In this document: in pieces, positions 1 through 64,000 of the stretch | How the letters are laid out: each line of letters begins with the position of its first letter | Numbering within the stretch: position 1 is the first letter of the stretch | Source: Candidatus Uhrbacteria bacterium | Lineage (GTDB): Bacteria > Patescibacteriota > Patescibacteriia > UBA9934 > GWF2-40-263 | Assembly (NCBI GenBank): GCA_023246355.1 | Contig: JAHFIQ010000001.1 | Location: forward strand, 350,247 to 414,246 | DNA: 64,000 nt | Direction of reading: 5' to 3' | Notes under the pieces: generated by a model | The model's database searches: none | Seen by the model: the letters and a program-made list of their open reading frames with translations, nothing else | What the model was told of the DNA's origin: nothing | Translations under genes and position numbers: made by a program

Positions 1-23
1 TCTCATCGGTCTCTGGTATCGCG

Positions 24-587
24 GTGAATGACTACATTGTCCTTATTCAGGATCGCGGTGTCAGTCAAGTCTCAGCCATGGGTAAGGTCACGAGTATTGG
101 CGGCTCAACACTCACAGTCGACTCACTCACAAACAGTGGCACAGCACCTTCGATCGACGGAACGAATGACTACGTCTATGTCCTGAGCGGGGCCACCGTT
201 TCCTATGGAACGCTCAGTGACTCATCCGTGAGCACAGCGATCATTTCATTCGAGGTTTCAGCGGACAGTGCAAGTGGCTATGTCATTCAGATGAATGATG
301 ATGGCAATCTCAGATCAAGCTCGAGCGATGTTGATGATGTGAGTGACGGGACGGTCTCGGAGGGTTCAGAAGAATTTGGTGCTCGTTCATCAGACGCCAC
401 GCTAACCAGTTCAACGTTCGACACAGCAGATTCTGCTATCACAACGACCAGACAGGACGTTGTCACCAGAGGTTCAGTCACGATGTCAGATCGAAGTTTC
501 GTCACACTCAAGGCCTCGATCAGCACTTCGACATCGGCTGGCTCCTACGGAAATGTGATCTCTTTCATTGCGTCAGGAAATTTCTAG
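24..587 (+). CDS. Hypothetical Ser/Thr/Asp-rich protein; the frame stays open to the window edge, so it may be the C-terminal part of a larger protein
   Basis: ORF with GTG at 24 and no in-frame stop upstream to position 3; low-complexity S/T/D-rich composition with no Trp; sits at the head of a surface-protein cluster. Confidence 0.35.
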   Translation: MNDYIVLIQDRGVSQVSAMGKVTSIGGSTLTVDSLTNSGTAPSIDGTNDYVYVLSGATVSYGTLSDSSVSTAIISFEVSADSASGYVIQMNDDGNLRSSSSDVDDVSDGTVSEGSEEFGARSSDATLTSSTFDTADSAITTTRQDVVTRGSVTMSDRSFVTLKASISTSTSAGSYGNVISFIASGNF

Positions 588-590
588 ACT

Positions 591-1511
591 ATGAAAAGAC
601 TGCAACCATTCTTGATCAGCCTTTTCACGATGCTTCTCATTCCATCGGTTGCTTCTGCTGTTTCTGTTGCACCAACAAATCTTGAACTCACAGCTGAGCG
701 TGGTCAAACCATTTCCTCCAGCATCACTGTCCTGAATACACAAGCCTCCGATCAAGAATATTTCGTAGATCTCATGAGTTTTAAACCAAAGGACGATTCT
801 GGTACACCAGAATTTTTTTCTTCAGACGACTTCGCAAATGATTTAACAGGTTGGATACTATTTGACAGCAAGTCTTACATTGTTCCAGCTCTTTCTTCCT
901 CCGAAATTCCATTCCAAGTTGTTGTTCCAGATGATGTTCCATCTGGTGGCTATTACGCTGCCGTAACAGTTTCACCCGCACCAGCAGATGTTGTTGCTGC
1001 TAATGGGGCGATCATTGAAGCAAAAACAGCTGTACTCGTGCTACTGACCGTGGAAGGCGAGACGCAAGAAGATCTTGAGCTGTTGGATTTTGCTAGCACG
1101 GGTGGAGCTTTCGATCTCCCGCGACGTTCATTTCAGTTCCGATTACAGAATCAAGGCAATGTTCATGTCACACCGGTTGGAAACATCAAACTGACAGGTT
1201 TGTTTGGCCAAACGATTCTTGACCTTGATGCAAACAAAGATGAAGGTCGAGTGCTTCCAGCATCGACACGGATGTTTGCTGTGACGTCCAGCGATGAATC
1301 AACAAGTTGGTACGACACCGTCGCTTTTCAGCTCAGTCACCTCGCGATTGGTCCGGTCACAGCCACACTCGATCTCACATACGGAGAAAGTGGAGCGATT
1401 CAATCCTCACTTTCATTTTGGGTATTTCCCTGGCAGCTTCTTGTCACGCTCGTGGGCTTGCTGATCGTCTTGTGCGTTGGGTATCGATTCCTTAGACGAA
1501 AACGCTTGTAA
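591..1511 (+). CDS. Cell-surface protein with N-terminal signal peptide and C-terminal transmembrane anchor plus basic tail
   Basis: N-terminus MKRLQPFLISLFTMLLIPSVASA is a typical signal peptide; C-terminus LLVTLVGLLIVLCVGYRFLRRKRL is a TM helix followed by positive residues; beta-rich middle. The architecture is reminiscent of DUF916/CscA-type anchored surface proteins (from memory, unverified). Confidence 0.6.
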   Translation: MKRLQPFLISLFTMLLIPSVASAVSVAPTNLELTAERGQTISSSITVLNTQASDQEYFVDLMSFKPKDDSGTPEFFSSDDFANDLTGWILFDSKSYIVPALSSSEIPFQVVVPDDVPSGGYYAAVTVSPAPADVVAANGAIIEAKTAVLVLLTVEGETQEDLELLDFASTGGAFDLPRRSFQFRLQNQGNVHVTPVGNIKLTGLFGQTILDLDANKDEGRVLPASTRMFAVTSSDESTSWYDTVAFQLSHLAIGPVTATLDLTYGESGAIQSSLSFWVFPWQLLVTLVGLLIVLCVGYRFLRRKRL

Positions 1512-4500
1512 AAAAATCTGTGTGTTTCTATTTAGAAGGCTCATTCAAACTCTCACACTAGCCATCGTGACTTTCACGATGTCTGCTGTGGTTGTTTCAA
1601 CAGCCAACGCGGCAACGATTACCGGAGTGAACGACTACCCAACCACGCTCCAGTCGTCCCAAGCTGCCAATCACACCGTGCTCTTTACAACACCAACAGG
1701 TGCAGCACTTGGCTCCACGATCACGCTTTCGTTTTCCACGCCGTTTGATACATCCACGATTACGGAAGACGATGTGGATGTGGCAGATGATGGAGTTGAT
1801 CTCACGACAGCTGCGACATGTGCAGGAACGGAACAGGCTTCTGTTTCTATCGCATCAGACGTTGTCACCATCACGATTTGTGCAGGTGATGGCGGCGCGA
1901 TTGCTGCCGCGTCTCAGATCACCATTGAGATCGGAACAAATGCCACTTCATCAGGAACAGGTTCAAATCGCATCACCAATCCGACTTCCACTGGAACCTA
2001 TTTCCTGAGCGTGGCTGGTACGTTTGGCGATGCTGGATCGATTGCGCTTCCCATTGCAGGAGATGATTCTGTATCCGTGACCGCTGATGTGGCTTCTCGC
2101 TCCAGTGGAACAGGAACAGGAGGCGGATCCTCGCCAACATCAGACACAACCGCTCCCACGATCAGCAACATCGTGGTGAGCAATGTGACGGAAACAAGCG
2201 CGACTATCACTTGGACCACAGATGAATCGTCCACCAGCTCGGTGAGCTATGGGATAACCAGCGACGCTGATGACTCGACGAGTTCCGATAGTTCATCCAC
2301 GACGTCCCACTCCACCACTCTGACAGGTCTTACCGCTGGGGAGACGTATTACTTTACGGTGAGCTCAACCGATAGCAGTGGTAACAGCGCGACTTCATCT
2401 GTTCAGTCATTCACAACGCTCGACGATACTGGTCCAGTGATTTCAAATGTGGAAGTCGTGAACATCACAACCACTTCTGCAACAGTCACCTGGACAACAG
2501 ATGAAGCCGCTGACAGTACCGTTTCCTACGGTGAGACCACGAGCTACGATTCATCAGAATCTGATAGCAGTCTTGTTACGTCGCATTCCATCACTCTGAC
2601 AGATCTCACTCCTGGGACCACGTACGACTTTCAAGTGCTGTCCTCAGATTTTTCTGGAAACCAATCGTACACAGATAACGACACATTTGAGACAGACGAA
2701 GACGGGACACCGACAAATGTTTCAGATCTCGCCGCAGATGCAGGAGACGAAACGATCGTTCTGACTTGGACAAATCCTGACGATGAAGATTTGGCTGGGG
2801 TTCTCATCCTTGTGTGCGTCAACGAATATCCAGACGGACCAAACGACGAAGATTGCACAGAGGTCGATGCGGGACTTGCTGAGTCTTACACACTCACAGG
2901 TCTCACAAACGGAACAACGTATTACATTGGTGTGTTCGCTTACGATGATGCAGGGCAATTTGCTTCTGGCGCTCTTGTGACAGCTGTCCCAAGTGCTTCA
3001 GAAAATGAGGTGCCCTCCGAAGAGACAACGGAGGCAGAAGAGGAACCTGGTACAGAAGAGCCAGGTGACGAAGAGACATCTGTTCCAGATTCCGGAACAG
3101 GTGAAGAAACAACTCCAGGTGAGGAACCCTCATCCGGAGAAGATCTTACGACTGGAGAGGCGTCAGAGGAACCTACCTCCTTGGGTGCGGAGGATGGGAC
3201 TTTGAGTGATGCCGATATCCAGTACTTTGTGGAAGAAGAATCACTTGAGCTGACCACGGACACCTCTGTGGTCGAAGTGCTTTCCGAAAGCACTGTGCTT
3301 ATTTCGATTCCCTCCTCGGAAATTTCAGATGACGCCACCTCTGTCTTGGTGACGATCGGTTCTGAAACATACCTCATGGTGTTCAATGAGGAGTCCGGTT
3401 CCTATGAAGCAGAAGTCATGCTTTCCGACGCGGACGGTGTGTACACACTGACCGTGACTGTCGCCTCAGGCGATGGGTCGGAGTCTGTTTCTTCATACCT
3501 GTACATCGTCAATCCAGGCGATGTCTACCAGGTCGTCGATGATGAAGAAGCAGCCGTGGCCGATGCAACAGTAACACTCTATGAAGTGGTAGATGGTGAG
3601 CTGATCGTTTGGGATGGTTCCCCGTACGGTCAGGAGAATCCCACTCCCACAGCGGCAGATGGTACGTTCGCTTGGTATGTTCCAAACGGAACATACGTCG
3701 TGGTCGTGACGGCTGAGGGGTTTGAAACAGCACAAACCTCACAGCTCGTAATCGATAACGGCATTGTGAATCCTAGGATTCTTCTGACGGCCCTGGCGGT
3801 GCCTGAGGAAGAACAAGGAACAGCTCTTGAAGAAGGAGAGACCACCTCCCTTATTCAAAACGTTCTCTCTGTCTCCTCGGTTGAGGCCTTGCAAGAGGCG
3901 CTCTCTCAACTGCGAGACATTCCAGGTGTAGAAACGGCCGCTGAGATTTCGACGCCCGTGCTTGCCCTTGGTGCAGGTGTGAGCTTGGTCGTGCTGTCTC
4001 TGGCCTACGATTTCCTGTCTCTTCTTCAATATCTTTTTACAGCGCCTCTCCTATTTTTGTGGCGCCGCAAGAGGAAAGGATACGGAGTCGTCTACAACGC
4101 GATTGGCAAAAAACCAATCGACTTGGCTCTGGTACGTCTGTACCAGCTGACAAACGGTGAGGAGGCGACGCCACGCTCCGGCCGCCTCCTCCAAAGTCGT
4201 GTTACCGACCGCGAAGGTCGCTACTACTTTCTTGTGTCCCCTGGACGGTATCGGTTGAGTGTCACCAAATCTGGGTTCGAGTTTCCCTCGGAGTATTTGA
4301 AAGGTGAGAACACCGATGGTCAGTACTTGGATGTGTATCATGGCGAAGTGATTGAGGTGAAGGATAAGGATGCGGTCATCACGGCGAATATCCCGATGGA
4401 TCCGTCACAAGCAGATGCGTATCAAACACCATCGGCTGTTGTGTGGCACAAACGTCTGCGCAAGCTTCAGCACAGCTTCTCAGCTCTCGGGATTGTGGCA

Positions 4501-4887
4501 GCACTTGCCTTTGCGATCATCCGTCCAACGCCTTGGTCAATCACCATGGTCTTCATCCAACTCGCGGTGTATCTGCTGGTGCGACGACTTGCCAAACCAT
4601 ACAAGCCCATGAACTGGGGAATCGTGTATGACAAAAACACGGGTCGGCCGTTAGCTCGTGTTGTCGCTCGTATCTTTGAGCCCAAGTACAACAAATTGCT
4701 CGAGACACAAGTGACAGATAGCAAAGGACGGTATGCGTTCTTGCTGGGACCAAACGAATACTTTGCGGTGTTTCAAAAAGATGGCTATCAGACCGCAGAA
4801 GTTCGACCGATCGATTACTCGGCACATGAAGAACCAGCGAACTTCGGTGAGACCGTTGCCCTTGAACTCAATCAAACCGCAACCTGA
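1477..4887 (+). CDS. Large multidomain envelope protein: signal peptide, 3 fibronectin-III-like repeats, acidic E/P-rich linker, two carboxypeptidase-regulatory-like (Cna-B-like) beta-sandwich domains interleaved with TM helices
   Basis: RR-containing signal peptide ...RRLIQTLTLAIVTFTMSAVVVSTANA (true start probably GTG 1519 or ATG 1579, since 1477 overlaps the upstream gene by 35 nt). Three repeats end in ATITWTT / ATVTWTT / IVLTWTN with a conserved Y..GLT.G.TYYF core. Segments DGTFAWYVPNGTYVVVVTAEGFE and REGRYYFLVSPGRYRLSVTKSGFE match the CarboxypepD_reg pattern. Several hydrophobic helices in the C-terminal third. Confidence 0.75.
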   Translation: MGIDSLDENACKKICVFLFRRLIQTLTLAIVTFTMSAVVVSTANAATITGVNDYPTTLQSSQAANHTVLFTTPTGAALGSTITLSFSTPFDTSTITEDDVDVADDGVDLTTAATCAGTEQASVSIASDVVTITICAGDGGAIAAASQITIEIGTNATSSGTGSNRITNPTSTGTYFLSVAGTFGDAGSIALPIAGDDSVSVTADVASRSSGTGTGGGSSPTSDTTAPTISNIVVSNVTETSATITWTTDESSTSSVSYGITSDADDSTSSDSSSTTSHSTTLTGLTAGETYYFTVSSTDSSGNSATSSVQSFTTLDDTGPVISNVEVVNITTTSATVTWTTDEAADSTVSYGETTSYDSSESDSSLVTSHSITLTDLTPGTTYDFQVLSSDFSGNQSYTDNDTFETDEDGTPTNVSDLAADAGDETIVLTWTNPDDEDLAGVLILVCVNEYPDGPNDEDCTEVDAGLAESYTLTGLTNGTTYYIGVFAYDDAGQFASGALVTAVPSASENEVPSEETTEAEEEPGTEEPGDEETSVPDSGTGEETTPGEEPSSGEDLTTGEASEEPTSLGAEDGTLSDADIQYFVEEESLELTTDTSVVEVLSESTVLISIPSSEISDDATSVLVTIGSETYLMVFNEESGSYEAEVMLSDADGVYTLTVTVASGDGSESVSSYLYIVNPGDVYQVVDDEEAAVADATVTLYEVVDGELIVWDGSPYGQENPTPTAADGTFAWYVPNGTYVVVVTAEGFETAQTSQLVIDNGIVNPRILLTALAVPEEEQGTALEEGETTSLIQNVLSVSSVEALQEALSQLRDIPGVETAAEISTPVLALGAGVSLVVLSLAYDFLSLLQYLFTAPLLFLWRRKRKGYGVVYNAIGKKPIDLALVRLYQLTNGEEATPRSGRLLQSRVTDREGRYYFLVSPGRYRLSVTKSGFEFPSEYLKGENTDGQYLDVYHGEVIEVKDKDAVITANIPMDPSQADAYQTPSAVVWHKRLRKLQHSFSALGIVAALAFAIIRPTPWSITMVFIQLAVYLLVRRLAKPYKPMNWGIVYDKNTGRPLARVVARIFEPKYNKLLETQVTDSKGRYAFLLGPNEYFAVFQKDGYQTAEVRPIDYSAHEEPANFGETVALELNQTAT
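2150..2990 (+). repeat. Three tandem FN3-like coding repeats of ~270-280 bp inside the 1136-aa protein
   Basis: Repeated protein motif (A/G)P(T/V)ISN(I/V)(V/E)V.N(V/I)T.TSAT(I/V)TWTTDE...SYG...Y.......H(S)(T/I)(T)LT(G/D)L(T)(A/P)G.TY(Y/D)F. Confidence 0.6.
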
Positions 4888-4899
4888 TCGCCCACATCT

Positions 4900-7800
4900 A
4901 TGTTCTTATCAGGGAGGAAACAATCTCTCGCCCTTGTCCTCATCACCCTCGTGTCGATGATGAGCTTTGTGTTTTCTTCCCAAGCCGCTGCGCCGACCAA
5001 CATCGTGACCTATCAAGGCCGATTGTTGAATTCAAATTCTGTCCCGGTTTCTGACACGAGCCTTTCCATGAAATTTTTCTTCTATACGGCTGTCACGGGT
5101 GGAACCTGTGTCTGGTCTAACTCTTCCGCGACATGCAACAGCAACACACCAGCTTCCACCACCGCTCGAACCGTCACACTCACCTCAGGACTCTTCACCC
5201 AAAATTTGGGCGACACGGGAGATTCCTTCGCCGCCATTTCCGATTCGATTTTTGCAGATAACTCAACCTTGTTTTTAGAAGTGATCGTTGGCAGTGAAAC
5301 GCTTTCCCCTCGTCGCCGACTCACCGCGGCTCCTTATGCTCTGAACGCACAGACATTGGATGGGATTGATTCTGGATCTTTTCTGCGCGACACAGGGGAT
5401 ACAGCCACGGGGGATTATGACCTGACCGGAGCCACTCTCTCGGGAGGTTCTCCGATTGTGTTGGAAGGTGCCTCCGCAAATAGCTTTGAAACAACACTGG
5501 CTCTGACAGATCCAACAGCTGATCGAACGATCACCTTTCAAAATGGCTCTGGCACGGTCGCGTTTTTGACAGACGTCACGGGTGGAGGTTTATGGGAGTC
5601 AGGCACATTTGTCTACGAAGATGATTCTGCTGTTGTGGTCGGCGCTGATGCCGCTTTCACGTATGCCAGTGGTGGTGTGGGAGATTTGCGTGTGGCAGAT
5701 CAGCTGGAAGTGCTTGATGATATTTTCGTTGATAATGATTTGGTTGTCGGCGCCTCGACGTCATCTACAGAAACGATTGCAAACAGTTCATTTAGTTTGG
5801 GCGGCAACGACTTCTTTGCGGCAAGTGATGTGGGTGTGGAAGGAAACGTCTATATCGACGGCGCGATTGATTTGGTTGGCACGGCGACGGTCGGTGACCT
5901 TGCCTGTACGGATTGTTTGGACTTTGCAGAACTTGTCGATGCCTTGTCTTTGGATGCCTCGACGTCCATAGCACTTGACGGAAGTGAAACGTTTTCGATT
6001 ACCAACGGCGGTACAGGCAATGTCATCACCAACCTCTCTTCCACGGGAGACTTTGTGATTCAAGATAATGGCGCGGCCATTCTCACGGTTGCGGACGATG
6101 ATGTTCTTACCTATTCAACGGACTTAACAACGACCAGTGCGATTGGATTCACAGGCAACAGTCTTACCACAGGAAGTCTGCTAAACCTTTCTGCCACAGG
6201 TCTCACAACCGGAACAGCTTTGACTGTGACGGCCAGCAATGTGAGCACAGCCAACTCGGCTTCAGTGCTGAATCGTTTCGTGTTGACCAACAGTCAATCG
6301 ACCATCGCCAATACAGGGATCACCGGTTTGTCTGTTGGGTTTACCAATGCCCCCTCCATTGCTGGAAACACAGAGCGAGTTGTGTCCATTAGCAACGAGT
6401 CCACAACCAACACAACAGATAACCTCGTTACAGCGTTGCTTGCTTTGGATAATGCTGATACATCGACGACGGGATCTACGGTTGTCACAGATGCGATCTC
6501 GATCGCCGTCTCAGGAGCGATTGCCAACGGCATCGTGGACGCGATCGACGCCTCGGATGCCAACATTACCAACGCCCTCAACATCGGAACCAACACGATT
6601 CTTGGTACGACCGGTGTGATTGATTTTAGCAGTTTTGATGTTGATGGGAGTGGGAATGTCACGGCGAATGATTTCATCTGCACGGACTGTGTGGACTTTA
6701 CCGAGATGATCGATGCCATGTCTTTGGATGCTTCAACATCGATCGCGATGGACGGTTCTGAAACCTACACCCTCACCAACGGCGGTACAGGCAATGTCGT
6801 CACCAACCTCTCCTCTACGGGAGACTTTGTTATCCAGGATAACGGTGCGGCCGTTCTCACCGTTGCCGATAATGATGTCTTTACCTATACAACGGATTTG
6901 ACGACCACCAGTGCGATGACACTTACAGGCAACAGCCTCACCACCGGGAGTCTTTTGAATCTGTCATCAACAGCTCTTACAACGGGTTCAGCCCTGAGTG
7001 TTGTGGCGACCAATGCCAACACAGCCAATTCCTCCACACGTTTGAGTCAATTCTCGTTTACGAACTCTCAAGCAACCGTTGCAAATGGAGATATTGCCGG
7101 ACTGTTTCTTAATTTTACGAACAGTCCATCGATTGGTGGCAACACCGAGCGTGCCATGTCGATTGTGAATGCTCCAACATCCAACACAACGGATAATGCC
7201 GTGGCTGCGCTTCTGTCTTTGGATAACGCTGATACGTCAGGAACAGGTTCTACGGTTATTACCGATGCCCTGTCGATCACGGTGTCAGGAGCGATTTCAG
7301 ATGGGATCGTGGACGCGATTGATGCTTCCGATAGCAACATCACTAACGCTCTCAATGTTGGTGCCAACACGATTACAGGAACGACCGCGGTGATTGACTT
7401 CAACAGCTTTGATGTGGATAACAGCGGTATTGTCACGGCGAGTGACTACGTGTGCACGGACTGTATCGACTTTGCTGAGCTCATCGATTCCATGTCTCTG
7501 GACGCGTCTACCTCTATTGCGATGGATGGCTCAGAAAACTTCACCGTGACCAATGGTGGAACAGGAAACATGGTTGTGAACCTGTCATCGACAGGCGACT
7601 TTGTGTTGCAGGATTCTGGATCACCCTTTTTCTCTATCAATGACAACAAAGTTATTTCTTATTCCACAGACCTTGCAACAAGCAATGCTGTGGCTCTCAC
7701 CGGCAACAGTCTTACCACCGCCAACCTGTTGACCCTGACAAGCACCGCACTCACGACAGGATCAGCGCTCTCAGTTACCGCCTCAAATACCAATACAGCC

Positions 7801-10800
7801 AATTCGATTTCGAGCATGGCCGTTTTTGCCCTTACCAACGCTCAATCAACAGTAGCCAATGATGATGTCAATGGTTTGGTTGTGAGGTTCACCAACAATC
7901 CGTCGGTTGCTGGAAACAATGAGCGCGCCATGGTGGTTACAAATCTTGCGACGAGCAATACCACAGACAACGCTGTCCAAGCTCTTCTCAATTTGGATAA
8001 TGGAGATACCAGCGCCACAGGTTCCACGGTTGTCACAAACGCCTTGATCGTCTCTGTTTCAGGATCGATTGCCGACGGCATTATTGATGCAGTCGATGCT
8101 TCTGACTCCAATATCACCAATGCTCTGAACATCGGATCAAACATCATTACAGGAACCACCGGTGTGATTGATTTCAATAGCTTTGATGTTGGACCGGTTG
8201 CTAGTGCCAATAGTGGGACGACAACTTCCATTGTTGATGTTGGATACGTCACTCCGGTGGATACCTCTGGAACAAATATTCACCAAGGCATCACTATTGA
8301 CATGGATATCGGTAACTCAACAGGCGGTACCAATAGTGTGAATGCACTTGAACTCGAGGGAATGACTGGAGATCCGGAGGTTGCAAACGTTCATGCGATT
8401 GATATCGGGGCTCTCACAGGATCTGCCGCGACAAATGAAACCGCTCTCCAAATTGGAACAGGGTGGGATGCGGATATTGCCTTCTTAAATGCCACTCAGG
8501 CAAGTCTGCGTATCCCAAATGGTTCACGACTTCAGTTTCAAGACTCGACGTCAACGGAAATTTTGACGCTTCAGGACGTTTCAAATTCTTTAAATCACAA
8601 CTTGGCCATTGATGCTGATACAGGGCTGTCATTTGATAGCAATGCGGATTCCGATGCAGACATCACGACTCCTACAGCCGAAGCTCTGCGCATCACGCCA
8701 GGTGGAGTTGGAGATGTTATTTTTACGATCGATGCAGACAGCAATGTCCAGATGACCGCAGGTGTTGCGCCGGGTGTGGACATGCTCTCGCTCTCAAACA
8801 GTGGTTTTGCAACAACCACAACGGATGTGAACGGGCTGCAAATTGATTTCAGTTCAACAGGTGCTGCCGCTCAGGCACTGTTTGTTGAAACGACGTATGT
8901 TGGTGGTGCGACAGATGCGCTTAACTTTGACGGTATTTTTATCGGAGATATCAATCCAACCAATGCCGCGGGGACGGACACGGTTGCGGGAATCCACATT
9001 GGAACCATCACAGATCCAGGCGCGAACATTACCTCCACTGGTCTTCGTATTGACGCAGGATATGATGCTAACATTGCCATCATTGACTCGTCATCTGTGT
9101 TCGATATCACCAACGGTGGCACGCTGGCGTTTCGAGACACCTCAAATACGATCATGCTCCTGACAGATAACGGTTCCGATGGGGTGCTGAGCATCAATAA
9201 CATTTCAACCGCTGATCCTGCGGTCAATGTGTACGACGTGGCTGTGAATACCACGATCGATATTGGTGGTGTGACGAACGATTCTGCCAACAGCGTGAAC
9301 ATTGCGACCAACGCGACCAGCGGAGACACGATTTCGATTGGAAACACGGCCGGCGGAACCAACGTCACGATCACGGCCGGTGGAACGATTGATTTGGAAG
9401 GGTCCGTGACAGCGGATTTGGCAGCCATTGGTGCCACACAGTTTGCGCTCTGTCACACCAATTCTGACACCAACGACGAACCGATCGGTGACTGTTCGGG
9501 TGCGCCAACCGCTGACTATGCGGAGCAATATCCTGTGGAGACTGGCATTTCGTATGGCGACATTGTGGTGCCTGGGGCGCGGGAAGTGACAACCACTGAA
9601 GGCCAGACCATTACACAACTTGTGAAATCTTCTGAGCCGTATCAAGGTCCCATCGCTGGAATCGTTTCCAATAACTACGGAGACTTTACCTCGGCTGGGT
9701 ACAACATTGAGGCGGGTGACAATCCCATGCCCATTGCCCTTGTCGGACGTGTTCCTGTGAAGGTGACAAACGAAGGCGGTGCCATTCAAGTAGGTGACTA
9801 TCTCACAACTTCTTCCACAGCTGGTCGTGCCATGAAAGCCAGTAAAGTCGGTCGCGTGATCGGCATGGCTTTGCAGAATTGGGATGGCGTGAGCGATACA
9901 ATCATGGTGCAGGTGAACAACTCTTGGTACATGGGAGAGGTGATTGGAACCGACGGTGTCTCAACGCTTGTCACGGACAATGTTGTTGTGTCCTCATTTG
10001 CAACCGCAACCGCTGAGGCACCGACCTTTGACTCCTACGGGCTCTCACTGCGAGGTTCTGTTTGGAATGGATCAGAAGCAGAAGCCGTGGAGATGATGAT
10101 GAAGAACGTTGTTGATAGTGAAGATGAGTATCGACTCAGCATTCGCAATACATCCGAAACCGAAGTTGCCTACATCACCGACGAAGGGACCATGAAGATT
10201 GCTGGTGACATGATCGTTGGTGGAAATTTGTATCCGTCGGATCGTGGAGTTCCTCAAACCGACAAATATATTTACTACGATGGATCAGAAGGGTCAGCTG
10301 GGGACTTCATGCGCACCAATGCCAAAGGTTGGTCCACGGGATCTTACGACTTTGCCGAAATGTTCCCGTCGTCTGAGACACTTGAGGCTGGTGAAGTAGT
10401 CGCGTTCTCCGGATCAGGCCATGACGTTATTCGTGCAACAGGTGCACAGGGAGAGCAACTTGCTGGTATCGTTTCCACACGTCCAGGATTTTTGGCTGGC
10501 GAGAACATCGAAGGTTCCTATCCAATCGCGCTTGCTGGCCGTGTCCCAACAAAGGTGAGTGAAGAGAATGGTGCGATCGCGATTGGCGATCCTCTGACAT
10601 CAAGTGCAACAACAGGCCTGGCCGTGAAGGCGAGTGAGAGTGGTCAGATTGTTGGTTATGCCTTGGAGGCGTATGACGGATCTCAGTCTGATGATCTGAT
10701 CCTCGTCTATGTGAATATCGGGTACTGGCAAGATGATACGGTGGTGCAAAACACAGCCTCAGAAGTTTCAGGCAATACAAATTTCTCTGCACTCAACATG

Positions 10801-11439
10801 ACCGGCAACATCTCAATGAACTCTTATGAGATAAACGGGATTGGGAAGCTCACCGGCATGGGAGATTCGTGGTCACTCGCATCCGACGGAACGCTCACAA
10901 CTTCCGGTTTGTTGAAGACGGTCATCGATTCTTATCAAAATGAAAAAGTCGAGACGGTCGCGGTGACCTCTCCTGAAGTGATGATTACACTCACTGGAAC
11001 GGCCGTTCTTGAAAACGATCAACTCGAAATTCGATTTGAAGATGTGATTCCTGAATACAATGATGTTATTTCTGCTGACGCGCCGATTCGCGTGTTTGTG
11101 ACGCCACATGGACCTGTTTCCTTGTACGTCTCTGAGTCTGACCAAAATCATTTCGTGGTGACGCGGTTCCAAGGTGACTTGGATGTTGAGTTCGATTGGA
11201 TGGTGAGCGCGTATCGAAAAGGATATGAACCTGAGGAGGAGGTAGAAGAGGTGGATGAGGTAGACATGGTAGACCCAGGCTTCAGCATGGGTGCGACTGA
11301 AGAAACTGAATCATCTGACACAGAATCAGAAATGACAGCCGATTCTGCATCTCCGGAGAGTCCGGACACAACCATTGTTGATCAAGTGATTGAATCTGAT
11401 GGCGGCGCAACAGCCGAGCCCGAGACACAATCACCCTGA
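4900..11439 (+). CDS. Giant (2179 aa) secreted repeat protein, putative adhesin or fibre-like surface protein with acidic C-terminal tail
   Basis: Signal peptide MFLSGRKQSLALVLITLVSMMSFVFSSQAAA. N-terminal head contains LNAQTLDGIDSGSFLRDTGD, reminiscent of phage tail-fibre/collagen-like 'TLDG.DSS.F' motifs (from memory). Three ~258-aa tandem repeats (CTDC.DF.E..D..SLDASTSIA.DGSE...TNGGTGN..TNLSSTGDFV.QD...). C-terminal duplicated ~75-aa domain (AGIVS...PIAL.GRVP.KV..E.GAI..GD.LT.S.T.G.A.KAS..G..G.AL...DG). Glu/Asp-rich tail. Confidence 0.8.
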   Translation: MFLSGRKQSLALVLITLVSMMSFVFSSQAAAPTNIVTYQGRLLNSNSVPVSDTSLSMKFFFYTAVTGGTCVWSNSSATCNSNTPASTTARTVTLTSGLFTQNLGDTGDSFAAISDSIFADNSTLFLEVIVGSETLSPRRRLTAAPYALNAQTLDGIDSGSFLRDTGDTATGDYDLTGATLSGGSPIVLEGASANSFETTLALTDPTADRTITFQNGSGTVAFLTDVTGGGLWESGTFVYEDDSAVVVGADAAFTYASGGVGDLRVADQLEVLDDIFVDNDLVVGASTSSTETIANSSFSLGGNDFFAASDVGVEGNVYIDGAIDLVGTATVGDLACTDCLDFAELVDALSLDASTSIALDGSETFSITNGGTGNVITNLSSTGDFVIQDNGAAILTVADDDVLTYSTDLTTTSAIGFTGNSLTTGSLLNLSATGLTTGTALTVTASNVSTANSASVLNRFVLTNSQSTIANTGITGLSVGFTNAPSIAGNTERVVSISNESTTNTTDNLVTALLALDNADTSTTGSTVVTDAISIAVSGAIANGIVDAIDASDANITNALNIGTNTILGTTGVIDFSSFDVDGSGNVTANDFICTDCVDFTEMIDAMSLDASTSIAMDGSETYTLTNGGTGNVVTNLSSTGDFVIQDNGAAVLTVADNDVFTYTTDLTTTSAMTLTGNSLTTGSLLNLSSTALTTGSALSVVATNANTANSSTRLSQFSFTNSQATVANGDIAGLFLNFTNSPSIGGNTERAMSIVNAPTSNTTDNAVAALLSLDNADTSGTGSTVITDALSITVSGAISDGIVDAIDASDSNITNALNVGANTITGTTAVIDFNSFDVDNSGIVTASDYVCTDCIDFAELIDSMSLDASTSIAMDGSENFTVTNGGTGNMVVNLSSTGDFVLQDSGSPFFSINDNKVISYSTDLATSNAVALTGNSLTTANLLTLTSTALTTGSALSVTASNTNTANSISSMAVFALTNAQSTVANDDVNGLVVRFTNNPSVAGNNERAMVVTNLATSNTTDNAVQALLNLDNGDTSATGSTVVTNALIVSVSGSIADGIIDAVDASDSNITNALNIGSNIITGTTGVIDFNSFDVGPVASANSGTTTSIVDVGYVTPVDTSGTNIHQGITIDMDIGNSTGGTNSVNALELEGMTGDPEVANVHAIDIGALTGSAATNETALQIGTGWDADIAFLNATQASLRIPNGSRLQFQDSTSTEILTLQDVSNSLNHNLAIDADTGLSFDSNADSDADITTPTAEALRITPGGVGDVIFTIDADSNVQMTAGVAPGVDMLSLSNSGFATTTTDVNGLQIDFSSTGAAAQALFVETTYVGGATDALNFDGIFIGDINPTNAAGTDTVAGIHIGTITDPGANITSTGLRIDAGYDANIAIIDSSSVFDITNGGTLAFRDTSNTIMLLTDNGSDGVLSINNISTADPAVNVYDVAVNTTIDIGGVTNDSANSVNIATNATSGDTISIGNTAGGTNVTITAGGTIDLEGSVTADLAAIGATQFALCHTNSDTNDEPIGDCSGAPTADYAEQYPVETGISYGDIVVPGAREVTTTEGQTITQLVKSSEPYQGPIAGIVSNNYGDFTSAGYNIEAGDNPMPIALVGRVPVKVTNEGGAIQVGDYLTTSSTAGRAMKASKVGRVIGMALQNWDGVSDTIMVQVNNSWYMGEVIGTDGVSTLVTDNVVVSSFATATAEAPTFDSYGLSLRGSVWNGSEAEAVEMMMKNVVDSEDEYRLSIRNTSETEVAYITDEGTMKIAGDMIVGGNLYPSDRGVPQTDKYIYYDGSEGSAGDFMRTNAKGWSTGSYDFAEMFPSSETLEAGEVVAFSGSGHDVIRATGAQGEQLAGIVSTRPGFLAGENIEGSYPIALAGRVPTKVSEENGAIAIGDPLTSSATTGLAVKASESGQIVGYALEAYDGSQSDDLILVYVNIGYWQDDTVVQNTASEVSGNTNFSALNMTGNISMNSYEINGIGKLTGMGDSWSLASDGTLTTSGLLKTVIDSYQNEKVETVAVTSPEVMITLTGTAVLENDQLEIRFEDVIPEYNDVISADAPIRVFVTPHGPVSLYVSESDQNHFVVTRFQGDLDVEFDWMVSAYRKGYEPEEEVEEVDEVDMVDPGFSMGATEETESSDTESEMTADSASPESPDTTIVDQVIESDGGATAEPETQSP
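5905..8228 (+). repeat. 3 tandem coding repeats of ~774 bp within the giant gene
   Basis: Unit starts (tgcacggactgt / tgtacggattgt encoding CTDC) at 5905, 6679 and 7454; the period is constant at 774-775 bp with high protein-level identity. Confidence 0.8.
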
Positions 11440-11626
11440 TCAAGCACCCTTTGTTCTTTCCGATCCTTTGACGGGCCTTTCTGTTCTTCTTTAGAGGAGA
11501 ATAGGCTAGGCCCGAATGGAATGGCCATGCTTGGCTCCATTGCAGCACGCAACTGCGCAAGGGAACAACTGAAGAGGCCCCAATCGGCCAAACAATTTCA
11601 TAGCGGAAAGCGCATGAACCCCACAC

Positions 11627-14035
11627 ATGCGCTTTTTGCGTTATAATGTCTGCACTATGCAATCTTCAGGAGGACTTGCTTCCCATCTTCGCTCTGCCTC
11701 GCGCGGCCTCATCTTCACCCTTGTTTTTTTGACGCCGCTTTTGGTCGTGCCTTTCACGATCGATCCGCTTGAAATCAACAAGCAGACACTGCTCATGATC
11801 CTGACGCTCTGCGCCACGCTATTGTGGTTTGCCTCCATGCTGGTTGAAAAAAAAGTCAGGCTTGCGCGTGGTTGGATGAACCTGATCCCGCTTCTGTTTG
11901 TGGCCGCGTTTGTGATTCCAGCCCTGTCTTCTGCTGCGCCCTATCTTTCTTGGATTGGAGCACATCGTCAGGAGTATACGTCCGTGGCAACCGCGGTTGC
12001 CTTGGGGCTGCTCATCTATCTCACCGGTAACACATTTCGTGATCGAAGAAGTCATCAGCTCATGCATGGGGTGATGGTAGTCTCCGTGGCGCTCACGGTG
12101 AGCTCGAGCCTCATGGCCTTATTTGGCTTGCCTCTTTTTGGATCGCTCACGAGCGTTCTGGCCTTCAATACGGTCGGAACTCTCACGAACTTCACCACGT
12201 TTCTCGTAGTGGTTACGTCTTTCTTTCTTGCCTCTTTTATTTCTCACAAAGAAGGTGATTCGATTCTGAACGACGGCGTATTTGGTGTTCTCGAGCGCTG
12301 CCTGATCGTGTTGGTAACGCTTTCAACATTCTTTTTTCTTTTGGTCGTGGATAGCAGCCAGCTCTGGCTTCTGTTTGTGCTCTCGATCATGAGTGTGTTT
12401 CTCTTTGTTTTTTTTCGTGCGCAAGATTTTTCTAGTCGTACACGACTCCTGTTTCCCGTTGTTCTTCTGTTGTGCGCCATCCCATTTTGGTTCTGGCTTC
12501 CAGGTCTTCACTTCTCGCAGATTCCTCTTGAGGTGACACTCAACAATGAAAGTTCTCTTTCCATCGCAGAAAAAACATTGCAGACCTATTCCAGCAACAC
12601 AGGTACAGGACCAGGAACGTACTTGTTTGATTTTGCGCAGTTCCATGATGCAGCTCTCAACGAGACGGATTTTTGGAATACGCGTTTTGATCGCGCTTCC
12701 TCCCATGTGCTCACGCTCCTGCCAACGCTTGGAGTTTTGGGTGTCACGCTGCTCTCTCTGTTTGTGCTCTTTCTCTTGCTACGATCGGTTCATCAAGTTG
12801 TGAAACCTCGGTCGCGTGAGGCATGGCTGGAAAGTTTTGTGCATCTCACACCTTGGCTCATCCTTGTCATTTCTGCGTTCTTGGTTTCTTGGAACATGAC
12901 GCTCACGATCAGCTTTGGGTTTTTTTCAGGACTACTCATCTCACAAGTCATGCGGCCTGAAGCAGGCCGTTCGTTTGATCGGTCACCTGGAGCCGCGCTT
13001 GTGTGTTCTTTTTTCTTTTTGTGCCTGACGCTCGTGCTTCTGGTTGGGGTTTTTCTGACAACCGAGCGCTACGCGGCTGAGATCGCGTTTGCCAAAGCGG
13101 TCAAACTTGATCGAGCAGGCATGGATTTGCAGGAAGTGGTGACACAGCTCGATCGCGCCACCACGCTCAACAAATATCACGACACGTATGATCGCAATCT
13201 TGCTGAGGCGCTGTTGCTTCGGGTGGGGGAGGAACTTTCATCTGTGAGTTCAATTGAGACACTCACTCCAGAGTCCGCTCAGTATGTCCAGGCCTTGATC
13301 GCAGCATCCGTGAACGCGGCCACACAGGCCACAACTCTTTCTCCCAACAATGTGTTGAATTGGCTGACGCGTGGGATGGTGTATCGAGAATTGGTTCCGG
13401 TCATGGGAGAAGCATCTGACTTTGCGATTGAGAGCTATACCAAAGCTACAGAACTCGAGAGCGTGAATCCGTCCAACTGGGTTGAGCTTGGAAAAACGTA
13501 CCTGGTTGCAGCAGAAGCCGTTCGTCCTTTGACGCTGGCACAAGATGAAGCTGCTGCCACACAGGCGCAGTCAACTCTTGCCGACTATCTGACACAGGCA
13601 GAATCCGCTTTTCAAAAAGCTATCGAGCTCAAACCCAACTACGCTCCTGCACATTTTCAACTCGCGCTCACCTACGTGGCTCAGGGACGACTCGATGATG
13701 CGGTTGCGAAAATGGAAAGCGTCGCTGCCTATAATCCCCTGGACGTTGGTGTGCAGTTTCAGTTAGGTGTTCTGTATCTCAAACGTGGTCAAGATGGCGA
13801 CCTCTCAAAAGCCCAAGCCGCATTTGAAAACACGATCAAGCTCTCACCTGAATACAGCAACGCGCATTGGTTTCTCTCATCGATCTATGAAGGCCAAGGC
13901 GATCTTGCGCGGGCTGTCCAAGAAGTGGAAACCGTCCTTGAACTGAATCCTGGAAACGACTTGGTGGAGGCGCGACTGCAAAAGCTCCTTGCCGGCCAAG
14001 TCAGTGAGGAGACCCCAGAAGTTCTTGAAGAGTAA
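11627..14035 (+). CDS. Polytopic membrane protein (O-antigen-ligase/Wzy-like architecture) with C-terminal TPR-repeat domain
   Basis: About 12 predicted TM helices in the first 470 aa. The C-terminal 300 aa are Ala/Leu-rich TPR-like repeats (AHFQLALTYVAQGRLDDAV, VQFQLGVLYLKRG, AHWFLSSIYEGQGDLARAV). Confidence 0.6.
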   Translation: MRFLRYNVCTMQSSGGLASHLRSASRGLIFTLVFLTPLLVVPFTIDPLEINKQTLLMILTLCATLLWFASMLVEKKVRLARGWMNLIPLLFVAAFVIPALSSAAPYLSWIGAHRQEYTSVATAVALGLLIYLTGNTFRDRRSHQLMHGVMVVSVALTVSSSLMALFGLPLFGSLTSVLAFNTVGTLTNFTTFLVVVTSFFLASFISHKEGDSILNDGVFGVLERCLIVLVTLSTFFFLLVVDSSQLWLLFVLSIMSVFLFVFFRAQDFSSRTRLLFPVVLLLCAIPFWFWLPGLHFSQIPLEVTLNNESSLSIAEKTLQTYSSNTGTGPGTYLFDFAQFHDAALNETDFWNTRFDRASSHVLTLLPTLGVLGVTLLSLFVLFLLLRSVHQVVKPRSREAWLESFVHLTPWLILVISAFLVSWNMTLTISFGFFSGLLISQVMRPEAGRSFDRSPGAALVCSFFFLCLTLVLLVGVFLTTERYAAEIAFAKAVKLDRAGMDLQEVVTQLDRATTLNKYHDTYDRNLAEALLLRVGEELSSVSSIETLTPESAQYVQALIAASVNAATQATTLSPNNVLNWLTRGMVYRELVPVMGEASDFAIESYTKATELESVNPSNWVELGKTYLVAAEAVRPLTLAQDEAAATQAQSTLADYLTQAESAFQKAIELKPNYAPAHFQLALTYVAQGRLDDAVAKMESVAAYNPLDVGVQFQLGVLYLKRGQDGDLSKAQAAFENTIKLSPEYSNAHWFLSSIYEGQGDLARAVQEVETVLELNPGNDLVEARLQKLLAGQVSEETPEVLEE

Positions 14036-14089
14036 AAGACGGTTGATAGATTTTTGAGAATCTAGTATTCTTTTGGCCGTGACATCCAG

Positions 14090-14165
14090 GGGCCGTTAGC
14101 GCAGTTGGTAGCGCGTTTCCATGGCATGGAAAAGGTCATCGGTTCGAATCCGATACGGTCCACCA
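14090..14165 (+). tRNA. tRNA-Ala(GGC)
   Basis: Cloverleaf by eye: acceptor gggccgt/acggtcc with a G3:U70 wobble pair (the Ala identity element), D-arm gcgc-agttggtag-gcgc, anticodon stem tttcc/ggaaa with loop atGGCat, T-arm atcgg-ttcgaat-ccgat, discriminator A, encoded CCA. Confidence 0.85.
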
Positions 14166-14280
14166 AAAAAAGACTGCTGTTGCAGCCTTTTTTTGTTTTG
14201 GGCGAGACTCTTGACGGATTGCCCTTTTTCCATTATTCTCTCCAAGTTCCGGTCTTGCGACAGCCGGTTCGATCCCAACC

Positions 14281-15369
14281 ATGCCGCAATTTCCTCAGAG
14301 GTTCCCCATGTCTGCAACCCAGGCAGAGTCCGATTCGCGTCCGCCCTTCGTGCGTCCCAGCTCGATTGGCGACATCGTTCTTGGCATGTCCTTCACCGTC
14401 GAGGAGGAAGGCGAAGCCGTCACCCTGACCTTCGAGCCGCAAGCGCAGAAGGCGTTCTCGCGCTCGAGTTTTCAGGAGGTCTTCGGCAACTGTGGAGTCG
14501 TGCTGGTCAACGGCAAGTACCGACTGCTTGTCAGTGAGCAGGAGGTTCTCGCCTTCGAGGCTCCTGAGGGTCTGGAAAACAAGGACCGCCTGATCGATGG
14601 CCAGTTCGGACAGGTCGTCGAAGGGTTCTTCCGCCAGGTCGTCGAGGGCTACCAGGGATTCCCCAGTGACGAGATGCTCGAGCAGCTCGTGGGTCGCTCA
14701 ATCGATGCTGCGTTCATCGCGCTTACGGGGGACGATCCGCTCAAGGAGTCCCTGCGGCTTCCCACGCGCCAGCAGCTCATCGACATGAAGGTCCAGGGCG
14801 GCTGTGCCTCGTGCGATTTCACGGATCCGATGGCGGGCGTCATGGCAGCGCTCAGGGGCGAGCCGCCTTCCAAGTCCTCGTTCTTGCCCGGTGTCATCGA
14901 GGTGTCGGGCATCCGTCTGCGCGCGATCGAGAACGGTGATGCGCTCGACCTGGTGGTGGGATATCTCGACCACGAGAACGTGTTCGAAGACTACTTCCAC
15001 AGTCACCTGGCCGCGCTCATGCGGGAACGTCTTCCGCAGGCCGTCGACGCACAGGTCCGCCGTCAGCTCGTAGGAATCGAGCTCACGCGCCGCATCATCA
15101 ACCGGGTCTCCGAGGCCACGTACGCCCGCTTCGAGATCGATCCGGACGAAGTGCAGCGGATGGCCGATGAGGAAGAACAGAAGGTCCGGGATGCTCTTGC
15201 TGCCAGGCGCGAAGCCGCCTCCCAGAGGCGTGGTGGCCTTCGGTTCATGACCCTCGGTCCCGATGGGTTCCAGGATCTGGACGGCAATTCGCTGGAAGGC
15301 GATCCGTTCGCTTTCGAAGAAGGATCGGAGGAAACGGAGAACGAGCTCGACGCTCCCACGCAGGAGTAG
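14281..15369 (+). CDS. Hypothetical protein (acidic C-terminus), high-GC gene directly downstream of tRNA-Ala
   Basis: Long ORF with strong GC3 codon bias (GTC/GGC/CTC/GAG codons), unlike neighbouring genes. More likely start is ATG 14308 (MSATQ) preceded by agagg. No recognisable domain. Confidence 0.55.
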   Translation: MPQFPQRFPMSATQAESDSRPPFVRPSSIGDIVLGMSFTVEEEGEAVTLTFEPQAQKAFSRSSFQEVFGNCGVVLVNGKYRLLVSEQEVLAFEAPEGLENKDRLIDGQFGQVVEGFFRQVVEGYQGFPSDEMLEQLVGRSIDAAFIALTGDDPLKESLRLPTRQQLIDMKVQGGCASCDFTDPMAGVMAALRGEPPSKSSFLPGVIEVSGIRLRAIENGDALDLVVGYLDHENVFEDYFHSHLAALMRERLPQAVDAQVRRQLVGIELTRRIINRVSEATYARFEIDPDEVQRMADEEEQKVRDALAARREAASQRRGGLRFMTLGPDGFQDLDGNSLEGDPFAFEEGSEETENELDAPTQE

Positions 15370-15434
15370 CTGAAAACGTGCCCGCGACCTGAAGGTTGCG
15401 GGTTTTCTCTTTGAAACGTTATACTGCCGTCACT

Positions 15435-16511
15435 ATGTTGCAAGTTGGTATCGTAGGACTCCCAAACGTCGGCAAGTCCACGCTGTTTAAAACCCTCACG
15501 AAAAAGCAGGTTGACTGCGCGAATTTTCCGTTTTGTACGATTGAGCCCAATGTCGGAGTGGTTGAGGTGCCTGATGAGCGGATCAAAAAATTAGCGGAGA
15601 TTTCGAAATCGGAAAAAATCATTCCAACCGCGATTGAGTTTGTGGACATCGCGGGCCTTGTGAAAGGAGCACACAAAGGAGAGGGACTAGGCAATAAGTT
15701 TTTGGCAAACATTCGTGAAGTCGACATGATCGTTCATGTGGTGCGAGCATTCCATGACGAGAATGTTCATCATGTGGAAGCTGGCATTGATCCTGCCCGA
15801 GACGTGGAGACGATTGAAATCGAGCTAGCCATGGCAGACATCGGGACCGTTGAAAAGCGGTTGGAAACCGTGCGGGGAAAAATGAAAGCAGGTGTGACAA
15901 AGGATTTGGAGAACGAAGAGTCGGCGCTTTCAAAAATGTTTTCCGTGCTCCAGACAGGAAAAATGGCCAACACGGTCGAGCTCACAGAGGACGAAGAAAA
16001 GATGGTCGCAGACATGAGCTTGCTTACACGAAAGCCGATTTTGTATGTGGTGAATGTGGACGAAGTAACGGCGGCTGACAAGAACTGGAAGAGTCCCTTG
16101 GGCGCAGAGCGTTTGGCGATTCCCGTGAGTATCAAAGTCGAATCAGAGATCGTCGAGATGAGCGTTGATGACCAGCAGATGTTCCTCTCAGAGCTTGGGC
16201 TTGCACAGTCAGGACTCGACCGATTAATCGCCAAATGCTATGAGCTGTTGAACCTGATCACATTTTTTACCTCCGGAGAAAAAGAATCCCGCGCTTGGAC
16301 GATTCAGCGCGGCTGGTTGGCTCCCCAAGCTGCTGGGGTGATCCATACCGATTTTGAAAAAGGATTTATTCGTGCTGAGGTGATTGGCTATGAAGATTTT
16401 GTTGCTTGCAACGGCGAAGTCGGGGCTCGTGACACAGGCAAGCTTCGTGTTGAGGGAAAAAGCTATGTGATGCAAGACGGCGACGTGTGTCATTTTAGAT
16501 TTAGTACGTAG
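15435..16511 (+). CDS. ychF: Ribosome-binding ATPase YchF (Obg-family GTPase)
   Basis: [18 protein letters not shown] Walker A, ...[10 protein letters not shown]3 region, C-terminal TGS-like domain. Start refined to ATG 15435. Confidence 0.9.
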
Positions 16512-17665
16512 ATATCTCTCCCCACCAGCTGATCGTTTCGGTGATACAAAAAGGGTGATTCAACGCGGTAGCCGAGTTTCGTTAGCATGTTCTCAAGTGA
16601 CAGGCGGTACCAGGTGCCGTCTTTTTGTTTGAAGGCTGGGAAGGCGACCACGGCGCGGCCGGATGGTTTTAAGAGAGGCTTGAGTGCCGTGAAGGAAGAT
16701 TCGTAGAGGGCCATGAGTTCGTGTTCGATTTTTTTGTTCTCTTGATCAGTGAGTGGTCGTGATCGTGGAGATCCCAAAAAGACTTCTGTGACGATGAGAT
16801 CTACAGGGTCAAAGATAAGACTCTGAAGCTTAGAGGCAGGACACGTGTGAATGATAAGATTCGGAGTCTGAAGTTGAAATTCTTTTGTCAGCCAAGAAAG
16901 ATTTTTTTTCGTATCGAGCATGGCTGTTTCGGAGATGTCGCTCCCGATGAGAGACGCAAATCCCATCAGCGCTGCTTCCATGAGTACGGTTCCAGATCCA
17001 CAGAATGGATCCAACAGCGTGGCTCCTTCTGGATTTACTCCTGAGAGGTTGATCATGAGTCGTGCGAGTTTGGGTGGAAGCATCCCAGACTTGGCATTGC
17101 GAGCTGGTCGGCCAAAGTCGCGGTGTTCCCAGGCGCGGAAATCTTGGATGGTTTCAGTTTGGCCGATCAAAATTTTTCCAGGAGCGGCGAGGAGCACATA
17201 CTCCCCACCGGAGGCGAGCAAGCCATTGGTTTCAATCACGGCTGAGGAAAGTCGTGGTTCACGGGCCTTCACATAGCGCACCGGCCGACCCGATGCTTTG
17301 AGATGCTTTTTGATTTCTTGGCCAAGGGCGTCAACCTCTTTTTCAAGAGCACGTGTGAGTGGTGCATCGCCAAGATCATAAACGGAAAGCCCAAATGAGA
17401 TTTTATTTTTTCCAACGGCGTCTTGAGCTTGTGCCGCGATCAGCGCGGCTGTGCTTTCAAGCTCCCACTGTTTGAGCTCTCCGATGACATGTCCGATCTT
17501 GACCACACCCGAGAGTCGATCTTGCAAGGCGCTCGCATTCTCGCTGCCAGATTCAATTACAACAACCGAGCGTGACTGATGGATAGGATCAAAACGATCC
17601 TGCATCACGGCCCTGAGCTCGGACAGACAGAGTTCTTGTTGGGAACCCAAGACAAAAAACATCAT
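16490..17665 (-). CDS. THUMP-domain class I SAM-dependent RNA (N2-guanine-type) methyltransferase
   Basis: N-terminal THUMP-like region; motif I DPFCGSGT; DLIVTEVFLG (motif IV-like, but DLIV rather than DPPY). Similar to RlmL/Trm-G10 family proteins. Confidence 0.75.
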   Translation of the reverse strand: MMFFVLGSQQELCLSELRAVMQDRFDPIHQSRSVVVIESGSENASALQDRLSGVVKIGHVIGELKQWELESTAALIAAQAQDAVGKNKISFGLSVYDLGDAPLTRALEKEVDALGQEIKKHLKASGRPVRYVKAREPRLSSAVIETNGLLASGGEYVLLAAPGKILIGQTETIQDFRAWEHRDFGRPARNAKSGMLPPKLARLMINLSGVNPEGATLLDPFCGSGTVLMEAALMGFASLIGSDISETAMLDTKKNLSWLTKEFQLQTPNLIIHTCPASKLQSLIFDPVDLIVTEVFLGSPRSRPLTDQENKKIEHELMALYESSFTALKPLLKPSGRAVVAFPAFKQKDGTWYRLSLENMLTKLGYRVESPFLYHRNDQLVGRDIYVLNLK

Positions 17666-17899
17666 AATGCATGGTCACTCCTAAACTCGATGAGATTGCG
17701 TTGAACGGGGAAGCCAGCCGCCGAGGCGTAGCGAAAGCTACGATGAGGTGGTGGCGGGGCCCCGTGAAACGCAAGATCGCGAGTTTAGGAGTGGCCATTC
17801 TTGACCATTTTAGCAAAGATCGTTACAGTCTACGCGTTAAATCATTTATCTGTCCATAGCCCCTCTGGGCTGTTCGGGACCACCCGGACCAGAAACATT

Positions 17900-18424
17900 A
17901 TGAACCAGTACGAACTTTTAACCATTGTGCCGACGCTCTACACAGACGTGGAGATCGCTGGCATCTCAGGGGAGATCACCGCGCTTCTTAAAAGCATGGG
18001 TGCACAGGTTTTGCGAGAAGAGAACCTTGGCAAGATTCGTCTTGCCTACCCGATCAAGTCCCAGCATCATGGTTCCTATCTCCTCGTCCATTTTGATGCA
18101 GAGCCTTCTGTGATCTCGGAGTTGAACCGCAAGCTCGGTTTGACCGACTCGATCCTGCGCCACCTGTTGCTTGAACGTGCTCCTGGGGCACTTGAGAAAA
18201 AATTTGAACTCACGTCTTATGTAGCACCTCTTTCCGAGGAAGCAAAGAAAGAACGTGAGAGTACCCCTCGTCGCGCCCCAGCAAAGCCAAGTTTTCACCG
18301 AGAGCTCACGGCGCAGGCACCGGCATCCGTCGCCCAGCCTCGTGACGTGGCACCGATGTCCATGGAAGAGTTGGATAAAAAGCTTGATAAGATTCTGGAA
18401 GGCGATGTGGCAGAGAACATTTAA
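17900..18424 (+). CDS. rpsF: 30S ribosomal protein S6
   Basis: MNQYELLTIVPTLYTDVE...GKIRLAYPIK..GSYLLVHFDAEP is the S6 signature. The ORF track begins at 17801; ATG at 17900 fits S6 length. Confidence 0.85.
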   Translation: MNQYELLTIVPTLYTDVEIAGISGEITALLKSMGAQVLREENLGKIRLAYPIKSQHHGSYLLVHFDAEPSVISELNRKLGLTDSILRHLLLERAPGALEKKFELTSYVAPLSEEAKKERESTPRRAPAKPSFHRELTAQAPASVAQPRDVAPMSMEELDKKLDKILEGDVAENI

Positions 18425-18433
18425 TCTCACGGT

Positions 18434-18907
18434 ATGTATTCATTGAATCGAGCAACGCTCATTGGAAATCTGACGCGCGACCCAGAAGTGAAAACGATTC
18501 CTTCAGGTCAAAAAGTTTGTACCTTTGGCATGGCGACCAATCGCTCCTGGACCGGCACCGATGGGAAGAAGCAAGAAGCCACAGAGTTTCACAATGTGGT
18601 CGCATGGGGAAAGCTCGCGGACATTTGTGGATCGTATCTTGGGAAGGGACGCAAAGTGTACATCGAAGGGAGATTGCAAACGCATGACTGGGATGGCCAA
18701 GACGGCGTGAAGCGTTACCGCACGGAGATTATTTGCGAGAACATGATTATTCTCGATCGCGCCTCCGGCTCCTCTGCTCCCTCTACCACCTCGTCTCCCT
18801 TTTCTCCCTCATCCACCTCTCCGTTCACTCCACCCAAGGCTCCCATCAAAGACGACCCAGCTCCTAATCCAGATGACGAAATTCGTATTGAAGATATTCC
18901 TTTCTAA
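18434..18907 (+). CDS. ssb: Single-stranded DNA-binding protein
   Basis: MYSLNRATLIGNLTRDPEVKT...FHNVVAWGKLADIC...YIEGRLQTHDWDGQDG is an OB-fold SSB, followed by a Pro/Ser-rich tail ending DDEIRIEDIPF. Confidence 0.9.
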   Translation: MYSLNRATLIGNLTRDPEVKTIPSGQKVCTFGMATNRSWTGTDGKKQEATEFHNVVAWGKLADICGSYLGKGRKVYIEGRLQTHDWDGQDGVKRYRTEIICENMIILDRASGSSAPSTTSSPFSPSSTSPFTPPKAPIKDDPAPNPDDEIRIEDIPF

Positions 18908-18909
18908 AT

Positions 18910-19140
18910 ATGGAACAAAAATCACAACCAGGAAAAAAAGAAAAGAAGTGCTTCTTCTGCTACAACAACATTCAGGATGTCGACTATAAGGACGTGAACA
19001 TCCTGCGTCGATTCCTGTCTTCGTTTGCCAAGATCGTTCCACGCAAACGTTCCAAGGTTTGCATGACGCATCAGAGACAACTCACCAGCGCCATCAAACG
19101 CTCACGAATTATGGCTTTGATCCCGTTCGTGCAAAGGTAA
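18910..19140 (+). CDS. rpsR: 30S ribosomal protein S18
   Basis: CFFCYNNIQDVDYKDVNILRRFLSSFAKIVPRKRSKVC is the S18 signature; canonical rpsF-ssb-rpsR gene order. Confidence 0.85.
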   Translation: MEQKSQPGKKEKKCFFCYNNIQDVDYKDVNILRRFLSSFAKIVPRKRSKVCMTHQRQLTSAIKRSRIMALIPFVQR

Positions 19141-19142
19141 GC

Positions 19143-19940
19143 ATGCTGTCCTTTGATGACATCAATCACCGTCTGTCTCTATGGCAGACGGTAGAAAACC
19201 AAATCCACGCGTTTTTTCAAGCGCGTGGTTTTGTTCATGTCCGTACGCCGCTCTTGGTACGCTCACCTGGAATGGAACCCAACCTTGATCCACTCGAGGT
19301 TTCAGTAAACGGAGAGCGCCACGCGCTCATCACCAGTCCCGAGTATGCAATGAAAAAGTTGATGGCCTCAGGTCTGGAAAAGATCTACACCATCACGCCA
19401 GTCTTTCGCAATCACGAAGGCGGCAAGCACAACACCCCTGAGTTCACCATGCTGGAGTGGTATGCGCCTGGCAGCTACGAAGATTTGATGAGAGAAACAG
19501 AAGAGCTTCTGAAGTTCGTGCTCGAAGATAAGTCCCCTTGGTCTTGTTTGTCCTATCAGGAAGCCAACGTCGATTCCTTCGGCGACCCGCACACAGACGC
19601 AAAACGGTTTTTTGTGACGCGCTATCCAAAAGAGCAAGCATCGCTCGCACGGATTTCGGATGACGGTTCCTACGCGGAACGTTTTGAGGCGTTTGGAGAT
19701 GGGATGGAATTGTGTAACGGGTTCTGTGAGTTGCTGGATCCCATCGAGCAGCGACGTCGATTTCTCCAAGAACAAGAAGAGCGTCGGCAAATAGGCAAAA
19801 CCGTGTTTCCCATCGATGAAGAATTTCTTCAGGCCCTGGGAAAAATCAAAGGTCCGATCTACGGAAACGCGTTGGGAGTTGACCGGCTCGTCATGCTCAA
19901 GTATGCTGTTGCCGACATTCATGATATTCGACTGTTTTAA
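19143..19940 (+). CDS. epmA: EF-P lysine aminoacylase EpmA (GenX/PoxA; truncated class II LysRS paralog)
   Basis: Class II aaRS motifs without an anticodon-binding domain: VRTPLLV, ...FRNHEGG.HNTPEFTMLEWY (motif 2), ELCNGF..L.DP (motif 3 region), GNALGVDRLVML. Lies adjacent to efp. Confidence 0.75.
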   Translation: MLSFDDINHRLSLWQTVENQIHAFFQARGFVHVRTPLLVRSPGMEPNLDPLEVSVNGERHALITSPEYAMKKLMASGLEKIYTITPVFRNHEGGKHNTPEFTMLEWYAPGSYEDLMRETEELLKFVLEDKSPWSCLSYQEANVDSFGDPHTDAKRFFVTRYPKEQASLARISDDGSYAERFEAFGDGMELCNGFCELLDPIEQRRRFLQEQEERRQIGKTVFPIDEEFLQALGKIKGPIYGNALGVDRLVMLKYAVADIHDIRLF

Positions 19941-20004
19941 TTGTTTGAAGATTTCTCTTCGCACCTCATCCACCTTTTCCACCTCATCCATCTTTCCCTC
20001 AAGT

Positions 20005-20571
20005 ATGGCAAGTCCAAACGATATTAAACGAGGTAGCGTGTTGAATCGCAATGGCGAACTTTGGATTGTGATTGAGTTTCAGCGCGTGAGTCCTGGGAAA
20101 GGATCTTCGTTTGTCCGCACACGTCTCAAGAATTTGAAATCAGGAAAAGTGAAAGAAGAAAATTTGAAGTCCGCCGAGAACGTAGACTTCGAGGATGTGC
20201 AGTACAAAAAAATGCAGTATCTTTTCAGTGAAGGAAATTTTTACACGTTCATGGATAACGCGACCTACGAACAAGTGTCCATGTCCAGGGACGACATTGG
20301 TGACGTGGCTGGATATCTCAAGGAAGGCCTCGATGTCACGATCGTGATGCATGAGGGGTTGGCTCTTACGGTTGACCTTCCACAAAAAATTCAATACAAA
20401 GTGACCTACACAGAACCGGCGGTCAAAGGCGATACGGCCTCAGGGAATGTCACCAAGGACGCCAAACTCGATAACGGACTGACCGTGCGAGTCCCCGTGT
20501 TTATCAACGAGGGGGACGAGATTCTCATCAATACCGAAAGCGGCGCGTACGCAGAAAGAGTCAGTAAATAG
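20005..20571 (+). CDS. efp: Translation elongation factor P
   Basis: MASPNDIKRGSVL...VSPGKGSSFVRTRLKNL... with three EF-P domains; the loop SPGKG carries the Lys that EpmA would modify. Start refined to ATG 20005. Confidence 0.9.
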   Translation: MASPNDIKRGSVLNRNGELWIVIEFQRVSPGKGSSFVRTRLKNLKSGKVKEENLKSAENVDFEDVQYKKMQYLFSEGNFYTFMDNATYEQVSMSRDDIGDVAGYLKEGLDVTIVMHEGLALTVDLPQKIQYKVTYTEPAVKGDTASGNVTKDAKLDNGLTVRVPVFINEGDEILINTESGAYAERVSK

Positions 20572-20733
20572 CGTAAAAAGACCGGCCATCGTTTGACAGA
20601 CGGCCGGTTTTTTGATACGCTCGGTGCCTTACGTGGCTGGTAACTGAAGCATGCTACCAATCCTGGTACTGCGTATGTTCTACTGGTTCACGAGGGCCGA
20701 CGAGGGACGGAGTTCCTTCACCATGGAGCTGCC

Positions 20734-21939
20734 ATGAGCAGCGATCTGCAGAGACTCCGCGCCGCCGCGGAGCCGTTCAAGTCCTTCCCCAAAGCCGTCG
20801 CTGTCGTCGTGCGCGCGATGTTCGACAAGGGCGCGACGAAGGTCAAGGTCATCTACGATTTCGTAGTGACGAATGAGTCTGTGCTGTTGCGCATCAACTG
20901 CGATGTTCGGTGGTGCACCCGTGAGGACAGAATCCAAGCTTTGGAAGCTGAATTGGATCATTGGCCTGCCTGGGCGCTCGCGTACGTCCATCATGCCAAG
21001 ACATACACAACTTCGGCCAATGAGTTCGAGTTCAACCAACTCAGTCTCGGCGAAGGCGTCAACAAGAAGCAGATTCGGACGGCCAGGCTGCTCGTGAACG
21101 AACTGCCGCGATTGCTTTCGCCGCGCGAGGCATTCGCGACCACGGTCGTGGATGAGACGGGCAAGACGTTCACCCTCGTCAAGGGTCTGCACGAGACCAC
21201 GGCGGACGGATACACGATCAGCTGTCCGGAGCGGATGGTGAGCTGGGGAACGGACGGACTCGTGCTCAAGTATGGTGCGGTGCGCGTGCCGATTGGGAAG
21301 TTCCTCTCGAAGGTTCAACTCTCCAACGAAGAGCACGAGCGACTTCGCATTTTCACGCATCCTTGGGCGAATGGAGTGATCGAGATCACGCCAACCAAGG
21401 ACGGTGGTAAGACCGCGCGAGTGCCAACGGAGGCGTCAGGGGATTTCGACAGTACGTGGTACGAGAAATCGGAAATGTACTACTTCCCTGGCCTGCATGG
21501 TGGCGCTGCTGCGCTGGCTCTGGTACTGATTGCTGCAGCTGTTCCCGAAGAGGTCAGTCAGCAGATTGGAAAGCTGGTTACGAGTACCATGAGGGATTTC
21601 GTCGGCAGCGATCACGAGTTCGTACTCGACGACCATCGCTACTTCGTCAAGTGCGCAAATTCGACGGAGGTCAGGCATTTGGCGGATCGAGTCCTCTCGC
21701 GGGATCCGTTCCCATCCTCGGCAGGAGTCACGAATCTGCTGCTGGACGTCACCCACCCGGTGTTCCGTACGGTCGATCCGATCAACAGCGAGGTCATGCA
21801 AGTGATCTGGTGGCAGCTGGCGATGTGGATCCAGCTCAACCAGCCCGAAGTGTTCAAGAACGAGCCTGATCCGCAGACGCGCTGTGTGAAGATCTACCTC
21901 GCCTTGCGCGCGCAGAATCCCCAACGCTGGGACGAGTAG
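20734..21939 (+). CDS. Hypothetical protein (high-GC island gene)
   Basis: 401-aa ORF with strong GC3 bias and no recognised motif; an internal hydrophobic segment (GLHGGAAALALVLIAAAVP). Confidence 0.5.
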   Translation: MSSDLQRLRAAAEPFKSFPKAVAVVVRAMFDKGATKVKVIYDFVVTNESVLLRINCDVRWCTREDRIQALEAELDHWPAWALAYVHHAKTYTTSANEFEFNQLSLGEGVNKKQIRTARLLVNELPRLLSPREAFATTVVDETGKTFTLVKGLHETTADGYTISCPERMVSWGTDGLVLKYGAVRVPIGKFLSKVQLSNEEHERLRIFTHPWANGVIEITPTKDGGKTARVPTEASGDFDSTWYEKSEMYYFPGLHGGAAALALVLIAAAVPEEVSQQIGKLVTSTMRDFVGSDHEFVLDDHRYFVKCANSTEVRHLADRVLSRDPFPSSAGVTNLLLDVTHPVFRTVDPINSEVMQVIWWQLAMWIQLNQPEVFKNEPDPQTRCVKIYLALRAQNPQRWDE

Positions 21940-22020
21940 TCCCTACGGCTCCGATGTGACGTCGGAGCTTTTCTATTTGAAAAGCCACCTCAATGAGGCG
22001 GCTGGCGTTTCGTGTGACTA

Positions 22021-22677
22021 TCAGAACCGCCGTGGCAGGAATGGGCGGCGTGTGGGGAAACGGTTGGCTCGATGTGGCCGCGGCTCGTGCACGAAATGGC
22101 TGACCGTGTGCATGTGAGCGGCTCTGAGTGCCATGATCCCCAGATGAATGAGCGGCGGGCCTGGCGGCTCAGCTGTTGTTCTTGGCTGTGTCGCTTTCGT
22201 GATCTCATCCAGGACTCGACGGGCGGCATCACGCAGACGTTCACCGAGTTCGTGAACGAGATCGAATTTGTGAATCGAGCCATTGCTGGCGTTCACAATG
22301 ACCCCGAGCAAGTTGTACGGTCCGAAGTTGCGGAATCGGTTCACAATCGTCTGGATCGCCCGTGCGACCTTCCTGCCGACGATGGCGAGGTCGTCCTTGC
22401 GTCTGGAGCCAACGACTTCCAGGTACAGACGAACGCCGCGAGCGCGCGTGCGAAGCGCTGACAAGGCAAAGGTCAGGCGCTTGAGTTCGTGTTTGGCTCG
22501 CAGCGTGAGCTGGATTTCAAACGACGGATGTCCGTGTTCCGAGAAGACGATCAGGTCGATGGCTTCGTGAACATCCTCATGTCCCCAGGCCTCTGTCCGA
22601 CGGTGGGGAATGCCCAGGTCTCGAAGACCTCGGCTGACGGCTTGTTCCAGAACGAGTCCGGCTTGGAATTGACTCAA
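22021..22677 (-). CDS. Hypothetical protein (high-GC island gene)
   Basis: 218-aa ORF convergent with the gene at 20734-21939; GC3-rich. IDLIVFSE...FEIQLTLRAK could be a degenerate PD-(D/E)xK-like core, but this is not convincing. Confidence 0.45.
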   Translation of the reverse strand: MSQFQAGLVLEQAVSRGLRDLGIPHRRTEAWGHEDVHEAIDLIVFSEHGHPSFEIQLTLRAKHELKRLTFALSALRTRARGVRLYLEVVGSRRKDDLAIVGRKVARAIQTIVNRFRNFGPYNLLGVIVNASNGSIHKFDLVHELGERLRDAARRVLDEITKATQPRTTAEPPGPPLIHLGIMALRAAHMHTVSHFVHEPRPHRANRFPTRRPFLPRRF

Positions 22678-22737
22678 CGTGAACCTCCGGAATCAAGATA
22701 GCGGTTCCCTGCTTTCAAGGCAAGAAAAGAACAGGGA

Positions 22738-23808
22738 TTACCCTGTTTCTTCCTTAGATTCTTCTTGGATGATTTCTCCTGTGTCTTCTTCGTGAGCTCC
22801 GTTGATGGCTTTGATCGTTGCCGCGCGGATCTCTGCCATGAGGGTTGGATTTGCCTTAAGCGTTGCCTTGGAAGCTTCTCGTCCCAGGCCTAATTTTTCT
22901 TCCTTGTAGTAGTAGTTGCTTCCACTTTTTTGGATGACATTGAATGCCACACCTTGGTCAATGAGGTCTCCCGAGATGGAGATACCTTCGTTGTACATGA
23001 TGTCGAATTCACAGGTGCGGAATGGTGGCGCGACTTTGTTTTTGACAATCTTGGCCTTGGTGCGGTTGCCAATGATCTGTTCACCTTGTTTGATTTGAGC
23101 TGCGCGGCGAATTTCAATGCGCACCGAGGCGTAAAATTTCAGCGCGTTGCCACCTGGCGTTGTTTCTGGGTTGCCGAAGACCACACCGATCTTCATGCGG
23201 ATTTGGTTGATGAACACGACGGTCGTTTTGGACTTGCTCACGATGGCCGCGAGTTTACGCAGGGCCTGGCTCATGAGGCGTGCTTGCAATCCCATGTGGG
23301 AATCTCCCATGTCGCCCTCGATTTCTGCTTTGGGTGTGAGGGCGGCCACAGAATCGATGACGATCACGTCGACCGCGTTGGAACGCACGAGCGTCTCGAC
23401 AATTTCAAGGGCCTGTTCGCCCGTGTCAGGTTGGGAGATGAACAGCTCGTCGATGTTCACGCCAATCTTTTGGGCATACTCAGGATCCAGGGCATGCTCA
23501 GCATCCACGAATGCTGCGAGACCACCGATTTTTTGTACCTCAGCCACGATATGTTGGGCGAGGGTTGTTTTTCCAGAAGACTCCGGTCCGTAAATTTCAA
23601 TGATGCGGCCGCGGGGGACTCCCATGACGCCCAGGGCCAGATCCAGCGAAAGACAGCCGGTGGAGACCGCATCCACTTGCATGGTTTTGGCCTCGCCAAG
23701 GCGCATAATGGCCCCTTCGCCAAACCGTTGTTTAATTTGGGAAATAGCATCAAGCGCTGCTCGGGATCGTGGATCTGTGTCGACTTCCTTGCTAATTTGT
23801 TTTGCCAT
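22738..23808 (-). CDS. recA: Recombinase RecA
   Basis: [12 protein letters not shown] Walker A, ...[11 protein letters not shown], ...VIDSVAAL, and the complete RecA core and C-terminal domain. Confidence 0.95.
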
Positions 23809-23851
23809 AAAAGAGTTACAAGTGTTTCAAGTGGGATCAGCTTAACAGACC

Positions 23852-24079
23852 TCAGTAGAGATTCAAGTCTGATTTTTTTACGAGTTTTTTGTAGGCTTCC
23901 CATGGCGTAAACACCCCGATGGGTTTGCCATGTTTCATAATGACATAGCGTTTGGTGACCGTGCCTTGGACGATCGCCGCAAAGTTTCTGAGGAAGTCTC
24001 GGACAGAGATGGGTTCTGTGGAAGTCATAGGAGGAGTTAGAAATGACTTACAGATGAACGTTACTAAATTGTCTGACAA
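23852..24079 (-). CDS. Small Phd/YefM-like (antitoxin-fold) protein
   Basis: ISVRDFLRNFAAIVQ...VIMKHGKPIGVFTPWEAYKKL resembles the Phd/YefM N-terminal fold pattern; probable start is MTSTEP. No toxin gene follows, since recA is immediately downstream. Confidence 0.4.
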   Translation of the reverse strand: MSDNLVTFICKSFLTPPMTSTEPISVRDFLRNFAAIVQGTVTKRYVIMKHGKPIGVFTPWEAYKKLVKKSDLNLY

Positions 24080-24144
24080 TTGTCAAACAAAAATCTGACA
24101 ACCTGTGGATAAAAAAACTCCCTCGATAGGATGTCGAAGGAGTG

Positions 24145-24834
24145 TTACTTGGCGAAGCTGATGGAACCATCTTGTTTGAGAACCACACGTCGATACTCAG
24201 TTGCTGGATGTGAGTAGCGTTTGGTGCTTTCAATCACGATGACGTTGAGTCCCCGCTCAAGGGCGACATCTGTTTCAAATGAACCATCTTGGGAAAGCAG
24301 AACGCTCAGTCCATTGATCGTCACCTGTGCCCCTTCCTCTGCGTGGCCCGCAACCGTGACATGCGCATCAGCGGTGAGAAATCCATCCGAAGGTTCGTAC
24401 ACGAGGAGATCTGGTGGTGAGACAATGGCTCGGACTTGGTATCCGACGTAGGACATGATGGAAATGGCAAGGGTTGCAAGGAAAAACACTTTCACAAAAC
24501 GACTGGCCACCAAGAATTGCCAGGCGCTGGCTCGGCGTCGAGGCAGGCGAGCATTTTTCATGAAATCACAGGTTCCGCATTCGCTTTCAAACTGTTCCAA
24601 AAAGTAGTCTACGTCCCCCCCGAGGGCTCGAACATAGGTTTTTAGATAATTTCGAGCATAGATGGGATCGGGCAGCTTCCCCCAGTCGCCATTTTCAAAA
24701 GCCGTGAGGAATGATTTTCGAATTTTGGTTTGTGCGGAGAGTTCAGACAACGTCAAATTCGCTGAACGGCGAATCGCCTTGAGTTTGGCGCCCAAGGTTT
24801 CCTGGTAATCAAATTTACGAATGACGAAAGACAT
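24145..24834 (-). CDS. RodZ-like membrane protein with N-terminal XRE-type HTH
   Basis: LGAKLKAIRRSANLTLSELSAQTKIRKSFLTAFENGDW HTH; one TM helix (FVKVFFLATLAISIMSYVGY); C-terminal beta domain. Start refined to ATG at 24834 (MSFVIRKF). Confidence 0.6.
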   Translation of the reverse strand: MSFVIRKFDYQETLGAKLKAIRRSANLTLSELSAQTKIRKSFLTAFENGDWGKLPDPIYARNYLKTYVRALGGDVDYFLEQFESECGTCDFMKNARLPRRRASAWQFLVASRFVKVFFLATLAISIMSYVGYQVRAIVSPPDLLVYEPSDGFLTADAHVTVAGHAEEGAQVTINGLSVLLSQDGSFETDVALERGLNVIVIESTKRYSHPATEYRRVVLKQDGSISFAK

Positions 24835-24840
24835 AGGGGG

Positions 24841-24920
24841 AAGTAGCAAGTATCAAGTAGCAGGTAGCAAGTATTTTCGGAGCGGGTATACATGCTACTT
24901 GCTACGAACTACTTGCTACT
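24841..24920. repeat. Inverted-repeat array of a 10-bp motif GTAGCA(A/G)GTA (3 copies) facing TACTTGCTAC (2 copies)
   Basis: Left-arm copies at 24843, 24858 and 24865; right-arm reverse-complement copies at 24896 and 24910; centre at about 24885. Lies between the ftsK stop and the RodZ-like start, both on the minus strand. Confidence 0.6.
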
Positions 24921-24936
24921 TTAGAACTCGTGCATC

Positions 24937-27330
24937 TTACCGTTCATCTTCAACATCTTCAACCTCGCCCTTGGCTGCCTGAACCCAGTTTTCATCAACC
25001 GCATCTTCCCAGTTGGCAGGTTCGATGGATTCTGAGCTGTTCTCCTTTTCCTCCTGATCCACCTCGTCTACCTCTTCCACCTCTGCCTCATACGCTTCAT
25101 CGTAATCATCCTGTGCGGTGGGCATGCCAGCTTTTACATTGCCACCAGGCGGCCACTCATCGACTAAAATTTCTCGCGGCTTGGCGCCGGAGCCCGGTCC
25201 GATCACTCCGGCTTGTTCCATGAGATCCATCACTCGGGCCGCCCGAGCATAGCCAAGGCGCAATCGACGCTGCAGATAGGATGTCGAGGCTTTTCCGGAT
25301 TCCAGAACAATCTGAATCGCTTCCTCCAGCATGGGGTCTGATTCTGAGTCATCGTCATCAAACACGGTTCCGGCCTTGGTAATTTCCGTGACCGCCATGT
25401 TGTAGTCAGGCTCGCCATTGCGGCGCAAGAAAGAAACCACGCGTTCGATTTCGTCCGTGGAGATAAACGCCCCTTGCAGACGTTTGGGTTTGGAAATATC
25501 CGCACAAGTAAACAGCATGTCTCCACGTCCAAGCAATTTTTCTGCGCCTGACTGGTCCAGAATGGTGCGCGAATCTGTCTGTGAGGCGACCGCAAAGGCG
25601 ATGCGTCCTGGGACATTGGCTTTAATGAGGCCTGTGATTACGTCCACGCTGGGTCGTTGGGTGGCCAGAACCAAGTGAATACCCACAGCGCGAGCCATTT
25701 GAGCAATGCGCACGATTGTGGCTTCCACTTCGCGACCGCTGGCGGTCATGAGATCTGCCAGCTCGTCGATGACGACCACGATTTTAGGCATCCTCTCTTG
25801 AGCTCTGGCATTGTAGCCGGCGATATCGCGCGCGCCGAATTTTGAGAGAATATCCAAGCGGCGTTCCATTTCCCTCACCGTCCATTTGAGCGCGTTTACC
25901 GTGTCGTCCACATTGGTAATGGGTGGAACAAGCAAGTGCGGGATGCCGTTGTAGATGGTCAGCTCCACGCGTTTTGGATCCACGAGAATGAGTTTCAAAT
26001 CATCTGGCCCGTTTTGGAACAGCCAAGAAATAATCATCGTGTTTAAGCACACACTCTTTCCTGATCCCGTTGCACCAGCCACCAGCAGGTGCGGCATTTT
26101 TTCCAGAGCAATCGTGAGTGTGTCACCGGAGACATCTTTTCCAAGTGGAATGGAAAGCAAGGACGAACGGTCTTTAAATCCAGGACTCTCCATCACGTCG
26201 CGCAGAGTCACGGTGGCGACTTTGGTGTTTGGCACTTCAATTCCCACTAAGGACTGGCCGGGAATCGGCGCCTCCATACGAATGGGATGCGCGGCCAAGG
26301 CGAGCGCTAGATCGTTTTGCAAAGAGACGATGCGGGTGAGTTTAATGCCCTGGGAAGGACGCAGCGTGTACTGGGTGACCGCAGGGCCCACAGAGGTTTT
26401 GCCCATTTCGACATCAATGCCAAACTCGTGAAATGTTTTTTCGATGACTTCCTTGTGATGCTCGATGTCGCCTGATTGTGCTTTGGTGGCTGAGCGATCC
26501 AAGAGGTTCATGGGAATCGCAATTTCGCGGTGCTGTTTTGAGGTGAGTGCCACCTCGGCCTGTTTTTTTTCTTTGACTTCTTTTTGATGAAACGGTTCTG
26601 CGGGTTCCTCTTGGGATTCACCTTCCGGTTCCTCAAAAAGGTCATCTTCCTCGTCCTGAGATGTTTCACCCAGGTTGAAGCCTGGGTCTACCACTTCTTT
26701 TTTTTCTCGATGCAGCCAGGCTCCAAACCATCCGGTCACGTGCGTGTGCAGACCAAAGAGGCTTCGCAGCGACGTGTTGAAAACAAGCAGAACCGAAACG
26801 AGCAACAGGGCGGCTACGCTCACAATCGCGCCCCAGTAGCTCACAAAGTTGGGAAGGAGGATGGCAAGAAACTGTCCAAGATACCCACCGGCAAGAGTGA
26901 GGTCTGTGGTAAATGGCTGTGCTCGATCAATAAGAAGGAGATTCAAAAGCGCGTTGAACGACAAAAAGAAAAAGAACAGTCCAAAATAATTCCACACAGA
27001 GAGCGTCCCTCGTTCAGGGTAGGCAATGGACGCTCCCATGATAATGAGGACGATCGGAACCAAGTAGCGATCCATGCCAAAAAACGTGGCAAGAAGTTCG
27101 TGGATCCAAAGCCCTAAGTTCCCCGCGATCTGGAAGAACGAGAGAAAAATAAGCGCCGCGGCGGCCAATAACAAAATCACAACAATCCCTCGTTTGGTTT
27201 CTGAACTCATCTTGACTCTGGTGCCTCCACCTCGTGTATTGCCGGCAGTATTCTTTTTCCTTCGACCCATAATGGGACATTTTAGCATAGGTTGACAGAA
27301 ACAGTGTTTCCTGGTAATTTTTGTTGTCAT
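24937..27330 (-). CDS. ftsK: DNA translocase FtsK/SpoIIIE
   Basis: N-terminal TM helices, linker, motor domain with LVAGATGSGKSVCLNTMI Walker A, and a C-terminal gamma winged-helix (KASTSYLQRRLRLGYARAARVMDLMEQAGVIG) followed by an acidic tail. Confidence 0.9.
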   Translation of the reverse strand: MTTKITRKHCFCQPMLKCPIMGRRKKNTAGNTRGGGTRVKMSSETKRGIVVILLLAAAALIFLSFFQIAGNLGLWIHELLATFFGMDRYLVPIVLIIMGASIAYPERGTLSVWNYFGLFFFFLSFNALLNLLLIDRAQPFTTDLTLAGGYLGQFLAILLPNFVSYWGAIVSVAALLLVSVLLVFNTSLRSLFGLHTHVTGWFGAWLHREKKEVVDPGFNLGETSQDEEDDLFEEPEGESQEEPAEPFHQKEVKEKKQAEVALTSKQHREIAIPMNLLDRSATKAQSGDIEHHKEVIEKTFHEFGIDVEMGKTSVGPAVTQYTLRPSQGIKLTRIVSLQNDLALALAAHPIRMEAPIPGQSLVGIEVPNTKVATVTLRDVMESPGFKDRSSLLSIPLGKDVSGDTLTIALEKMPHLLVAGATGSGKSVCLNTMIISWLFQNGPDDLKLILVDPKRVELTIYNGIPHLLVPPITNVDDTVNALKWTVREMERRLDILSKFGARDIAGYNARAQERMPKIVVVIDELADLMTASGREVEATIVRIAQMARAVGIHLVLATQRPSVDVITGLIKANVPGRIAFAVASQTDSRTILDQSGAEKLLGRGDMLFTCADISKPKRLQGAFISTDEIERVVSFLRRNGEPDYNMAVTEITKAGTVFDDDDSESDPMLEEAIQIVLESGKASTSYLQRRLRLGYARAARVMDLMEQAGVIGPGSGAKPREILVDEWPPGGNVKAGMPTAQDDYDEAYEAEVEEVDEVDQEEKENSSESIEPANWEDAVDENWVQAAKGEVEDVEDER

Positions 27331-27405
27331 TTCTGCTGGTTTGGGACCGGCGTATAATGGCAGAGACGTTCATCCCTGGCGTTGACCTTCACCTCTGGAG
27401 GTACC

Positions 27406-27597
27406 ATGTCCACGAAGACTCAGAATCCGATCCCGCTCGGTGAGTTGATCACCTTGTTCTACGAGGAGTTCCTCTCCATGTACGGTGATGAAGAGCTCGC
27501 TTCGGTGGCAACGGCCAATGCGGTGAATGACCTCCTCATGGAGGAAGCTCTTCGTGACCAGGACGCACGATCTGGTCGTGAACATCGCGCCTCGTGA
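27406..27597 (+). CDS. Small acidic hypothetical protein (63 aa), high GC
   Basis: ggagg RBS 6 nt upstream of ATG 27406; sequence MSTKTQNPIPLGELITLFYEEFLSMYGDEELASVATANAVNDLLMEEALRDQDARSGREHRAS. Confidence 0.3.
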   Translation: MSTKTQNPIPLGELITLFYEEFLSMYGDEELASVATANAVNDLLMEEALRDQDARSGREHRAS

Positions 27598-27622
27598 ACT
27601 TTCCCATCTCCAAGGAGTTGTC

Positions 27623-27823
27623 ATGGGCAAGAAACCTCGTCCACCCAAAGCCGTGCACATGCCAGACAGGAAGCGTGGTCTCACGATCACGATCAAGCCC
27701 GAGGATCTTCCTCGTGAACGCGGAGTCCCGATTCCGCCCAGCCGGTTCCACCACACGCGCGAGCGTGATGTGGTCGCCGGACGCCGACGTCATCCCAAGC
27801 ACAAGGGGAGGACGCGTGAATGA
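27623..27823 (+). CDS. Small basic hypothetical protein (66 aa), high GC
   Basis: aaggag RBS before ATG 27623; sequence MGKKPRPPKAVHMPDRKRGLTITIKPEDLPRERGVPIPPSRFHHTRERDVVAGRRRHPKHKGRTRE (pI above 11). Confidence 0.3.
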   Translation: MGKKPRPPKAVHMPDRKRGLTITIKPEDLPRERGVPIPPSRFHHTRERDVVAGRRRHPKHKGRTRE

Positions 27824-27941
27824 TGCCACTGCATCGCCGCTGGCCGTCTTGTACGCAAACAGGACGGCCGCCCATCTGAGAGGGTGAGATTTCTCGCCAT
27901 TTCAGATGGGTAACCCCCAATCAACCAAGGAGACGTTCTCA

Positions 27942-29285
27942 ATGGCCACCAACCCTTTGCCTGAGCAGGCAATTTGCTGCCAGTGCAAACAAGCATTCCC
28001 CGTCAAAGCTGTCATGAAGCTCACCAGTGGTTCGATCCCGATGCTCGTGGTCGTTCAAGACGTGACGAGTATCGAGGAAGCCCTGGCGTGCGCCACCTGC
28101 CAGGTCTGTATCAACAAAGAAGGTCCGAAGGATCGTGGACTCCATGGGGTTCTGTTGGCCCTTGGATGCACTCAGACCCCATCGTTGCCTGCGGCTCTGT
28201 CTGTTTCTCCGCGCCTGCGATCAGAGCCTCCGACTCTGGACGTCGCTGCTCTGACAAAAGCAAGGGGAAAGCATCAGGTTCCCACCATGGCCGGAGTGCG
28301 AGTGGTGATGCCCCCGCCTCTGCCGCGTGGGAACCTCCATCGAGCACCGCCTCGTGAGGAGCGACTGAACGATCGTCCGCGGCTACCCAAGGTGCTGGAG
28401 CAGCCTGTCGTTCGGGAGCCAGAACCCACACACGAGCCGCTCAGGGTGAGTCTGGACGAGCGATCAATCGCTGCGCTGAAGCTAGCCGGAGCTGACGCCC
28501 GCAAGCGTGATGAGGAAAAGAAGCGCGTGCGCTTGGCCAAGTTCGGCTCCCTCATGGAGGTGCTTCAAGCGAGCCTCTCGGTCATCAAGAATGATCCGGG
28601 AAAAGAAGACATTGGTTCACATCTGGACACCTTTGAAAACACGCTCGTGGAAGCGCTCACCTTTGATCCCCTGCAGAGGGGCAAGAAGGCACTGCTCGAG
28701 TTTCTCAGCACGTCCCAAGACGAGCTTGATGAGTGCGATCGCGCGTTCTGGGTGACGCACACGGTCGTGCCGGGTGGAGGTGGTGAGGTCAGGCCAGCCG
28801 GCCATGCACGTTTGACCCCGGAGGTCGAAGAGATCGAAGTGAATCCCTTTGAAGGTGGCGTCGTCCCAAGGCGGTTCAATGCCAAGGGAGAGTGGCCGCC
28901 CATCTCGATTCTCCCGGTCATCGTGGTTCGCACCAAGCCCAAGCTTCCCACGCCCAATTCGCCACTGGGTGAGCCAGGGAGCTCGCCTCCCAGAATCGTC
29001 TACCCAGAGGGTGGGCGATACGGGAAGGAGTACACCGTCGAAGGGAGCAGTCGTTCTGTGCCCAAGGATTACCAGTGGTCATGGGCACAGATGAACGTTG
29101 CTGTGTGGTCACTGAGTCACCAGGACGCCGTGCTCATCTGCAATGGTGTGACAGTGAACCTGAGCGACCTCATGTGCTTGTACATGGAGCCGTACGTCCT
29201 TCCGGACTCGGAGGAGTCGTCCCAAGAAGTTCCAGCAGAACCTGCTGATGCGACCGCAGAAGGTCAACCTCACGCAGAGGTCTGA
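27942..29285 (+). CDS. Hypothetical protein with N-terminal Cys-cluster (zinc-ribbon-like), high GC
   Basis: MATNPLPEQAICCQCKQAF...CATCQVC gives two CxxC-type pairs; Pro-rich middle; acidic C-terminus. The ORF track start at 27906 is less likely. Confidence 0.5.
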   Translation: MATNPLPEQAICCQCKQAFPVKAVMKLTSGSIPMLVVVQDVTSIEEALACATCQVCINKEGPKDRGLHGVLLALGCTQTPSLPAALSVSPRLRSEPPTLDVAALTKARGKHQVPTMAGVRVVMPPPLPRGNLHRAPPREERLNDRPRLPKVLEQPVVREPEPTHEPLRVSLDERSIAALKLAGADARKRDEEKKRVRLAKFGSLMEVLQASLSVIKNDPGKEDIGSHLDTFENTLVEALTFDPLQRGKKALLEFLSTSQDELDECDRAFWVTHTVVPGGGGEVRPAGHARLTPEVEEIEVNPFEGGVVPRRFNAKGEWPPISILPVIVVRTKPKLPTPNSPLGEPGSSPPRIVYPEGGRYGKEYTVEGSSRSVPKDYQWSWAQMNVAVWSLSHQDAVLICNGVTVNLSDLMCLYMEPYVLPDSEESSQEVPAEPADATAEGQPHAEV

Positions 29286-29886
29286 TTGCGAGACGAAGCA
29301 AACAAGGGTGCATGCCCTTGATCCGCGGGTCCAGTCCTTGGACCTGCTATTACATCTTTCCGCGAATTTCGTGGACAGATGTGATAGGCCATTGATCGTT
29401 TCGTGAAAACGCATTACCATTTCTGTGCCTTTGCGCCTCGTCTTTCTGAGGCTGCGAAGTGGGGTACGAAACTGTTGTATCAAAATCGCGAGCATAGGTC
29501 GTTCGCCGCAAGGCTGAGCGACCAAAATCTCTCTCCTCATGCTCAAACGTTGTGATGCGGCTTTCCGTCGTGGCTTCTCTTCGCAGCTTCAGACAGGGGA
29601 GGCTTTTCTTTTTATCCACACCCAGTGCTTGACGAGCAAAAAGCGGCATGATACTGTCTGCCTGCATTCGTCAAGCCTTCGCTCAATTTAGCGAAACTTG
29701 ACAGGCCTCCCTCCTCGTATACGGCTGCATGGTCAACCAGGCCGAGGCACTTTCTAAGAGAATTTTCTGACATCATCGGGTAAACCGTGATGATCGGAAT
29801 AACCCATTCATTCTCTGATGGTGCTTAACCCACTCACCCTTCAATAATTAAGAGGCACTCATATCGAGTGTGCTTTTTTGTTTTTT

Positions 29887-32800
29887 ATGCCCATTTATCG
29901 CCGCACTCCCGTCAAGACCCGTGAACGCAAGACGTTTGGCAATGCTGTCCACGACGCGATTGACGTTCCAGATCTCATCGAGGTCCAGCGACGTTCCTAT
30001 CGTTGGTTTTGTGAAGAGGGCATTCGCGAACTCTTTGAGGAGGTCTCGCCGATCACCGATTTTATCGGCCGCGATTTGCAGCTCTTCTTTGATGACTATT
30101 ATTTGGATGAACCGAAGTTTGACGAAAAAACGTCTCGCATGAAGAACGTCACGTTTGAGGCGCCGCTGCGCGTAAAAACGCGGCTCGTAAATATTCGCAC
30201 CAAGGACGTGAAGGAACAGGAAATTTATTTGGGAGATCTTCCTCTCATGACTCCGCGCGGAACATTTGTGATCAACGGAGTGGAGCGCGTGGTTGTCTCC
30301 CAGCTGGTCCGCTCGGCCGGAGCGTTTTTTACCGCGGACGTGTATCGTGGTCGTCGCTACTATGGCGCGAAGATTATTCCCAACCGCGGTGCCTGGCTTG
30401 AATTTGAAACAGACGCGAAGAATGTCATCTGGGTGAAAATTGATCGCAAGCGCAAAGTGGCGGTAACCGCACTTTTGCGCGCGTTTGGTGTGGCTGAGGA
30501 TCAGGCGATCATCGATTTGTTCAAAGACATCGATATCCATCCAACCAACCATTACATCGAAGCCACCTTGAATAAAGACGTTTCCAAAACCGAGGACGAA
30601 GGACTCATCGAAGTGTACAAACGCATTCGTCCAGGTGATCGCGCCACAGCGGATAATGCCAAGAGCTTGATTCATTCCATGTTCTTTAATTTTGATCGCT
30701 ATGACTTGGGCAAAGTTGGTCGCTACAAGTTTAACCTGCGATTTAATTTGGACACGACTCCCGAGTTAGTCGCGGTGGAAGAGAATCGTATTATCAAGGC
30801 GGAAGACCTCGTCAAAATTATTCGGGAAGTCATTCGTTTGAACATCAACCAGGAAGAACCAGACGACGTTGATCACCTCGGCAACCGGCGTGTGCGTGCT
30901 GTGGGAGAACTCATCCAAGGTCGGTTTCGTGTGGGGCTGGCTCGCATGGAGCGCATTGTCCGCGATCGCATGAGCACCCGTGACATTGAAACCCTCACTC
31001 CCGGCAAGCTCATCAACGCCCGTCCGGTCATCGGGGCCGTGCGAGAATTTTTCATGTCCTCACAGCTCTCGCAGTTCATGGACCAGACCAATCCACTGGC
31101 CGAGCTTGAACACAAACGTCGACTCTCCGCCATGGGACCTGGAGGTCTTTCTCGTGAGCGCGCTGGGTTTGAAGTGCGTGATGTGCATCCAACTCACTAT
31201 GGCCGCATTTGTCCGATTGCGACCCCTGAGGGACCAAACATCGGACTGATTGGTCACTTGGCTTCCTACGCCATCATCAACGACTACGGATTTATCGAGA
31301 CGCCGTACCGCAAAGTCGTGAAGGAAGAAAAAGATGGCAAAGTGCTTTCTCGCGTGACCGACGAGGTGGAATACATCAACGCGTTTAAAGAAGAACGATC
31401 CGTGACCGTGCCGTCCACGGTGCGAGTTGATGAGCATGGGTATTTCTTGGAAGCGTTCGTTGGCGCTCGTCGTTTTGGTGAACCAAAAATTGTTCCGCAA
31501 AACGAAGTGGATTACATGGACGTTTCCAGTAAACAAATTGTGTCCATCGGAACCGCCTTGATTCCGTTTTTGGAGCACGACGATGCCACACGTGCGCTCA
31601 TGGGCACCAACATGCAACGTCAGGCCGTGCCGACCATCAAACCGGATGCGCCGATTATTGGAACCGGAGCCGAGAAACGTTCTGCGCGTGATTCAGGTCA
31701 CGTGGTGGTGGCCGAAGAGTCTGGGGAAATTACCCGCGTGGAAGGTGATCTGGTTGAGATTACCGACCGCGACAAGAATGTGCATGGCTACGAGCTGAAA
31801 AAATTCTTGCGCTCCAACAATTCGACGTCTATCAACCAGCGACCCGTGGTTCAAAAAGGAGTGAAGGTGGTCAAGGGAGACGTGATTGCAGATTCAAGCG
31901 CGGTGGATCATGGCGAACTGGCGCTGGGGCAGAACTGTTTGGTCGCGTTCATGGCGTGGGACGGATACAACTTTGACGATGCGGTGATTTTCTCTGAGCG
32001 TCTGGTTCACGACGATCGATTTACATCTGTGCATATTGAGCACTACACCCTGGATGTGCGCGACACGAAACTTGGCCCTGAGGTCGTGACCTCGGACATC
32101 CCCAACGTCTCCGAAGAAAAATTGCTGCACTTGGATTCCGAAGGCGTGATTCGTGTGGGGGCTGAGGTGAAGTCCGGTGACATCTTGGTAGGAAAAATTA
32201 CTCCCAAAGGTGAAACAGAACTCTCTGCCGAAGAAAAATTGCTGCGCGCGATTTTCGGTGAGAAGGCACGTGACGTGCGTGACTCTTCGATGTACTTGGA
32301 ACATGGTGAGCATGGCAAGGTCGTGGCCGTGACCGTGTTTTCACGTGAGGAAGGCGACAAGCTCTCCCCAGGCGTTATTAAGTCCATCCAAGTCACCATT
32401 GCGGACCTGCGCAAAATTCAAGTCGGAGACAAAGTCGCTGGTCGCCACGGAAACAAGGGTGTTATTAGCAAAGTGGTTCCTCTTGCTGATATGCCATTTT
32501 TGGAAGACGGCACACCCGCTGACATCATCCTCACGCCTTTGGGTATTGTCTCTCGTATGAACTTGGGACAGATTCTTGAAGTACACCTGGGGCTGGCAGC
32601 AAACGCGCTGGGCTACAACGTGACGACACCGGTCTTAAACGGAGTGCCTGAGCCAGATATTCATTCCGAACTCGTGCGGGCGGGATTGCCTGAATCAGGT
32701 CAGGCGACGCTCTATGACGGTCGAACCGGAGATGCGTTTGAAAACAAAATCACGGTGGGCTACATGTACATTCTGAAACTCTCCCACATGGTCGAGGACA

Positions 32801-33159
32801 AAATGCACCAGCGCTCGATTGGTCCGTACTCGCTCATCACTCAGCAGCCACTGGGAGGTAAAGCGCAGTTCGGTGGTCAGCGGTTTGGAGAAATGGAAGT
32901 GTGGGCCCTGGAGGCCTACGGCGCCGCTCATACCTTGCAGGAAATTCTCACGATCAAATCCGATGACGTGCCAGGACGCTCCAAGGCGTATGAAGCGATC
33001 ATCAAAGGAGAACCGATTCGCAAAGTCAACATTCCAGAATCATTCAACGTGCTCGTTCGTGAACTCAAGGGTCTGTGTATGGATGTCGAGTTGCTGAAGG
33101 AAGGGGAGAAAGTCGAGCTCCCTGGAGAGAAAAAGACCGCACCTAAAGCCGCCAAATAG
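29887..33159 (+). CDS. rpoB: DNA-directed RNA polymerase subunit beta (compact form)
   Basis: Conserved RpoB blocks throughout: ...[16 protein letters not shown]..., ...NMQRQAVP..., ...[17 protein letters not shown]... Preceded by an unusually long 590-nt non-coding region. Confidence 0.95.
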
Positions 33160-33162
33160 TCT

Positions 33163-36100
33163 ATGTTTAAAAAACAAGACGCGCTCAAATCCACTGACTT
33201 CGACTCGATCCGTCTGCGCCTTGCCTCTCCGGAGGTGATTCGCTCTTGGTCGTTTGGTGAGGTGAGCAAACCTGAGACGATTAACTATCGAACGCAAAAG
33301 CCTGAGAAGCAAGGATTGTTTGCTGAGGAAATTTTCGGGCCCTCCAAAGACTGGGAATGCTACTGCGGCAAGTACAAAAAAATTCGCTACAAAGGTATTG
33401 TCTGCGACAAATGTGGAGTGGAAGTCACTCACTCGATTGTTCGCCGTGAGCGCATGGCGCATATCGAGTTGGCCGCCCCTATTACGCACATTTGGTTTTT
33501 GCGCGGTGTGCCATCGAAGATTGGAACCATTCTCGATCTCTCCATCCAAGGACTTGAGAAGGTGATTTACTTTGCGTCCTTTTTGGTGACGGATGTGAAT
33601 GAGGTGGCCAAAGAAGCGACCATTGAACAAGTCAAAACAGAACGCAAGAGCAAACAGAAAATGATTGAAGGTGAGTTTGTCCGCGACACCGGACGCTTGG
33701 TCCAAAAGCACGGCGAAGACAAGAAAGCGATTGAGAAAGAAACCAAACGCCTGGAAGAAATTCGTGATACAAAACTTGCTGAGCTGGAAGAAGACTATGA
33801 AATTGTCATGGAAGATTTGAAGGCCATGAAAGTCATGTCGATTATTCCTGAGCAGACCTATCACGAGTGGTCGCTCAAGTACGGCCATGTGTTTGAGGCC
33901 AACATCGGAGCTGAAGCTGTGAAGGATATGCTCAGGCGCGTGAACGTCGAGGAGACGATGAAAGCGATTGAGGAGGAGCTCAAAACCGCCACCAAAACAA
34001 AACGCAACCGACTGCTCAGACGAGTGAAACTGTTGAAAGCGTTTTCCATTAACGCGATCAAGCCTGAGTGGATGGTCTTGAATGCCCTTCCAGTGATTCC
34101 ACCAGATTTGCGACCGATGGTTCCACTGGATGGTGGCCGTTTTGCCACGTCAGATTTGAACGATCTCTACCGTCGTGTGATCAATCGCAACAACCGTCTG
34201 CGACGCTTGTATGAATTGAATGCGCCAGAGGTCATTTCACGAAACGAAAAGCGCATGTTGCAGGAGGCCGTAGATTCTTTGATTGATAACTCCGCGCGTC
34301 ACAGCAAAACCGTGATCGCGGCGACTGGAAAAAAGCGCCAGCTCAAATCCCTTGCCGACCAGCTGAAAGGAAAACAAGGACGCTTCCGCCAGAACCTGCT
34401 GGGTAAACGCATCGACTACTCAGGACGCTCCGTGATTGTCGTGGGTCCACACTTACATTTGGATCAATGTGGCATTCCAAAAAAGATGGCCCTTGAGTTG
34501 TTCAAGCCGTTTGTGATCTCCAAGTTGATTGAACGCGAGTACGTGCACAATATCCGCTCGGCCAACCGCTTCATTGAAAGTGATCGACCAGAAACCTGGG
34601 ACATCTTGGAAGAGGTCACCAAGGACGCGTTTGTGCTTTTGAACCGCGCACCAACCCTGCACCGCTTGGGAATTCAAGCCTTCCGACCAACGCTGATTGA
34701 AGGCAAGGCGATTCAGATTCATCCTCTGGTGTGTGACGCGTACAACGCAGACTTCGATGGGGACCAGATGGCGGTTCACGTACCACTCACCGAAGAAGCC
34801 CGTGCCGAGGCCAGAGAGCTCATGCTTGCCACCAAGAATCTGCTCAAGCCTTCCTTTGGTGGGCCAGTGGCCACACCTGGAAAAGATATTGCCTGGGGTA
34901 TTTTCTATCTGTCGATGGAACCCACACCCATGCCAGAATCTCAGGAGGGCCTTCCCACCTTTGCCAGTGAAACAGATGCGCTCTACGCCGTGCAAAATGA
35001 AAAATTGTCTTTGCGCGATTGGGTTGTGGTTCGCATGGATGAAGGACATCTCATGATCACCACACCAGGTCGGTTGCTTGTGAACGCACAGTTTCCAAAG
35101 GAAGTGCCGTACATGAACCAGACCATGGGAAAGAAAGAGCTTGCCGGCATTGTGAAGTACTATCTGGAGTTGCATGGCTCGGAAAAGACTGCGGAATTTT
35201 TGGATCGTCTCAAAGAAATTGGATTTAAGTATTCCACGCGTGCTGGGTACTCTTGGGGTATGGGCAACTTGCCAGAGGTTCCAGGCAAGCCTGCTCTCAT
35301 CGAAGAAGGCGACGCGCGCGTGCGTGAGGTGAATGATTATTTTGACCAGGGACTGCTGACGGGTTCTGAACGCCACTCTTCCATTATTAAAGTCTGGAAT
35401 GAAATCAAAGACCGCATTGCCGCTGAAGCCAAGAAGGCTCTGCCAAAAGATAACCCGGCCTACACCATGATTGAATCCGGTGCGCGTGGATCCTGGGGTC
35501 AGATGACGCAGATGGTTGGAATGAAAGGCTTGGTCGCAAACCCAGCAGGAGAAATTATTGAGCTGCCAGTGAAGTCTTCGTTTAAAGAAGGCTATGACGT
35601 GTTGGAGTTCTTTATCTCAAGCCACGGTGTGCGCAAAGGTTTGACCGACACGGCTTTGCGTACGGCAAACGCTGGTTACCTGACACGCCGTTTGGTGGAT
35701 GTGGCACAGGATGTGATTGTGCGTCAGGAAGATTGCGGCGATGACAAGGGTGTGGTGCTCACACACAAAGAGTCTGAAGAAATCGGCGAGCCGCTCATCA
35801 TCCGTATTCTTGGTCGCTATGTGCTCTCGGACGTGAAAAAGCCGGGTGGACGCAAAGTGATTGTGAAAGCCGGGGAGATGATCACCGAGGAAGAAATTCG
35901 TGAAATTGAAGCGGCTGGTGTACCTCTGGAAGAAGCTCATGTGCGTTCGGTGATGACCTGTCGTCTGCGCCGTGGTGTGTGCCAAAAGTGTTATGGCTAT
36001 GATTTGGCGTACAACAAACGGGTGAAGATGGGCACCTCTGTGGGCATCATGGCTGCGCAGTCCATTGGAGAACCTGGAACACAGCTCACGATGCGTACCT

Positions 36101-37188
36101 TCCACACTGGAGGTGTCGCAGGAAAAGATATCACCCAAGGTCTGCCACGCGTGGAAGAATTGTTTGAGGCACGCAATCCAAAACAAAAGGCCATCATGAG
36201 TGAGGTGAGTGGAAAAGCAGAAGTGGACACGGCGGCTCGTGAGGTGGTCCAGGCAGGAACTGGCAAACAAATTTACGACACGCGCCCTGGACAGAAAATC
36301 GTGAAGATCACCTATGAGGGCGTGGATGAAGAAGCAATTGCCTACGGCAAGACCGGGGAGCTCATGGTCAAAGATGGAGACTCTGTGAAGGAAGGCGCGG
36401 TGCTTGCCAAAAAATCCAACGGGAAAGAAGTGGTAGCACCAGGCGCGGGTGTGGTTTCCCTGAAAAAGGTTGGTGTCATCACCCTCATTCGTGAGATGAC
36501 CAAGGTGCGCGAGTACATCATCCCACCGGGCTTTACCCTCTACGTGAAAACCGGCGATGAAGTGCAAGCCGGCGACGCGCTCACCGATGGAAATCTCGAT
36601 CTGCAAGTCCTGTTCAAATTCAAAGGCCAGGACGCGGTGCAGAAATATCTCTCAAAAGAAATTCAGTTCATCTATTCTTCCCAAGGTCAGAAGCTCAACA
36701 ACAAGCACATCGAAATTATCATCCGCCAGATGTTCTCGCGTGTGCGTGTGACGGATCCAGGCGACACAGATTTGTTGCCAGGGGAAATTATCGAGAAGGC
36801 TTCGTTTGAAGACGCCAACGACAAACTCGTGAAAGGAGGAAAGAAGGCGCATGCCAAACAGTTGTTCTTGGGCATCACCAAAATTTCCCTCTCAACCGAT
36901 TCATGGCTTTCAAGCGCGTCCTTCCAAGAGACCGCTCGCGTGCTCATCAATGCGGCTGTGACAGGTAAGGTTGATCGCCTTGAGGGGCTGAAAGAGAATG
37001 TGATCATCGGACGACTCATTCCTGCTGGAACCGGATTTGAAGACATGGAATACGAACTCATTGGAGATTTCAAAGCCGCTCGTATGGCACGTGAAGCCAG
37101 CCGCGAAATCGTCGGCGAGATCGACGAAGCGTTCTCGCAAAACAAAGTCGTGGCTGAGGAAGTGAAGGAGATGGCACAGGAAGGGTAG
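33163..37188 (+). CDS. rpoC: DNA-directed RNA polymerase subunit beta'
   Basis: Zn-binding CGKYKKIRYKGIVCDKCGVEV, the catalytic NADFDGDQMAVHVPL, and the trigger loop and bridge helix regions. Begins 4 nt after the rpoB stop. Confidence 0.95.
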   Translation: MFKKQDALKSTDFDSIRLRLASPEVIRSWSFGEVSKPETINYRTQKPEKQGLFAEEIFGPSKDWECYCGKYKKIRYKGIVCDKCGVEVTHSIVRRERMAHIELAAPITHIWFLRGVPSKIGTILDLSIQGLEKVIYFASFLVTDVNEVAKEATIEQVKTERKSKQKMIEGEFVRDTGRLVQKHGEDKKAIEKETKRLEEIRDTKLAELEEDYEIVMEDLKAMKVMSIIPEQTYHEWSLKYGHVFEANIGAEAVKDMLRRVNVEETMKAIEEELKTATKTKRNRLLRRVKLLKAFSINAIKPEWMVLNALPVIPPDLRPMVPLDGGRFATSDLNDLYRRVINRNNRLRRLYELNAPEVISRNEKRMLQEAVDSLIDNSARHSKTVIAATGKKRQLKSLADQLKGKQGRFRQNLLGKRIDYSGRSVIVVGPHLHLDQCGIPKKMALELFKPFVISKLIEREYVHNIRSANRFIESDRPETWDILEEVTKDAFVLLNRAPTLHRLGIQAFRPTLIEGKAIQIHPLVCDAYNADFDGDQMAVHVPLTEEARAEARELMLATKNLLKPSFGGPVATPGKDIAWGIFYLSMEPTPMPESQEGLPTFASETDALYAVQNEKLSLRDWVVVRMDEGHLMITTPGRLLVNAQFPKEVPYMNQTMGKKELAGIVKYYLELHGSEKTAEFLDRLKEIGFKYSTRAGYSWGMGNLPEVPGKPALIEEGDARVREVNDYFDQGLLTGSERHSSIIKVWNEIKDRIAAEAKKALPKDNPAYTMIESGARGSWGQMTQMVGMKGLVANPAGEIIELPVKSSFKEGYDVLEFFISSHGVRKGLTDTALRTANAGYLTRRLVDVAQDVIVRQEDCGDDKGVVLTHKESEEIGEPLIIRILGRYVLSDVKKPGGRKVIVKAGEMITEEEIREIEAAGVPLEEAHVRSVMTCRLRRGVCQKCYGYDLAYNKRVKMGTSVGIMAAQSIGEPGTQLTMRTFHTGGVAGKDITQGLPRVEELFEARNPKQKAIMSEVSGKAEVDTAAREVVQAGTGKQIYDTRPGQKIVKITYEGVDEEAIAYGKTGELMVKDGDSVKEGAVLAKKSNGKEVVAPGAGVVSLKKVGVITLIREMTKVREYIIPPGFTLYVKTGDEVQAGDALTDGNLDLQVLFKFKGQDAVQKYLSKEIQFIYSSQGQKLNNKHIEIIIRQMFSRVRVTDPGDTDLLPGEIIEKASFEDANDKLVKGGKKAHAKQLFLGITKISLSTDSWLSSASFQETARVLINAAVTGKVDRLEGLKENVIIGRLIPAGTGFEDMEYELIGDFKAARMAREASREIVGEIDEAFSQNKVVAEEVKEMAQEG

Positions 37189-37204
37189 GTCACAGAATAC
37201 AAAA

Positions 37205-37236
37205 ACGCGCTGTCGAACATGGCAGCGCGTTTTGGT
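37205..37236 (+). terminator. Putative intrinsic terminator after rpoC
   Basis: Stem acgcgctg/cagcgcgt with a 10-nt loop, followed by ttttggtt. Confidence 0.45.
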
Positions 37237-37319
37237 TGAGCAGCCTTGACATGAGTGGTTGCTGCGGTTAAGCTCAGGCCTCGCGTTTTCGGACGCGATG
37301 CTCATTACAGGAGTCAATC

Positions 37320-38456
37320 ATGCCTCCAAAAAAGGCTCAAGTGGACCTGTGGCCAGATGAGCTCAGGTCTGCTCTCTCAGGCATACATGTCGACGACAAT
37401 GGGATTCAACAGAGCTGGGATGCTGTACTTGATCGTCTCCCCACCTTTGAGGAGATCATGCAGGTGACGTTTGCTCCTGAAGGACGCGCCTTGCCGTATG
37501 CTTTTGCATTCATTGCTGAACGTCTGCGGCCCTTTGTTCAGCTCCCCGTGGAGCTGGTCTCACGCAGATCATGGGAGACGGAAGCGCACTCACGCAAGGG
37601 AACGTTTCGTGTCATCTTCAGGTCCAGAGGGGTAGAACTTGCAGCCCCCAGCCAGATCTTCGGAATTGACTGTCAGAAATGTGTCAGCCTTTTGAAGGCT
37701 GCCAGGAAGAGGACAGGTCAAAAAGAGATCCGCGATCCTGACACGGGCTGCACCATCGCAACGCTTGATGCAAGGCACAACACCTTGCAGGTGCATTTCT
37801 GTGAGGTGGCACATCCGACTGAGGATTGGGGTGAGCGCCATCGTGAGATTTTTGCGTCTCTGGTGTGGCGCGTCATTCCCCTCTTACCCGAACCTCTGCT
37901 CACGCCAGAGCTCTGGGTGCAGCAAAACAAGGCATCACGCCGCGAAGCCGTTGAGCGGGTGTACCGTGCCTATCGAGTGCAGGCAAAAACGAGTCAGGAG
38001 GGAGATCTAGATGAACTCACTCGGCTGACCACGTCCTTGGCGGAAGTCGGTGTTGTTTCCAACCTTCAAGCAGAGGTTGCTCAGCTGCAGATCACGGTCC
38101 TTGGACTCACATCGCTTGTGAAGAAGCAGGAAGAAAAAATCAGGTCGGAGCTTGAAGCGCTGTTGAAGCGTTCGGATGTTGCTTCAATTCATCTGTGGGG
38201 ATCAGTGCTCGTGTGTGCTGTGGTGAAACCAGATTCTGCGTGGACGATTGTCGTGAACCGGGCACAGATAGGGGATCCGGTTCGTTGGTACAAGCATGAA
38301 GGGAGTACGCGCCAGGCGTATGCCCCGTCCCAGTACCGAATGCTCATTCCTCTTGTTGAACTGTTGAGCAAGGGGGAGTGGGGCACGGTCATCACAAGCG
38401 CGATTGCCGCAATCAGCACATCCCGCCTTCAACCCATCCACCTGCAAGAGGAGTAG
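37320..38456 (+). CDS. Hypothetical protein, first gene of the Ubl-conjugation operon
   Basis: aggag RBS 8 nt before the ATG; GC3-rich; central Cys/His cluster (CQKC...C...HFCEVAH); coiled-coil-like stretch (LQAEVAQLQITVLGLTSLVKKQEEKIRSELEALLKR). Its stop lies 3 nt before the JAB gene start. Confidence 0.55.
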   Translation: MPPKKAQVDLWPDELRSALSGIHVDDNGIQQSWDAVLDRLPTFEEIMQVTFAPEGRALPYAFAFIAERLRPFVQLPVELVSRRSWETEAHSRKGTFRVIFRSRGVELAAPSQIFGIDCQKCVSLLKAARKRTGQKEIRDPDTGCTIATLDARHNTLQVHFCEVAHPTEDWGERHREIFASLVWRVIPLLPEPLLTPELWVQQNKASRREAVERVYRAYRVQAKTSQEGDLDELTRLTTSLAEVGVVSNLQAEVAQLQITVLGLTSLVKKQEEKIRSELEALLKRSDVASIHLWGSVLVCAVVKPDSAWTIVVNRAQIGDPVRWYKHEGSTRQAYAPSQYRMLIPLVELLSKGEWGTVITSAIAAISTSRLQPIHLQEE

Positions 38457-38458
38457 AC

Positions 38459-39193
38459 ATGGTCAAACCCCCCAGAGCACCCATTCCGCTGATGACCAGA
38501 GCTTCGCCATCCACAACAGTGCGCGTGCTCGAACTTCCGCCCACGGTCTACTTCGCCAATCGTGCGATGGAAGACATGCGCATTCTCGTAGCCCTTTGCC
38601 CCGAGGAAGTGGGATGGTTGGGAACGGCCAGAAGGGTCGGCCGAACGTTCTACGTGGATGAGATCTTCTTGCCCAAGCAGCATGCAGGTCCTGCGCATAC
38701 CACCATCACCACCGAGGGACTGAGTCAGCTCATGGATGAGCTCACCCGTGCAGGCCGCGCCAAGCTTTTGGACCGTATGTTTTTCTGGGGTCACTCCCAT
38801 GCCAACATGCCGGCCGATTTCTCGGGCCAAGACGACCTGCAGATGGCCAAGCTCTCGAGGCATTCCCCCTGGTTCATCCGGGCGGTCTTGAACAAGTACG
38901 GAGACATGAAGGTGGATGTGTTCATGCGCGAAGAGGGCATGGCCTACTTGAACGTGCCATGGGTGGTTCACGCCCCTGTTCCCAAACAGCGCCTTGCCTT
39001 TTGGCAGGAGCGTCTGGCTCTGCAAATGCAAAGCCCTCCCAGGCGCAAGCACGGCCAAAAAGGTCTTCCTGCGCACATGGTTGGCAGAGGTGAAGCCGAA
39101 CTGGATTCCCAAGAAGTGTCAGAGGGTCTCGATCCTCCAGATGAAGCGCAGTGGGAAGCTGCGCTCGAACGTCTGGGAAGGGGGGAACCATGA
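38459..39193 (+). CDS. JAB/MPN (JAMM) metalloprotease, deubiquitinase-like
   Basis: Upstream Glu (CPEEVGWLG), then HSHANMPADFSGQD, which exactly fits H-x-H-x7-S-x2-D. gaggag RBS before ATG 38459; its stop overlaps the E1 start (ATGA). Confidence 0.8.
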   Translation: MVKPPRAPIPLMTRASPSTTVRVLELPPTVYFANRAMEDMRILVALCPEEVGWLGTARRVGRTFYVDEIFLPKQHAGPAHTTITTEGLSQLMDELTRAGRAKLLDRMFFWGHSHANMPADFSGQDDLQMAKLSRHSPWFIRAVLNKYGDMKVDVFMREEGMAYLNVPWVVHAPVPKQRLAFWQERLALQMQSPPRRKHGQKGLPAHMVGRGEAELDSQEVSEGLDPPDEAQWEAALERLGRGEP

Positions 39194-39885
39194 TCAGCAT
39201 TGCTCGTCATCACACCGTGTTTGATCCCAGGACCTTTGAGGAGAATCGGGTTGACGTGATTGGTGCCGGTGCGCTAGGATCCCGGCTGACCTTGGAACTT
39301 GCCAGGCTCGGGATTCAGGAAATTCATGTCTGGGACTTCGACAAAGTTTCGGACGTGAATCTTGCCAACCAGGCCTATGCCAGGAAGGATGTGGGCATGC
39401 CAAAGGTTCAGGCTCTCGCTCGTTTGGTGCTGGAGCACACCGGTGGTCATGTTGTTGCCCATGAAGAGGCTTGCACGGGAGAATCAGAATTGGGAGAGGT
39501 CGTCTTTCTCATGACTGATTCCCTTGTCTCGCGCCGTGAGGTCTTTGCGGGAGCTCTCAGGTTCAACCTCGTAACCCGGCGCCTCATCGAGGCGCGTCTG
39601 GGAATCGATCAGGGTCGGGTGTATTCACTCGATCCCAACCAGAGTGCCGATGTTGACGCCTACGCGCCGACCTTGAACGGCATCGCCAAGTTGGCGGTCA
39701 ATCCGTGTGGCTCTCCGATTTCCATCGGCGCCACAGCCGGCATGGCCGTCGCTCTTGCTACCTGGATGTTCATCCGATGGTGGGGAAAGGAACAAGATCA
39801 GACATCGACAGATGAACTGGAGAACGAAGTGGTTTTCGCCCTGCACCCTGTGATGGTCATGGGGAGCAGTTTCAACCAAACGTGA
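39190..39885 (+). CDS. E1-like ThiF/MoeB-family adenylyltransferase
   Basis: VDVIGAGALGSRLTLELARLG nucleotide-binding loop, WDFDKVSDVNLANQ (the D-x-D...N-L-x-x-Q ThiF signature), MPKVQALARLVLE. 232 aa, the size of a stand-alone MoeB/ThiF. Confidence 0.85.
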   Translation: MISIARHHTVFDPRTFEENRVDVIGAGALGSRLTLELARLGIQEIHVWDFDKVSDVNLANQAYARKDVGMPKVQALARLVLEHTGGHVVAHEEACTGESELGEVVFLMTDSLVSRREVFAGALRFNLVTRRLIEARLGIDQGRVYSLDPNQSADVDAYAPTLNGIAKLAVNPCGSPISIGATAGMAVALATWMFIRWWGKEQDQTSTDELENEVVFALHPVMVMGSSFNQT

Positions 39886-39915
39886 GTGGGCGATCACACA
39901 AAGACAGGAGTGGTC

Positions 39916-40185
39916 ATGGCAGGCAAGGATAAGGCGGGAGCGAAGAAGGCAGAAGCGAAGAAGGCGGAAGGCGGCAAGATCAGCCTCCAGGTGTTCCCTG
40001 GCAGGCGTGTGCAAGTGGACATCGAAGAGGGCGTCCCCTTCACCCTGGCCAAGCTGCTGGAACAGGAGGGCTTGGATGCGGCGCAGACGACCGTCAAGGT
40101 CAACGGTGAGGATGTCGCCGATCTCGAGCGTGTGCTCGTAAGCGGCGACAGCGTCGTTCTTCTCGAGAACGTCGAGGGCGGCTAG
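39916..40185 (+). CDS. Ubiquitin-like beta-grasp protein (ThiS/MoaD-like) ending in Gly-Gly
   Basis: ...KISLQVFPGRRVQVDIEEGVPFTLAKLLEQ...VKVNGEDVADLERVLVSGDSVVLLENVEGG followed by a stop codon, so the GG is exposed. N-terminal Lys/Ala-rich tail MAGKDKAGAKKAEAKKAEGGK. aggag RBS before ATG 39916. Confidence 0.8.
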   Translation: MAGKDKAGAKKAEAKKAEGGKISLQVFPGRRVQVDIEEGVPFTLAKLLEQEGLDAAQTTVKVNGEDVADLERVLVSGDSVVLLENVEGG

Positions 40186-40258
40186 GTCGCAGGGAACGAA
40201 AAACGGCGGGGCGCTTGTGGACGATCCGCGAGCCCCCGTTTTTACTTGAGGGAGGGTG

Positions 40259-41392
40259 ATGGTCATGAAAATCACGTTTGTCGGAAAGACACGATGGGAA
40301 CGGGCAAGGGAGGAACTCACCTCTAACATCCGGGAACACTTGTTTCCGGTCGTCCATAAGGACGTGGTCGTACATTTCCCCATGGAGGAATCAGAGCCTC
40401 ACGGCATTGAGCCCATGGATGGATTGCTCGAGGCGTCAGGGGCATTTCACTTGTTTCTCTTCGGGAGGTTTCTTCCCGGGTCTCACATTCTGAGCTCTCA
40501 AAGGTGGGGTTCCTACCGTACTGTGCTTGACGGAACACCCGTTGGATTTCCCATCTTCGTGCATGGAAGCCAGACGCCGATCGCTGAGTGGATAGGGAAT
40601 GTTGTCTGCTTGCGACTTCGAATGCAATACAGTGACGACTCACCCTATTCCCTCTGGGGCGAATTCGTTCGCTCTACCGCACAGACTCTGAGGAGTGCAC
40701 AGGGAGCAGATCCATCGCCTGTGGAGGGAGTAGGTTCAATCGCTCAGGCGTTGATGCCTTCTTCTTGGGCAGAGGAATGCAAGAAATGGCAGGCTCAATT
40801 TGACAACAGAGAAGGGAGAAGGGCTGACGCACTTAAACTCTTCCATCGTGCGACCGAAGAGGCCGCGCGTTTCGCTGCTCGAGTGCGTGAACAAACGGAA
40901 CAGGCGTTCGATACAAGTGAGTTCCAGGCCGAACTCGATCGTCTACGGGCGCATCCACTTTTTGATGACGCGTACTTTGTCCGAAACGGAGATCCTTCCG
41001 ACACAGACATTAAGTCTCCCGCGTTTGTGGTGAGGACCAAGGCCGTCGTCGTGAAGGTCAAAGCGCTCAACAGCGACGCCATGGAAGAGCGCCTGATCGG
41101 ACGATTCGAGATTTCCATTCCTCTTGATCCAAACCATGATTGGGGGGACTGCGTGCATTTTTACAACCTCGATCGATTGGTCGCCAATCAGCATGGTCCG
41201 CACATTGATGCAGATGGCTGTCCCTGCTTTGGCACAGGAACGTCGACCGTCGATAGGCTCTATGGGGAGGGACGCATCGCAGAGCTCGTCAAGTTCTGTC
41301 TTCACTACCTCACGCGAGTCAACACGGACGATCAGTGGGGGGAGAATATCCACAAGTGGCCCTTGGTTCAGGAAGCTCATCCTTCAAGCTAA
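40259..41392 (+). CDS. Protein with C-terminal UBC/E2-like domain and ~230-aa N-terminal extension of unknown function
   Basis: C-terminal beta-strands (AFVVRTKAVVVKVKAL, LIGRFEISIP, CVHFYN) followed by NQHGPHIDADGCPCFGTG, which fits the UBC HP(N/H)(I/V)-x4-G-C active-site pattern; a helix follows (RIAELVKFCLHYL). gagggaggg RBS. Assigned from the motif alone. Confidence 0.5.
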   Translation: MVMKITFVGKTRWERAREELTSNIREHLFPVVHKDVVVHFPMEESEPHGIEPMDGLLEASGAFHLFLFGRFLPGSHILSSQRWGSYRTVLDGTPVGFPIFVHGSQTPIAEWIGNVVCLRLRMQYSDDSPYSLWGEFVRSTAQTLRSAQGADPSPVEGVGSIAQALMPSSWAEECKKWQAQFDNREGRRADALKLFHRATEEAARFAARVREQTEQAFDTSEFQAELDRLRAHPLFDDAYFVRNGDPSDTDIKSPAFVVRTKAVVVKVKALNSDAMEERLIGRFEISIPLDPNHDWGDCVHFYNLDRLVANQHGPHIDADGCPCFGTGTSTVDRLYGEGRIAELVKFCLHYLTRVNTDDQWGENIHKWPLVQEAHPSS

Positions 41393-41396
41393 CGCA

Positions 41397-41425
41397 CACG
41401 GTCCCAGCGGCCGTGTTTTCTTTTT
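41397..41425 (+). terminator. Intrinsic terminator closing the Ubl operon
   Basis: Stem cacggtc...gccgtg (7 bp including a G-U pair), loop ccagc, then ttttcttttt. Confidence 0.7.
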
Positions 41426-41455
41426 GGGGTCATTCCATTAAAATAGGGAACAATT

Positions 41456-41938
41456 ATGCACGAAGCTCGCATTATCATGGGATTGGATCCAGGCTATGGA
41501 CGCATGGGGTTTGGGGTCATTGTCGTTGAAGGATCAAACATGGAACTGGTCGACTACGGCGTGATCACCACAACCAGTGGCGATGCGTTTGAAAATCGAT
41601 TGCTCCATATCGGCAATGACCTTCATGATTTATTTGCGCACCACGAGCCTCACGCGGTTGCAATTGAAAAACTTTTTTTTGGAAAAAGTTCTACGACCGC
41701 GATGAACGTGGCCCATGCCCGCGGTGTGGCCCTTCTCATGGCAGCACAATCTGGATGTCCGGTGTTTGAGTTCACACCAGCGCAAGTAAAAAAAGCCATT
41801 ACCGGAGACGGCAAGGCTCCCAAGATGGCCATGCAAAAAATGGTGATGCAACTGCTTGCTCTTCCCAAAATTCCCAAACCCGACGATGCCGCCGACGCGC
41901 TGGCGGTCGCGATCACAGCGAGTACGAAGAGGTGGTAA
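41456..41938 (+). CDS. ruvC: Crossover junction endodeoxyribonuclease RuvC
   Basis: IIMGLDPGYGRMGFGVI (first catalytic Asp), ...AIEKLFFGKS... (Glu), ...PKPDDAADALAVAI (C-terminal Asp). Confidence 0.9.
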   Translation: MHEARIIMGLDPGYGRMGFGVIVVEGSNMELVDYGVITTTSGDAFENRLLHIGNDLHDLFAHHEPHAVAIEKLFFGKSSTTAMNVAHARGVALLMAAQSGCPVFEFTPAQVKKAITGDGKAPKMAMQKMVMQLLALPKIPKPDDAADALAVAITASTKRW

Positions 41939-41982
41939 AAGAACGATTGCTTTTTTTCTTCGCTGCGTTATAGTGTAGGTGT

Positions 41983-42330
41983 ATGGAAAAAAATGAGAAA
42001 GAAGTCACTACGAGTGAAATCATGGAGTATCTTCAGGGAGACCTGATGGGTTTTTTGCAGGAGCACATGGTGACTCAGGAAGAATTCAAGGCCCTCGATA
42101 ACAAACTTGATGGTTTGAGTGTTAAATTGAATCAAACGAAGTTTGAGTTGCTCGATGCTATGGACGAAAAGATAGCAACTTTGAAAGGTGATTTAGTTGT
42201 CCTTATGCGTGGTGAAGATAAGAAACTGTCTGTATTGGTGGAAGTGCTGGCGGCGAAAAATGTCTTAAGTCGCGACGAGGCTCAGTCGATTCTTGCCATG
42301 CAACCTTTTCCACAAATGACGCGTTCATAA
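41983..42330 (+). CDS. Hypothetical coiled-coil protein
   Basis: 115-aa ORF of host-like GC with heptad-like periodicity (LDGLSVKLNQTKFELLDAMDEKIATLKGDL). Confidence 0.4.
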   Translation: MEKNEKEVTTSEIMEYLQGDLMGFLQEHMVTQEEFKALDNKLDGLSVKLNQTKFELLDAMDEKIATLKGDLVVLMRGEDKKLSVLVEVLAAKNVLSRDEAQSILAMQPFPQMTRS

Positions 42331-42345
42331 AATATCCAAATGCAC

Positions 42346-42380
42346 AAAAAAAAATCACCCCGAAGTGGGGTGATTTTTTT
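42346..42380. terminator. Bidirectional intrinsic terminator between convergent genes
   Basis: A-run, 8-bp stem atcacccc/ggggtgat with loop gaagt, then T-run. Confidence 0.7.
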
Positions 42381-43143
42381 ATGAGAGCTTCGAGGAAAGC
42401 GTTCCCCAAAGTTGTTCGAAAATGACTCGGTGAAAGTCTGCGAATTCTTTCGATTCAATAATGATAGCCATTTTTTCCTTCCAGGAGGCAACAAGGATTT
42501 TGTTGTTGTAAATGTTGATCTCAGGAGTGAACGTTTCACCTTGGGGAAGAAATCGTGTGGCACGCATTTCAGCTTGATCAAGTTTTGTGCGCTCGATGGA
42601 GACGGCATTTCGTGGAAAAATGGCTCTGATGTACACACCCTTGGCCGCGCGACGTTTGTAGTAGGTTGGAAAGAAGTTTGGTAATGCTTCGTGAACGGTT
42701 TCGACGTTTGCGTAAGCCAGGATTGGTTGCTTAGACGTAAGAGTGTCCTCATAGGCCTCACGCATCCCTTTCTCTCCTTCGTAAAATTGGACTCTCGGCT
42801 TACTTGTAGCCTTGTTTTGAAGTGAGACGAGCTGAGGAATCAGATGTTTGATCTGATTTTTTTGCTTGGTGAGTCGTTCTGTTGTGTTTTCAATCTCACG
42901 ATCAACGTAACTGAGTAGCCGACCAGGATCAAGCGCTCCAAAGTACGTTTGGGATCCTTTTTTGTACTGATTCACCACTCCCTTTTTAAGGAGCAAACCA
43001 AGGATATCGTAAACGGTCGTTCTGTTCACGTCTGCCTTTTTGGCAATTTCTCCCGCTTTTGCGCTCCCAAGTTCCAGGAGGGTCATGTAGATGACCGTTT
43101 CCTTTGATGTGAAGCCAAGTTCTTTGAGGATTTCTTTTAGCAT
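42379..43143 (-). CDS. TrmB-family transcriptional regulator
   Basis: N-terminal winged HTH LKELGFTSKETVIYMTLLELGSAKAGEIAKKADVNRTTVYDILGLLLKKGVV typical of TrmB, plus a C-terminal sensor domain. Confidence 0.75.
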   Translation of the reverse strand: MLKEILKELGFTSKETVIYMTLLELGSAKAGEIAKKADVNRTTVYDILGLLLKKGVVNQYKKGSQTYFGALDPGRLLSYVDREIENTTERLTKQKNQIKHLIPQLVSLQNKATSKPRVQFYEGEKGMREAYEDTLTSKQPILAYANVETVHEALPNFFPTYYKRRAAKGVYIRAIFPRNAVSIERTKLDQAEMRATRFLPQGETFTPEINIYNNKILVASWKEKMAIIIESKEFADFHRVIFEQLWGTLSSKLS

Positions 43144-43342
43144 ATTGAAAATTTGTCGAAATAGTTACAACACTTTATTTATATCATTTTAGAGAAAATT
43201 TGGCAAGTTTTGCCAGTGACTGTCCTGGTGTATCTCGACATAAAGTGAAAAAAGTCGTATGATTGTTTTCTTAAGAATGAACGTTATCGGGGCTCCTGCT
43301 CCCGCTCGGTGATGCATAGCCGAGTGGGAGGAGGAAAAATCA

Positions 43343-44677
43343 ATGCCCAACTCAAAAACCCTCTTGATTCAACTGCGATACCCCCATGGTGGCAAATCAC
43401 AGGCCTACTTGCCTGGTGGCATGCTGAATTTCGCGAGCCGTCTGATCGTGGCAGGCGTGGATGTACGTCTTGTCGATCTCAATCTCGACGAGCTTTCCAT
43501 GGCGGATATCATCTGGGCACAGACCATCTGTATCAGTGTGCTAGGAACGCCCTATATTCCATCCGCGATCCGTCTGGTAGAAGAATTGAGGACACGAGGC
43601 TTCACAGGAAAGATTCTCGTGGGTGGTCAAGGTGTTGAGCGGTTTAACCAAGCCGCGTTCGATCGACTGTTTTCTCAGAATGCGATTCAGGCTCATGAGC
43701 AGATGGATCTGCAGGCGATCTTCGGTGCTGAGCTTCCAACACTGCAGGAAGTCTCCATGGTTCCAGCTCTCAAACTTCTCTGCGAAGAACGGCGTGCTCT
43801 TTACCTCTCACAGGAATTCCCGCTCTATCTGTCGCAGGGTTGCAGATTCAGCTGTAATTTTTGTGCAGCAGCAAAGGATCGGCCCGAACGTTACCGTCTG
43901 AAGGAAGCGTTTGAGGGTGAACTCAACTACATCATCTCTGAGCTCATAAGGATTGATGTGTATCGACTGGAAGTTTACATCTCCAATCTTGATGCGTTTC
44001 AAAATCCCGTTCAGCTTGAGCGGATGCTCGAGATGATTCATGATCGCTGTAAGCGCTCTGGGATCGAGGTGCATGTAAGGTGTCTTTCGACCATGGCGAT
44101 GTTCGCGTTTGCTGCACGTAAGGATCCTGAATTGCCAGCGCGACTGAAGTCCTATGGTCTGAGAATCATCGCCTTTGGTGCCGACGGTGGCGACAAGCGT
44201 GTCTGGGCTCGCATGGGCAAGCGCCACAACTCGCTCAAAACGCTCGAGGAAGCTGTGAAGTCCGCGCAGGCCGCTGGGTACCAAGTCGAGATCCTCATGG
44301 TGATTGGCTTTCGTGATGATGATGCCTTGGCGATGTATCGTGCGCTCAGGCTCAGCTTGTACTGGGCAAAACGCGGGTGCATTCTGCGGCCCTATCTTGG
44401 CAAACCCCCCATCGACCACATGGAGTGGGAAGAGCTCAAGCAGTATGTTGAGAGCCCGGATCTGATCGTGAATCTCGACTATGCCGCGTTCGGATCGAGG
44501 AGTACTCATCCCAATGGTCGACAACGACTCATGGTCAACGCAACGTATCTCGCTGTGATGGCAGCGCTCACACCTTTTGGACTCAACACGACGTTCCCGA
44601 TTCTCCCTCTTGAGGGGTCGCGTGTTCGCCGCGCACTCGCGCACACCGTCAACCGGTTCATGCCAGCTGATCGTTAG
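43343..44677 (+). CDS. B12-binding-domain radical SAM protein
   Basis: N-terminal Rossmann-like (cobalamin-binding-type) region, then SQGCRFSCNFCAA, which matches CxxxCxxC. Confidence 0.7.
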   Translation: MPNSKTLLIQLRYPHGGKSQAYLPGGMLNFASRLIVAGVDVRLVDLNLDELSMADIIWAQTICISVLGTPYIPSAIRLVEELRTRGFTGKILVGGQGVERFNQAAFDRLFSQNAIQAHEQMDLQAIFGAELPTLQEVSMVPALKLLCEERRALYLSQEFPLYLSQGCRFSCNFCAAAKDRPERYRLKEAFEGELNYIISELIRIDVYRLEVYISNLDAFQNPVQLERMLEMIHDRCKRSGIEVHVRCLSTMAMFAFAARKDPELPARLKSYGLRIIAFGADGGDKRVWARMGKRHNSLKTLEEAVKSAQAAGYQVEILMVIGFRDDDALAMYRALRLSLYWAKRGCILRPYLGKPPIDHMEWEELKQYVESPDLIVNLDYAAFGSRSTHPNGRQRLMVNATYLAVMAALTPFGLNTTFPILPLEGSRVRRALAHTVNRFMPADR

Positions 44678-44761
44678 TGAAGAGATTTGTAACTGACAGC
44701 TCGTACGAGGGCTGTTTTTCAATTGAGATCGTAAAAAATCTCCCAGGCGGGAGAGTCGGTG

Positions 44762-45622
44762 TCACTCATCAGGAAATGGATTCAGCAGTTCCTCCAGAAG
44801 CGCCATGCGGACGTAGAGTCCGTTTTGTGCTTGGCGGAAGTATGCCGCGCGTGGGTCCTCATCAAACCAGGTGGGGATCTCGGAGTTTCTCGGAAGTGGA
44901 TGCATGACCACCGTGTCGATCTTCATGGCTGCCACCAGTTCAGGAGTCAGCGCGTAGCTACTCCCGTCCAGGGCGATTCCACCCAGATCTTCAAACCGTT
45001 CCTTTTGGACACGCGTCATGTAGATCACGTCTGCTGTGGACGCGACTTCCTGAAGCGTACCGTATTCATGCACCGTACACCCTGCGGCGATGAGCTCTTG
45101 GAGAAGACGTTCGGGAAGACGCAGACCGTCAGGTGAGACAAAGCTCATGCACGTGCCGTACATGGCAAGGAGCCGAGCAAGGGAGTGAACCGTGCGGCCA
45201 TGTTTCAGGTCGCCGACGAACACCACATGCTGCTTGGCTGGATCCCCACACTCTTCCAGGATGGTGAACAGGTCCAGAAGCGCTTGGGTGGGATGCTCCC
45301 CAGGACCGTCTCCGGCGTTGATCACGGGCACGGTGCTGGCCGCTGCCGCAATCGCTGCGCTCCCGTCATCGAAATGACGAAGCACGATCACATCCAGATA
45401 ACAGCACAGCGTTCGGATGGAATCAGGGAGGGATTCGCCCTTTTGGGCGCTGGAGAAGACCCCGGCGTTTTCTGTGGTGATCACGTTCCCTCCCAGGCGT
45501 AGCATCGACGCCTCAAAGGAGAAACGTGTACGCGTCGAGGGTTCGAAGAAGACCGCTCCCATGATCCGGTTTGCGAGGATCGAGCATTGACCACGTTTGA
45601 CGATGCCACGCATTTCGCGCAC
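44762..45622 (-). CDS. pyrB: Aspartate carbamoyltransferase catalytic subunit (N-terminus probably longer than the ORF call)
   Basis: FFEPSTRTRFSFE, ...HPTQALLD, ...HPLPR. The in-frame upstream extension encodes ...HVLSVRQFDKTRIDRLFAR, matching the ATCase N-terminal helix, but no ATG, GTG or TTG precedes it (see findings). Confidence 0.8.
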   Translation of the reverse strand: MREMRGIVKRGQCSILANRIMGAVFFEPSTRTRFSFEASMLRLGGNVITTENAGVFSSAQKGESLPDSIRTLCCYLDVIVLRHFDDGSAAIAAAASTVPVINAGDGPGEHPTQALLDLFTILEECGDPAKQHVVFVGDLKHGRTVHSLARLLAMYGTCMSFVSPDGLRLPERLLQELIAAGCTVHEYGTLQEVASTADVIYMTRVQKERFEDLGGIALDGSSYALTPELVAAMKIDTVVMHPLPRNSEIPTWFDEDPRAAYFRQAQNGLYVRMALLEELLNPFPDE

Positions 45623-45779
45623 GCGCGCGAACAGTCTGTCGATTCTCGTTTTGTCGAATTGTCTGACACTCAGGACATGCTGGATGGGGGCATGGTTCTC
45701 TCAGGTTCCAAGGGAAGCCTACTCAATTACAGACGTCTTGCCAAGCAAGAGAGTTTGAGGCATTATTGCACGCGTAACT

Positions 45780-45854
45780 GCGGGTATCGTATAGCGGTTA
45801 TTATCTCAGTTTTCCAAACTGATGATGCGGGTTCGACTCCCGCTACCCGCTCCA
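45780..45854 (+). tRNA. tRNA-Gly(TCC)
   Basis: Acceptor gcgggta/tacccgc, anticodon loop ttTCCaa, T-arm gcggg-ttcgact-cccgc, encoded CCA. Closely resembles Bacillus-type tRNA-Gly(UCC). Confidence 0.85.
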
Positions 45855-45855
45855 T

Positions 45856-45931
45856 CGGGACGTAGCTCAGTAGGTAGAGCGCCTGGTTTGGGACCAGGAG
45901 GCCGCAGGTTCGAGCCCTGTCGTCCCGACCA
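45856..45931 (+). tRNA. tRNA-Pro(TGG)
   Basis: Acceptor cgggacg/cgtcccg, D-arm gctc-agtaggta-gagc, anticodon stem cctgg/ccagg with loop ttTGGga (G37), T-arm gcagg-ttcgagc-cctgt, encoded CCA. Separated from tRNA-Gly by 1 nt. Confidence 0.85.
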
Positions 45932-45967
45932 CAGCACACGGTGATCCAAGCCGTGTTTTGTGTTATC

Positions 45968-46507
45968 ATGAAGATCTGGAAATCTTTTATGGACGAAACA
46001 AAAAAGGGCTTCACTTTTATTGAACTCATCGTCATTCTGGCCATCGTAGGATTGTTGGTCGCGTTTGTATTTGTCGCTCTCAATCCTACAGATCGACTGG
46101 AGCAAGCACATGATGCTGTTCGGCAAACGGACGTTGAAAAAATCTTGTCTGCCTTGGAAGCCTATCAGGCAGATCATGAGGGAAGCGATCTTCCGACGGT
46201 TTCTGCGCTTGAGAATGAGAATGTCTACATGATTGTTGATGGTGCGATGGCAGTGGGGTGCGATGACCAGAATGCCGCGTGCGATACATCGGTGACGGAC
46301 GATACGGCATGTGTGGATCTGGGTGAACTTGCGGATACGTACTTGTCGGTCGTGCCCGTCAGTCCCTCTGGTCATGTAACCTGGGATCACGGTTCAGTCG
46401 ATGGCGATACAGGGACTGGGTATACCTTGCAAACACAGGAGGGCGGTGTGATCCACATCCGTGCCTGTGAGTCAGAGGCCACGACCGAGATTGAAGCCTC
46501 AAGATAA
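45968..46507 (+). CDS. Type IV pilin / pseudopilin (prepilin-type N-terminal cleavage/methylation domain)
   Basis: KKGFTFIELIVILAIVGLLVAFVFVALNP: class III leader, G-F-T-x-x-E, hydrophobic helix. C-terminal region has four Cys (possible disulfide loops). Start refined to ATG 45968. Confidence 0.75.
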   Translation: MKIWKSFMDETKKGFTFIELIVILAIVGLLVAFVFVALNPTDRLEQAHDAVRQTDVEKILSALEAYQADHEGSDLPTVSALENENVYMIVDGAMAVGCDDQNAACDTSVTDDTACVDLGELADTYLSVVPVSPSGHVTWDHGSVDGDTGTGYTLQTQEGGVIHIRACESEATTEIEASR

Positions 46508-46589
46508 AGTACAAACAAATCGCCCTTAAAAGAGGGCGATTTTTGTATTGCCAAGCGTTTAGCGATTTGATATATTAATCGCGCTTTAC

Positions 46590-46666
46590 GGGCGTGTAGC
46601 TCAGGTGGTTAGAGCGTTACACTGATAATGTAAAGGTCGATGGTTCGAGTCCATCCACGCCCACCA
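46590..46666 (+). tRNA. tRNA-Ile(GAT)
   Basis: Acceptor gggcgtg/cacgccc, D-arm gctc-aggtggtta-gagc, anticodon stem ttaca/tgtaa with loop ctGATaa, T-arm gatgg-ttcgagt-ccatc, encoded CCA. Confidence 0.85.
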
Positions 46667-46699
46667 GTCGACATCCAAAATTGGATGTCTATCATTCGC

Positions 46700-46774
<75 letters not shown>

Positions 46775-46803
46775 AAAGATGCGAGTAAGAAAAACACCCG
46801 CCG

Positions 46804-46832
46804 TTCAGGCGCGTGTTTTTTCGTTTCCAAAT
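46804..46832 (+). terminator. Putative intrinsic terminator after the tRNA-Ile/tRNA-Phe pair
   Basis: Stem acacccgcc/ggcgcgtgt (one mismatch), loop gttca, followed by tttttt. Confidence 0.5.
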
Positions 46833-47054
46833 CTTACCCACTGTGTGATTGCAACGTGCTATTCCAGCTTTCAATCTTTCAATTGAACTGTCCTGATCAA
46901 ACCTTGTCGTTAAGAAACGACAAGGTCTGGTTGCTTCGCCTCGCTCGGAAGTGATCGAGCAAGCTCGACACTTCTCTCACTTCGGCTCGCAATCAAACTG
47001 TTTGATCTCGACCTAGGATCTGTCTTCAACCGAGGTTGAAGAGATATCCCTAAA

Positions 47055-48553
<1,499 letters not shown>

Positions 48554-48842
48554 AATTTGACGATACTCCGGATGGGGTACCATCAAACTCTGATATTTTT
48601 GTAAGGAATGTACGTTGCAATCACACAATAGATAAGGTTGTGTGATCATTTGGTAGATTTGGTTTGGTTCAGTTGTAAGGATCGCGCAAAGCCACATTTT
48701 AAAACCCTCTTGAGCCTAAGCTCAGGAGAGCTTCACCGGACTCGTTCACTTGTAACTTGCGGCAGCATTGTAGGAAAAGCCCAGAATAGTGTCAAGGACG
48801 GTGACGGGTGGGTTGGGGAAAGGCCGTGGATAGCTTGATTGA

Positions 48843-48871
48843 TTGACAAAGACGCCTATTTTCAGTATGAT
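48843..48871 (+). promoter_or_regulatory. Sigma70-like promoter (TTGACA-17-TATGAT)
   Basis: Exact -35 consensus, 17-nt spacer, and a -10 TATGAT. It lies 125 nt upstream of the KH-domain gene. Confidence 0.4.
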
Positions 48872-48996
48872 TTATCTGTTCCTGACTTTCGTCTCTGGCG
48901 CGCAGTCCATGCCGCGGGTCGACAGACAAGACGGGGTCAAGATACAGAAAATAAGGTGATAGGGAAACCTATTAGCCAATTAAAGATGCAACTGAT

Positions 48997-49380
48997 ATGG
49001 CTGACAAGCTTTTCGACCAGGAGTTCGTCGAATATATTGTTCGGGCAATCGTCAATCATCCAGATGACGTGAAGACCGAGCGAATCGTAGACGAACGCGG
49101 CGTGCTCATTACTCTTCACATCAATCAAGAGGACATGGGGTACGTCATCGGTCGCCAGGGTCAGACCGCTCGCGCGGTTCGCACATTGCTCAAGATCGTT
49201 GGCGCCAAAGAAAATGCGCGCGTCAACTTGAAGATCTACGAGCCAGAAGGTTCTCGTCGCCCACGTCGTGAAGAAGGTGATCGCCCTGTGCGGGATGATC
49301 GTCCTGCCTACAACGACCGCGGCGCCACGGATTCCTTCAGCGGATCGAGCGACTCGTCTGTAGATGATCTCGGGATTTAA
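48997..49380 (+). CDS. KH-domain RNA-binding protein (KhpA/UPF0109-like)
   Basis: ...DVKTERIVDERGVLITLHINQEDMGYVIGRQGQTARAVRTLLKIVGAK has the GxxG KH core; C-terminal R/D-rich tail. Confidence 0.7.
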   Translation: MADKLFDQEFVEYIVRAIVNHPDDVKTERIVDERGVLITLHINQEDMGYVIGRQGQTARAVRTLLKIVGAKENARVNLKIYEPEGSRRPRREEGDRPVRDDRPAYNDRGATDSFSGSSDSSVDDLGI

Positions 49381-49439
49381 ACGCAGAGGTCTGTAGAGTG
49401 AAATCAAAAATCGACTCCTGTTACGGGAGTCGATTTTGT

Positions 49440-51551
49440 TTACTCAATGACGAGAACGTACAAATTTCCATCTGTGAAAAATTGGTCGCCCGTGAAATTT
49501 TCTCCCAGCACAGGATGAACAAATTGAATCGTTTGCTCAAGGTGAGCGGCGGTTGAGGTTTGAAGATCAGAGAGAAGGAGGTCGCGTTCGGTATCCACGT
49601 CTGGTTCGATTTTGTGTGTCACTCCCCATTTGAGTCCTGAATCAAAACTCGCGGTTCCGACATACACGTGGAAGCCATCTGGCGTGATGAGGTTCGTGCG
49701 CCAAAACCGTGCGTGGTGGCGTTCTCGGATGCTGTCCTCATCCGTTGCTTTTTGGAATCCGAAGTCATTCACCTGTGCATCCCAAAAGGCAGGTGTCATC
49801 GGAGCGGTTGCGTACCCTTCGTTCAAAAAGGCCGCCTGGGTGATTTTCAAAATGGTGTGCAGGGTTATCGCCTCGGCCCTCTGCCAGTGAGCCTGTGAAA
49901 AGACGTTCACAAGGTCATCATCTGATTTGGCCAGCACAAGGAAACTCAGGGGCTCTCGTGCGTTTCCCAGGAGGTCTTCTGAATACCGTGGAAGCATTCC
50001 ACCGGAAAAGGCGGAAAGAGGGTCGTGAACGGTTTCAACGGTTTGTGCTTGTGCGTTGAGTGTCTCGATGACGGGTTTGGTTGAAAAAAAGATATAGCCA
50101 AGTGAAGCGAGAATAACCGGGGACAAGACGACCGTTGTGAGAACTCGGAAGCGAAGACTTTTTTGTTTCGTGATGGGTTGGAGTTTGGGTGTGATTTTCC
50201 ATTCGCACAACGAGATCCCGATGATGAGCCAGATCATCCCAAGGACATATCCTCCCAGCACGTCGCTTAAATAGTGGACACCAAGATAGAGTCGGCTGAA
50301 TCCAACCGTCAGGATCAGGACAGCAGACAGGAGCAAGGCGTTTAAACGGATATTTCGGTTTACAACGGTTCGCCAAATGAGATAGGCGAGGAACCCATAA
50401 AACACCACGGCCACGGTTGCATGACCACTGGGAAACGAAAAAGAGTCTTCGGCGTACACCGCGAGTGCAGGTCTTTCTCGTTGAACAATGACCTTTCCCA
50501 AGAGAGCCAACACTTGAGCGCCCAGGAGGGAAGTCCACAACGGGACAATAAATTTTTTGTTGTGCCAGAGAAAGAGAAACAAGGAGAGCCCCAGTGACCA
50601 TAGGATGATCACTTTCCAATTTCCGAGTTGCGTGAGCCACAGGAGAACTTCTGTTGCGCGTGGGTTGCGGAAAAAGTACAGCAGATTTTCGATGCGGATG
50701 TCTGCCTCTACGATCGGGTCAGAGGCGATCACGTCTTGAATGAGCCCTCCCAACGTTGCGATCGCCCAGAGCATGGCCATGACGAGAAAAGAGAGGGGGA
50801 GGCCTGAGAATCGTTGCAGAGACAGGCGGTGTTGGAAAAAATGAATCAGCCTGGGGTGGTTCTGAATGAATTTTTTTACATCAGGATTTGTTTCCATGGC
50901 AGTGCGTTGGGATGTGAGGAGGGAAACCGTGACTCTCCACAGATGTGGTCCATAACGACCCATCAGATAACGGACCAACAGAAGCAACGCGAAACATCCC
51001 AGCAGCACGAGCAGCAGAAATCCAACCCGCGACGACCAGGTGAGAGCCGTCTCCCAGGCTTGACCGAAGATCCATCCCAGGGTGAGATAGGCCGCAGCAC
51101 TCGCAAATCCACTGAGCACATTCCATACGTAAAAATTCAGACGTTTCATTCCCAGCATCCCTGAGAGGTAGGGAACAAAGCCTCGGATGGGTCCGATGAA
51201 TCGCGCAAAGAGAATACTTTTTCCACCATGGTCATCAATAAATTTTTCAGATCGCTCAACGAGTTTTTTGGGGAACTTGAGAAGCAGTCGATTTTGCAGT
51301 CGGGTGGAGGCGCCAAGGGTGTAGGCAAGGGCATCACCCAAAATGCCCCCAGCCCCCGCAAACCAAATCAGATCCCCAAGATCAAGCACGCCCATTTTGG
51401 AAAGAAACCCAGCGAACAAAAGCACGATCGCTCCGGGGATGATGAGACCTACCAGCGGTATGGATTCGAGCACGGCAACCAAAAAAATGATCCAGTAACT
51501 GAAGAGACCAAGATTTGTTATAGTAGGGAGCAGTTCGTTCACGTGTATCAT
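49440..51551 (-). CDS. Fusion protein: DedA/VTT-family membrane domain, PAP2 (acid-phosphatase-type) domain, and C-terminal LssY-like domain
   Basis: N-terminal DedA-like helices (...GFVPYLSGMLGM...), PAP2 motifs (KxxxxxxRP-like QRERPA, PSGH, SRLYLGVHYLSDV), and a soluble ~230-aa C-terminal domain. Confidence 0.75.
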   Translation of the reverse strand: MIHVNELLPTITNLGLFSYWIIFLVAVLESIPLVGLIIPGAIVLLFAGFLSKMGVLDLGDLIWFAGAGGILGDALAYTLGASTRLQNRLLLKFPKKLVERSEKFIDDHGGKSILFARFIGPIRGFVPYLSGMLGMKRLNFYVWNVLSGFASAAAYLTLGWIFGQAWETALTWSSRVGFLLLVLLGCFALLLLVRYLMGRYGPHLWRVTVSLLTSQRTAMETNPDVKKFIQNHPRLIHFFQHRLSLQRFSGLPLSFLVMAMLWAIATLGGLIQDVIASDPIVEADIRIENLLYFFRNPRATEVLLWLTQLGNWKVIILWSLGLSLFLFLWHNKKFIVPLWTSLLGAQVLALLGKVIVQRERPALAVYAEDSFSFPSGHATVAVVFYGFLAYLIWRTVVNRNIRLNALLLSAVLILTVGFSRLYLGVHYLSDVLGGYVLGMIWLIIGISLCEWKITPKLQPITKQKSLRFRVLTTVVLSPVILASLGYIFFSTKPVIETLNAQAQTVETVHDPLSAFSGGMLPRYSEDLLGNAREPLSFLVLAKSDDDLVNVFSQAHWQRAEAITLHTILKITQAAFLNEGYATAPMTPAFWDAQVNDFGFQKATDEDSIRERHHARFWRTNLITPDGFHVYVGTASFDSGLKWGVTHKIEPDVDTERDLLLSDLQTSTAAHLEQTIQFVHPVLGENFTGDQFFTDGNLYVLVIE

Positions 51552-51560
51552 AGCGACCCC

Positions 51561-52253
51561 ATGATCTCACTTTTTATGGCCAAACTCAAGATGAAACAAT
51601 TTGAGGTGATCACTCTTTTTCCCGAGGTTGTTGAACCCTATGTGCAGGCGTCAATTTTAGGTCGGGCACAGAAAGCCAAACGCATTGAGGTACGCGCTCA
51701 CCAGTTACGTGACTGGTCCGTGGACAAACACCACAAAGTTGACGACACGCCCTACGGCGGCGGGCCGGGGATGGTGATGAAGGTGGATGTGTTTGAGTCT
51801 GCGGTGCGCATGGTAGCCGCAGGCTTCAGCCTGCGCCGAAAAAAGAAGACGCGTGTGATCCTCACCTCAGCTTCAGGAAAGACCTTCACGCAGGCCGATG
51901 CCAGGCGACTCGCAAAATACGATCAGCTGATTTTTTTGTGTGGACGCTACGAAGGCGTCGATCAGCGTGTTGAGGATCATGTTGCAGACGAAGCGCTCTC
52001 GATCGGCCAGTACGTTTTGACCGGTGGCGAACTTCCAGCGCTGGTCATGATCGATGCGATCGCGCGGTTGGTACCAGGCGTCATTGAAAAAGAATCGCTC
52101 ACGCGCGAGTCACACAGTGAAGAAGGCTACCGGGAACATCCTCAGTACACCAAACCGCCTGTTTATAAAAAATGGAAGGTGCCAGAGGTATTGCTTTCAG
52201 GGGACCATAAAAAAATTGAAGAATGGAGAAAAGCCTTTTCGGCTCATCAATAG
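51561..52253 (+). CDS. trmD: tRNA (guanine37-N1)-methyltransferase TrmD
   Basis: ...FEVITLFPEVVEPY...DDTPYGGGPGMVMKVDVF...LIFLCGRYEGVDQRV...LSIGQYVLTGGELPALVMIDAIARL. Alternative starts at ATG 51576 or 51591. The ORF track fused it to an upstream out-of-gene stretch. Confidence 0.9.
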   Translation: MISLFMAKLKMKQFEVITLFPEVVEPYVQASILGRAQKAKRIEVRAHQLRDWSVDKHHKVDDTPYGGGPGMVMKVDVFESAVRMVAAGFSLRRKKKTRVILTSASGKTFTQADARRLAKYDQLIFLCGRYEGVDQRVEDHVADEALSIGQYVLTGGELPALVMIDAIARLVPGVIEKESLTRESHSEEGYREHPQYTKPPVYKKWKVPEVLLSGDHKKIEEWRKAFSAHQ

Positions 52254-52256
52254 CAT

Positions 52257-52288
52257 AAAAAATCCGTCCTTGTGGGACGGATTTTTTT
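52257..52288. terminator. Strong, likely bidirectional intrinsic terminator after trmD
   Basis: aaaaaatccgtcc-ttgt-gggacggatttttttg: a perfect 10-bp stem, a 7-T tail on the plus strand and an A-tract on the other side. Confidence 0.8.
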
Positions 52289-52302
52289 GGACCCGGATCG
52301 GT

Positions 52303-52378
52303 TGGTGGACCCGACGGGATTTGAACCCGTGATCTCCGGTGTCAAAACGGATGAGGTTACCGCTACCTCCACGGGCCC
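52303..52378 (-). tRNA. tRNA-like gene with non-canonical anticodon arm (candidate tRNA-Val(GAC) with expanded loop, or UGA-anticodon tRNA); G3:U70, A73, encoded CCA
   Basis: Minus-strand sequence GGGCCCG-TG-GAGG-TAGCGGTAA-CCTC-A-TCCGT-TTTGACA-CCGGA-GATC-ACGGG-TTCAAAT-CCCGT-CGGGTCC-A-CCA. Acceptor, D-arm and T-arm (loop TTCAAAT) are canonical. The anticodon stem has a U:C mismatch at 31:39. The 7-nt register gives UGA with C37; the alternative is a 9-nt loop holding the canonical U-GAC-A Val context. Confidence 0.6.
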
Positions 52379-52536
52379 GTGCGATCCGGGATAAATAAAA
52401 CCCCCAACTTTAAGACCCATCGGCCTAAAATTTGGGGGGATTTTATTTTGACACCGGAATGAAGGCATGCGCCTCATCCGTCTAGTTACAGTTCATCACA
52501 TAATTTACTGAACGTCAAGGTGATGCTGTTGATAAA

Positions 52537-52563
52537 TTAAAAAAACAGCAGATGCGTCTGCTG
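52537..52563 (-). terminator. Intrinsic terminator on the minus strand
   Basis: On the minus strand, a 7-bp stem cagcaga/tctgctg with a 4-nt loop, followed by a U-tract (plus-strand A-run 52538-52545). Confidence 0.5.
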
Positions 52564-52591
52564 CTACGAATGACTGAAACACGTGTTGGGC

Positions 52592-52792
52592 CTAGATCGT
52601 GAAGAGGATGCCGTGAGGGAGGAACTGCACTACGGGCGGTGGGCCAGAACCGTCATCGACGAGAATCTCGTACAGCGCCCATCCTGAACCCTGTGTGACA
52701 AGGCGATGGTTCGGATTCGTGGCGAGATCCTGTCCGGCCGTGCGGTTGGGACTGGGGAACCAGAATGGGAAGAGATAACGGAGAACTTTCAT
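52592..52792 (-). CDS. Small hypothetical protein (66 aa)
   Basis: MKVLRYLFPFWFPSPNRTAGQDLATNPNHRLVTQGSGWALYEILVDDGSGPPPVVQFLPHGILFTI; followed on its strand by the terminator at 52537-52563. Confidence 0.3.
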   Translation of the reverse strand: MKVLRYLFPFWFPSPNRTAGQDLATNPNHRLVTQGSGWALYEILVDDGSGPPPVVQFLPHGILFTI

Positions 52793-52922
52793 GGCCACAC
52801 CTCGTTTGGAGGCTAACATTTGTTTTTAAAACAATCAAGCGTGCGTACTAAAAGATTCGGATCCGTGTAAAGTGATTGACGTATGAGCCTCCTTGGCCTA
52901 GGGTGGCGACTGAGGAGGGGAC

Positions 52923-53384
52923 ATGCCTCTGTCTGATCCATCTTGCCCACCGACGTTTTCGGAAATTTATCGACTCTTGGACATCAGTCTAAGAGGCGGA
53001 AGGCAACAACATGCGCAAGCCCTGAGTGAATTTCGGACGTGCGAGAGGGATCTCCGCTACGCCATGGCAAACGCACATCTCGACCGGCAACGCGTCATCA
53101 AGGCGGGAAAAGATCTTGACGCGGCAAAGCGTAGAGAGGCAGAAGCGAAGCACGTTTTGGTCCTTCTGGAAGACACAGGGTTTCGTCGCGAGCTCGCCAA
53201 TTTGGACATGCATTGGCGGCGGTTCCGGATGTCTCACATGGGAGCTAGCAACGACCGATTTGCTGATCTGATGATGGGAGCGCCCGAGGAACAAACCCAC
53301 GAGCTGCGCGCATCGTGGAAACGCATCAGCGACCTCATCGCGGCCAAGGCCACTGCAACACCCACGTCCGCTCTGATACTCTAG
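52923..53384 (+). CDS. Hypothetical protein (high GC)
   Basis: 153-aa ORF, GC3-rich, predicted helical (AAKRREAEAKHVLVLLEDTGFRRELANLDMHWRRF). Confidence 0.45.
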   Translation: MPLSDPSCPPTFSEIYRLLDISLRGGRQQHAQALSEFRTCERDLRYAMANAHLDRQRVIKAGKDLDAAKRREAEAKHVLVLLEDTGFRRELANLDMHWRRFRMSHMGASNDRFADLMMGAPEEQTHELRASWKRISDLIAAKATATPTSALIL

Positions 53385-53451
53385 CCAACGACCGAACGGG
53401 TCGTTTTTCTTTTGGAATTGAAAAGCTCCGACAATGTCGGAGCCGTGGGGA

Positions 53452-53925
53452 TCAGGAGATGGGCACGCGCAGAGCGAGGGACTGCTCGAAGCGGTGCGTG
53501 AAGTAGTACTGACCCGTGGCCGTGAGGACCGCAAGGCGCTGTGCTGGCACGATCGTCTTTTCGAGCTGCGCGCGCAGGGGCTCCCACTGTGCCTTCCCCC
53601 AGGCCAGGCCGAAGAGGAAGTACTCGTAGCTGATCCAGCTAGCCCTGTGGAAGGCGAAGTCGCCCTGGTGCTTGTTCGTCCGCCTCTCCCGCAGGATGAC
53701 GATCTGGCCGGCAGCGACCAGTCCCTCCATGAAGGAGAGGATGCAGGCGCCACGCGAAAGCGGGGTGCCGTTTGGCATGAGGAGTTGGATCTGCACCCGG
53801 GGGTTGATCCACCAGGACTTGGCTCCTTGTTGAACGTGCACGGCGCGCTCCTCGTACGAATGACCTTGGCGCGTGACGATGATGACCGAGTTGCTGTAGG
53901 TGTTGGTGAAGGGTTGGTAGACCAC
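53452..53925 (-). CDS. Hypothetical protein (high GC)
   Basis: 157-aa ORF with balanced, protein-like composition; overlaps low-complexity ORFs in other frames that are rejected. Confidence 0.45.
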   Translation of the reverse strand: MVYQPFTNTYSNSVIIVTRQGHSYEERAVHVQQGAKSWWINPRVQIQLLMPNGTPLSRGACILSFMEGLVAAGQIVILRERRTNKHQGDFAFHRASWISYEYFLFGLAWGKAQWEPLRAQLEKTIVPAQRLAVLTATGQYYFTHRFEQSLALRVPIS

Positions 53926-54167
53926 GAATTCCTCTCTTGAGTCACCGTTGCCGGCGGCGCGGTTGGTGGGGATGCCCTTGTGGGGCGCCGACTTGCAGGG
54001 CGATTCTCACGAATCACCCGAAGGAGCATCAGAAGCTTCAGATTGAATTATCTGTGCTCGCACCATGAGGAAAATATTCCTCGAACGTATGGTCATGTGT
54101 GTTCAATCAGAACAACAGCATAACGCATGAGGATACATCAAAAACGTGATTTTGTCAAACGATCGCG

Positions 54168-54197
54168 CAAAAAGAAAATCCTCTCAGTTTGAGAGGA
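54168..54197 (-). terminator. Intrinsic terminator for the minus-strand genes ending at 54207
   Basis: Stem cctctca/tgagagg with loop gtt, followed on the minus strand by a U-tract (plus aaaagaaaat). Confidence 0.6.
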
Positions 54198-54206
54198 CAG
54201 GGGGCG

Positions 54207-54575
54207 TCAGCTCGCTTTGCGGAACGGGTTGAAGGTGAGTCCCCGCTCCTCAGGCGTGGGGATCGTGACACCCTTGGGAGCCAGGGCGTAGTAGAAACCG
54301 AGGCTGATCGGAAGCAGGTAGAAGACTCCATCTTCACTGCCGATCATGGAAGAGCTGAACTCAGCGGTGAAGAGGCGCGCCTTCCCATCCGTTTTGAATT
54401 CGAGCCCTGTGTCGTCGATGATGGTCTCCACAATCGTGGCTCGCGCATACTCTCGTGACAGTCCACACCCCATCTTGTACTCGACCAGCGTGCCGCCGGT
54501 CAGGTCACCCATGTCTCTTGGGTCGTCCATGTGGTCTCCAGAAGAATCAGTGAGAGGCTTGCTGTGCTTGCACAA
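54207..54575 (-). CDS. Hypothetical protein (high GC)
   Basis: 122-aa ORF; likely start at MDDPRDMGD; no recognised motif. Confidence 0.4.
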   Translation of the reverse strand: MCKHSKPLTDSSGDHMDDPRDMGDLTGGTLVEYKMGCGLSREYARATIVETIIDDTGLEFKTDGKARLFTAEFSSSMIGSEDGVFYLLPISLGFYYALAPKGVTIPTPEERGLTFNPFRKAS

Positions 54576-54855
54576 GCAACTCGCTGTGCAAACGGTTGTG
54601 GGCGAGGATCACCAGTCGGCAGATCCTCTCGTCGGTTGCTCCAGCGCGCCTGGCGCCGCTGACGATCCGCCGGGCACGACCCCGACAGCTTGGGGGGAGA
54701 CGTTCGATGTATTCATTCAACGTCTGGTGCGTTCCTCGAGTGCTCGCGAACTGGACGATCGCTCGAGTCGTCGCTGGGTCATATTCGAGACCCTGCTTCA
54801 GAAGCTCCCGCAGATCGTCAATCCAAGTGGTCTTCGCGATCGAATGTGCCGTCAT
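54547..54855 (-). CDS. Hypothetical protein (high GC)
   Basis: 102-aa ORF overlapping the next gene by 29 nt; helical. Confidence 0.35.
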   Translation of the reverse strand: MTAHSIAKTTWIDDLRELLKQGLEYDPATTRAIVQFASTRGTHQTLNEYIERLPPSCRGRARRIVSGARRAGATDERICRLVILAHNRLHSELLVQAQQASH

Positions 54856-54900
54856 GAACTCTCCATGGCGTGGGTGAGTATAGAGGTTTTTCTGAAAATG

Positions 54901-55797
54901 TCAATGGTTTGATTTTGAAAGTTTTGCAACGAAGAATCCTTCGTATGTGTTTGTTGGTACAAGCGTGGCTGTTTTGTGTGGACCGATTTTGGATGGGAAC
55001 GGCAGGGTAAAGGTTTGGGGTTTCATGAGTGGATATTCTTGTACGAGCCACCCGATCATGTCCTCATTTTCTTCTGGTGAAAGTGTGCACGTGGAGTACA
55101 CAAGCGTTCCTCCAGGTTTCAGACACGCAACCGCAGAGCGCAGGAGTCGGCGCTGGAGTTTAGCATGTTCGGTGATATTTTTTTGTGACCAAAAAGAAAA
55201 GCTACGTCGATCGTTTACGTTGATGCGCCCTTCAGCAGAACAAGGCACGTCGGCAAGGACGCGATCGAATAGCTCGGCATGTGTGTGATGCAGGAGGGTG
55301 GCATCGACGTGGATCGCCTCGGCATTCGCGCCTTGGAGCGTGAGCGTGTGTTTGAGTTTTTCAAAACGGACTGGATCTTTTTCACACGCGACAAGCCGTC
55401 CTTGGTTGTTCATGAGCGCCGCGATTTGGGAGGTCTTGCTCCCTGGCGCAGCGCACAGATCAAGGACGGTTTCGCCTGGCTGTGGATCTAAGACGAGTGC
55501 CGGGAGCATGGAAGTGATGCCTTGCAAGTATATTTTTCCAGAGGTGGTGAGTGGGTGTGCGAGGAGCTCCTTGTCTGTTTTATTTTTGATGATGAACGCA
55601 TGTGGGATGTCTTTCACCCGTTCAAATTGAATGGCGTCTTTGCGCAACGCAGCCATGACCTCGTCGTCAGTTGCGACAATCGTGTTTACGCGAAACGTCG
55701 GAAGTCGTTTCTCCTGCATCGCCAAAAGCATGGTCCGCGCTGCTATCGCGCCGAATTGTTTGATCAAGCGTGAGTTGAGTTCATCGGGGAGATGCAT
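54901..55797 (-). CDS. RsmB/NOP2/Sun-family RNA m5C methyltransferase
   Basis: DLCAAPGSKT (motif I), ...DRVLADVPCSAEG (catalytic PC), ...GGTLVYSTCTLSPEENE (TC motif). Confidence 0.8.
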   Translation of the reverse strand: MHLPDELNSRLIKQFGAIAARTMLLAMQEKRLPTFRVNTIVATDDEVMAALRKDAIQFERVKDIPHAFIIKNKTDKELLAHPLTTSGKIYLQGITSMLPALVLDPQPGETVLDLCAAPGSKTSQIAALMNNQGRLVACEKDPVRFEKLKHTLTLQGANAEAIHVDATLLHHTHAELFDRVLADVPCSAEGRINVNDRRSFSFWSQKNITEHAKLQRRLLRSAVACLKPGGTLVYSTCTLSPEENEDMIGWLVQEYPLMKPQTFTLPFPSKIGPHKTATLVPTNTYEGFFVAKLSKSNH

Positions 55798-55861
55798 AGA
55801 GGCAAGAGTGTGACATGATCACGTCAAAAAGAAAATGACCCGAAGGTGGGTCACCGTTTGG

Positions 55862-56479
55862 CTAAGCCGCGTCAGGAGGTTCAGGAGTCTGTGCAGGCTG
55901 TGCAACCGCCGGAGTTTCCTGTGCAGGAGGCTCGACGCGCAGGCCGCTCACGTCCCCCTCGATGTTGGACACGTCGCCCACGAGTCCCGAGACGTCTCCC
56001 TCGATTTGGTCGATGTCTCCGCGAATGCGTGACACGTCGCCTAAGAGGTTGTCAGCGCAACCAGTGATGTTGCTTGCATCGCCTCGCAGCGCTGAGACGT
56101 CGCCATCAATATTGCTGACATCACCTCGCAGGTTGGTCACATCACCCTCGATGTTGCTGACATCACCTCGCAGGTTGGTCACGTCCCCTCGGATGTTAGA
56201 TACGTCGCCTTCGATGTTGCTTGCATCACCGAAAATGTCAGTGGCATCTCCACAGATGTTCGACACGTCACCTGTGAGACGGCTCGCACCTTCCAGGTCG
56301 TTGCTTTCTTCCTCGTCTTGGGACGAGTCTGTTGCGGCGTCGTTGACAGTCCCGCCGATGTTCACGTGTGTCGGTGCTCGGACGATGAGCCAGACAAGTC
56401 CACAGAGCGTCAGGATCACCACAAGAAACAGACAGGCGATCGTGGCGTAGACCATCAGTTCAATCGTGGGCAATTCCAT
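55862..56479 (-). CDS. Membrane-anchored protein composed of ~17 tandem heptapeptide repeats (GDVSNIx), with Pro/Ala-rich C-terminus
   Basis: N-terminal TM helix (MELPTIELMVYATIACLFLVVILTLCGLVWLIV), then GDVSNIC GDATDIF GDASNIE GDVSNIR GDVTNLR GDVSNIE GDVTNLR GDVSNID GDVSALR GDASNIT GCADNLL GDVSRIR GDIDQIE GDVSGLV GDVSNIE GDVSGLR. Confidence 0.65.
   Translation of the reverse strand: MELPTIELMVYATIACLFLVVILTLCGLVWLIVRAPTHVNIGGTVNDAATDSSQDEEESNDLEGASRLTGDVSNICGDATDIFGDASNIEGDVSNIRGDVTNLRGDVSNIEGDVTNLRGDVSNIDGDVSALRGDASNITGCADNLLGDVSRIRGDIDQIEGDVSGLVGDVSNIEGDVSGLRVEPPAQETPAVAQPAQTPEPPDAA
55942..56296 (-). repeat. ~17 tandem 21-bp coding repeats
   Basis: Plus strand shows the periodic 21-nt unit (c)tcgatgttg(g/c)(a/t)cacgtc(g/a)cc in GC-rich sequence. 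Confidence 0.7.
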
Positions 56480-56594
56480 CTCGATTTCTCCAGAGCCCCG
56501 TCATCCTAGCACGGATTGGTCTCATGTCAACGGAGAGCTTTAATAACAAGTAACTTAAAAAGAAAACCCTGCTCGGTGTGAACAGGGGAGACGA

Positions 56595-57839
56595 TCATCG
56601 CGCGAAAGGACGACAGACTTCGGCCTTGGCAGCTTGGAGGATCAGACGTACGGAGCGCCGGCGCCAGGGGATCTGGGCGAGTGTTCGGGTGGTAGAGCCA
56701 GCCGTGTCGCAGCTGAGAAAATCGACCGTGTCCGGCTCCAGGTAGTCAGCCCGCTGAAGGGGTACCTTCTCAGGTGAGCCATCTTTGAGCTTGTTGTAGA
56801 TCCCGACGATGCCCAAGCATACGAGGACGAACACTCCAATCACGAGTGGAACGCCGATGGCGATTCCGCCGGAAATCAGCAGGAAGGTTGCAAGGAACCG
56901 ATCCGTGAATCCGTCCTCGAGTGCCCAGCTGATCAGAGCAATCACAAGGAGTGAGAGTGGCGAGAACACCGGCAGTCCGATGCGAGCCACGAGGCCGAAG
57001 AGGTTTCTAGACCAACTCCTTGGCCAGAAGTAGTTGCCGTTCAGGAAATTTGCTAGTACGTCGTCGATACTCATCGACAGCAGGTGCCGAATCGGTTTCC
57101 AGCTGACCCGCTTGAAGCCTGCCAGAGTTGCCAACAGGGTGATCGTGAGGCGAAGCAACCAGTTGATGAGCATGCACGGTGGCTGAATCGAGTAGGCCCA
57201 GAGACGACGTTTGCGGTAGTCACATTGATCCACGGGCGCATAGCGAAACCAGTGGTTGACCCAGGCCGCTTCCCACGCAGGTGGCGGCTTGGCAAACACT
57301 CCCTTGGGTACGATGACATCAAGGTTTGCTGAGATGGCCTGATACCATTCGGGCACCTCGTCTTCCTCCCACCCTTCTTCCGCTTCTTTTTCGGGAGACG
57401 ATGTTTTGGGAAGTTTTACGATTCCCCAACCGCACTTTCTGTTTCCATGTTGGTAGCAGGTGTTCAGATGCTCTGCCAACGACAAACCGTCATGGGTGAG
57501 CAACGAAGTGTTCCAGTGCCCGCCTTCTTGTCCCAAGACAAACTCGTGTACACCGTTGATCCCACTCCACCAGAACATGAGCATGGCATGGATTCGGTTG
57601 GGTCCGTCTGTCCGAAAGTTCACGTAAGCCATTCCGTCCTTCAGAGGTACGAGCTGACGCGTTTCTTTCCGCACGGAGTAGTGCGCACCTTGCGGGGCGG
57701 TGATGAGTAGGACGTAGGGGTCGGTGATTCCCAGGCTTGAGAGCAGCTCGAGCGTGGTGCGGTCCACACACCAGCTCACAGGAATCATCCCCGTATCGAT
57801 GTTGGGGTCTTGGACATGGATTTCAAATGCTGCGGACAA
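56595..57839 (-). CDS. Hypothetical membrane protein (high GC), directly upstream of the heptad-repeat gene
   Basis: 414-aa ORF; the C-terminal half has 4-5 predicted TM helices (LLRLTITLLATLAGF, LVARIGLPVFSPLSLLVIALISWAL, FLATFLLISGGIAIGVPLVIGVFVLVCLGIVGIY); no recognised motif. Confidence 0.5.
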   Translation of the reverse strand: MSAAFEIHVQDPNIDTGMIPVSWCVDRTTLELLSSLGITDPYVLLITAPQGAHYSVRKETRQLVPLKDGMAYVNFRTDGPNRIHAMLMFWWSGINGVHEFVLGQEGGHWNTSLLTHDGLSLAEHLNTCYQHGNRKCGWGIVKLPKTSSPEKEAEEGWEEDEVPEWYQAISANLDVIVPKGVFAKPPPAWEAAWVNHWFRYAPVDQCDYRKRRLWAYSIQPPCMLINWLLRLTITLLATLAGFKRVSWKPIRHLLSMSIDDVLANFLNGNYFWPRSWSRNLFGLVARIGLPVFSPLSLLVIALISWALEDGFTDRFLATFLLISGGIAIGVPLVIGVFVLVCLGIVGIYNKLKDGSPEKVPLQRADYLEPDTVDFLSCDTAGSTTRTLAQIPWRRRSVRLILQAAKAEVCRPFAR

Positions 57840-57873
57840 AGGACCTCCTTCTCCAGAGACTGGAGGCGATGAT

Positions 57874-58956
57874 TTAACCAGCCTTTCCTGAATTGGTCAA
57901 CACGATCAACTGTCCGCATGCAGCCGCGATGTCAGAGCCCATGGTGCGGCGGCGGGTGGCGGTGACGTTTCGATCCTCGAGCGCGGCGAGAAATTGTTTG
58001 ATAGTCGCGTCCTCACTGCATTCAAATTCAACGCCGGTGAGGTTGTAGGGAATGAGGTTCACACGCACATGGCCGATGCGGTTGACAAAATCGGCCAAGG
58101 CTTTGGCGTGGGCTGGTGTGTCGTTCACGTCTTTCAACATCACATACTCAAACGTGAGGTGATGACGTCGGTTGCCAAACAGTTCAAGATAGCGTTTTGC
58201 CCAGTCTTCCAGTTTGGGAAGAAAGTCATCGTAAGACGTGGGGACGATGTGTTTGCGGGTTGCCGCAATCGCGGAGTGAAGCGACACGGCCAGACGAATG
58301 TGTGGCCAGTCTTTGTCTGTCAGGATTTGTTCCAAACGTGGGAGCACACCAACCGTGGAAACCGTGATGCGGGTCTTGCCAAGGTCGGTGTGAGCAAGAA
58401 GCGTGTTGACGGAGTTCTTCACTTCTTCGTAGTTGGCAAGCGGCTCGCCCATGCCCATGTAGACGATGTTTGAAATACGGGCGGAGGTGGACAAGGTAGA
58501 TGAGGTGGACAAGTAGTTCATCCAAAAACGATATTGATCCACTATTTCGTCGACGGTAAGGCTGCGCGTGAGGCCCATTTTGCCGGTGGCGCAAAAACCG
58601 CATCGCATGGCACAGCCCACTTGCGAGGACACGCAAATCGTCCAGGCGCCTCGTGGATTTTTCATGAGGACAGTCTCGATCTCTTTATCGCCATCGACTT
58701 TCAAGAGCGCCTTATGTGTGTCGCCGTTCATGCTGATCTGAATCTGCTCAAGTGCGACCGTCATCCATGGAAGAGAAGCCAAACGGTCGCGCATGGATTT
58801 GGGAATGGTTGAGAGTTGACTCCAGTTTTGTGCATCAGAAAATAAACCTGCCTCGATTTGTTTCCATCGAAAAGCTGGCTCATCGGGAAAAAGCGTTTCA
58901 AATTGTGCACGGCGAGACAAAATCATAGGGCTAGAACATGACCGCGGTTGTCGCAC
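57874..58956 (-). CDS. rlmN: Dual-specificity 23S rRNA/tRNA (adenine-C2) methyltransferase RlmN (radical SAM)
   Basis: CVSSQVGCAMRCGFCATG gives CxxxCxxC; ...MGMGEPL...; characteristic RlmN N-terminal region (F..GE..FRA.Q...W). Confidence 0.85.
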   Translation of the reverse strand: MRQPRSCSSPMILSRRAQFETLFPDEPAFRWKQIEAGLFSDAQNWSQLSTIPKSMRDRLASLPWMTVALEQIQISMNGDTHKALLKVDGDKEIETVLMKNPRGAWTICVSSQVGCAMRCGFCATGKMGLTRSLTVDEIVDQYRFWMNYLSTSSTLSTSARISNIVYMGMGEPLANYEEVKNSVNTLLAHTDLGKTRITVSTVGVLPRLEQILTDKDWPHIRLAVSLHSAIAATRKHIVPTSYDDFLPKLEDWAKRYLELFGNRRHHLTFEYVMLKDVNDTPAHAKALADFVNRIGHVRVNLIPYNLTGVEFECSEDATIKQFLAALEDRNVTATRRRTMGSDIAAACGQLIVLTNSGKAG

Positions 58957-59917
58957 TCACGATATGTTGGGGCACGTCTGGATTTTGTGCACCGCCTTGT
59001 TCAGCAGCAGTTACGTAGATGCGTGCTCGGCCGTCCTCAAGAAAAACCATGACAGGATCGTGCAGCGAGCCGATGCCAAGATCGGAGAAATCCGATGGCT
59101 CCAAAAGAAGTCCGTCGGCTGCCCAGGTCACACCACCGTCGTCGCTCACAAACGAATACACCGAACCCTGTCGCATGGTGATCATCCAAAATCGTCCATC
59201 AGGCATGGCATAGACTTTTTGATCCACATGGGTTCCTCGCTGGCCATTTTTTTGTGCCGCCGCATCGTTCAAAATATCTGACGCCTCAAAGGTAAATGTC
59301 CAACCATTGTCCGTCGAGTAGGCGCGACGAAGATTATTAGCTCCATGTAAATCGCCCAAGTACGTCATCACCACGCCGCCCTTTGAGTCCACAAAAAAAT
59401 CAAACACACCCATGGAGTCATTGTCATCTGGCTGAGCAGAATAACGCACACCTTCATCATCGGTGTATGTGACCCCGTCCGTGGAAGAGCGCGAAGTCAA
59501 CTGTCCGCTCTCAACGCCCTTTGTCGCATCAAATCCATACGATCGAAACGTGCCATCCGGCAGTTTGATCGCACGAAAATCAGACAGGTTTTCCACGCGC
59601 TGTGCCTGTTCAAAATCAAGCCAGTCAGAATCCTCGCCTGCGGTCGCGATAAAATTTCCATGCTTTATTCGGTCTTCGTACATGAGTGAAACAATTCCAT
59701 CGTTGAGTTTCGCTCCGGGGTTCGATGCGTTTTCCACGCGATAACCCTCATCAGGGGTGAAGGATAGGCGCGCGTCGTCTGAGACGGCTGTGGCTTCGAC
59801 TTGGTCTGTGTTCGTATCCGAGACCGTTTCTTGCTGAGCCGAGGAACAGCCAAGTCCTGTGATGATGAGCGCAGACAAGAGCCAGGGGAGATGTTTCATA
59901 TGCGGGTACTTTATCAC
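58931..59917 (-). CDS. BNR/Asp-box repeat lipoprotein (sialidase-like beta-propeller)
   Basis: Lipoprotein signal MKHLPWLLSALIITGLGCSS; Asp-box motifs YSTDNGWTF and SDDGGVTW. Confidence 0.65.
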   Translation of the reverse strand: MIKYPHMKHLPWLLSALIITGLGCSSAQQETVSDTNTDQVEATAVSDDARLSFTPDEGYRVENASNPGAKLNDGIVSLMYEDRIKHGNFIATAGEDSDWLDFEQAQRVENLSDFRAIKLPDGTFRSYGFDATKGVESGQLTSRSSTDGVTYTDDEGVRYSAQPDDNDSMGVFDFFVDSKGGVVMTYLGDLHGANNLRRAYSTDNGWTFTFEASDILNDAAAQKNGQRGTHVDQKVYAMPDGRFWMITMRQGSVYSFVSDDGGVTWAADGLLLEPSDFSDLGIGSLHDPVMVFLEDGRARIYVTAAEQGGAQNPDVPQHIVSATTAVMF

Positions 59918-59958
59918 ATACCAAAACGATCTCCGTCTGGAGATCGTTGGATATTTTT

Positions 59959-60441
59959 CTATGCAGCTGGTTCCACGGGCGTTTCTACTGGAGTTTCAGC
60001 TGCGGCTTTTGCCGCTTCTGCTTCAGCCGCCTTTGCCGCCTCTGCTGCTTCCTTGGCAGCCTGGGCATCAGCTTTTTCTTTTTCAGCCGCCGCTTCTTTC
60101 TTTGCCTTGGCGTCCTCAGCTGCCTTCACCGCTTCTTCAGCCTTGGTGACGAGCGCGGCGCGGCGCGTGTCTGAGATATGACTCACACTGCGCTTTTTGT
60201 CATCGATAATTTTTTCGTCGATGAACAGATTCCACAAGGTGTTGCTGACCTCAGCACCTTGCCCGATCCAGTACTTCACGCGATCGGCTTTGACCACAAA
60301 TTCGTGTGGATGCTTGCGAGGATTGTAGTGACCAAGGATTTCAGTGGTGTTGGCCCAGGGATCGCGGTGCTTTGGCATGACCACGATGCGATAGACAGGT
60401 GCCCTGGATTTTCCAACACGGGAGAGACGAATAGAGAGCAT
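59959..60441 (-). CDS. rpsP: 30S ribosomal protein S16 with ~80-aa Ala/Lys/Glu-rich C-terminal extension
   Basis: MLSIRLSRVGKSRAPVYRIVV...HYNP is the S16 core (~80 aa), followed by a KAEEAVKAAEDAKAKKEAAAEKEKADAQAAKEAAEAAKAAEAEAAKAAAE tail. Confidence 0.85.
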   Translation of the reverse strand: MLSIRLSRVGKSRAPVYRIVVMPKHRDPWANTTEILGHYNPRKHPHEFVVKADRVKYWIGQGAEVSNTLWNLFIDEKIIDDKKRSVSHISDTRRAALVTKAEEAVKAAEDAKAKKEAAAEKEKADAQAAKEAAEAAKAAEAEAAKAAAETPVETPVEPAA

Positions 60442-60532
60442 AGATGTAAATGATGGTAGCCGCAGGCTTTAGCCTGCGTGCGATTGATGGGAGCAGTAAT
60501 GACGGTGCGGGCAATATAAGGGATGGGAGGTA

Positions 60533-61219
60533 TTGCGTCAAGCGATCATTGACATTTTGCCTTCTATGTGGCAGATTGATGACCTCAAGCAGGTGCTTGA
60601 GTCGGCTGTGGGTTCACAGCAACAGCCTTTGAAGGAGGATTCAGTGGAAGAAGGAAAGAAGTCTACTGTCGGTGGTTGGTTCATGGGATGCCTCAGCATC
60701 GCCGCTGGTCTCTCAGTGCTCTCGCTCGTCGGTCTCTTCATCTTCTGGCTCGGCTGGGTCAACTACGTCGAGAACTACCAGCTCGGCTACAAGTTCGACA
60801 CGCGTACGGGTGAGACGACCGTCTTGGATCGTACCGGCTACTTCGTGACACCGCCCTTCCTGGTGAAGATCCACACCATCGACCTTCGTCCCATGCAGGT
60901 GTGCATTTCCTCCAACGCCCGTGTGCTCAACTGCAAGCTGGTGCAGTTCAACAAGGACGGAGTCGAGCTGTTCATCTCCTGGCATGGTCGCAACGACTAC
61001 GAAGGTCCAGGAAGCAACAACGGCTCGAATCTGGATGACATCCTGGAAGCCTATGCCTACGAAGGCACGGGCAGGAGCTATCCGTTCCTCACCGTTTTGC
61101 GTGAGCTCAAGACCGCGGATCTCGAGACTGCAAGCGCAGTACCCAACCTGCTCACCCCGCCTGCGGCTGCTGCTCCGGTTCCGGTGGCGGTTCCGCAGGA
61201 GAACAGCGTGCCGCAGTGA
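60533..61219 (+). CDS. Hypothetical membrane-anchored protein, paralog A (high GC)
   Basis: One TM helix (GGWFMGCLSIAAGLSVLSLVGLFIFWLGWV) and a C-terminal domain sharing conserved positions with the next gene. Confidence 0.5.
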   Translation: MRQAIIDILPSMWQIDDLKQVLESAVGSQQQPLKEDSVEEGKKSTVGGWFMGCLSIAAGLSVLSLVGLFIFWLGWVNYVENYQLGYKFDTRTGETTVLDRTGYFVTPPFLVKIHTIDLRPMQVCISSNARVLNCKLVQFNKDGVELFISWHGRNDYEGPGSNNGSNLDDILEAYAYEGTGRSYPFLTVLRELKTADLETASAVPNLLTPPAAAAPVPVAVPQENSVPQ

Positions 61220-61671
61220 AACGAGAGCATCTCGTTCTTGTGGGAGTTGTGGCAGCGCATTTGCTCTTCGCCTTCTACCTCGGCTGCTTGCACTACACGC
61301 CACTGGGGTACGTCGGTGTCATGCGTCACACCTTCACCGGTGAGATCACGCTGGACCATCCAGGATGGAATCTCACTCCGCCGTGGGTCCGGGTGGCGAA
61401 AATCGACGCGCGTCCGATGCGGGTATGCATCACCTCCTCTGGCCGTGGCTACTCGTGCAAGCTCGTGCAGTTTCAACCCAGCGCCGTCCAGGAGTTCGTG
61501 AAGACCGAAGGGTTCTACTACTATTGGCTCGCCAACCGCATCTCGTTCAACTTCGGCTACGACGACGAGTACCGAGGCTTTCGGGACATCATGCGCGGCT
61601 ATGCCTACTCGCCGCATCGCTACCCGTTCCTCGTCGTGAAAGACGAGTACCAGGAAGAACCAGTACTCTGA
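61216..61671 (+). CDS. Hypothetical membrane-anchored protein, paralog B (high GC)
   Basis: Overlaps paralog A by 4 nt (ATGA). Shares GY.....F.GE...D..G...TPP...V..ID.RPM.VCI.S......CKLVQF......E........Y..........F..I...YAY......YPFL.V with it. Confidence 0.5.
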   Translation: MKREHLVLVGVVAAHLLFAFYLGCLHYTPLGYVGVMRHTFTGEITLDHPGWNLTPPWVRVAKIDARPMRVCITSSGRGYSCKLVQFQPSAVQEFVKTEGFYYYWLANRISFNFGYDDEYRGFRDIMRGYAYSPHRYPFLVVKDEYQEEPVL

Positions 61672-61935
61672 GACCTTCACGGGTCTCTTTTCAATTCTGC
61701 AGGGATCTCTGCAGTTCATTATTGAACTCAGGGTGCTGACGATTTTTTGCAGGGGGAAAAAATATTCATCACGTCCATTGACAACCTCGTGGTTTTCTGG
61801 CTAAATCACGGCACCACCAACAGTGGTTGTGTCTGGCGCGCAGACGAATCCACGTCTGAAAGGTTATATCATCCGTTCGAGCATTCGGCTCCGGCGGAAG
61901 GTGACGGCCCTCGCGTTTCACACAAGGAGTTCACC

Positions 61936-63276
61936 ATGTCCACCCAAGATCGGAATCAGCACGCGCTGCAACGTGTAGTGAAGTACCTCGCACCGCGTCT
62001 GTACGAGAACGAACCGCCGGCGGCCAACTCCGAACGCGCTCTGCGTGCACTCACCGGAGTCCTGGCCAGCAACCCGCCCTTCGTCATCGATGCGTTCGAC
62101 TTGGACGTTCCTGGTAGCGCCTACATCTGGGACGTGGCGATCTCGCCTACGGGGAAGATCGCAATCGTGGTCGGCATCCCGGAAGAAAGAACGGGGTGCT
62201 CCAATGCGCTGCTCACCACCTGGCCCAGGCCGAGCGGATACTCCGAATTTCACGGCTTGGGACCCGTGGATGACGACACAACGGTTCGTGCTCTGTTCCC
62301 AGAAGGTTCCAAGACGCCTGCGGTCATTTTTGGTGGACGACTCATCGGATGGGGAAACTGGACGCTCGAGCTGCCGTGGGCAGAGGAGAAGGAGGTTCCC
62401 AAGGACGCGTGTCTCACGCTCTGGGAGGACCGTGATCATCTGCAGCACGTGGCGTACCTGAATGAAGGTGAGATCGTCTACGAGATGAACGTGGTCGGTG
62501 CCTACTCAAAGCCCGCAGCACAGAATGTCCGCTGGATCGGACTGGTCGGCGGCAAACTCGGCTACATCCAGGTGAAGAACGGTCACGATGAACTTCACTG
62601 GAATTACATCCAAGCAAAGCTGCCGGAAGCGAGTCACAAGATCCTCCCGGGATCGATCAGTGTGATCGATGACGACGTTCTGCAATTCGTCACCCAGGGA
62701 AAAGCGTTCACGGCATTCCTGGCAACGCGTGACTCGCTGACCTCGAGTGACCCGATGCACATCTGTGTCTGGGGGGATGGGCACATCTTTGGATACCCCT
62801 ATCGTGCCGATACGGACAGAGATCCCGATCTCGTCTATGAGTTCGACATGACTGGTCACTGGGTCCCGGTTGCCAAATTGGACTACGACCTCTTCCGTGA
62901 TGTCCAGCAGCTGTTCGTTGAGGGTGAGCACTTCACTCTCGTCAATCCGAATGTCCACGGAGTGGGTCTTCTGTACGTCGGACACGCTGGTGATCTGAGT
63001 GTACGCACCATTCACATCTCACAAGGTCCCAAGACCGGTTTCGCTCGCGCCCACTCTGGGATCATCTACCAGACGGATGTCACTGGACTGGGCGGCTTCG
63101 TCTGGTCTGCGCTCGACAACCCGCCTGGCAAGCGACCGCTCACCGCGGTGTTTCCCAACTACGGTCGCTTCGACCAACTCGTCCCAGTGCAAGACGATCG
63201 CGGCAAGGCCATCATGGGCTGGGGCTACGCGGAAGGAACGTTCTGTGTGATTCGCTACCCGCTACCGACCCGGTAG
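61936..63276 (+). CDS. Hypothetical protein (high GC)
   Basis: 446 aa from MSTQDRNQ (the ORF track opens at 61747); no recognised motif; predicted soluble and beta-rich. Confidence 0.5.
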   Translation: MSTQDRNQHALQRVVKYLAPRLYENEPPAANSERALRALTGVLASNPPFVIDAFDLDVPGSAYIWDVAISPTGKIAIVVGIPEERTGCSNALLTTWPRPSGYSEFHGLGPVDDDTTVRALFPEGSKTPAVIFGGRLIGWGNWTLELPWAEEKEVPKDACLTLWEDRDHLQHVAYLNEGEIVYEMNVVGAYSKPAAQNVRWIGLVGGKLGYIQVKNGHDELHWNYIQAKLPEASHKILPGSISVIDDDVLQFVTQGKAFTAFLATRDSLTSSDPMHICVWGDGHIFGYPYRADTDRDPDLVYEFDMTGHWVPVAKLDYDLFRDVQQLFVEGEHFTLVNPNVHGVGLLYVGHAGDLSVRTIHISQGPKTGFARAHSGIIYQTDVTGLGGFVWSALDNPPGKRPLTAVFPNYGRFDQLVPVQDDRGKAIMGWGYAEGTFCVIRYPLPTR

Positions 63277-63357
63277 CGTACGGGCCATCTCTCACGAGGT
63301 GGCTTTTCTATTGACGCGAGTTGCTTTTTGAGATAGCGTGTTTTGCCTGGAGGACAG

Positions 63358-63912
63358 ATGAGCTTGGTCCTTGGTTTCGTTGGCTGGCCCTGCGCTGGTA
63401 AGGACGTCGCAGCCGAATATTTCAGAAGGCGTTACAGCGCCATGTGGTGGGGGCACTCAAACTTCATCCGTGCTCGCGCAGCCGAGATGAAGATCGAGTC
63501 GCCCACGACCGACCAGCTCTCTGCCTTGTTTGAAGCGAGGGCTTCTCACCAGGGCCATGGCTGGATCGCGAGGATCGTCTGTGATCGCGTGCGGAAGTTT
63601 CGCGAGGCAGAGCCCGAGACACTGGTGGTCATCACCGGCGTGCGCAACCTGGACGAGGTTGCACAGTACCGCACGCTTTCAGGGTTCAAGCTTGTCGAGC
63701 TGCGCGCAGATCGCGAGCTCCGATTCCAGCGATGGTGTGAACGTGCTCGTCCATCTGATGGACAACCCACACTGTCGCAGTTTGATGCGATCGAGCAGCT
63801 TGATGGCAACCGCAATGTCCCAGACGTGCTTGCTCTCACCGACCGCGTCGTAGAAAACAACGGCTCACTCGACGATTTTTACCGTGCACTCGAGACACTC
63901 GTAAAAACGTAA
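63358..63912 (+). CDS. Putative P-loop nucleotide/nucleoside kinase-like protein (high GC)
   Basis: N-terminal LVLGFVGWPCAGKDVAAEYF resembles a GxxxxGK(D/S/T) Walker A at the extreme N-terminus, as in small dNMP/dephospho-CoA kinase folds; VVITGVRNLDEV could be a Walker B-like strand. Confidence 0.4.
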   Translation: MSLVLGFVGWPCAGKDVAAEYFRRRYSAMWWGHSNFIRARAAEMKIESPTTDQLSALFEARASHQGHGWIARIVCDRVRKFREAEPETLVVITGVRNLDEVAQYRTLSGFKLVELRADRELRFQRWCERARPSDGQPTLSQFDAIEQLDGNRNVPDVLALTDRVVENNGSLDDFYRALETLVKT

Positions 63913-64000
63913 ACTCGCCGCCTCCAGCTAGGCGGTTTTCTGTTGCTTATTTTAGCCAAAATACTTCCTTTTCCTCTGCCTAAGGCCAGATACATTCTGC

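What the first reader, a model, noticed from the sequence alone, without database searches (positions are those of the whole stretch)
4900..11439. 2179-aa giant surface protein with a tail-fibre-like head motif, 3 x 774-bp tandem repeats and a duplicated C-terminal domain
This is one of the largest genes in the window.
- After a signal peptide, the head contains LNAQTLDGIDSGSFLRDTGD, which resembles the TLDG.DSS.F motif I recall from phage tail fibres and collagen-like proteins.
- Three near-identical 258-aa units follow, starting at 5905, 6679 and 7454, each beginning CTDC.DF.E..D..SLDAS.
- A long Thr/Ser/Gly/Asn-rich beta region follows.
- Two copies of a ~75-aa domain (GIVS...PIALxGRVPxKV..E.GAI..GD.LT.S.T.G.A.KAS) come next.
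- The protein ends in an EEEVEEVDEVD acidic tail.

Perfect-period repeats are hotspots for copy-number variation and thus for antigenic or adhesion variation. Together with the neighbouring 1136-aa FN3 protein, the anchored surface protein and the Wzy-like/TPR gene, this forms a cell-envelope locus plausibly involved in host or partner attachment.
Basis: partly seen in the sequence, partly recalled or inferred. Interest (0 to 1): 0.55.

Follow-up and report, generated by a model that had tools for sequence, protein, structure and literature searches.

The report
Phage-tail-fibre-like surface fibre of Uhrbacteria
This 2179-residue gene of an uncultured Uhrbacteria (CPR) bacterium most likely encodes a secreted fibre built from phage tail-fibre parts, probably with a self-cleaving assembly module, and it sits in a conserved operon that resembles the recently described CPR "Pam" pilus system, which makes it a plausible but untested host-attachment organelle.

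Summary
The ORF (4900-11439, 2179 aa) and its features are real. The three 774-bp units are not near-identical. They share 64-73% nt and 63-74% aa identity, dS is saturated and dN/dS is 0.10-0.18. They are old modules, neither an assembly artefact nor a slippage hotspot.

The "75-aa duplicated domain" is a ~140-150-aa domain present twice. Each copy starts with D-x-A-E (D1539, D1817). This aligns with the autocleavage junction S691|D692..E695 of the phi29 gp12 C-terminal auto-chaperone (MEROPS G2). The motif is kept in 54/54 and 51/52 orthologs.

The head segment, the G2-like domains and the last domain all have phage-tail relatives. The signal peptide is followed by an Ig-like domain whose distant relatives start S74-terminated fibres, the architecture of Bdellovibrio MAT fibres.

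The gene is single-copy in 130 or more Uhrbacteria/Patescibacteria species genomes. Both ends are conserved and the shaft is mosaic.

It always lies in one five-gene cassette:
- a PamT-like pilin
- a DUF916/PamC/D-like membrane-anchored protein
- an FnIII membrane protein
- the fibre
- a polytopic TPR protein

Best reading (about 0.55): a self-processing, probably trimeric adhesin fibre of a Pam-like surface system. This is a new variant of known kinds. Cleavage, trimerisation and function are inferred, not shown.

The parts
1..587 (+). 3' part of the first cassette gene (312 aa in full; its start lies upstream of the window): PamT/Pam-pilin-like secreted protein
   Evidence: The full gene was read from L001:4750-5685. 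It matches NCBIfam NF058579 CPR_pilus_PamT at E 1e-12 and NF058581 CPR_Pam_pilin_C at E 8e-8, both below the curated cut-offs. Of 25 orthologs, 25 hit the PamT model and 14 hit the pilin_C model. The gene is present upstream of the fibre in 60/62 loci.
591..1511 (+). 306-aa protein with a signal peptide, a beta-rich body and a C-terminal TM helix plus RRKRL: DUF916/WxL-interacting-protein-like. This is the same architecture as the membrane-anchored PamC/PamD chaperones
   Evidence: The ortholog profile A6 hits PDB 9i25/9i1y EfmWxLIP1 at E 3e-9. The TM segment at aa 273 comes from a hydropathy scan. The PamC/D description is in the Pam paper. No Pfam or NCBIfam family was assigned.
1477..4887 (+). 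FnIII x3 + CarboxypepD_reg-like domains + TM helices (1102-1136 aa): PamR-like membrane anchor candidate
   Evidence: Pfam fn3 at E 6e-23 and CarboxypepD_reg at 3e-16. TM-like segments. A signal peptide (...VSTANA|ATITG) appears only if translation starts upstream of the ATG at 1579. Present in 60/62 loci. No sequence match to any Pam family was found.
4900..4986 (+). Fibre gene: signal peptide (aa 1-29)
   Evidence: Read from the sequence. Orthologs keep ...AAxPxNI right after the hydrophobic stretch. SignalP was not available.
4987..5379 (+). Conserved N-terminal Ig-like beta-sandwich domain (aa 30-160), with one Cys pair (C70, C79): presumed cell-proximal anchor
   Evidence: Conserved at the N-terminus in 103/120 homologs. 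The AF2 model has pLDDT around 90. There is no PDB relative by sequence or fold. The HMM finds 29,317 representative proteins at E<=1e-3. These include S74-terminated ~1000-aa proteins that carry it right after their signal peptide.
5380..5904 (+). Head/shaft segment with a phage-fibre repeat motif (aa 161-335; core motif aa 186-222 = nt 5455-5565)
   Evidence: tblastn against phages gives Pelagibacter phage HTVC008M at E 6e-13, a Kolga 'tail fiber' and a Mosig S74 protein. PHROG phrog_8215 (tail) matches at E 2e-6.
5905..8226 (+). Three tandem 774-nt (258-aa) shaft modules (5905-6678, 6679-7452, 7453-8226). Each starts CTDCxDF and ends in an EF-hand-like loop
   Evidence: The AF2 confidence for the one module modelled (aa 336-600) is low, so no fold is assigned.
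8227..9513 (+). Distal shaft (aa 1110-1538). It is shared with some orthologs and ends in a Cys pair (C1518, C1532) and ...GAPTA just before the predicted cleavage site
   Evidence: The conservation map and module comparison are.
9514..9969 (+). G2-like auto-chaperone domain, copy 1 (aa 1539-1690), starting DYAEQYP. Predicted autocleavage is between A1538 and D1539
   Evidence: D, A and E are invariant in 46 sequences, and D-x-A-E is kept in 54/54 orthologs. Profile A2 hits PDB 3gqh (phi29 gp12 D4) at E 9.7e-5, aligned from its first residue D692. hhalign gives 90% probability, E 1.5e-6. AF2 pLDDT is above 90.
9970..10347 (+). Conserved beta-rich linker (aa 1691-1816)
   Evidence: Conserved in the alignments. 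AF2 pLDDT is 50-74.
10348..10779 (+). G2-like auto-chaperone domain, copy 2 (aa 1817-1960), starting DFAEMFP
   Evidence: 31% identical to copy 1, E 5e-24. Pfam Peptidase_G2 scores 16.2 bits, E 0.007, which is sub-threshold. DFAE is kept in 51/52 orthologs. PHROG phrog_673 matches at 2e-11 and phrog_6427 at 4e-8. It also hits a PA5oct virion structural protein.
10780..11274 (+). Conserved C-terminal beta-sandwich domain (aa 1961-2125)
   Evidence: AF2 pLDDT is around 90 for aa ~2030-2110. PHROG phrog_6616 'tail protein' matches at E 8e-8. Ortholog P0043 keeps this domain behind a Peptidase_S74 domain instead of the G2 pair.
11275..11439 (+). Acidic, disordered tail (aa 2126-2179: 14 D/E, no K/R) and the stop codon
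11627..14035 (+). Last cassette gene: ~11-TM polytopic membrane protein with C-terminal TPR repeats (802 aa)
   Evidence: Pfam finds TPR families only. No Wzy_C match appeared in the window protein or among the 25 most widely matched Pfam families of its 21 orthologs. The gene lies downstream of the fibre in 54 loci.

Best explanation
The gene encodes a Sec-exported, phage-tail-fibre-like surface fibre of an Uhrbacteria (CPR/Patescibacteria) cell.

Proposed build:
- a signal peptide
- a conserved Ig-like N-domain that holds the fibre to the cell, presumably to products of the same operon
- a long, Lys-poor, acidic, mosaic shaft, here including three old 258-aa modules, that differs between species and probably carries the binding specificity
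- a conserved ~640-aa C-terminal assembly module

The assembly module contains two phi29-gp12-type (MEROPS G2) auto-chaperone domains. By analogy these register and trimerise the shaft. They would then cut themselves off at A1538|D1539, and perhaps again at Y1816|D1817. That would leave a ~152-kDa mature fibre whose variable end is distal.

The fibre is one component of a five-gene, Uhrbacteria-wide cassette that looks like a divergent Pam (donor-strand-exchange) pilus or surface-complex locus: a pilin-like protein, a membrane-anchored DUF916/PamC/D-like protein, an FnIII membrane anchor, the fibre, and a TPR membrane protein.

Shown: the anatomy, the homologies, the conservation pattern and the synteny.
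Inferred: secretion, trimerisation, autocleavage, anchoring through the N-domain and the adhesive function.
For: G2-like domains:
- Profile A2 versus PDB gives phi29 gp12 D4 (3gqh) at E 9.7e-5. The match starts exactly at the post-cleavage residue D692 (DFAEYFES). The Dpo31 D4 chaperone scores E 1e-3. Entry 3suc, which spans the junction, reads DFAQ, as an E695Q variant would.
- hhalign gives 90% probability, E 1.5e-6.
- Foldseek against BFVD gives 90 hits at E<=1e-3, including 'Preneck appendage protein' at TMt 0.63, E 7e-9.
- Pfam Peptidase_G2 is above threshold in orthologs P0038 and P0054.
- D-x-A-E is kept in 54/54 (copy 1) and 51/52 (copy 2) orthologs.
- The gp12 and Dpo31 C-terminal domains are cleaved auto-chaperones (papers PMC3357383, PMC13317679).

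Chaperone modules are interchangeable in the family:
- Ortholog P0043 carries Peptidase_S74 instead of the G2 pair.

Conservation logic matches fibres that carry an intramolecular chaperone:
- The N-domain and the C-terminal module are conserved and the shaft is mosaic.
- Ortholog shafts carry End_tail_spike, YadA_head and beta-propellers.

Composition break at the predicted cut:
- There are 2 Lys in 1508 residues upstream versus 14 in 587 downstream.
- K_up < K_down holds in 52/52 orthologs.

Extracytoplasmic signature:
- All 10 Cys lie in five short-range pairs.

Phage relatives of other modules:
- head
- CTD

N-domain superfamily:
- It includes proteins with a signal peptide, the N-domain and a C-terminal S74 domain. 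That is the architecture of Bdellovibrio MAT fibres (PMC10769870).

Synteny and distribution:
-.

Pam link:
-.
- The Pam paper notes a 'tail fibre-like protein' that co-localises with pam operons.
Against: - The window protein itself is below the Pfam G2 threshold (16 versus 25 bits).
- Similarity to gp12 D4 covers only its first ~55 residues plus one strand.
- Foldseek against PDB did not return gp12 D4. It returned beta-tulip decoration proteins and pyocin/MAT fibre tips at weak E-values.
- gp12 D4 binds ATP (cited), which an exported protein would lack.
- Discarding 640 aa is costly for a reduced genome. A conserved C-terminal domain with phage-tail relatives could equally be a functional tip.
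- AF2 gave low confidence for the shaft. Trimer state could not be modelled.
- The N-domain shows no similarity to the Pam-like pilin, and its partner is unknown.
- All Pam-family matches are below the curated cut-offs.
- There are no expression, proteomic or imaging data.
Confidence: 0.55

Rival explanations
1. Same fibre, but the G2-like domains are not cleaved. They have become permanent beta-tulip/knob domains. Together with the last beta-sandwich domain they form a conserved distal tip that binds a conserved ligand. The variable shaft would then be a spacer that diversifies under phage or immune-like pressure.
For: - The C-terminal module is the best-conserved part of the protein.
- Its second half resembles phage decoration and head-fibre base domains (Phage_cement_2 at E 0.003; phi29 gp8.5; Foldseek PDB hits to decoration proteins, pyocin and Bd2439 fibre tips and H-type lectins).
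- The CTD matches a phage tail protein family.
- There is no ATP outside the cell.
- P22-type auto-chaperone domains stay in the mature protein.
Against: - The exact cleavage-motif residues D and E are near-invariant in both copies across ~50 species. That is hard to explain for a purely structural domain.
- The Lys/Arg and T/S/N composition switches sharply at D1539 in 52/52 orthologs.
- An ortholog replaces the pair by a bona fide self-cleaving S74 domain.
Confidence: 0.2
2. It is the S-layer or another structural envelope protein of Uhrbacteria rather than an adhesin. In this reading it is a universal, single-copy, acidic, Lys-poor, Thr/Ser-rich, Ca-binding beta-rich protein with a conserved anchoring domain and a fast-evolving exposed part.
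For: - It is single-copy in nearly every Uhrbacteria genome, at a fixed core-genome position.
- Its composition and pI of about 4 fit.
- EF-hand-like loops occur in each unit.
- Length and sequence vary extremely between species, 331-3497 aa.
Against: - There are no SLH or other S-layer anchoring or lattice domains.
- Three modules have phage tail-fibre/tailspike relatives, and there is an intramolecular-chaperone motif.
- Ortholog shafts carry adhesin or enzymatic fibre modules (YadA_head, End_tail_spike).
- The neighbours are pilus-like, not S-layer secretion genes.
Confidence: 0.12
3. It is a remnant or cargo of a prophage or tailocin (a real phage tail fibre), not a cellular organelle.
For: Phage relatives exist for the head motif, the G2-like domains and the CTD.
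Against: - There are no phage genes in the 64-kb window. The flanks are RmuC, S20, pol III delta, YchF, S6, SSB, RecA, FtsK and RpoBC.
- The same chromosomal position and the same non-phage neighbours recur in about 60 species.
- It has a Sec signal peptide, which virion tail fibres are not expected to carry (general knowledge, not tested here).
Confidence: 0.02
4. Assembly artefact or pseudogene: the repeat number or the reading frame is wrong.
For: None beyond the presence of long repeats.
Against: - The identical protein lies on 7 contigs from independent assemblies.
- The units are 27-36% diverged.
- dN/dS is 0.10-0.18.
- The frame is intact over 6.5 kb.
Confidence: 0.01

Closest known systems
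Bacillus phage phi29 gp12 pre-neck appendage (tailspike), C-terminal auto-chaperone domain D4 (MEROPS G2, Pfam PF11962); also Dpo31 D4 of the marine podovirus Carin-1
   Same: - The domain starts with D-[FY]-A-E, aligned to the S691|D692..E695 junction.
- It continues ...GD/E.V....G(V/I)(V/I)S...GF..G and then ..vGL.GQ/R(V/I).V.V.
- It lies C-terminal to a fibre.
- Fold matches to predicted 'preneck appendage' domains.
   Different: - It is present twice in tandem, with a 126-aa linker.
- It is followed by another conserved domain and an acidic tail.
- It sits in a Sec-exported cellular protein rather than a cytoplasmically assembled virion protein.
- The second half of the domain resembles beta-tulip decoration or head-fibre domains more than gp12 D4.
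- Cleavage and ATP dependence were not tested.
Bdellovibrio bacteriovorus MAT (mosaic adhesive trimer) fibres (PMC10769870)
   Same: - A signal peptide, then a conserved ~130-aa beta-rich N-domain with no PDB homologue.
- Then a mosaic fibre with phage tail-fibre ancestry.
- Then either a self-cleaving chaperone or another tip.
- It is a cellular protein of a bacterium that lives on other bacteria.
- Distant relatives of the Uhrbacteria N-domain head S74-terminated ~1000-aa proteins.
   Different: - There is one gene per genome here, against 21 paralogs in Bdellovibrio.
- The chaperone is G2-type (x2), not S74.
- The protein is much longer.
- It is embedded in a fixed pilus-like operon.
- Homology of the N-domains was not tested directly, because no MAT sequence was at hand.
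Pam pilus operon of CPR bacteria and its co-localised 'tail fibre-like protein' (Troman et al. 2026, bioRxiv 10.64898/2026.03.03.709456)
   Same: - The neighbours match the Pam parts list in kind: a PamT/Pam-pilin-like protein (NCBIfam hits), a membrane-anchored chaperone-like protein with a C-terminal TM helix, and an FnIII-containing membrane protein.
- The paper reports a tail fibre-like gene that consistently accompanies pam operons.
   Different: - All matches are below the curated cut-offs.
- Only one pilin-like gene was seen in the cassette.
- The FnIII protein is far larger than PamR and has no sequence match to it.
- Uhrbacteria are not named in the parts of the paper read (a term search found no mention); the text names mainly Saccharimonadia and Microgenomatia.
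- The fibre has no detectable pilin domain.
- Relatedness to the M. amalyticus fibre-like protein was not tested.
Fibre/baseplate proteins of marine phages (Pelagibacter phages HTVC008M, Kolga, Mosig; cyanophage SS120-1)
   Same: They share the repeat motif (V/L)(F/L)EG(A/S)(T/S)A(N/D)SFETTL..TDPTADRTIT(F/L)(P/Q)N.(S/T)GT(V/L)A, at up to 61% identity over 62 aa.
   Different: The motif occurs once here but many times in the phage proteins. The rest of the proteins are unrelated.
WxL/Csc cell-surface complex clusters of Firmicutes (DUF916 WxL-interacting proteins)
   Same: The 306-aa neighbour is homologous to EfmWxLIP1 (E 3e-9). It has the same plan: a signal peptide, a beta domain and a C-terminal TM helix.
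   Different: No WxL-domain proteins were detected in the cassette, and the fibre is unrelated to WxL proteins.

Membership tests
Peptidase G2 / phi29 gp12-type C-terminal auto-chaperone (PF11962) | Sequence match to the family model | tested here: inconclusive
   The window protein scores 16.2 bits (E 0.007) against a cut-off of 25, at aa ~1816-1868. Orthologs P0038 (30.5 bits) and P0054 (29.0 bits) pass. A family profile of the domain hits gp12 D4 in PDB at E 9.7e-5. hhalign gives 90% probability.
Peptidase G2 / phi29 gp12-type C-terminal auto-chaperone (PF11962) | Asp at the first residue of the domain and Glu at +3 (gp12 D692/E695), at the autocleavage junction | tested here: met
   DYAE is at 1539-1542 and DFAE at 1817-1820. 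Both align to DFAE of 3gqh residue 1. The motif is conserved in 54/54 and 51/52 orthologs.
Peptidase G2 / phi29 gp12-type C-terminal auto-chaperone (PF11962) | Fold of the domain | tested here: inconclusive
Peptidase G2 / phi29 gp12-type C-terminal auto-chaperone (PF11962) | Autoproteolytic release after trimerisation | not testable with these tools
   This needs biochemistry or proteomics.
Peptidase S74 intramolecular chaperone | S74 domain with the SDxxxK motif at the C-terminus | tested here: not met
   There is no PF13884 hit in the window protein. It is present in ortholog P0043 (43.6 bits) and in distant N-domain relatives P0252 and P0253.
MAT-like cellular fibres (Bdellovibrio) | Signal peptide directly followed by a conserved ~130-aa beta-rich N-domain | tested here: met
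   This is a match of architecture only. Homology to the Bdellovibrio N-domain was not tested.
MAT-like cellular fibres (Bdellovibrio) | Mosaic, module-swapped shaft and tip between family members | tested here: met
   
MAT-like cellular fibres (Bdellovibrio) | Intertwined homotrimer | not testable with these tools
   Only monomer AF2 was available, and the shaft has low confidence.
Pam pilus system (CPR) | Pam-type pilin encoded in the operon | tested here: inconclusive
   The upstream 312-aa protein hits NF058579 (48 bits, cut-off 240) and NF058581 (32.5 bits, cut-off 55). Of 25 orthologs, 25 hit the former.
Pam pilus system (CPR) | Membrane-anchored PapD-like chaperone (C-terminal TM helix) | tested here: inconclusive
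   The architecture is met. Homology was shown to DUF916 WxLIP (E 3e-9), not to PapD/FimC or to PamC/D directly.
Pam pilus system (CPR) | The protein in question carries a pilin-type (truncated Ig, donor-strand) domain | tested here: not met
   hhalign of the fibre N-domain against the pilin-like neighbour gives probability 0.1%. The fibre is therefore filed as an associated component, not as a Pam pilin.
S-layer proteins | SLH or another known S-layer anchoring or lattice domain | tested here: not met
   There are no such Pfam or NCBIfam hits.

The most novel reading that the evidence does not exclude
Uhrbacteria build a chimeric organelle. A chaperone/donor-strand (Pam-like) surface system, or its FnIII membrane stalk, would present a domesticated phage tail fibre as its distal, host-range-determining element. 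The fibre would mature outside the cell by two successive ATP-independent self-cleavages of tandem G2-type auto-chaperones. The species-specific mosaic shaft would then be the main determinant of which host cell each Uhrbacteria lineage can attach to.
Probability: 0.2. Interest if true: 0.8.

Novelty: new variant of a known kind. Interest (0 to 1): 0.55.

Why it matters
How uncultured CPR/Patescibacteria recognise and hold on to their hosts is largely unknown outside Saccharibacteria, and Uhrbacteria have no cultured member.

- This locus gives a concrete candidate. It is single-copy, present in essentially every Uhrbacteria genome and hypervariable in the expected place.
- It makes sharp biochemical predictions: cleavage at A1538|D1539 and at Y1816|D1817, a trimer, and an N-domain partner encoded next door.
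- It links two recent discoveries, Bdellovibrio MAT fibres and CPR Pam pili.
- It suggests what the unexplained 'tail fibre-like protein' next to pam operons may be.
- It would extend Pam-like loci to a class not named in the parts of the Pam paper that were read.
- It would also be the first cellular, exported use of a G2-type auto-chaperone that I am aware of. That last point rests on my own knowledge and not on a systematic search.

Tried and rejected
- Whole-protein searches of Pfam, NCBIfam, PHROGs and PDB sequences found nothing useful. Splitting the protein into modules and using ortholog profiles was needed.
- TRF missed the repeats because the period exceeds 500.
- Foldseek of the N-terminal model against PDB gave only generic Ig-like noise at E>0.1.
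- AF2 of aa 28-600 did not resolve the repeat-unit fold.
- A homolog search with the N-domain alone returned only short fragments.
- The pattern scan of genome contigs was too specific to reach beyond Patescibacteria.
- The N-domain profile against PDB gave no hit. tblastn of the N-domain against phages gave nothing significant.
- Cluster look-ups gave only 'hypothetical protein' names.
- The promoter/terminator scan showed nothing above the shuffle expectation.
- 'Wzy-like' was rejected for the TPR protein.
- The prophage and artefact readings were rejected (see rivals).
- Similarity between the fibre N-domain and the Pam-like pilin was rejected.
- A paper search for Uhrbacteria adhesins or giant proteins found nothing relevant.

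Full report
**1. Observation**

The ORF 4900..11439 (+) is real and encodes 2179 aa. It begins with a Sec-type signal sequence: R6 K7, a hydrophobic core at 9-25, and SQA|AAP. This rests on manual criteria, because SignalP was not available.

The quoted motif LNAQTLDGIDSGSFLRDTGD is at aa 148-167.

The repeat finder shows two families of three copies with exact 774-nt spacing. In protein terms the units start at aa 336, 594 and 852 (nt 5905, 6679, 7453), each with CTDCxDF.

The units are not near-identical:
- Identity is 73/64/65% nt and 74/63/66% aa.
- The longest shared in-register runs are 24, 17 and 12 nt.
- Synonymous sites are saturated (dS 1.2-2.6) and dN/dS is 0.10-0.18.
- Each unit is as far from its neighbours as from the single units of other species' orthologs, at 65-78%.

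So the units are old modules under purifying selection. They are neither a slippage or recombination hotspot nor an assembly risk. The identical protein is encoded on 7 contigs from independent sources.

The C-terminal duplication is real but larger than described. The alignment runs 232 aa at 31% identity, E 5e-24, starting at D1539 and D1817. The run EEEVEEVDEVD (2112-2122) is followed by 57 more residues; the Lys/Arg-free acidic tail is aa 2126-2179.

**2. What the modules are**

Whole-protein scans of Pfam, NCBIfam, PHROGs and PDB sequences were empty. Module-wise work was informative.

(a) The duplicated domain.
- In a 46-sequence alignment the D, A and E of 'DYAE' are invariant.
- A profile of both copies from diverse orthologs (A2) finds the phi29 gp12 pre-neck appendage auto-chaperone domain in PDB (3gqh, E 9.7e-5). 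The alignment starts at residue 1 of that crystallised fragment, DFAEYFES. In full-length gp12 (6qz9) this is S691|D692.
- Entry 3suc, which spans the junction, reads DFAQ, as an E695Q variant would.
- The D4 chaperone of tailspike Dpo31 also matches, at E 1e-3.
- hhalign against gp12 688-854 gives 90% probability, E 1.5e-6.
- Pfam Peptidase_G2 is sub-threshold in the window protein (16 bits) but above threshold in two orthologs.
- The AF2 model of aa 1520-2140 is confident for both copies and for the last domain. Against BFVD it gives 90 hits at E<=1e-3, among them 'Preneck appendage protein' models (TMt 0.61-0.63) and tail or baseplate proteins. Against PDB it gives only weak hits to beta-tulip decoration proteins, phi29 head fibre, and pyocin and Bdellovibrio fibre tips.
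- The literature read here confirms that the gp12 and Dpo31 C-terminal domains are auto-chaperones that are cleaved off.

(b) The head. tblastn against phages hits fibre, baseplate or S74 proteins of Pelagibacter and cyanophages. The shared element is IVLEGASANSFETTLALTDPTADRTITFQNGSGTVAF (aa 186-222; the best alignment spanning it is 61% identical over 62 aa). PHROG phrog_8215 (tail) matches at 2e-6.

(c) The last domain (aa 1961-2125) matches PHROG phrog_6616 'tail protein' at 8e-8.

(d) The N-domain (aa 30-160) is a confidently predicted Ig-like sandwich. It has no PDB relative by fold or sequence.

(e) The repeats and the distal shaft have no relatives outside the family, and their AF2 confidence is low.

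**3. The family**

The first homolog search returned 149 proteins of 1250-3700 aa. Those that carry an organism name are mostly Candidatus Uhrbacteria or other Patescibacteria, and every source name is 'hypothetical protein' or another non-functional label.

Only aa ~1-200 and ~1500-2130 are conserved. The middle is replaced wholesale between relatives.
- The closest ortholog (P0003, 1522 aa) has one 258-aa unit and lacks aa ~588-1261.
- P0002 and P0004 share only aa 1-170 and 1101-2179.
- Other orthologs carry End_tail_spike, YadA_head, a lactonase propeller or ORF_12_N in the shaft.
- P0043 has a Peptidase_S74 domain in place of the G2 pair but keeps the last domain.

A scan of one genome per species found 130 loci. 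All are in Uhrbacteria or Patescibacteria MAGs, and several carry placeholder 'Gammaproteobacteria' titles. The count is essentially one per genome.

Among 57 complete orthologs:
- Lengths run from 331 to 3497 aa, with a median of 1610.
- 52 have two G2-like domains.
- D-x-A-E is kept in 54/54 first copies and DFAE in 51/52 second copies.

An HMM of the N-domain finds 29,317 representative proteins at E<=1e-3, of which 147 are at E<=1e-30. Names retrieved at the edge of the visible list include Magasanikbacteria.

Walking out from a distant member showed the N-domain right after the signal peptide of ~950-1030-aa proteins that end in Peptidase_S74. It also appears in triplicate in propeller/TIG proteins. 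The first of these is the architecture described for Bdellovibrio MAT fibres.

**4. Context**

The window is ordinary chromosome: YchF, S6, SSB, RecA, FtsK, RpoB/C and tRNAs.

The fibre gene is the fourth of five co-directional genes that recur between rmuC and ychF:
- a 312-aa protein
- a 306-aa protein
- an FnIII protein of 800-1160 aa
- the fibre
- a ~790-aa polytopic TPR protein

In loci with enough flank:
- The 312-aa gene is found in 60/62.
- The FnIII gene is found in 60/62.
- The 306-aa gene is found in 39/62 at E<1e-8.
- The TPR gene is found in 54 loci.
- rmuC is found in 58 loci.

The 312-aa protein matches NCBIfam CPR_pilus_PamT (E 1e-12) and CPR_Pam_pilin_C (E 8e-8). These matches are below the cut-offs but consistent across 25/25 orthologs.

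The 306-aa protein has a signal peptide and a C-terminal TM helix. It is homologous to the DUF916 WxL-interacting protein EfmWxLIP1 at E 3e-9.

The FnIII protein has a signal peptide only in the longer ORF, and it has TM helices.

These match in kind the parts of the Pam pilus system of CPR bacteria: pilins, membrane-anchored PapD-like chaperones PamC/D, and the FnIII anchor PamR. Its authors also note an unstudied 'tail fibre-like protein' that always accompanies pam operons, and the text names mainly Saccharimonadia and Microgenomatia.

The fibre's N-domain is not detectably related to the pilin-like neighbour. The TPR protein has no Wzy_C signal among the Pfam families reported for it and its orthologs.

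**5. Mechanism proposed**

Shown:
- modular anatomy
- homology of three modules to phage tail proteins
- a conserved D-x-A-E pair at the start of each G2-like domain
- conserved ends with a mosaic middle
- fixed operon context

Two further observations fit a removable assembly module.
- Lys is almost absent from the presumed mature fibre (2 in 1508 residues) but normal after D1539 (14 in 587). This holds in 52/52 orthologs.
- All ten Cys form five short-range pairs, as expected outside the cytoplasm.

Inferred:
- Export is by Sec.
- The C-terminal module nucleates and registers a trimer.
- Autocleavage occurs at A1538|D1539, and possibly at Y1816|D1817. It would release fragments of 30 and 39 kDa and leave a 152-kDa acidic fibre.
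- The N-domain docks on an operon-encoded membrane component.
- The species-specific shaft binds a host or partner surface.

Weak points:
- Similarity to gp12 D4 is short.
- gp12 D4 binds ATP, and the need for ATP cannot be met outside the cell.
- The discarded module would be large.
- The reason for having two chaperone copies is unknown.
- The trimer state was not modelled.

**6. Rivals**

- A non-cleaved conserved tip made of knob domains: 0.2.
- An S-layer or other structural protein: 0.12.
- A prophage remnant: 0.02.
- An artefact: 0.01.

**7. Verdict**

The repeat-hotspot idea and the Wzy label are not supported.

The object is best described as a MAT-like, phage-derived cellular fibre. 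It has a tandem G2-type auto-chaperone module and lies in a Pam-like operon that is universal in Uhrbacteria. That makes it a new variant of known kinds, of moderate to good interest, with clear experiments to settle it.

Noticed in passing
window 1-587 (full gene: L001:4750-5685): The first gene of the cassette is a distant Pam-pilin/PamT-like protein with three SSSYxL-type motifs near its N-terminus. Uhrbacteria are not mentioned in the Pam paper (term search).
   Followed up: partly
window 591-1511: A 306-aa protein with a signal peptide and a C-terminal TM helix is homologous to the Enterococcus DUF916 WxL-interacting protein (PDB 9i25, E 3e-9). This links CPR Pam-type 'chaperones' with Firmicutes WxL/Csc surface-complex clusters.
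   Followed up: partly
window 1477-1600: The called ATG start (1579) of the FnIII gene removes its signal peptide (...LAIVTFTMSAVVVSTANA|ATITG). The true start is probably upstream and overlaps the end of the preceding gene (1511).
   Followed up: partly
window 6637-6690, 7411-7464 and 5890-5920: Each 258-aa unit ends in an EF-hand-like loop (DVDGSGNVTANDF; sub-threshold EF-hand/Dockerin Pfam hits) directly followed by CTDCxDF. The CxxCxDF motif also marks junctions between unrelated modules at irregular spacing in orthologs (e.g. P0009 at aa 592, 868, 1097, 1325, 1715). It may be a structural cap or a module-swapping joint.
   Followed up: partly
window 4987-9513 versus 9514-11274: There is a sharp compositional break at the predicted cleavage site. 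Lys is 0.13% upstream versus 2.4% downstream, and the same direction holds in 52/52 orthologs. The mature part would be nearly trypsin-proof.
   Followed up: yes
window 11627-14035: The ~11-TM + TPR protein is conserved downstream of the fibre in 54 loci. Its membrane part has no family assignment. Its role (glycosylation of the Ser/Thr-rich fibre? assembly?) is unknown.
   Followed up: partly
window 14090-14165 and 14281-15369: A tRNA-Ala(GGC) lies immediately after the cassette. It is followed by a ~353-362-aa acidic protein without any Pfam match, and a family-less gene of similar size occupies the same position before ychF in L002 (338 aa).
   Followed up: no
loci L007-L082: Dozens of GTDB species-representative MAGs titled 'uncultured Gammaproteobacteria bacterium' (TPA co-assemblies) carry this Uhrbacteria-type cassette. 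The titles look like placeholders or mislabels.
   Followed up: no
N-domain HMM (alignment A4); P0232, P0245, P0252, P0253: The fibre's N-domain belongs to a very large unannotated superfamily (29,317 representative clusters at E<=1e-3). It occurs singly before S74-terminated fibres and in triplicate before propeller/TIG or murein-endopeptidase (M74) proteins.
   Followed up: partly
L072 and L076 (same MAG, CAZCMI01): One genome has two copies of the fibre N-domain on different contigs, an exception to the one-per-genome rule.
   Followed up: no
window 16490-17665 (-): An N6/N4 DNA methyltransferase-like gene (UPF0020/N6_N4_Mtase) is conserved near the cassette in several loci.
   Followed up: no

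What the first reader, a model, noticed from the sequence alone, without database searches (positions are those of the whole stretch)
37248..41430. Complete ubiquitin-like conjugation cassette (unknown gene, JAB, E1, Ubl-GG, E2-like) inserted between rpoC and ruvC
Five co-directional genes are tightly coupled (3-nt gap; ATGA overlap) and bracketed by hairpin terminators at 37205-37236 and 41397-41425. Domain evidence read directly from the sequence:
- JAMM motif HSHANMPADFSGQD, with an upstream Glu;
- ThiF-type E1 (GAGALGS, and D-x-D...N-L-A-N-Q);
- an 89-aa beta-grasp protein whose ORF ends ...VEGG-stop, a conjugation-ready Gly-Gly, with an N-terminal Lys-rich tail;
- a 378-aa protein whose C-terminus has the UBC active-site pattern HGPHIDADGC after a beta-meander.

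JAB, E1 and Ubl-GG together with an E2-like protein is the signature of bacterial Ubl-conjugation anti-phage systems (Bil / 6E / Bub-type, established family knowledge). Here it sits in a small, probably CPR-like genome, inside a high-GC island. Two features are not part of the minimal described architectures: the ~230-aa N-terminal extension on the E2-like protein, and the additional 378-aa lead gene.
Basis: partly seen in the sequence, partly recalled or inferred. Interest (0 to 1): 0.85.

Follow-up and report, generated by a model that had tools for sequence, protein, structure and literature searches.

The report
Ubiquitin-like tagging operon, undescribed family
A small uncultured bacterium (Candidatus Uhrbacteria) carries a five-gene kit that most likely attaches a ubiquitin-like protein to other proteins and removes it again, and the kit belongs to a widespread bacterial operon family that I could not find described in any library I searched.

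Summary
The five co-directional genes are real. They are g1 (37320-38456), a JAMM/JAB peptidase, a minimal 231-aa ThiF-type E1, an 89-aa beta-grasp Ubl ending GG-stop, and g5 (40265-41392).

The C-terminal domain of g5 belongs to a large domain family absent from Pfam (695 hits). It aligns with eukaryotic E2 cores at 87-91% hhalign probability, against 0.9% or less in controls. The invariant Cys321 sits on the E2 catalytic Cys.

The "unknown lead gene" g1 is a paralogue of g5. It has the same N-domain (95.6%), a coiled coil, and an E2-like domain (85%) that has lost the Cys loop.

An active E2-like protein, a degenerate E2-like protein, JAB, the same small E1 and a Ubl recur together. I saw them in about 40 loci from Melainabacteria, CPR and other groups. 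Some loci have poly-Ubl precursors, and six have a Clp-type AAA+ gene next to E1.

No sulfur-transfer genes are linked. The defining features of Bil, Bub and CBASS are not met.

The cassette diverges far faster than the adjacent ruvC (39-84% against 88-96% identity).

Conjugation chemistry and biological role are inferred, not shown. The g5 structure model was too poor to test the fold.

The parts
37205..37236 (+). Hairpin plus short T-run after rpoC; upstream boundary of the cassette
   Evidence: Read directly from the sequence. The consensus scan does not call it because the run has only 4 T.
37246..37274 (+). Weak promoter-like site: TTGACA, 17 nt, TAAGCT
   Evidence: Read from the sequence. 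The -10 hexamer matches only 3 of 6, and the scan does not call it. Low confidence.
37320..38456 (+). g1, 378 aa: Cys-less paralogue of g5. Family N-domain (37320-37814), coiled coil (37815-38165), degenerate E2-like domain (38166-38453) with 'YAPSQYRML' where the catalytic loop would be.
   Evidence: - No Pfam, NCBIfam or PHROG hit.
- Four orthologues only, all Uhrbacteria.
- AF2 model pLDDT 65.
- hhalign of the C-domain against the E2-like family: 85%, E 6e-6, with an 8-residue deletion of the Cys loop.
- hhalign of the family N-domain profile against the g1 N-terminus: 95.6%, E 1.2e-8.
38459..39193 (+). JAMM/JAB metallopeptidase, 244 aa. Motif HSHANMPADFSGQD at 38792-38833; Glu50 within 38603-38617; disordered C-terminal tail.
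   Evidence: - Pfam Prok-JAB E 5.5e-4, below the gathering score.
- E50, H112, H114, S122 and D125 are invariant in six homologues.
- The same JAB family sits next to the E1 in the related loci.
39190..39885 (+). Minimal ThiF-type E1, 231 aa. GAGALGS at 39262-39282; NLANQ at 39358-39372 (Asn where canonical E1s have Arg); Asp110; invariant Cys173 (39706-39708). No Zn CxxC pairs, no rhodanese, no separate Cys domain.
   Evidence: - Pfam ThiF E 1.9e-16.
- PADLOC Cap2-type E1-E2 models match only the E1 part, best E 1.7e-13.
- PDB hits: NEDD8 E1, MoeB, ThiF, MccB.
- Cys173 and N-x-A-N-Q are conserved in 23 non-redundant family E1s.
39916..40185 (+). Ubl, 89 aa: ThiS/MoaD-type beta-grasp ending VEGG-stop (GG codons 40177-40182), with a Lys/Ala/Glu-rich N-terminal tail (39916-39978).
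   Evidence: - Pfam ThiS E 1e-4, 23.3 bits against a cut-off of 22.5.
- GG-stop is conserved in four orthologues and in L057.
- Relatives end in GN-stop or are tandem poly-Ubl.
40213..40243 (+). Conserved GC-rich hairpin plus TTTTT between the Ubl gene and g5; possible attenuator or internal terminator
   Evidence: Called by the scan. The outer stem CGGGGC...GCCCCG and the T-run are kept in all four lineages. Function inferred.
40265..41392 (+). g5, 375 aa: predicted active E2-like enzyme. Family N-domain (40265-40639), coiled coil (40640-40954), E2-like domain (40955-41389) with His313 (41201-41203) and Cys321 (41225-41227) in 'GPHIDADGCPCFG', then 'VNTDDQWG' (41318-41341).
   Evidence: - Four orthologues by the word-indexed search.
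- The exhaustive profile search finds 695 proteins, nearly all matching only the C-terminal domain.
- His is invariant and Cys is present in at least 90% of 46 diverse members.
- hhalign against E2 cores: 87.5-91.3%, Cys on UBE2D2 Cys85; controls 0.9% or less.
- UQ_con is the only Pfam family hit by more than one member (2 of 46, E 0.018).
- UBE2A, UBE2L3 and UBE2N were the non-DARPin hits I saw in the PDB profile search, at E about 1-2.
41396..41426 (+). Terminator-like hairpin plus T-run after g5; downstream boundary. ruvC (41456-41938) follows as a separate unit.
   Evidence: Called by the scan. Conserved in four lineages.

Best explanation
**What it is.** The cassette is a self-contained, reversible ubiquitin-like protein-conjugation system. 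It belongs to an operon family distinct from Bil, Bub and CBASS.

**Proposed mechanism.**
1. The Ubl is made with a free Gly-Gly end, so it needs no processing.
2. The minimal ThiF-type E1, probably a homodimer, adenylates it. The E1 may also hold it on its single invariant Cys173.
3. The Ubl passes to Cys321 of the E2-like domain of g5. His313 stands where the Asn of the E2 'HPN' motif sits.
4. g5 works together with g1. g1 is a paralogue with the same N-domain and coiled coil, but its E2-like domain has lost the catalytic loop. The pair would resemble an E2/UEV pair such as Ubc13-Mms2.
5. The fast-evolving N-domains and coiled coils choose the target, and no separate E3 is needed.
6. The JAMM peptidase removes the tag. 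In relatives it would also cut poly-Ubl and GN-ended precursors.

**Most likely role.** I favour a conflict or anti-phage tagging function. A role in handing endogenous proteins to an unfoldase is the main alternative.

**Shown here.** Gene content, homologies, conserved residues, paralogy of g1 and g5, and conserved co-occurrence across phyla.

**Inferred.** Every chemical step, the g1-g5 pairing, the targets and the biological role.
For: - **Domain assignments.** ThiF, ThiS and JAB profile matches. Catalytic motifs are invariant.
- **E2 assignment of g5.** hhalign gives 87.5% (E 3.6e-6, 118 columns) and 91.3% with -M 50. The family Cys aligns with UBE2D2 Cys85, and 'xPH(V/I)xxxGxxC' aligns with 'HPNIxxxGxxC'. 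The reversed E2 alignment gives 0.9%, 20 column shuffles give 0.8% or less, and unrelated alignments give 0.5% or less.
- **Weaker E2 support.** UQ_con is hit by 2 of 46 members. E2s were the non-DARPin PDB hits I saw.
- **Operon family.** A DNA pattern for the E2-like motif found 38 genome loci. Of these, 37 carry the domain. Most also carry the same small E1 (E 1e-60 to 1e-94), the JAB and a Ubl wherever the 8-kb stretch reaches.
- **Active/degenerate pairing.** In 27 loci an active E2-like domain sits next to one lacking His and/or Cys.
- **Fusion.** In L018 and L041 the active and degenerate domains are fused in one protein, which supports physical cooperation.
- **No sulfur context.** No sulfur-transfer gene appears in any locus.
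- **Conflict-like evolution.** Adjacent RuvC is 96/91/88% identical across lineages. E1 is 84/78/77%, JAB 61/62/57%, g5 68/53/46% and g1 67/41/39%. Divergence is fastest in the coiled coils and N-domains.
- **Expansion and spread.** Several loci per Melainabacteria genome. Three tandem 1020-aa paralogues in L059. One copy on a 212-kb IMG/VR contig.
Against:
- With the PH...C motif removed, the hhalign probability falls to 10%. A profile truncated before helix 2 finds no PDB hit.
- The E1 lacks the canonical Arg of NLxRQ and has no dedicated Cys domain, so E1-to-E2 thioester transfer is uncertain. Bub systems show that such pathways can use other chemistry.
- No defence-system model matches g1 or g5.
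- The window shows no defence island; the neighbours are rpoC and ruvC.
- tblastn finds no family member in the phage or plasmid collections.
- Six relatives link the operon to a Clp-type AAA+ gene, which points to proteostasis rather than defence.
Confidence: 0.65

Rival explanations
1. Same conjugation chemistry, different role. The tag marks the cell's own proteins for unfolding or degradation, or regulates them, as a bacterial counterpart of ubiquitin-Cdc48/proteasome or Pup-Mpa. It would not act against phages.
For: - In six relatives at 45-54% mutual identity (85% for one close pair), from Obscuribacterales and Planktothrix, a ClpA/B/C-type double AAA+ gene lies directly after the E1 gene. 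It is co-directional, with gaps from -4 to 135 nt.
- The window cassette sits between housekeeping genes and is kept in four lineages of a reduced genome.
- The family is absent from the phage and plasmid collections.
Against: - No Clp-type gene is linked in the window or its three Uhrbacteria relatives.
- The divergence relative to ruvC is very fast, and paralogues are expanded, which is unusual for core proteostasis.
- The distribution across phyla is patchy.
Confidence: 0.25
2. E2-independent conjugation, as with archaeal SAMP/UbaA/HvJAMM1 or Thermus TtuB. The E1 alone activates the Ubl and conjugation follows. g1 and g5 would be substrates, scaffolds or adaptors, not enzymes.
For: - The E1 is a minimal ThiF/MoeB-like protein, like UbaA.
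- The E2 assignment of g5 rests on profile comparison only, and the structure model is poor.
Against: - An invariant His and a Cys present in at least 90% of members align with the E2 active site across a family of 695 proteins.
- Loss of exactly these residues in the partner paralogue fits an enzyme/pseudo-enzyme pair.
- E2-like genes accompany this E1 family in essentially every locus seen.
Confidence: 0.12
3. A sulfur-carrier pathway. The Ubl-GG would be thiocarboxylated by the ThiF-like E1 for cofactor, tRNA or cysteine synthesis, with the JAB acting like Mec+ or QbsD.
For: - The best NCBIfam and Pfam matches of the E1 and Ubl are ThiF, ThiS and MoaD.
- JAB, E1 and a ThiS-like carrier occur together in the CysO/Mec+ and QbsE/QbsD pathways (established knowledge; Iyer et al. 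2006, PMC1779556).
Against: - All E1 and Ubl NCBIfam matches lie far below their curated cut-offs.
- The E1 has no rhodanese domain.
- No ThiG/ThiH, MoaE, CysM, TtuA or siderophore gene is present in the window or in about 40 related loci.
- Poly-Ubl precursors in relatives make no sense for a sulfur carrier.
Confidence: 0.05

Closest known systems
Bil (BilABCD; operon types 6D and 6C/CEHH), the bacterial ISG15-like anti-phage system
   Same: Separate Ubl, E2, JAB and E1 genes in one operon. No E3, so the E2 is presumed to pick targets. Cys-based E2. Relatives have Ubls with 1-3 tandem beta-grasp domains (PMC10557695 and PMC11601596).
   Different: [quoted passage not shown] Here the E1 is one 231-aa adenylation domain.
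- BilB is a small stand-alone E2 with a CEHH motif or a His after the Cys. Here the E2-like domain has an invariant His before the Cys and sits after an N-domain and a coiled coil.
- A Cys-less paralogue accompanies the active E2-like protein here.
- PADLOC does not recognise g1, g5, the JAB or the Ubl; its only matches are Cap2-type E1-E2 models on the E1 adenylation domain.
Bub (6E/DUF6527), bacterial ubiquitination-like operons
   Same: E1, E2, Ubl and peptidase functions in one operon. Variable Ubl architectures. An inactive-looking E2-like domain is part of the system.
   Different: - Bub uses Ubl-E2 and JAB-E1 fusions, or an E2-E1 fusion.
- Bub works through Ser/Tyr oxyesters and lacks catalytic Cys residues.
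- Bub carries the DUF6527 serine protease BubE (PMC11601596).
- Here the genes are separate, both E1 and E2-like proteins have a conserved Cys, and no DUF6527 is present.
Eukaryotic E2/UEV pairs (Ubc13-Mms2/Uev1a) and coiled-coil RWD pairs of the kinetochore
   Different: No detectable sequence membership in these families. The pairing here is inferred only from operon linkage and two fusion proteins. The N-domain has no counterpart.
Archaeal SAMP/UbaA/HvJAMM1 and Thermus TtuB/TtuC
   Same: A minimal MoeB/ThiF-like E1, a ThiS/MoaD-like Ubl ending GG, and a JAMM deconjugase.
   Different: Those systems have no E2 and double as sulfur carriers. Here two E2-like proteins are invariably linked and no sulfur-pathway gene is present.

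Membership tests
Bil (BilABCD) | [quoted passage not shown] | tested here: not met
   The E1 is 231 aa with a single ThiF domain covering residues 17-161. All 23 family E1s have a similar size. The definition is from PMC11601596.
Bil (BilABCD) | BilB-type E2 (CEHH, or His after the catalytic Cys), recognised by defence-system profiles | tested here: not met
   No PADLOC, NCBIfam or Pfam hit for g5 or g1. The conserved His lies 8 residues before the Cys. No bacterial E2 chain appeared among the PDB profile hits I read.
Bil (BilABCD) | Ubl plus JAB peptidase in the same operon | tested here: met
Bub (6E/DUF6527) | DUF6527 (PF20137) serine protease BubE | tested here: not met
   No such Pfam hit in any of the five proteins at E up to 1.
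Bub (6E/DUF6527) | Ubl-E2 and JAB-E1 fusions (type I) or an E2-E1 fusion (type II); E1 and E2 lack a catalytic Cys | tested here: not met
   All five genes are separate. E1 Cys173 is invariant, and E2-like Cys321 is invariant in the four Uhrbacteria orthologues and present in at least 90% of the wider family.
Type II CBASS (Cap2/Cap3) | E1-E2 fusion Cap2 with a CD-NTase and an effector | tested here: not met
   PADLOC E1-E2 models match only the E1 adenylation region. No CD-NTase or effector is adjacent.
UBC/E2 superfamily (fold level) | UBC core: helix 1, four-strand meander, HPN-type flap, catalytic Cys, helix 2 | tested here: inconclusive
   Profile-profile comparison supports it: 87-91%, Cys in register, controls below 1%. 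The predicted secondary structure fits. But the 3D model has pLDDT 50 and the fold searches are not informative. Pfam UQ_con is below threshold.
Pfam Prok-E2_A to Prok-E2_E (prokaryotic E2 families) | A match to one of the Pfam Prok-E2 profiles | tested here: not met
   None of the 46 diverse domain members hit any Prok-E2 family at E up to 10. A profile-profile test against these families could not be run.
ThiS/MoaD-ThiF/MoeB sulfur-carrier systems | Linkage to sulfur-acceptor enzymes (ThiG, MoaE, CysM, TtuA) or a rhodanese domain; equivalog-level match | tested here: not met
   NCBIfam scores are 65 against a cut-off of 159 (ThiF) and 34 against 266 (MoeB). No such neighbours appear in the window or in about 40 related loci.
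PRTRC system | PRTRC ThiF plus a ParB-related protein and PRTRC proteins A-E | tested here: not met
   PRTRC_ThiF scores 31 bits against a cut-off of 144.75. No ParB-like neighbour is present.
The E2-like/JAB/small-E1/Ubl operon family defined here | Active E2-like protein (N-domain, coiled coil, PH...C domain), degenerate paralogue, JAB, roughly 230-aa E1 with N-x-A-N-Q and A/P-C-G, and a Ubl | tested here: met
   All five components are present in the window. The same set is present in L005, L008, L009, L010, L014 and most of L015-L053.

The most novel reading that the evidence does not exclude
The cassette is a compact member of an undescribed bacterial ubiquitination-like system. Its hallmark would be an E2/pseudo-E2 heterodimer held together by coiled coils, acting as its own E3. 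Its Ubl in many lineages is made as a head-to-tail polyprotein capped by one Asn, like eukaryotic polyubiquitin. In a subset, its products go to a dedicated Clp-type AAA+ unfoldase. That would be a bacterial tag-and-unfold pathway analogous to ubiquitin-Cdc48/proteasome, found in Melainabacteria, CPR and other phyla.
Probability: 0.25. Interest if true: 0.9.

Novelty: new variant of a known kind. Interest (0 to 1): 0.7.

Why it matters
- Bacterial E1-E2-Ubl-DUB operons have only recently been shown to conjugate proteins. Three families (CBASS Cap2, Bil, Bub) have been worked out, and each revealed new chemistry.
- This window points to a further family, abundant in poorly studied phyla. It has a stripped-down E1, an E2-like domain that no curated library recognises, and a built-in active/inactive E2 pair. 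Relatives add polyubiquitin-style precursors and a linked AAA+ unfoldase.
- If the inferred mechanism holds, it offers a minimal system for asking how an E2 selects targets without an E3. It also lets one ask how a single-domain E1 hands a Ubl to an E2.
- It would bear on whether tag-dependent unfolding arose in bacteria independently of Pup.
- It is one of the few candidate protein-modification or conflict systems retained in a reduced CPR genome.

Tried and rejected
**Searches that gave nothing useful.**
- Pfam, NCBIfam, PADLOC and PHROGs on g1, g5 and ten distant family members: no informative hit.
- phmmer of g5 against PDB: nothing.
- The word-indexed homologue search finds only four Uhrbacteria orthologues each for g1 and g5. 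With the domain alignment it found only two proteins.
- BLASTP and hhalign of the full-length g1 family against the g5 family: no similarity. Paralogy appeared only with deeper domain profiles.

**Structure.**
- AF2 of g5 from a 4-sequence alignment: pLDDT 50.
- afdb50 was unavailable.

**PDB profile searches.**
- The E2-like domain profile is swamped by DARPin hits, because one helix mimics the ankyrin consensus.
- A profile truncated before that helix finds nothing.

**Locus and collection scans.**
A degenerate DNA pattern worked instead.
- Two metagenome pattern scans for the Uhrbacteria-type motif gave no hits, then three chance hits.
- tblastn of a typical domain against the phage and plasmid collections: no match.

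**Ideas considered and rejected.**
- ruvC as part of the operon. A conserved terminator separates it, and the four lineages are so close (RuvC 88-96% identical) that shared synteny says nothing about function.
- A foreign high-GC island. The composition is not exceptional.

Full report
**1. The observation**

The region holds five co-directional + strand genes.
- g1: 37320-38456, 378 aa.
- JAB: 38459-39193, 244 aa, starting 2 nt after the g1 stop.
- E1: 39190-39885, 231 aa, with an ATGA overlap with JAB.
- Ubl: 39916-40185, 89 aa.
- g5: 40265-41392. The start shared by all orthologues gives 375 aa.

A hairpin follows rpoC at 37205-37236. A terminator-like hairpin plus T-run follows g5 at 41396-41426. 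Both that site and a further hairpin plus T-run between the Ubl gene and g5 (40213-40243) are conserved in four lineages. ruvC is therefore a separate unit, and g5 may be expressed at a different level from the first four genes.

The GC content (0.55-0.57) is not exceptional for the window.

**2. The three recognisable proteins**

- The E1 matches Pfam ThiF (E 1.9e-16). It also matches the E1 part of Cap2-type models in PADLOC and, among solved structures, NEDD8-E1, MoeB, ThiF and MccB. Every curated NCBIfam match lies far below its cut-off.
- The E1 is a single adenylation domain. It has no Zn-binding Cys pairs, no rhodanese domain and no separate Cys domain.
- Across 23 non-redundant relatives the E1 keeps the glycine-rich loop, the catalytic Asp and one Cys (Cys173). 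It has N-x-A-N-Q where canonical E1s have N-L-x-R-Q.
- The Ubl matches ThiS just above Pfam's threshold and ends VEGG-stop.
- The JAB protein scores below Pfam's threshold. It has the complete JAMM signature (Glu50, His112, His114, Ser122, Asp125), invariant in six homologues.

**3. g5 is E2-like**

Word-indexed searches found only four orthologues, all Candidatus Uhrbacteria. An exhaustive profile search found 695 proteins at E 0.001 or better. Almost all match only the last 100-140 residues of g5.

That domain has the consensus 'H.IG.F.I.I...V.F.NL.R.V...(A)PHV...G.(A/P)C(L/F)G...LV..I.FLESVN..D.WG..I..WP'. A coiled coil usually precedes it. It has no Pfam, PHROG or PADLOC model.

In 46 diverse members the His is invariant and the Cys is present in at least 90%. 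Its last Cys is Trp in the orthologues, and the conserved one is Cys321 in 'PCFG'.

I ran hhalign of a 152-sequence domain alignment against eight human E2 cores.
- Probability is 87.5% (E 3.6e-6, 118 columns), and 91.3% with -M 50.
- Helix 1, the meander, 'xPH(V/I)xxxGxxC' on 'HPNIxxxGxxC', helix 2 and the 'N..D' turn are all in register.
- The family Cys falls on UBE2D2 Cys85.
- The reversed E2 alignment scores 0.9%, twenty column shuffles score 0.8% or less, and unrelated alignments score 0.5% or less.
- Without the motif the probability drops to 10%, although the alignment stays collinear.

Weaker support comes from two places. UQ_con is the only Pfam family hit by more than one member (2 of 46, E 0.018). 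Once spurious DARPin matches are set aside, E2 enzymes were the PDB hits I saw (E about 1-2).

**4. g1 is a paralogue of g5 without the catalytic loop**

- The g1 model (pLDDT 65) has an alpha/beta N-domain, a long coiled coil and a C-terminal meander plus two helices.
- Its C-domain aligns with the E2-like family at 85% (E 6e-6). An 8-residue deletion removes the Cys loop, leaving 'YAPSQYR'.
- The N-domain of g5 is itself a family-wide domain, with 207 instances after four search iterations. Its profile matches the N-terminal part of g1 at 95.6% (E 1.2e-8).

Both 'unexplained' features of the finding have one explanation. g1 and g5 share an N-domain, coiled-coil and E2-like architecture, and only g5 keeps the His and Cys.

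**5. The operon family**

The same five genes, followed by ruvC, occur in three further Uhrbacteria lineages (L005, L008, L009). A more distant g5 homologue, P0009, is preceded by a Ubl ending ENVEGG-stop.

A distant member, P0117, lies in an operon with JAB, the same small E1, a 68-aa Ubl and three further E2-like paralogues, of which two are degenerate and one keeps the Cys.

A degenerate DNA pattern for 'APHV...G.ACLGN' found 38 loci among species-representative genomes. Most are Melainabacteria/Obscuribacterales. Others come from Saccharibacteria, a Cytophagia MAG, Gammaproteobacteria MAGs, Planktothrix, Thermoanaerobaculia and Anaerolineaceae.

Local HMM scans show the domain in 37 of the 38. 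Wherever the 8-kb stretch reaches far enough, the same E1 family (E 1e-60 to 1e-94), the JAB and a Ubl are present too. The typical order is Ubl, large E2-like, small E2-like, JAB, E1.
- The large protein always has the intact PH...C motif.
- The small partner has usually lost the His and/or the Cys, in 27 loci by my count.
- In L018 and L041 the intact and degenerate domains are fused in one protein.

No thiamine, molybdopterin, cysteine, tRNA-thiolation or siderophore gene is linked anywhere.

**6. Further features of relatives**

- Ubl genes outside the Uhrbacteria end in (R/K)GN-stop. Several are tandem poly-Ubls in which every repeat ends RPVRGN. That is the layout of eukaryotic polyubiquitin with a blocking residue, and it gives the JAB a processing role. 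The window Ubl needs no processing and instead has a Lys-rich tail.
- In six loci at 45-54% mutual identity (85% for one close pair), a ClpA/B/C-type double AAA+ gene (AAA_2, AAA_lid_9, ClpB_D2-small; no Clp_N hit) lies directly after the E1.
- One genome has three tandem 1020-aa E2-like paralogues.
- One operon lies on a 212-kb IMG/VR contig next to an SSB gene.
- tblastn finds no member in the phage or plasmid collections.

**7. Evolutionary rate**

| Protein | Identity to the window across the three other lineages (%) |
|---|---|
| RuvC (adjacent) | 96 / 91 / 88 |
| E1 | 84 / 78 / 77 |
| Ubl | 72 / 72 / 70 |
| JAB | 61 / 62 / 57 |
| g5 | 68 / 53 / 46 |
| g1 | 67 / 41 / 39 |

Within g5 and g1 the coiled coils (27-53%) and N-domains (33-80%) change fastest, and the E2-like domains least (60-82%). 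Together with paralogue expansion and the patchy distribution, this pattern is what conflict systems show. It does not prove a conflict role.

**8. Mechanism and rivals**

I consider a reversible Ubl conjugation cascade most likely (confidence 0.65). The E1 adenylates the Ubl. The Ubl passes to g5 Cys321, possibly via E1 Cys173. g5 acts with g1 as an E2/pseudo-E2 pair whose variable parts choose the target. The JAB reverses the mark. Every chemical step is inferred.

For the role I favour conflict or defence. The AAA+ linkage keeps an endogenous tag-and-unfold role alive (0.25). E2-independent SAMP-like conjugation (0.12) and sulfur transfer (0.05) are less likely.

**9. Comparison with known systems**

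The system works like Bil: separate Ubl, E2, JAB and E1, Cys-based, no E3. It fails Bil's defining features, the multidomain BilD and a BilB-type E2. It fails Bub's (fusions, oxyester chemistry, DUF6527) and CBASS's (Cap2 fusion, CD-NTase). Definitions are; tests are.

Six text searches, and reading of the 2006 census and two of the 2023-2024 preprints, found no description of this family. The library is incomplete, so prior description cannot be excluded.

I rate it a new variant of a known kind, with interest 0.7.

Noticed in passing
L023:4334-6775, L024:874-3135, L026:49-2397, L044:3917-6316, L046:1656-4106, L049:1282-3654: A ClpA/B/C-type double AAA+ gene (754-817 aa; AAA_2, AAA_lid_9, ClpB_D2-small; no Clp_N hit) lies directly downstream of the E1 gene in six related operons. 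It is co-directional, with gaps from -4 to 135 nt. This suggests coupling of the Ubl tag to an unfoldase.
   Followed up: partly
L017:5181-6086, L033:2740-3273, L043:2953-3468, L050:2-463: Relatives encode tandem poly-Ubl proteins in which each beta-grasp repeat ends RPVRGN. Single Ubls end (R/K)GN-stop. This is a polyubiquitin-like precursor layout with a blocking Asn. Only the Uhrbacteria type ends GG-stop and carries a Lys-rich N-tail.
   Followed up: partly
L018:5152-7275 (-), L041:2545-4530 (+): An intact (APHV...ACLGN) and a degenerate (APQV...AFLSE) E2-like domain are fused in one polypeptide. The fusion supports physical cooperation between the active and inactive paralogues.
   Followed up: partly
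L059:3734-13069 (GCA_964343715.1): Three tandem paralogous genes of about 1020-1032 aa lie opposite a unit made of ThiF, a 299-aa gene and a 560-aa gene. The third gene (P0146) has an E2-like C-terminus; the other two were not checked. This is a strong paralogue expansion.
   Followed up: no
L053:6566-9849 (IMG/VR UViG_3300037067_019009, 212 kb): An E2-like, JAB, E1 and Ubl operon, with a second JAB-like gene at 1800-2777, lies on a contig classed as viral. Its neighbours are an SSB gene and ORFans. I did not establish whether this is a jumbo phage.
   Followed up: partly
window 41318-41341 and the helix before it (g5 residues about 338-359): The E2-like helix and turn 'LV.L.I.FLESVN..D.WG' mimic the ankyrin/DARPin repeat consensus. 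This produced dozens of spurious DARPin hits in the PDB profile search.
   Followed up: yes
window 39358-39372: The whole E1 family has N-(I/L/V)-A-N-Q where ThiF, MoeB and Uba enzymes have N-L-x-R-Q. The ATP-binding Arg is replaced by Asn in all 23 relatives examined.
   Followed up: partly
window 40213-40243: A GC-rich hairpin plus T-run between the Ubl gene and g5 is conserved in four lineages, although one lineage has an internal deletion. It may be an attenuator that sets the Ubl:E2 ratio.
   Followed up: partly
window 4900-11439 and 1477-4887: A 2179-aa ORF has no Pfam match. The neighbouring 1136-aa ORF has fibronectin-III and CarboxypepD_reg domains. They are probably large surface proteins, as is typical of CPR genomes.
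   Followed up: no
L005:17947-18879: In the most divergent Uhrbacteria lineage the upstream neighbour is not rpoC. A phage-type integrase gene lies about 7 kb downstream of ruvC. Synteny beyond the cassette plus ruvC is not conserved.
   Followed up: no

Follow-up and report, generated by a model that had tools for sequence, protein, structure and literature searches.

A tRNA-like gene with alanine identity elements and a predicted antisense small RNA form a recurrent module in uncultivated Patescibacteria

Here, we describe a self-contained module spanning about 290 nt on the minus strand (roughly 52255-52537) in a 64,000-nt stretch of a Candidatus Uhrbacteria genome, hereafter called the window, in which a tRNA-like gene, X, is accompanied by a predicted antisense small RNA complementary to its D and anticodon arms. 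The complementarity is maintained by covariation with pairing preferences specific to the lineages, and the module is patchily distributed and differs in position among close relatives. We give about even chances to a two-RNA module in which the small RNA would act in trans, in an antitoxin-like manner, to unfold and silence an alanine-chargeable tRNA-like RNA that either does not decode or decodes wrongly.

Gene X is located at 52303-52378 (minus strand, 76 nt including the CCA), as found by direct reading of the sequence, by ARAGORN and by Rfam, and its anatomy with an aberrant anticodon arm is the one given in a preliminary description of the locus. The acceptor stem GGGCCCG/CGGGUCC, read directly, contains G1-C72, G2-C71 and G3:U70 and is followed by A73 and an encoded CCA. 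The gene folds as a cloverleaf with the D-loop GG and the T-loop UUCAAAU, and its variable region is 4 nt, leaving no long variable arm. In the anticodon arm UCCGU-UUUGACA-CCGGA, U33, the anticodon UGA, C37 and the open U31.C39 were likewise confirmed, the last being shared by the window and the genomes L087, L089 and L088 in place of a closed 31:39 pair. A 9-nt loop with the valine context GAC, suggested earlier, is less likely than the 7-nt loop UUUGACA, since two lineages close the latter with a normal U31-A39 pair. On the Rfam tRNA model (RF00005) X scored 45 bits, above the gathering score of 29; the five further tRNAs of the window reached 61-75 bits.

ARAGORN called the gene 'tRNA-Ser (tga)'. 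Bacterial SerRS needs the long variable arm of tRNA-Ser, whereas X has 4 nt in this region and a total of 76 nt, and the tRNA-Ser and tRNA-Leu labels given by tRNA finders to X-type genes are almost certainly wrong. The alanine identity elements G3:U70 and A73 were found in every X and in X', a relative of X in the L085 genome, with U70, A73 and the CCA preset in the pattern-derived matches but not for the window X or for X'. The anticodons, UGA in X and GAG in X', are not the NGC of tRNA-Ala. According to published work (PMC11415595), G3:U70 is enough for AlaRS to recognise a tRNA, and X is predicted from its sequence to be an AlaRS substrate that receives alanine. Position 37 is C in X and U in X', not the purine of canonical elongator tRNAs, which was present in all ordinary tRNAs inspected, 44/44 from CPR loci and 76/76 pattern-matched on viral contigs. 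With a pyrimidine-37, X may never decode and may serve another role instead. The Rfam tmRNA model (RF00023) also aligned to both ends of X (34.7 bits, gathering threshold 47), but only these ends match, 328 internal model positions being deleted, and the match is attributable to the alanine-type acceptor and the T-arm. Reassignment of UCA to alanine was considered and rejected, as TCA codons in the window trmD occupy invariant serine columns; because UCA is not reassigned, an alanine-inserting UGA tRNA would be damaging.

Outside X, the 5′ flank CCCGGAUCG (52382-52390, minus) and the 3′ flank CGAUCCGGG (52292-52300, minus) form an inverted repeat (I2), and their pairing would lengthen the acceptor stem of the precursor. 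The 3′ flank was kept in L087 and L089 despite insertions separating it from the CCA. Flank pairing with other sequences was also found in L086 (CCCGAGCCG/CGGCUCGGG), in L088 (UCGACU/AGUCGA) and in L085, where X is flanked by CCGACAACAA/UUGUUGUCGG and the 5′ leader of X' pairs with GUCCACCA.

The predicted antisense small RNA of about 90 nt lies upstream of X (52393-52483, minus strand). Its predicted fold has three parts, a hairpin P1 (52455-52480), a single-stranded linker UGUCAA (52449-52454) that is complementary to the anticodon loop of X, and a terminator stem (52393-52448); the same three parts were predicted for the small RNAs of L087, L088 and L086, and the partner of the second L085 module is predicted to pair differently. 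A -35 box TTGACG was read directly at 52513-52518 (minus), and 17 nt past it is an extended -10 element, TGA followed by TGAACT (52490-52498, minus), so that we infer a transcription start at about 52483-52485. TTGAC(A/G) occurs at the same distance from segment a, the 5′ pairing segment of the small RNA, in the window, L087, L089, L088, L086 and L085 module 2, and a TGn plus a TnnAnT hexamer 6-7 nt ahead of segment a was present in 6/6 modules of this upstream type. None of the -10 hexamers (TGAACT, TGTACT and TGTAAT) has the A that is usual at position 2, and the G found there explains why a consensus promoter scan missed the window promoter; the same scan called the -35 box of the L085 copy. 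A sigma-70 promoter arising from the TTGACA in the anticodon loop or in its copy was rejected on inspection, as neither strand held a well-spaced -10.

At its 3′ end the small RNA is predicted to form a terminator-like hairpin (52401-52439, minus; inverted repeats I3 and I6 and the fold) followed by UUUUAUUUAU (52391-52400). It ends about 20 nt ahead of X, between the two genes. Every upstream-type module has a hairpin with a U-run at the equivalent site, and between the window, L087 and L089 this hairpin differs by compensatory changes. The window hairpin was missed by the terminator scan because its loop and bulges fall beyond the rules of the scan, which called the L085 terminator copies. 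No alternative antiterminator was found in the folds, and binding of X to the linker would, judging from these folds, leave the G+C core of the terminator intact. No Rfam family matched the small RNA, and by inspection it contains no ORF conserved across the lineages and no shared peptide or tmRNA-like tag frame. The sole ORF here (52247-52477) extends across both the terminator and the tRNA; it gave no Pfam match and is without a start codon in L088.

The preliminary description had also reported split and permuted reverse-complement copies of the anticodon arm near X, and these proved exact: 13/13 nt between 52335-52347 and 52446-52458, and 10/10 nt between 52347-52356 and 52472-52481. Within ±300 nt, the number expected by chance is about 6e-4 for a 13-mer of this kind and about 0.04 for a 10-mer, none of the other five window tRNAs has an adjacent inverted copy, and the copies are not due to chance. 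When G.U pairs are allowed, the complementarity grows to 12, 9 and 15 pairs, with 52459-52483 appearing as a diverged antisense of X 7-34 and 52445-52459 as an antisense of X 31-45. Segment a, AGACGGAUGAGG (52472-52483, minus), pairs with X linear positions 23-34, that is the 3′ strand of the D-stem, position 26 and the 5′ strand of the anticodon stem (12 pairs, 1 G.U). The 13-nt 'spacer' between the copies was correctly placed in the earlier account (52459-52471, minus) but is not neutral: it makes up the P1 loop and the P1 3′ strand, and its 3′ part is complementary to X 7-15 in the 5′ strand of the D-arm (9 pairs, 3 G.U). Segment b, UUCCGGUGUCAAAAU (52445-52459, minus), pairs with X 31-45, the anticodon loop and the 3′ strand of the anticodon stem (15 pairs, 2 G.U), and its 3′ half, single-stranded in the predicted fold, would be the seed. 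The P1 loop varies between CGCAUG (window), CGUUUG (L087) and CGUCUG (L089), while the paired parts are invariant. Several of the pairs between the small RNA and X are G.U, and these can form only in RNA read off this strand.

The duplex energy was -39.9 kcal/mol compared with -23.8 ± 3.4 for shuffled sequences, and 0/500 shuffles were as good. The shuffle test gave similar results for L088, L086 and L085 module 1 and a weaker one for L085 module 2 (z = -1.9, 18/500). In a 5x5 cofold matrix the cognate partner gave the largest gain or a tie for every RNA, the lone tie being the L086 small RNA (own X -4.1, L085 X -4.2). Among the ordinary tRNAs, 0/44 from CPR loci and 0/76 from viral contigs had, on the same strand and within 400-500 nt, an antisense copy of their anticodon arm exceeding 8-10 nt.

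The comparison with related genomes that had been proposed for the locus revealed the module, with its inverted copies kept, in five further lineages of uncultivated Patescibacteria. Metagenomes were scanned with a pattern that fixed nothing but the anticodon loop, T-loop and 3′ end of X, so the conservation of these parts in the metagenome matches is set by the pattern and is no evidence; all matches (L086, L087, L088 and L085) have an antisense partner, and L089 was found afterwards via synteny. The sample thus comprises seven modules from six lineages, three of which (window, L087 and L089) are close relatives. Positions 23, 24, 26, 27, 28 and 29 of X covary with segment a and positions 39, 41, 42 and 43 with segment b, giving a total of 10 compensated positions and 0 disruptions in the helix cores of the window, L088 and L086, which are all Watson-Crick. 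An acceptor-stem pair is compensated as well (C6:G67 to U6:A67). A MAFFT/RNAalifold consensus of six small RNAs recovered P1 and part of the terminator, being incomplete because the automatic alignment of divergent members is poor, and the alignment of five X sequences was likewise poor once L085 was included; the evidence for pairing therefore rests on tables of pairs for each lineage and not on a consensus fold. Pairing between the small RNA and X is well supported by these sequence comparisons. The X of L086 scored 48.5 bits and the X' of L085 63.9 bits on the Rfam tRNA model. The X of L089 contains a 48-nt hairpin within its T-loop, which would mean either decay of this copy or that X can do without its tRNA shape.

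The L085 contig contains two modules. In module 1, the scan called a separate promoter for X (TTGACC-17-TATACT), and the antisense RNA follows X, equipped with a TGCTATAAT box and a called terminator of its own, an arrangement that speaks for action in trans. This RNA is contiguously complementary to the anticodon arm (16/16) and forms a plain mirror hairpin of it, from which loop-loop kissing is predicted. Module 2, found without an imposed pattern and with promoter and terminator called by scan, has a small RNA antisense to positions 1-34 and 33-44 of X' (75 nt, called 'tRNA-Leu (gag)', with G3:U70, A73, CCA and U37). The family thus extends past a single anticodon (UGA and GAG). Cofolding of the cognate L085 partners gained -26.0 and -14.6 kcal/mol, compared with -0.4 and -2.1 kcal/mol when the partners were swapped. 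An L085 module is flanked by 36-nt direct repeats.

In the window the module adjoins trmD, from which it is separated by a perfect 13-bp hairpin (52257-52287; inverted repeat I4, 13/13) with A- and T-runs on both sides, by its sequence a bidirectional terminator closing both the module and the convergent trmD gene. The hairpin also terminates the module in L087 and L089, where the neighbour is not trmD and the module lies immediately on the upstream side of rsmB. The upstream edge is marked by a terminator-like hairpin of the preceding unit (52544-52565, minus), and similarity between the window, L087 and L089 starts immediately 3′ of this hairpin, at ATTTATCAACAG (about 52537). The module is near-invariant in these three species, between which RsmB identity is about 80%; its flanks, by contrast, cannot be aligned, and its position differs. 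It is absent from the corresponding locus of the next-closest relatives, L083 and L084 (trmD 88% and 85% identity), which were retrieved by exact-protein look-up of trmD, and among 80 trmD loci of GTDB species representatives, which also provided tRNAs for the controls, 0/80 had X downstream of trmD. Across the lineages the neighbours were trmD, rsmB, a PNP-family gene, a glycosyltransferase, uvrB or another module, and no neighbouring enzyme gene was conserved. Phage and plasmid records searched with blastn and viral contigs scanned with patterns contained only ordinary tRNAs and no module.

The mechanism that we propose, at the even chances given above, starts from two genes. The first would encode the small RNA of about 90 nt, beginning at segment a as set by the extended -10 promoter and ending at the terminator-like hairpin; the second, about 20 nt further on, would be X, with its alanine identity set and a non-alanine loop (UGA). 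The small RNA would expose the complement of the X anticodon loop as a single-stranded linker beside P1, the base of which would be the same duplex as the anticodon stem of X and the upper part a mirror of its D stem. The anticodon loop would be bound by the linker, whereupon the identical stems would swap strands, segment b taking the loop and the 3′ stem strand, and segment a with the spacer taking the D arm together with the other strand of the stem (5′). X would then be unfolded over about positions 7-45, lose its tRNA activity and possibly be exposed to double-strand RNases. The permuted order of the copies follows from writing the complement of the three-stranded D/anticodon stack as a hairpin and then a toehold. 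The terminator between the genes would hold the small RNA above X in amount. Free X, once charged with alanine, would miscode (alanine at UCA/UCN) or burden the translation apparatus otherwise, and the module would therefore behave as an RNA antitoxin with a tRNA-like effector. A more specific version, to which we assign a clearly lower probability, is an all-RNA toxin-antitoxin or abortive-infection module with the tRNA as the toxin. A stable, alanine-charged X with a Ser/Leu anticodon and pyrimidine-37 would in its free form miscode or shift the reading frame, a labile and co-evolving antisense RNA would keep it unfolded, and a stop in transcription or loss of the small RNA would free it; modules, even within one genome, would use distinct anticodon arms as orthogonal 'addresses'.

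The closest rival is that the antisense region is a cis-acting leader of the X precursor, pairing with the D and anticodon arms in the same transcript and controlling the folding of X, its processing by RNase P or RNase III or its stability, or acting as an attenuator giving feedback on the X level. This is a reasonable possibility, though well short of an even one. The antisense region is directly upstream on the same strand in 5/6 modules, and X in these 5/6 has no recognisable promoter of its own, so that X would have to come from read-through and a cis-acting leader fits equally. The minimum free energy fold of the 211-nt region pairs the leader with the 5′ half of X (z = -3.65 compared with shuffles), and the conserved pairing of the 5′ and 3′ flanks suggests control at the precursor level. 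Yet in L085 module 1 the antisense RNA is downstream with separate promoters and terminators, making a purely cis mechanism impossible there, and every upstream-type module has a strong hairpin and U-run between leader and X. The folds, moreover, showed no alternative antiterminator pairing, and in them linker binding would leave the terminator core intact. A regulatory leader pairing with the anticodon arm had been among the explanations first put forward; its pairing is borne out by compensatory changes in 4-5 lineages, and the plain leader gives way to a separate small RNA on account of its own promoter, its terminator-like hairpin and the downstream placement in one lineage. It is unlikely, and less probable than the cis leader, that the pairing is real and X is not a toxin but a non-decoding alanyl carrier or tRNA mimic, the availability of which is tuned by the small RNA, for instance in cell-wall or lipid aminoacylation, in ribosome rescue or in titrating a tRNA-binding enzyme, or that X is a sponge for the small RNA. 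A pyrimidine at position 37, seen with either anticodon, speaks against efficient decoding, the T-arm, D-loop GG and alanine identity set are retained, and the tmRNA model recognises both ends of X; the neighbours, however, differ in every lineage, and the patchy presence in close relatives together with the relocation is more that of an accessory or selfish element than of a housekeeping RNA.

We regard it as very improbable that the repeats are a feature of the DNA with a functionless RNA pairing, be it an inverted partial tRNA duplication by template switching, a recombination scar or an invertase or integrase crossover. Exact inverted repeats of 13 and 10 nt about 100 nt apart are what template switching produces, integrases classically target tRNA anticodon loops, and small palindromic insertions are present in the module of L087 and L089. 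Compensatory changes nevertheless keep the complementarity in two separate segments and in six lineages with differing stem sequences, and the G.U part would be mismatched in DNA and on the opposite strand. Promoter, toehold and terminator are conserved around the complementarity, and a Pfam scan of the flanking ORFs found no recombinase, integrase or invertase domain, which speaks against the scar proposed at the outset. All copies of the D/anticodon region are inverted, and the 3′ half of the tRNA has no direct repeat; the orientation of the module is the same in all assemblies, and an inversion between the repeats, worked out from the sequence, would only destroy X and create no new tRNA. 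Least probable of all, to the point of being negligible, is an assembly artefact or an inconsequential dead pseudo-tRNA, in spite of the low score of X (45 compared with 61-75 bits) and the interrupted L089 homologue. Misassembly, which had been raised as well, was refuted by two independent assemblies from other ENA samples (L081 and L082), which were 100% identical where they cover 52200-55000; five contigs gave a reading of the neighbouring trmD protein, and the arrangement recurs in a sister species, in each of three separate assemblies (L087, L091 and L092). A dead gene is at odds with compensatory evolution and with near-perfect conservation of the module among species having about 80% identical proteins.

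In searches of the full-text literature, no tRNA-like gene with a dedicated antisense RNA and no alanine-identity tRNAs with Ser/Leu anticodons in Patescibacteria were found described, and neither Rfam nor the literature searched gave an equivalent of the two-RNA module. If the proposed antisense mechanism is true, this would be the first case known to us of a bacterial tRNA-type RNA with its own dedicated, co-evolving antisense RNA, and would add a new way of controlling the genetic code. A cell could then hold a tRNA gene that contradicts the code, with alanine identity and Ser/Leu anticodons, silent until needed, and deliberate bacterial mistranslation and the containment of its cost could be tested with a transferable module of about 290 nt. 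The module versions may also be a source of mutually non-interfering antisense switches for engineered tRNAs.

Several known systems share parts of this organisation. In type III toxin-antitoxin (ToxIN) loci the order is promoter, antitoxin RNA, terminator and toxin gene, the terminator keeping the RNA in excess. The X module resembles them in gene order, in a terminator ahead of the effector and in a patchy, mobile-looking distribution, but the ToxIN toxin is a protein endoribonuclease bound by RNA, whereas both partners here are RNA and would base-pair. As in type VIII systems, and type I systems with non-overlapping antisense, a short RNA lies beside and not opposite its target, which it would neutralise through about 10-20 nt of co-evolving complementarity, and the adjacent RNA genes with maintained complementarity match those of an RNA-RNA (type VIII-like) pair. 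The target of the X module is instead tRNA-shaped and without a conserved ORF, the small toxic protein ORF of a type I system being lacking (ORF 52247-52477 has no Pfam match), and its toxicity is hypothetical. Like CopA-CopT and RNAI-RNAII, recognition would begin at an exposed loop or linker and proceed by strand exchange into the stems; in those pairs the two RNAs come from opposing strands of one DNA segment, while the genes of the X module follow each other on a single strand, with the antisense recast as a hairpin and a toehold. A T-box riboswitch is likewise an RNA ahead of a terminator with a complement of a tRNA anticodon (here containing the codon UCA), but the RNA of about 90 nt consists of P1, linker and terminator and lacks a Stem I platform as well as any T-box or antiterminator element, its complementarity spans the stems of one specific tRNA-like RNA, and it is downstream of its target in one lineage. 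No Rfam T-box family matched at gathering or at E<=10.

Mistranslating tRNAs of mixed identity, such as tRNA-ProX of Streptomyces/Kitasatospora and the human G3:U70 non-Ala variants, resemble X in that the acceptor identity contradicts the anticodon. X differs from them in combining alanine identity with UGA/GAG and pyrimidine-37, in its occurrence in Patescibacteria and in having a dedicated antisense RNA; the word 'antisense' is absent from a 2024 review of mistranslating tRNAs (PMC11415595). X had no match to bacterial Y RNA (YrlA) in Rfam, although it shares with YrlA modules and the tRNA-like domain of tmRNA an alanine-type acceptor and T-arm and a flank pairing that continues past the acceptor stem. 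It contains no mRNA-like domain and no pseudoknots, and unlike these RNAs it has complete D and anticodon arms.

Six tRNA genes were called in the window by ARAGORN, and the one at 52303-52378 on the minus strand, here X, was reported as a 76-nt tRNA-Ser (tga). X scored 45 bits with the Rfam tRNA model (threshold 29), compared with 61-75 bits for the other five. Its sequence is GGGCCCG U G GAGG(U) AGCGGUA (A)CCUC A UCCGU UUUGACA CCGGA GAUC ACGGG UUCAAAU CCCGU CGGGUCC A CCA, with a normal T-arm, GG in the D-loop and a variable region of 4 nt. The acceptor end as read from the sequence has G3:U70, A73 and a CCA encoded in the gene, and the anticodon arm carries a U31.C39 mismatch, U33, a UGA anticodon and C37; every feature of X listed in the preliminary description is present. 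Seryl- and leucyl-tRNA synthetases of bacteria use a long variable arm, which X does not have, and since the alanine identity set is present, alanine should be the expected charge, if X is charged at all. G3:U70 has been described as enough for recognition by AlaRS (PMC11415595). Ser is present in 114-120 of the 120 homologues at the columns where trmD has TCA codons, so UCA has not been reassigned here, and a UGA tRNA inserting alanine would be harmful. The pyrimidine in position 37 suggests that decoding by X is poor, error-prone or absent.

The split, inverted copies of the anticodon arm noticed beside X are exact, with 13/13 nt matching between 52335-52347 and 52446-52458 and 10/10 nt between 52347-52356 and 52472-52481. 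By chance, approximately 6e-4 such 13-mers and 0.04 such 10-mers are expected within ±300 nt, and no comparable inverted neighbour was found at the other five tRNAs of the window. Folding of the region and listing of all complementary stretches formed the basis for a pairing map, in which 52459-52483 is antisense to X positions 7-34 and 52445-52459 to positions 31-45; within these, 52472-52483 is termed segment a and 52445-52459 segment b. The 13 nt between the copies were correctly located before, but they are not a neutral spacer, since UGCCUUCAU, their 3′ portion, is complementary to GUGGAGGUA at X positions 7-15, three of the pairs being G.U. Folded alone, the upstream element is predicted to consist of P1, a hairpin at 52455-52480, then UGUCAA (52449-52454) as a single-stranded linker, and finally a long hairpin with UUUUAUUUAU behind it (52391-52448). 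At its base, P1 repeats the duplex of the anticodon stem of X (CGGA/UCCG), higher up it mirrors the D stem, and the linker is the anti-loop. The permuted order follows: the three-stranded D/anticodon stack of the tRNA has its complement drawn into a single hairpin, from which the anti-loop would hang as a toehold. The predicted small RNAs belonged to no Rfam family.

As controls, 44 ordinary tRNAs from Patescibacteria loci and 76 viral-contig tRNAs sharing the T-loop and 3′ end of X were compared. Position 37 was a purine in all of them, and in none did the same strand carry, within 400-500 nt, an antisense to the anticodon arm exceeding 8-10 nt. Such a copy accompanied each X-type gene whose available flanks were long enough.

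A metagenome pattern scan in which only the loop (TTTTGACA), the T-loop and the 3′ end (TCCACCA) were fixed returned four contigs (L085, L086, L087 and L088); these three elements are ascertainment-biased in the matches derived from the pattern. A look-up of RsmB relatives added a third related species (L089) and two contigs identical to L087 from other groundwater wells (L091 and L092), and the sample comprises six lineages, of which three are closely related. L086, L087 and L088 contained X homologues with the upstream architecture of the window: TTGAC(A/G), a 17-nt spacer ending TGn and a TnnAnT hexamer; 6-7 nt and segment a; a hairpin and segment b; a hairpin plus U-run; and, after about 20 nt, X with mutually pairing flanks. 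The -10 hexamer of the candidate promoter motif deviates from the E. coli consensus. The flanks of the X precursor pair in every module (predicted small RNA plus X), and their sequences are lineage-specific. Starting about 50 nt upstream of the -35 box and ending with the last terminator, the module hardly differs among the window, L087 and L089: changes occur only in the P1 loop, at terminator positions that are compensated, and in one acceptor pair, where U6:A67 replaces C6:G67 with compensation. The DNA around it is unalignable among the three, and the module adjoins trmD in the window and is located immediately upstream of rsmB in L087 and L089.

In L089, a 48-nt hairpin/palindrome is inserted within the T-loop of X (3201-3248) and 61-nt tandem repeats follow the CCA (3277-3422). 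In L087, a 19-nt hairpin follows the CCA (about 5240-5286), with GGTCCACCA duplicated. These insertions have the motifs CGAACGAC/GTCGTTCG and GCCTTCGCT...GCTGGC in common and look like miniature mobile repeats. The Rfam tmRNA model also aligned with both ends of X-type genes, the whole interior being deleted, with scores below the threshold of 47 bits at window 52303-52378 (34.7 bits), L088 866-942 (36.9 bits) and L085 715-785 (14.3 bits). Automated pipelines with relaxed thresholds could misname X-type genes as tmRNA fragments.

The AT-rich contig L085 displayed two modules. In module 1, X is 71 nt long, its loop is identical and bounded by a regular U31-A39 pair, and its own promoter (TTGACC-17-TATACT) was called by the scan. 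The predicted antisense RNA here lies about 120 nt downstream of X, with a separate TGCTATAAT box and with a terminator that the scan recognised. It is contiguous, matching 16/16 nt of the anticodon arm before continuing into the D arm, where two pairs are G.U. Module 1 (small RNA and X) is bracketed by 36-nt direct repeats of 94% identity (477-512 and 887-922), which suggests that it was inserted or duplicated as a unit. Module 2 was detected by the control comparison of tRNAs and not by the pattern scan, and is of the upstream type: a TG precedes its TTGACA-17-TAGGAT promoter, after which come segments a and b and a terminator that was also called. Its tRNA-like gene, X′, was called as tRNA-Leu (gag), is 75 nt long without a long arm, scores 63.9 bits as a tRNA and has G3:U70, A73, CCA and U37. 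The X-type family extends beyond one anticodon.

Each difference in the anticodon and D stems of X among the window, L088 and L086 is matched by a change in the upstream RNA. Segment a compensates X positions 23, 24, 26, 27, 28 and 29, and segment b positions 39, 41, 42 and 43; all covarying pairs remain Watson-Crick, with no loss in the helix cores. In four of the five pairs tested, the predicted duplex was far stronger than with dinucleotide-shuffled partners (z = -3.7 to -7.6, at most 1/500 shuffles as good), and it was weaker in L085 module 2 (z = -1.9, 18/500 as good). By all-against-all cofolding the largest gain was with the cognate partner or tied, the one tie being the L086 small RNA (-4.1 kcal/mol with its own X vs -4.2 with the L085 X). 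Within L085, cognate gains were -26.0 and -14.6 kcal/mol vs -0.4 and -2.1 for swapped partners. The complementarity very probably reflects RNA-RNA pairing kept by selection. A repeat acting at the DNA level only, or a recombination scar as envisaged in the preliminary description, is contradicted by the compensatory changes, by the several small-RNA/X pairs that are G.U and exist only in RNA from this strand, and by the flanking ORFs scanned, in which no recombinase domain was found. Misassembly, also raised at first, is excluded because the assemblies of two other ENA samples are 100% identical across the covered stretches of 52200-55000, and an artefact is likewise opposed by the independent assemblies.

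The idea of a regulatory leader pairing with the anticodon arm is supported, as to the pairing, by the compensatory changes. A cis-acting leader governing processing or attenuation would fit five of the six modules; it is incompatible with L085 module 1, where the downstream antisense RNA with its own box and terminator makes a purely cis leader impossible. We lean towards the upstream element being a separate trans-acting RNA, and suggest with more reserve, at slightly less than an even chance, that it neutralises X. Since a terminator stands between them, the small RNA would be produced in excess over X, a layout likewise terminator-separated in type III toxin-antitoxin loci. Its exposed linker would pair with the anticodon loop of X, strand exchange between the identical stems of the two RNAs would unfold X across positions about 7-45, and X, which in free form would be alanylated and disturb translation, would thereby be silenced. 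Miscoding as the action of free X is rather unlikely. A less likely rival reading is that X is non-toxic, serving as a tRNA mimic or alanyl carrier whose availability the small RNA adjusts. No equivalent two-RNA system was found described in the literature searched, including a review (PMC11415595).

The convergent neighbour gene of the module is trmD, whose closest relatives are from Candidatus Uhrbacteria and other Patescibacteria MAGs, with top identities of 80% (GTDB representatives) and 88% (large protein collection). When the locus was compared in related genomes, X was downstream of trmD in 0/80 trmD loci examined and absent from L083 and L084, the two closest relatives with contigs, which argues that X is not a conserved housekeeping tRNA at the trmD position. 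A gene for a 703-aa PAP2 and LssY_C membrane protein (49440-51551, minus strand) separates a KH-domain gene (48997-49380) from trmD; the two are side by side in most relatives, and the insertion is common to the window and L084.

The 2.3 kb from the module to rsmB (52590-54900) contained only short ORFs without Pfam matches, among them a spurious-looking 346-aa Arg/Ser/Pro-rich ORF. At least one real unannotated gene is likely here, since 53416-54163 is approximately 69% identical at the DNA level to L083 and L084. Codon 240 of rsmB (gene in 54901-55797, minus strand) is TCA (Ser) in a column that is Ala in 119/120 RsmB homologues, the other module-bearing species included. It is noteworthy because X would read UCA as Ala, and is probably an ordinary GCA-to-TCA substitution. 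Finally, a complete 16S rRNA gene (47054-48553, minus strand) faces with its 3′ side tRNA-Ile(GAU) and tRNA-Phe in the opposite orientation (45780-46774, plus strand), and since the 64 kb of the window contain neither a 23S nor a 5S gene, the rRNA operon is unlinked.
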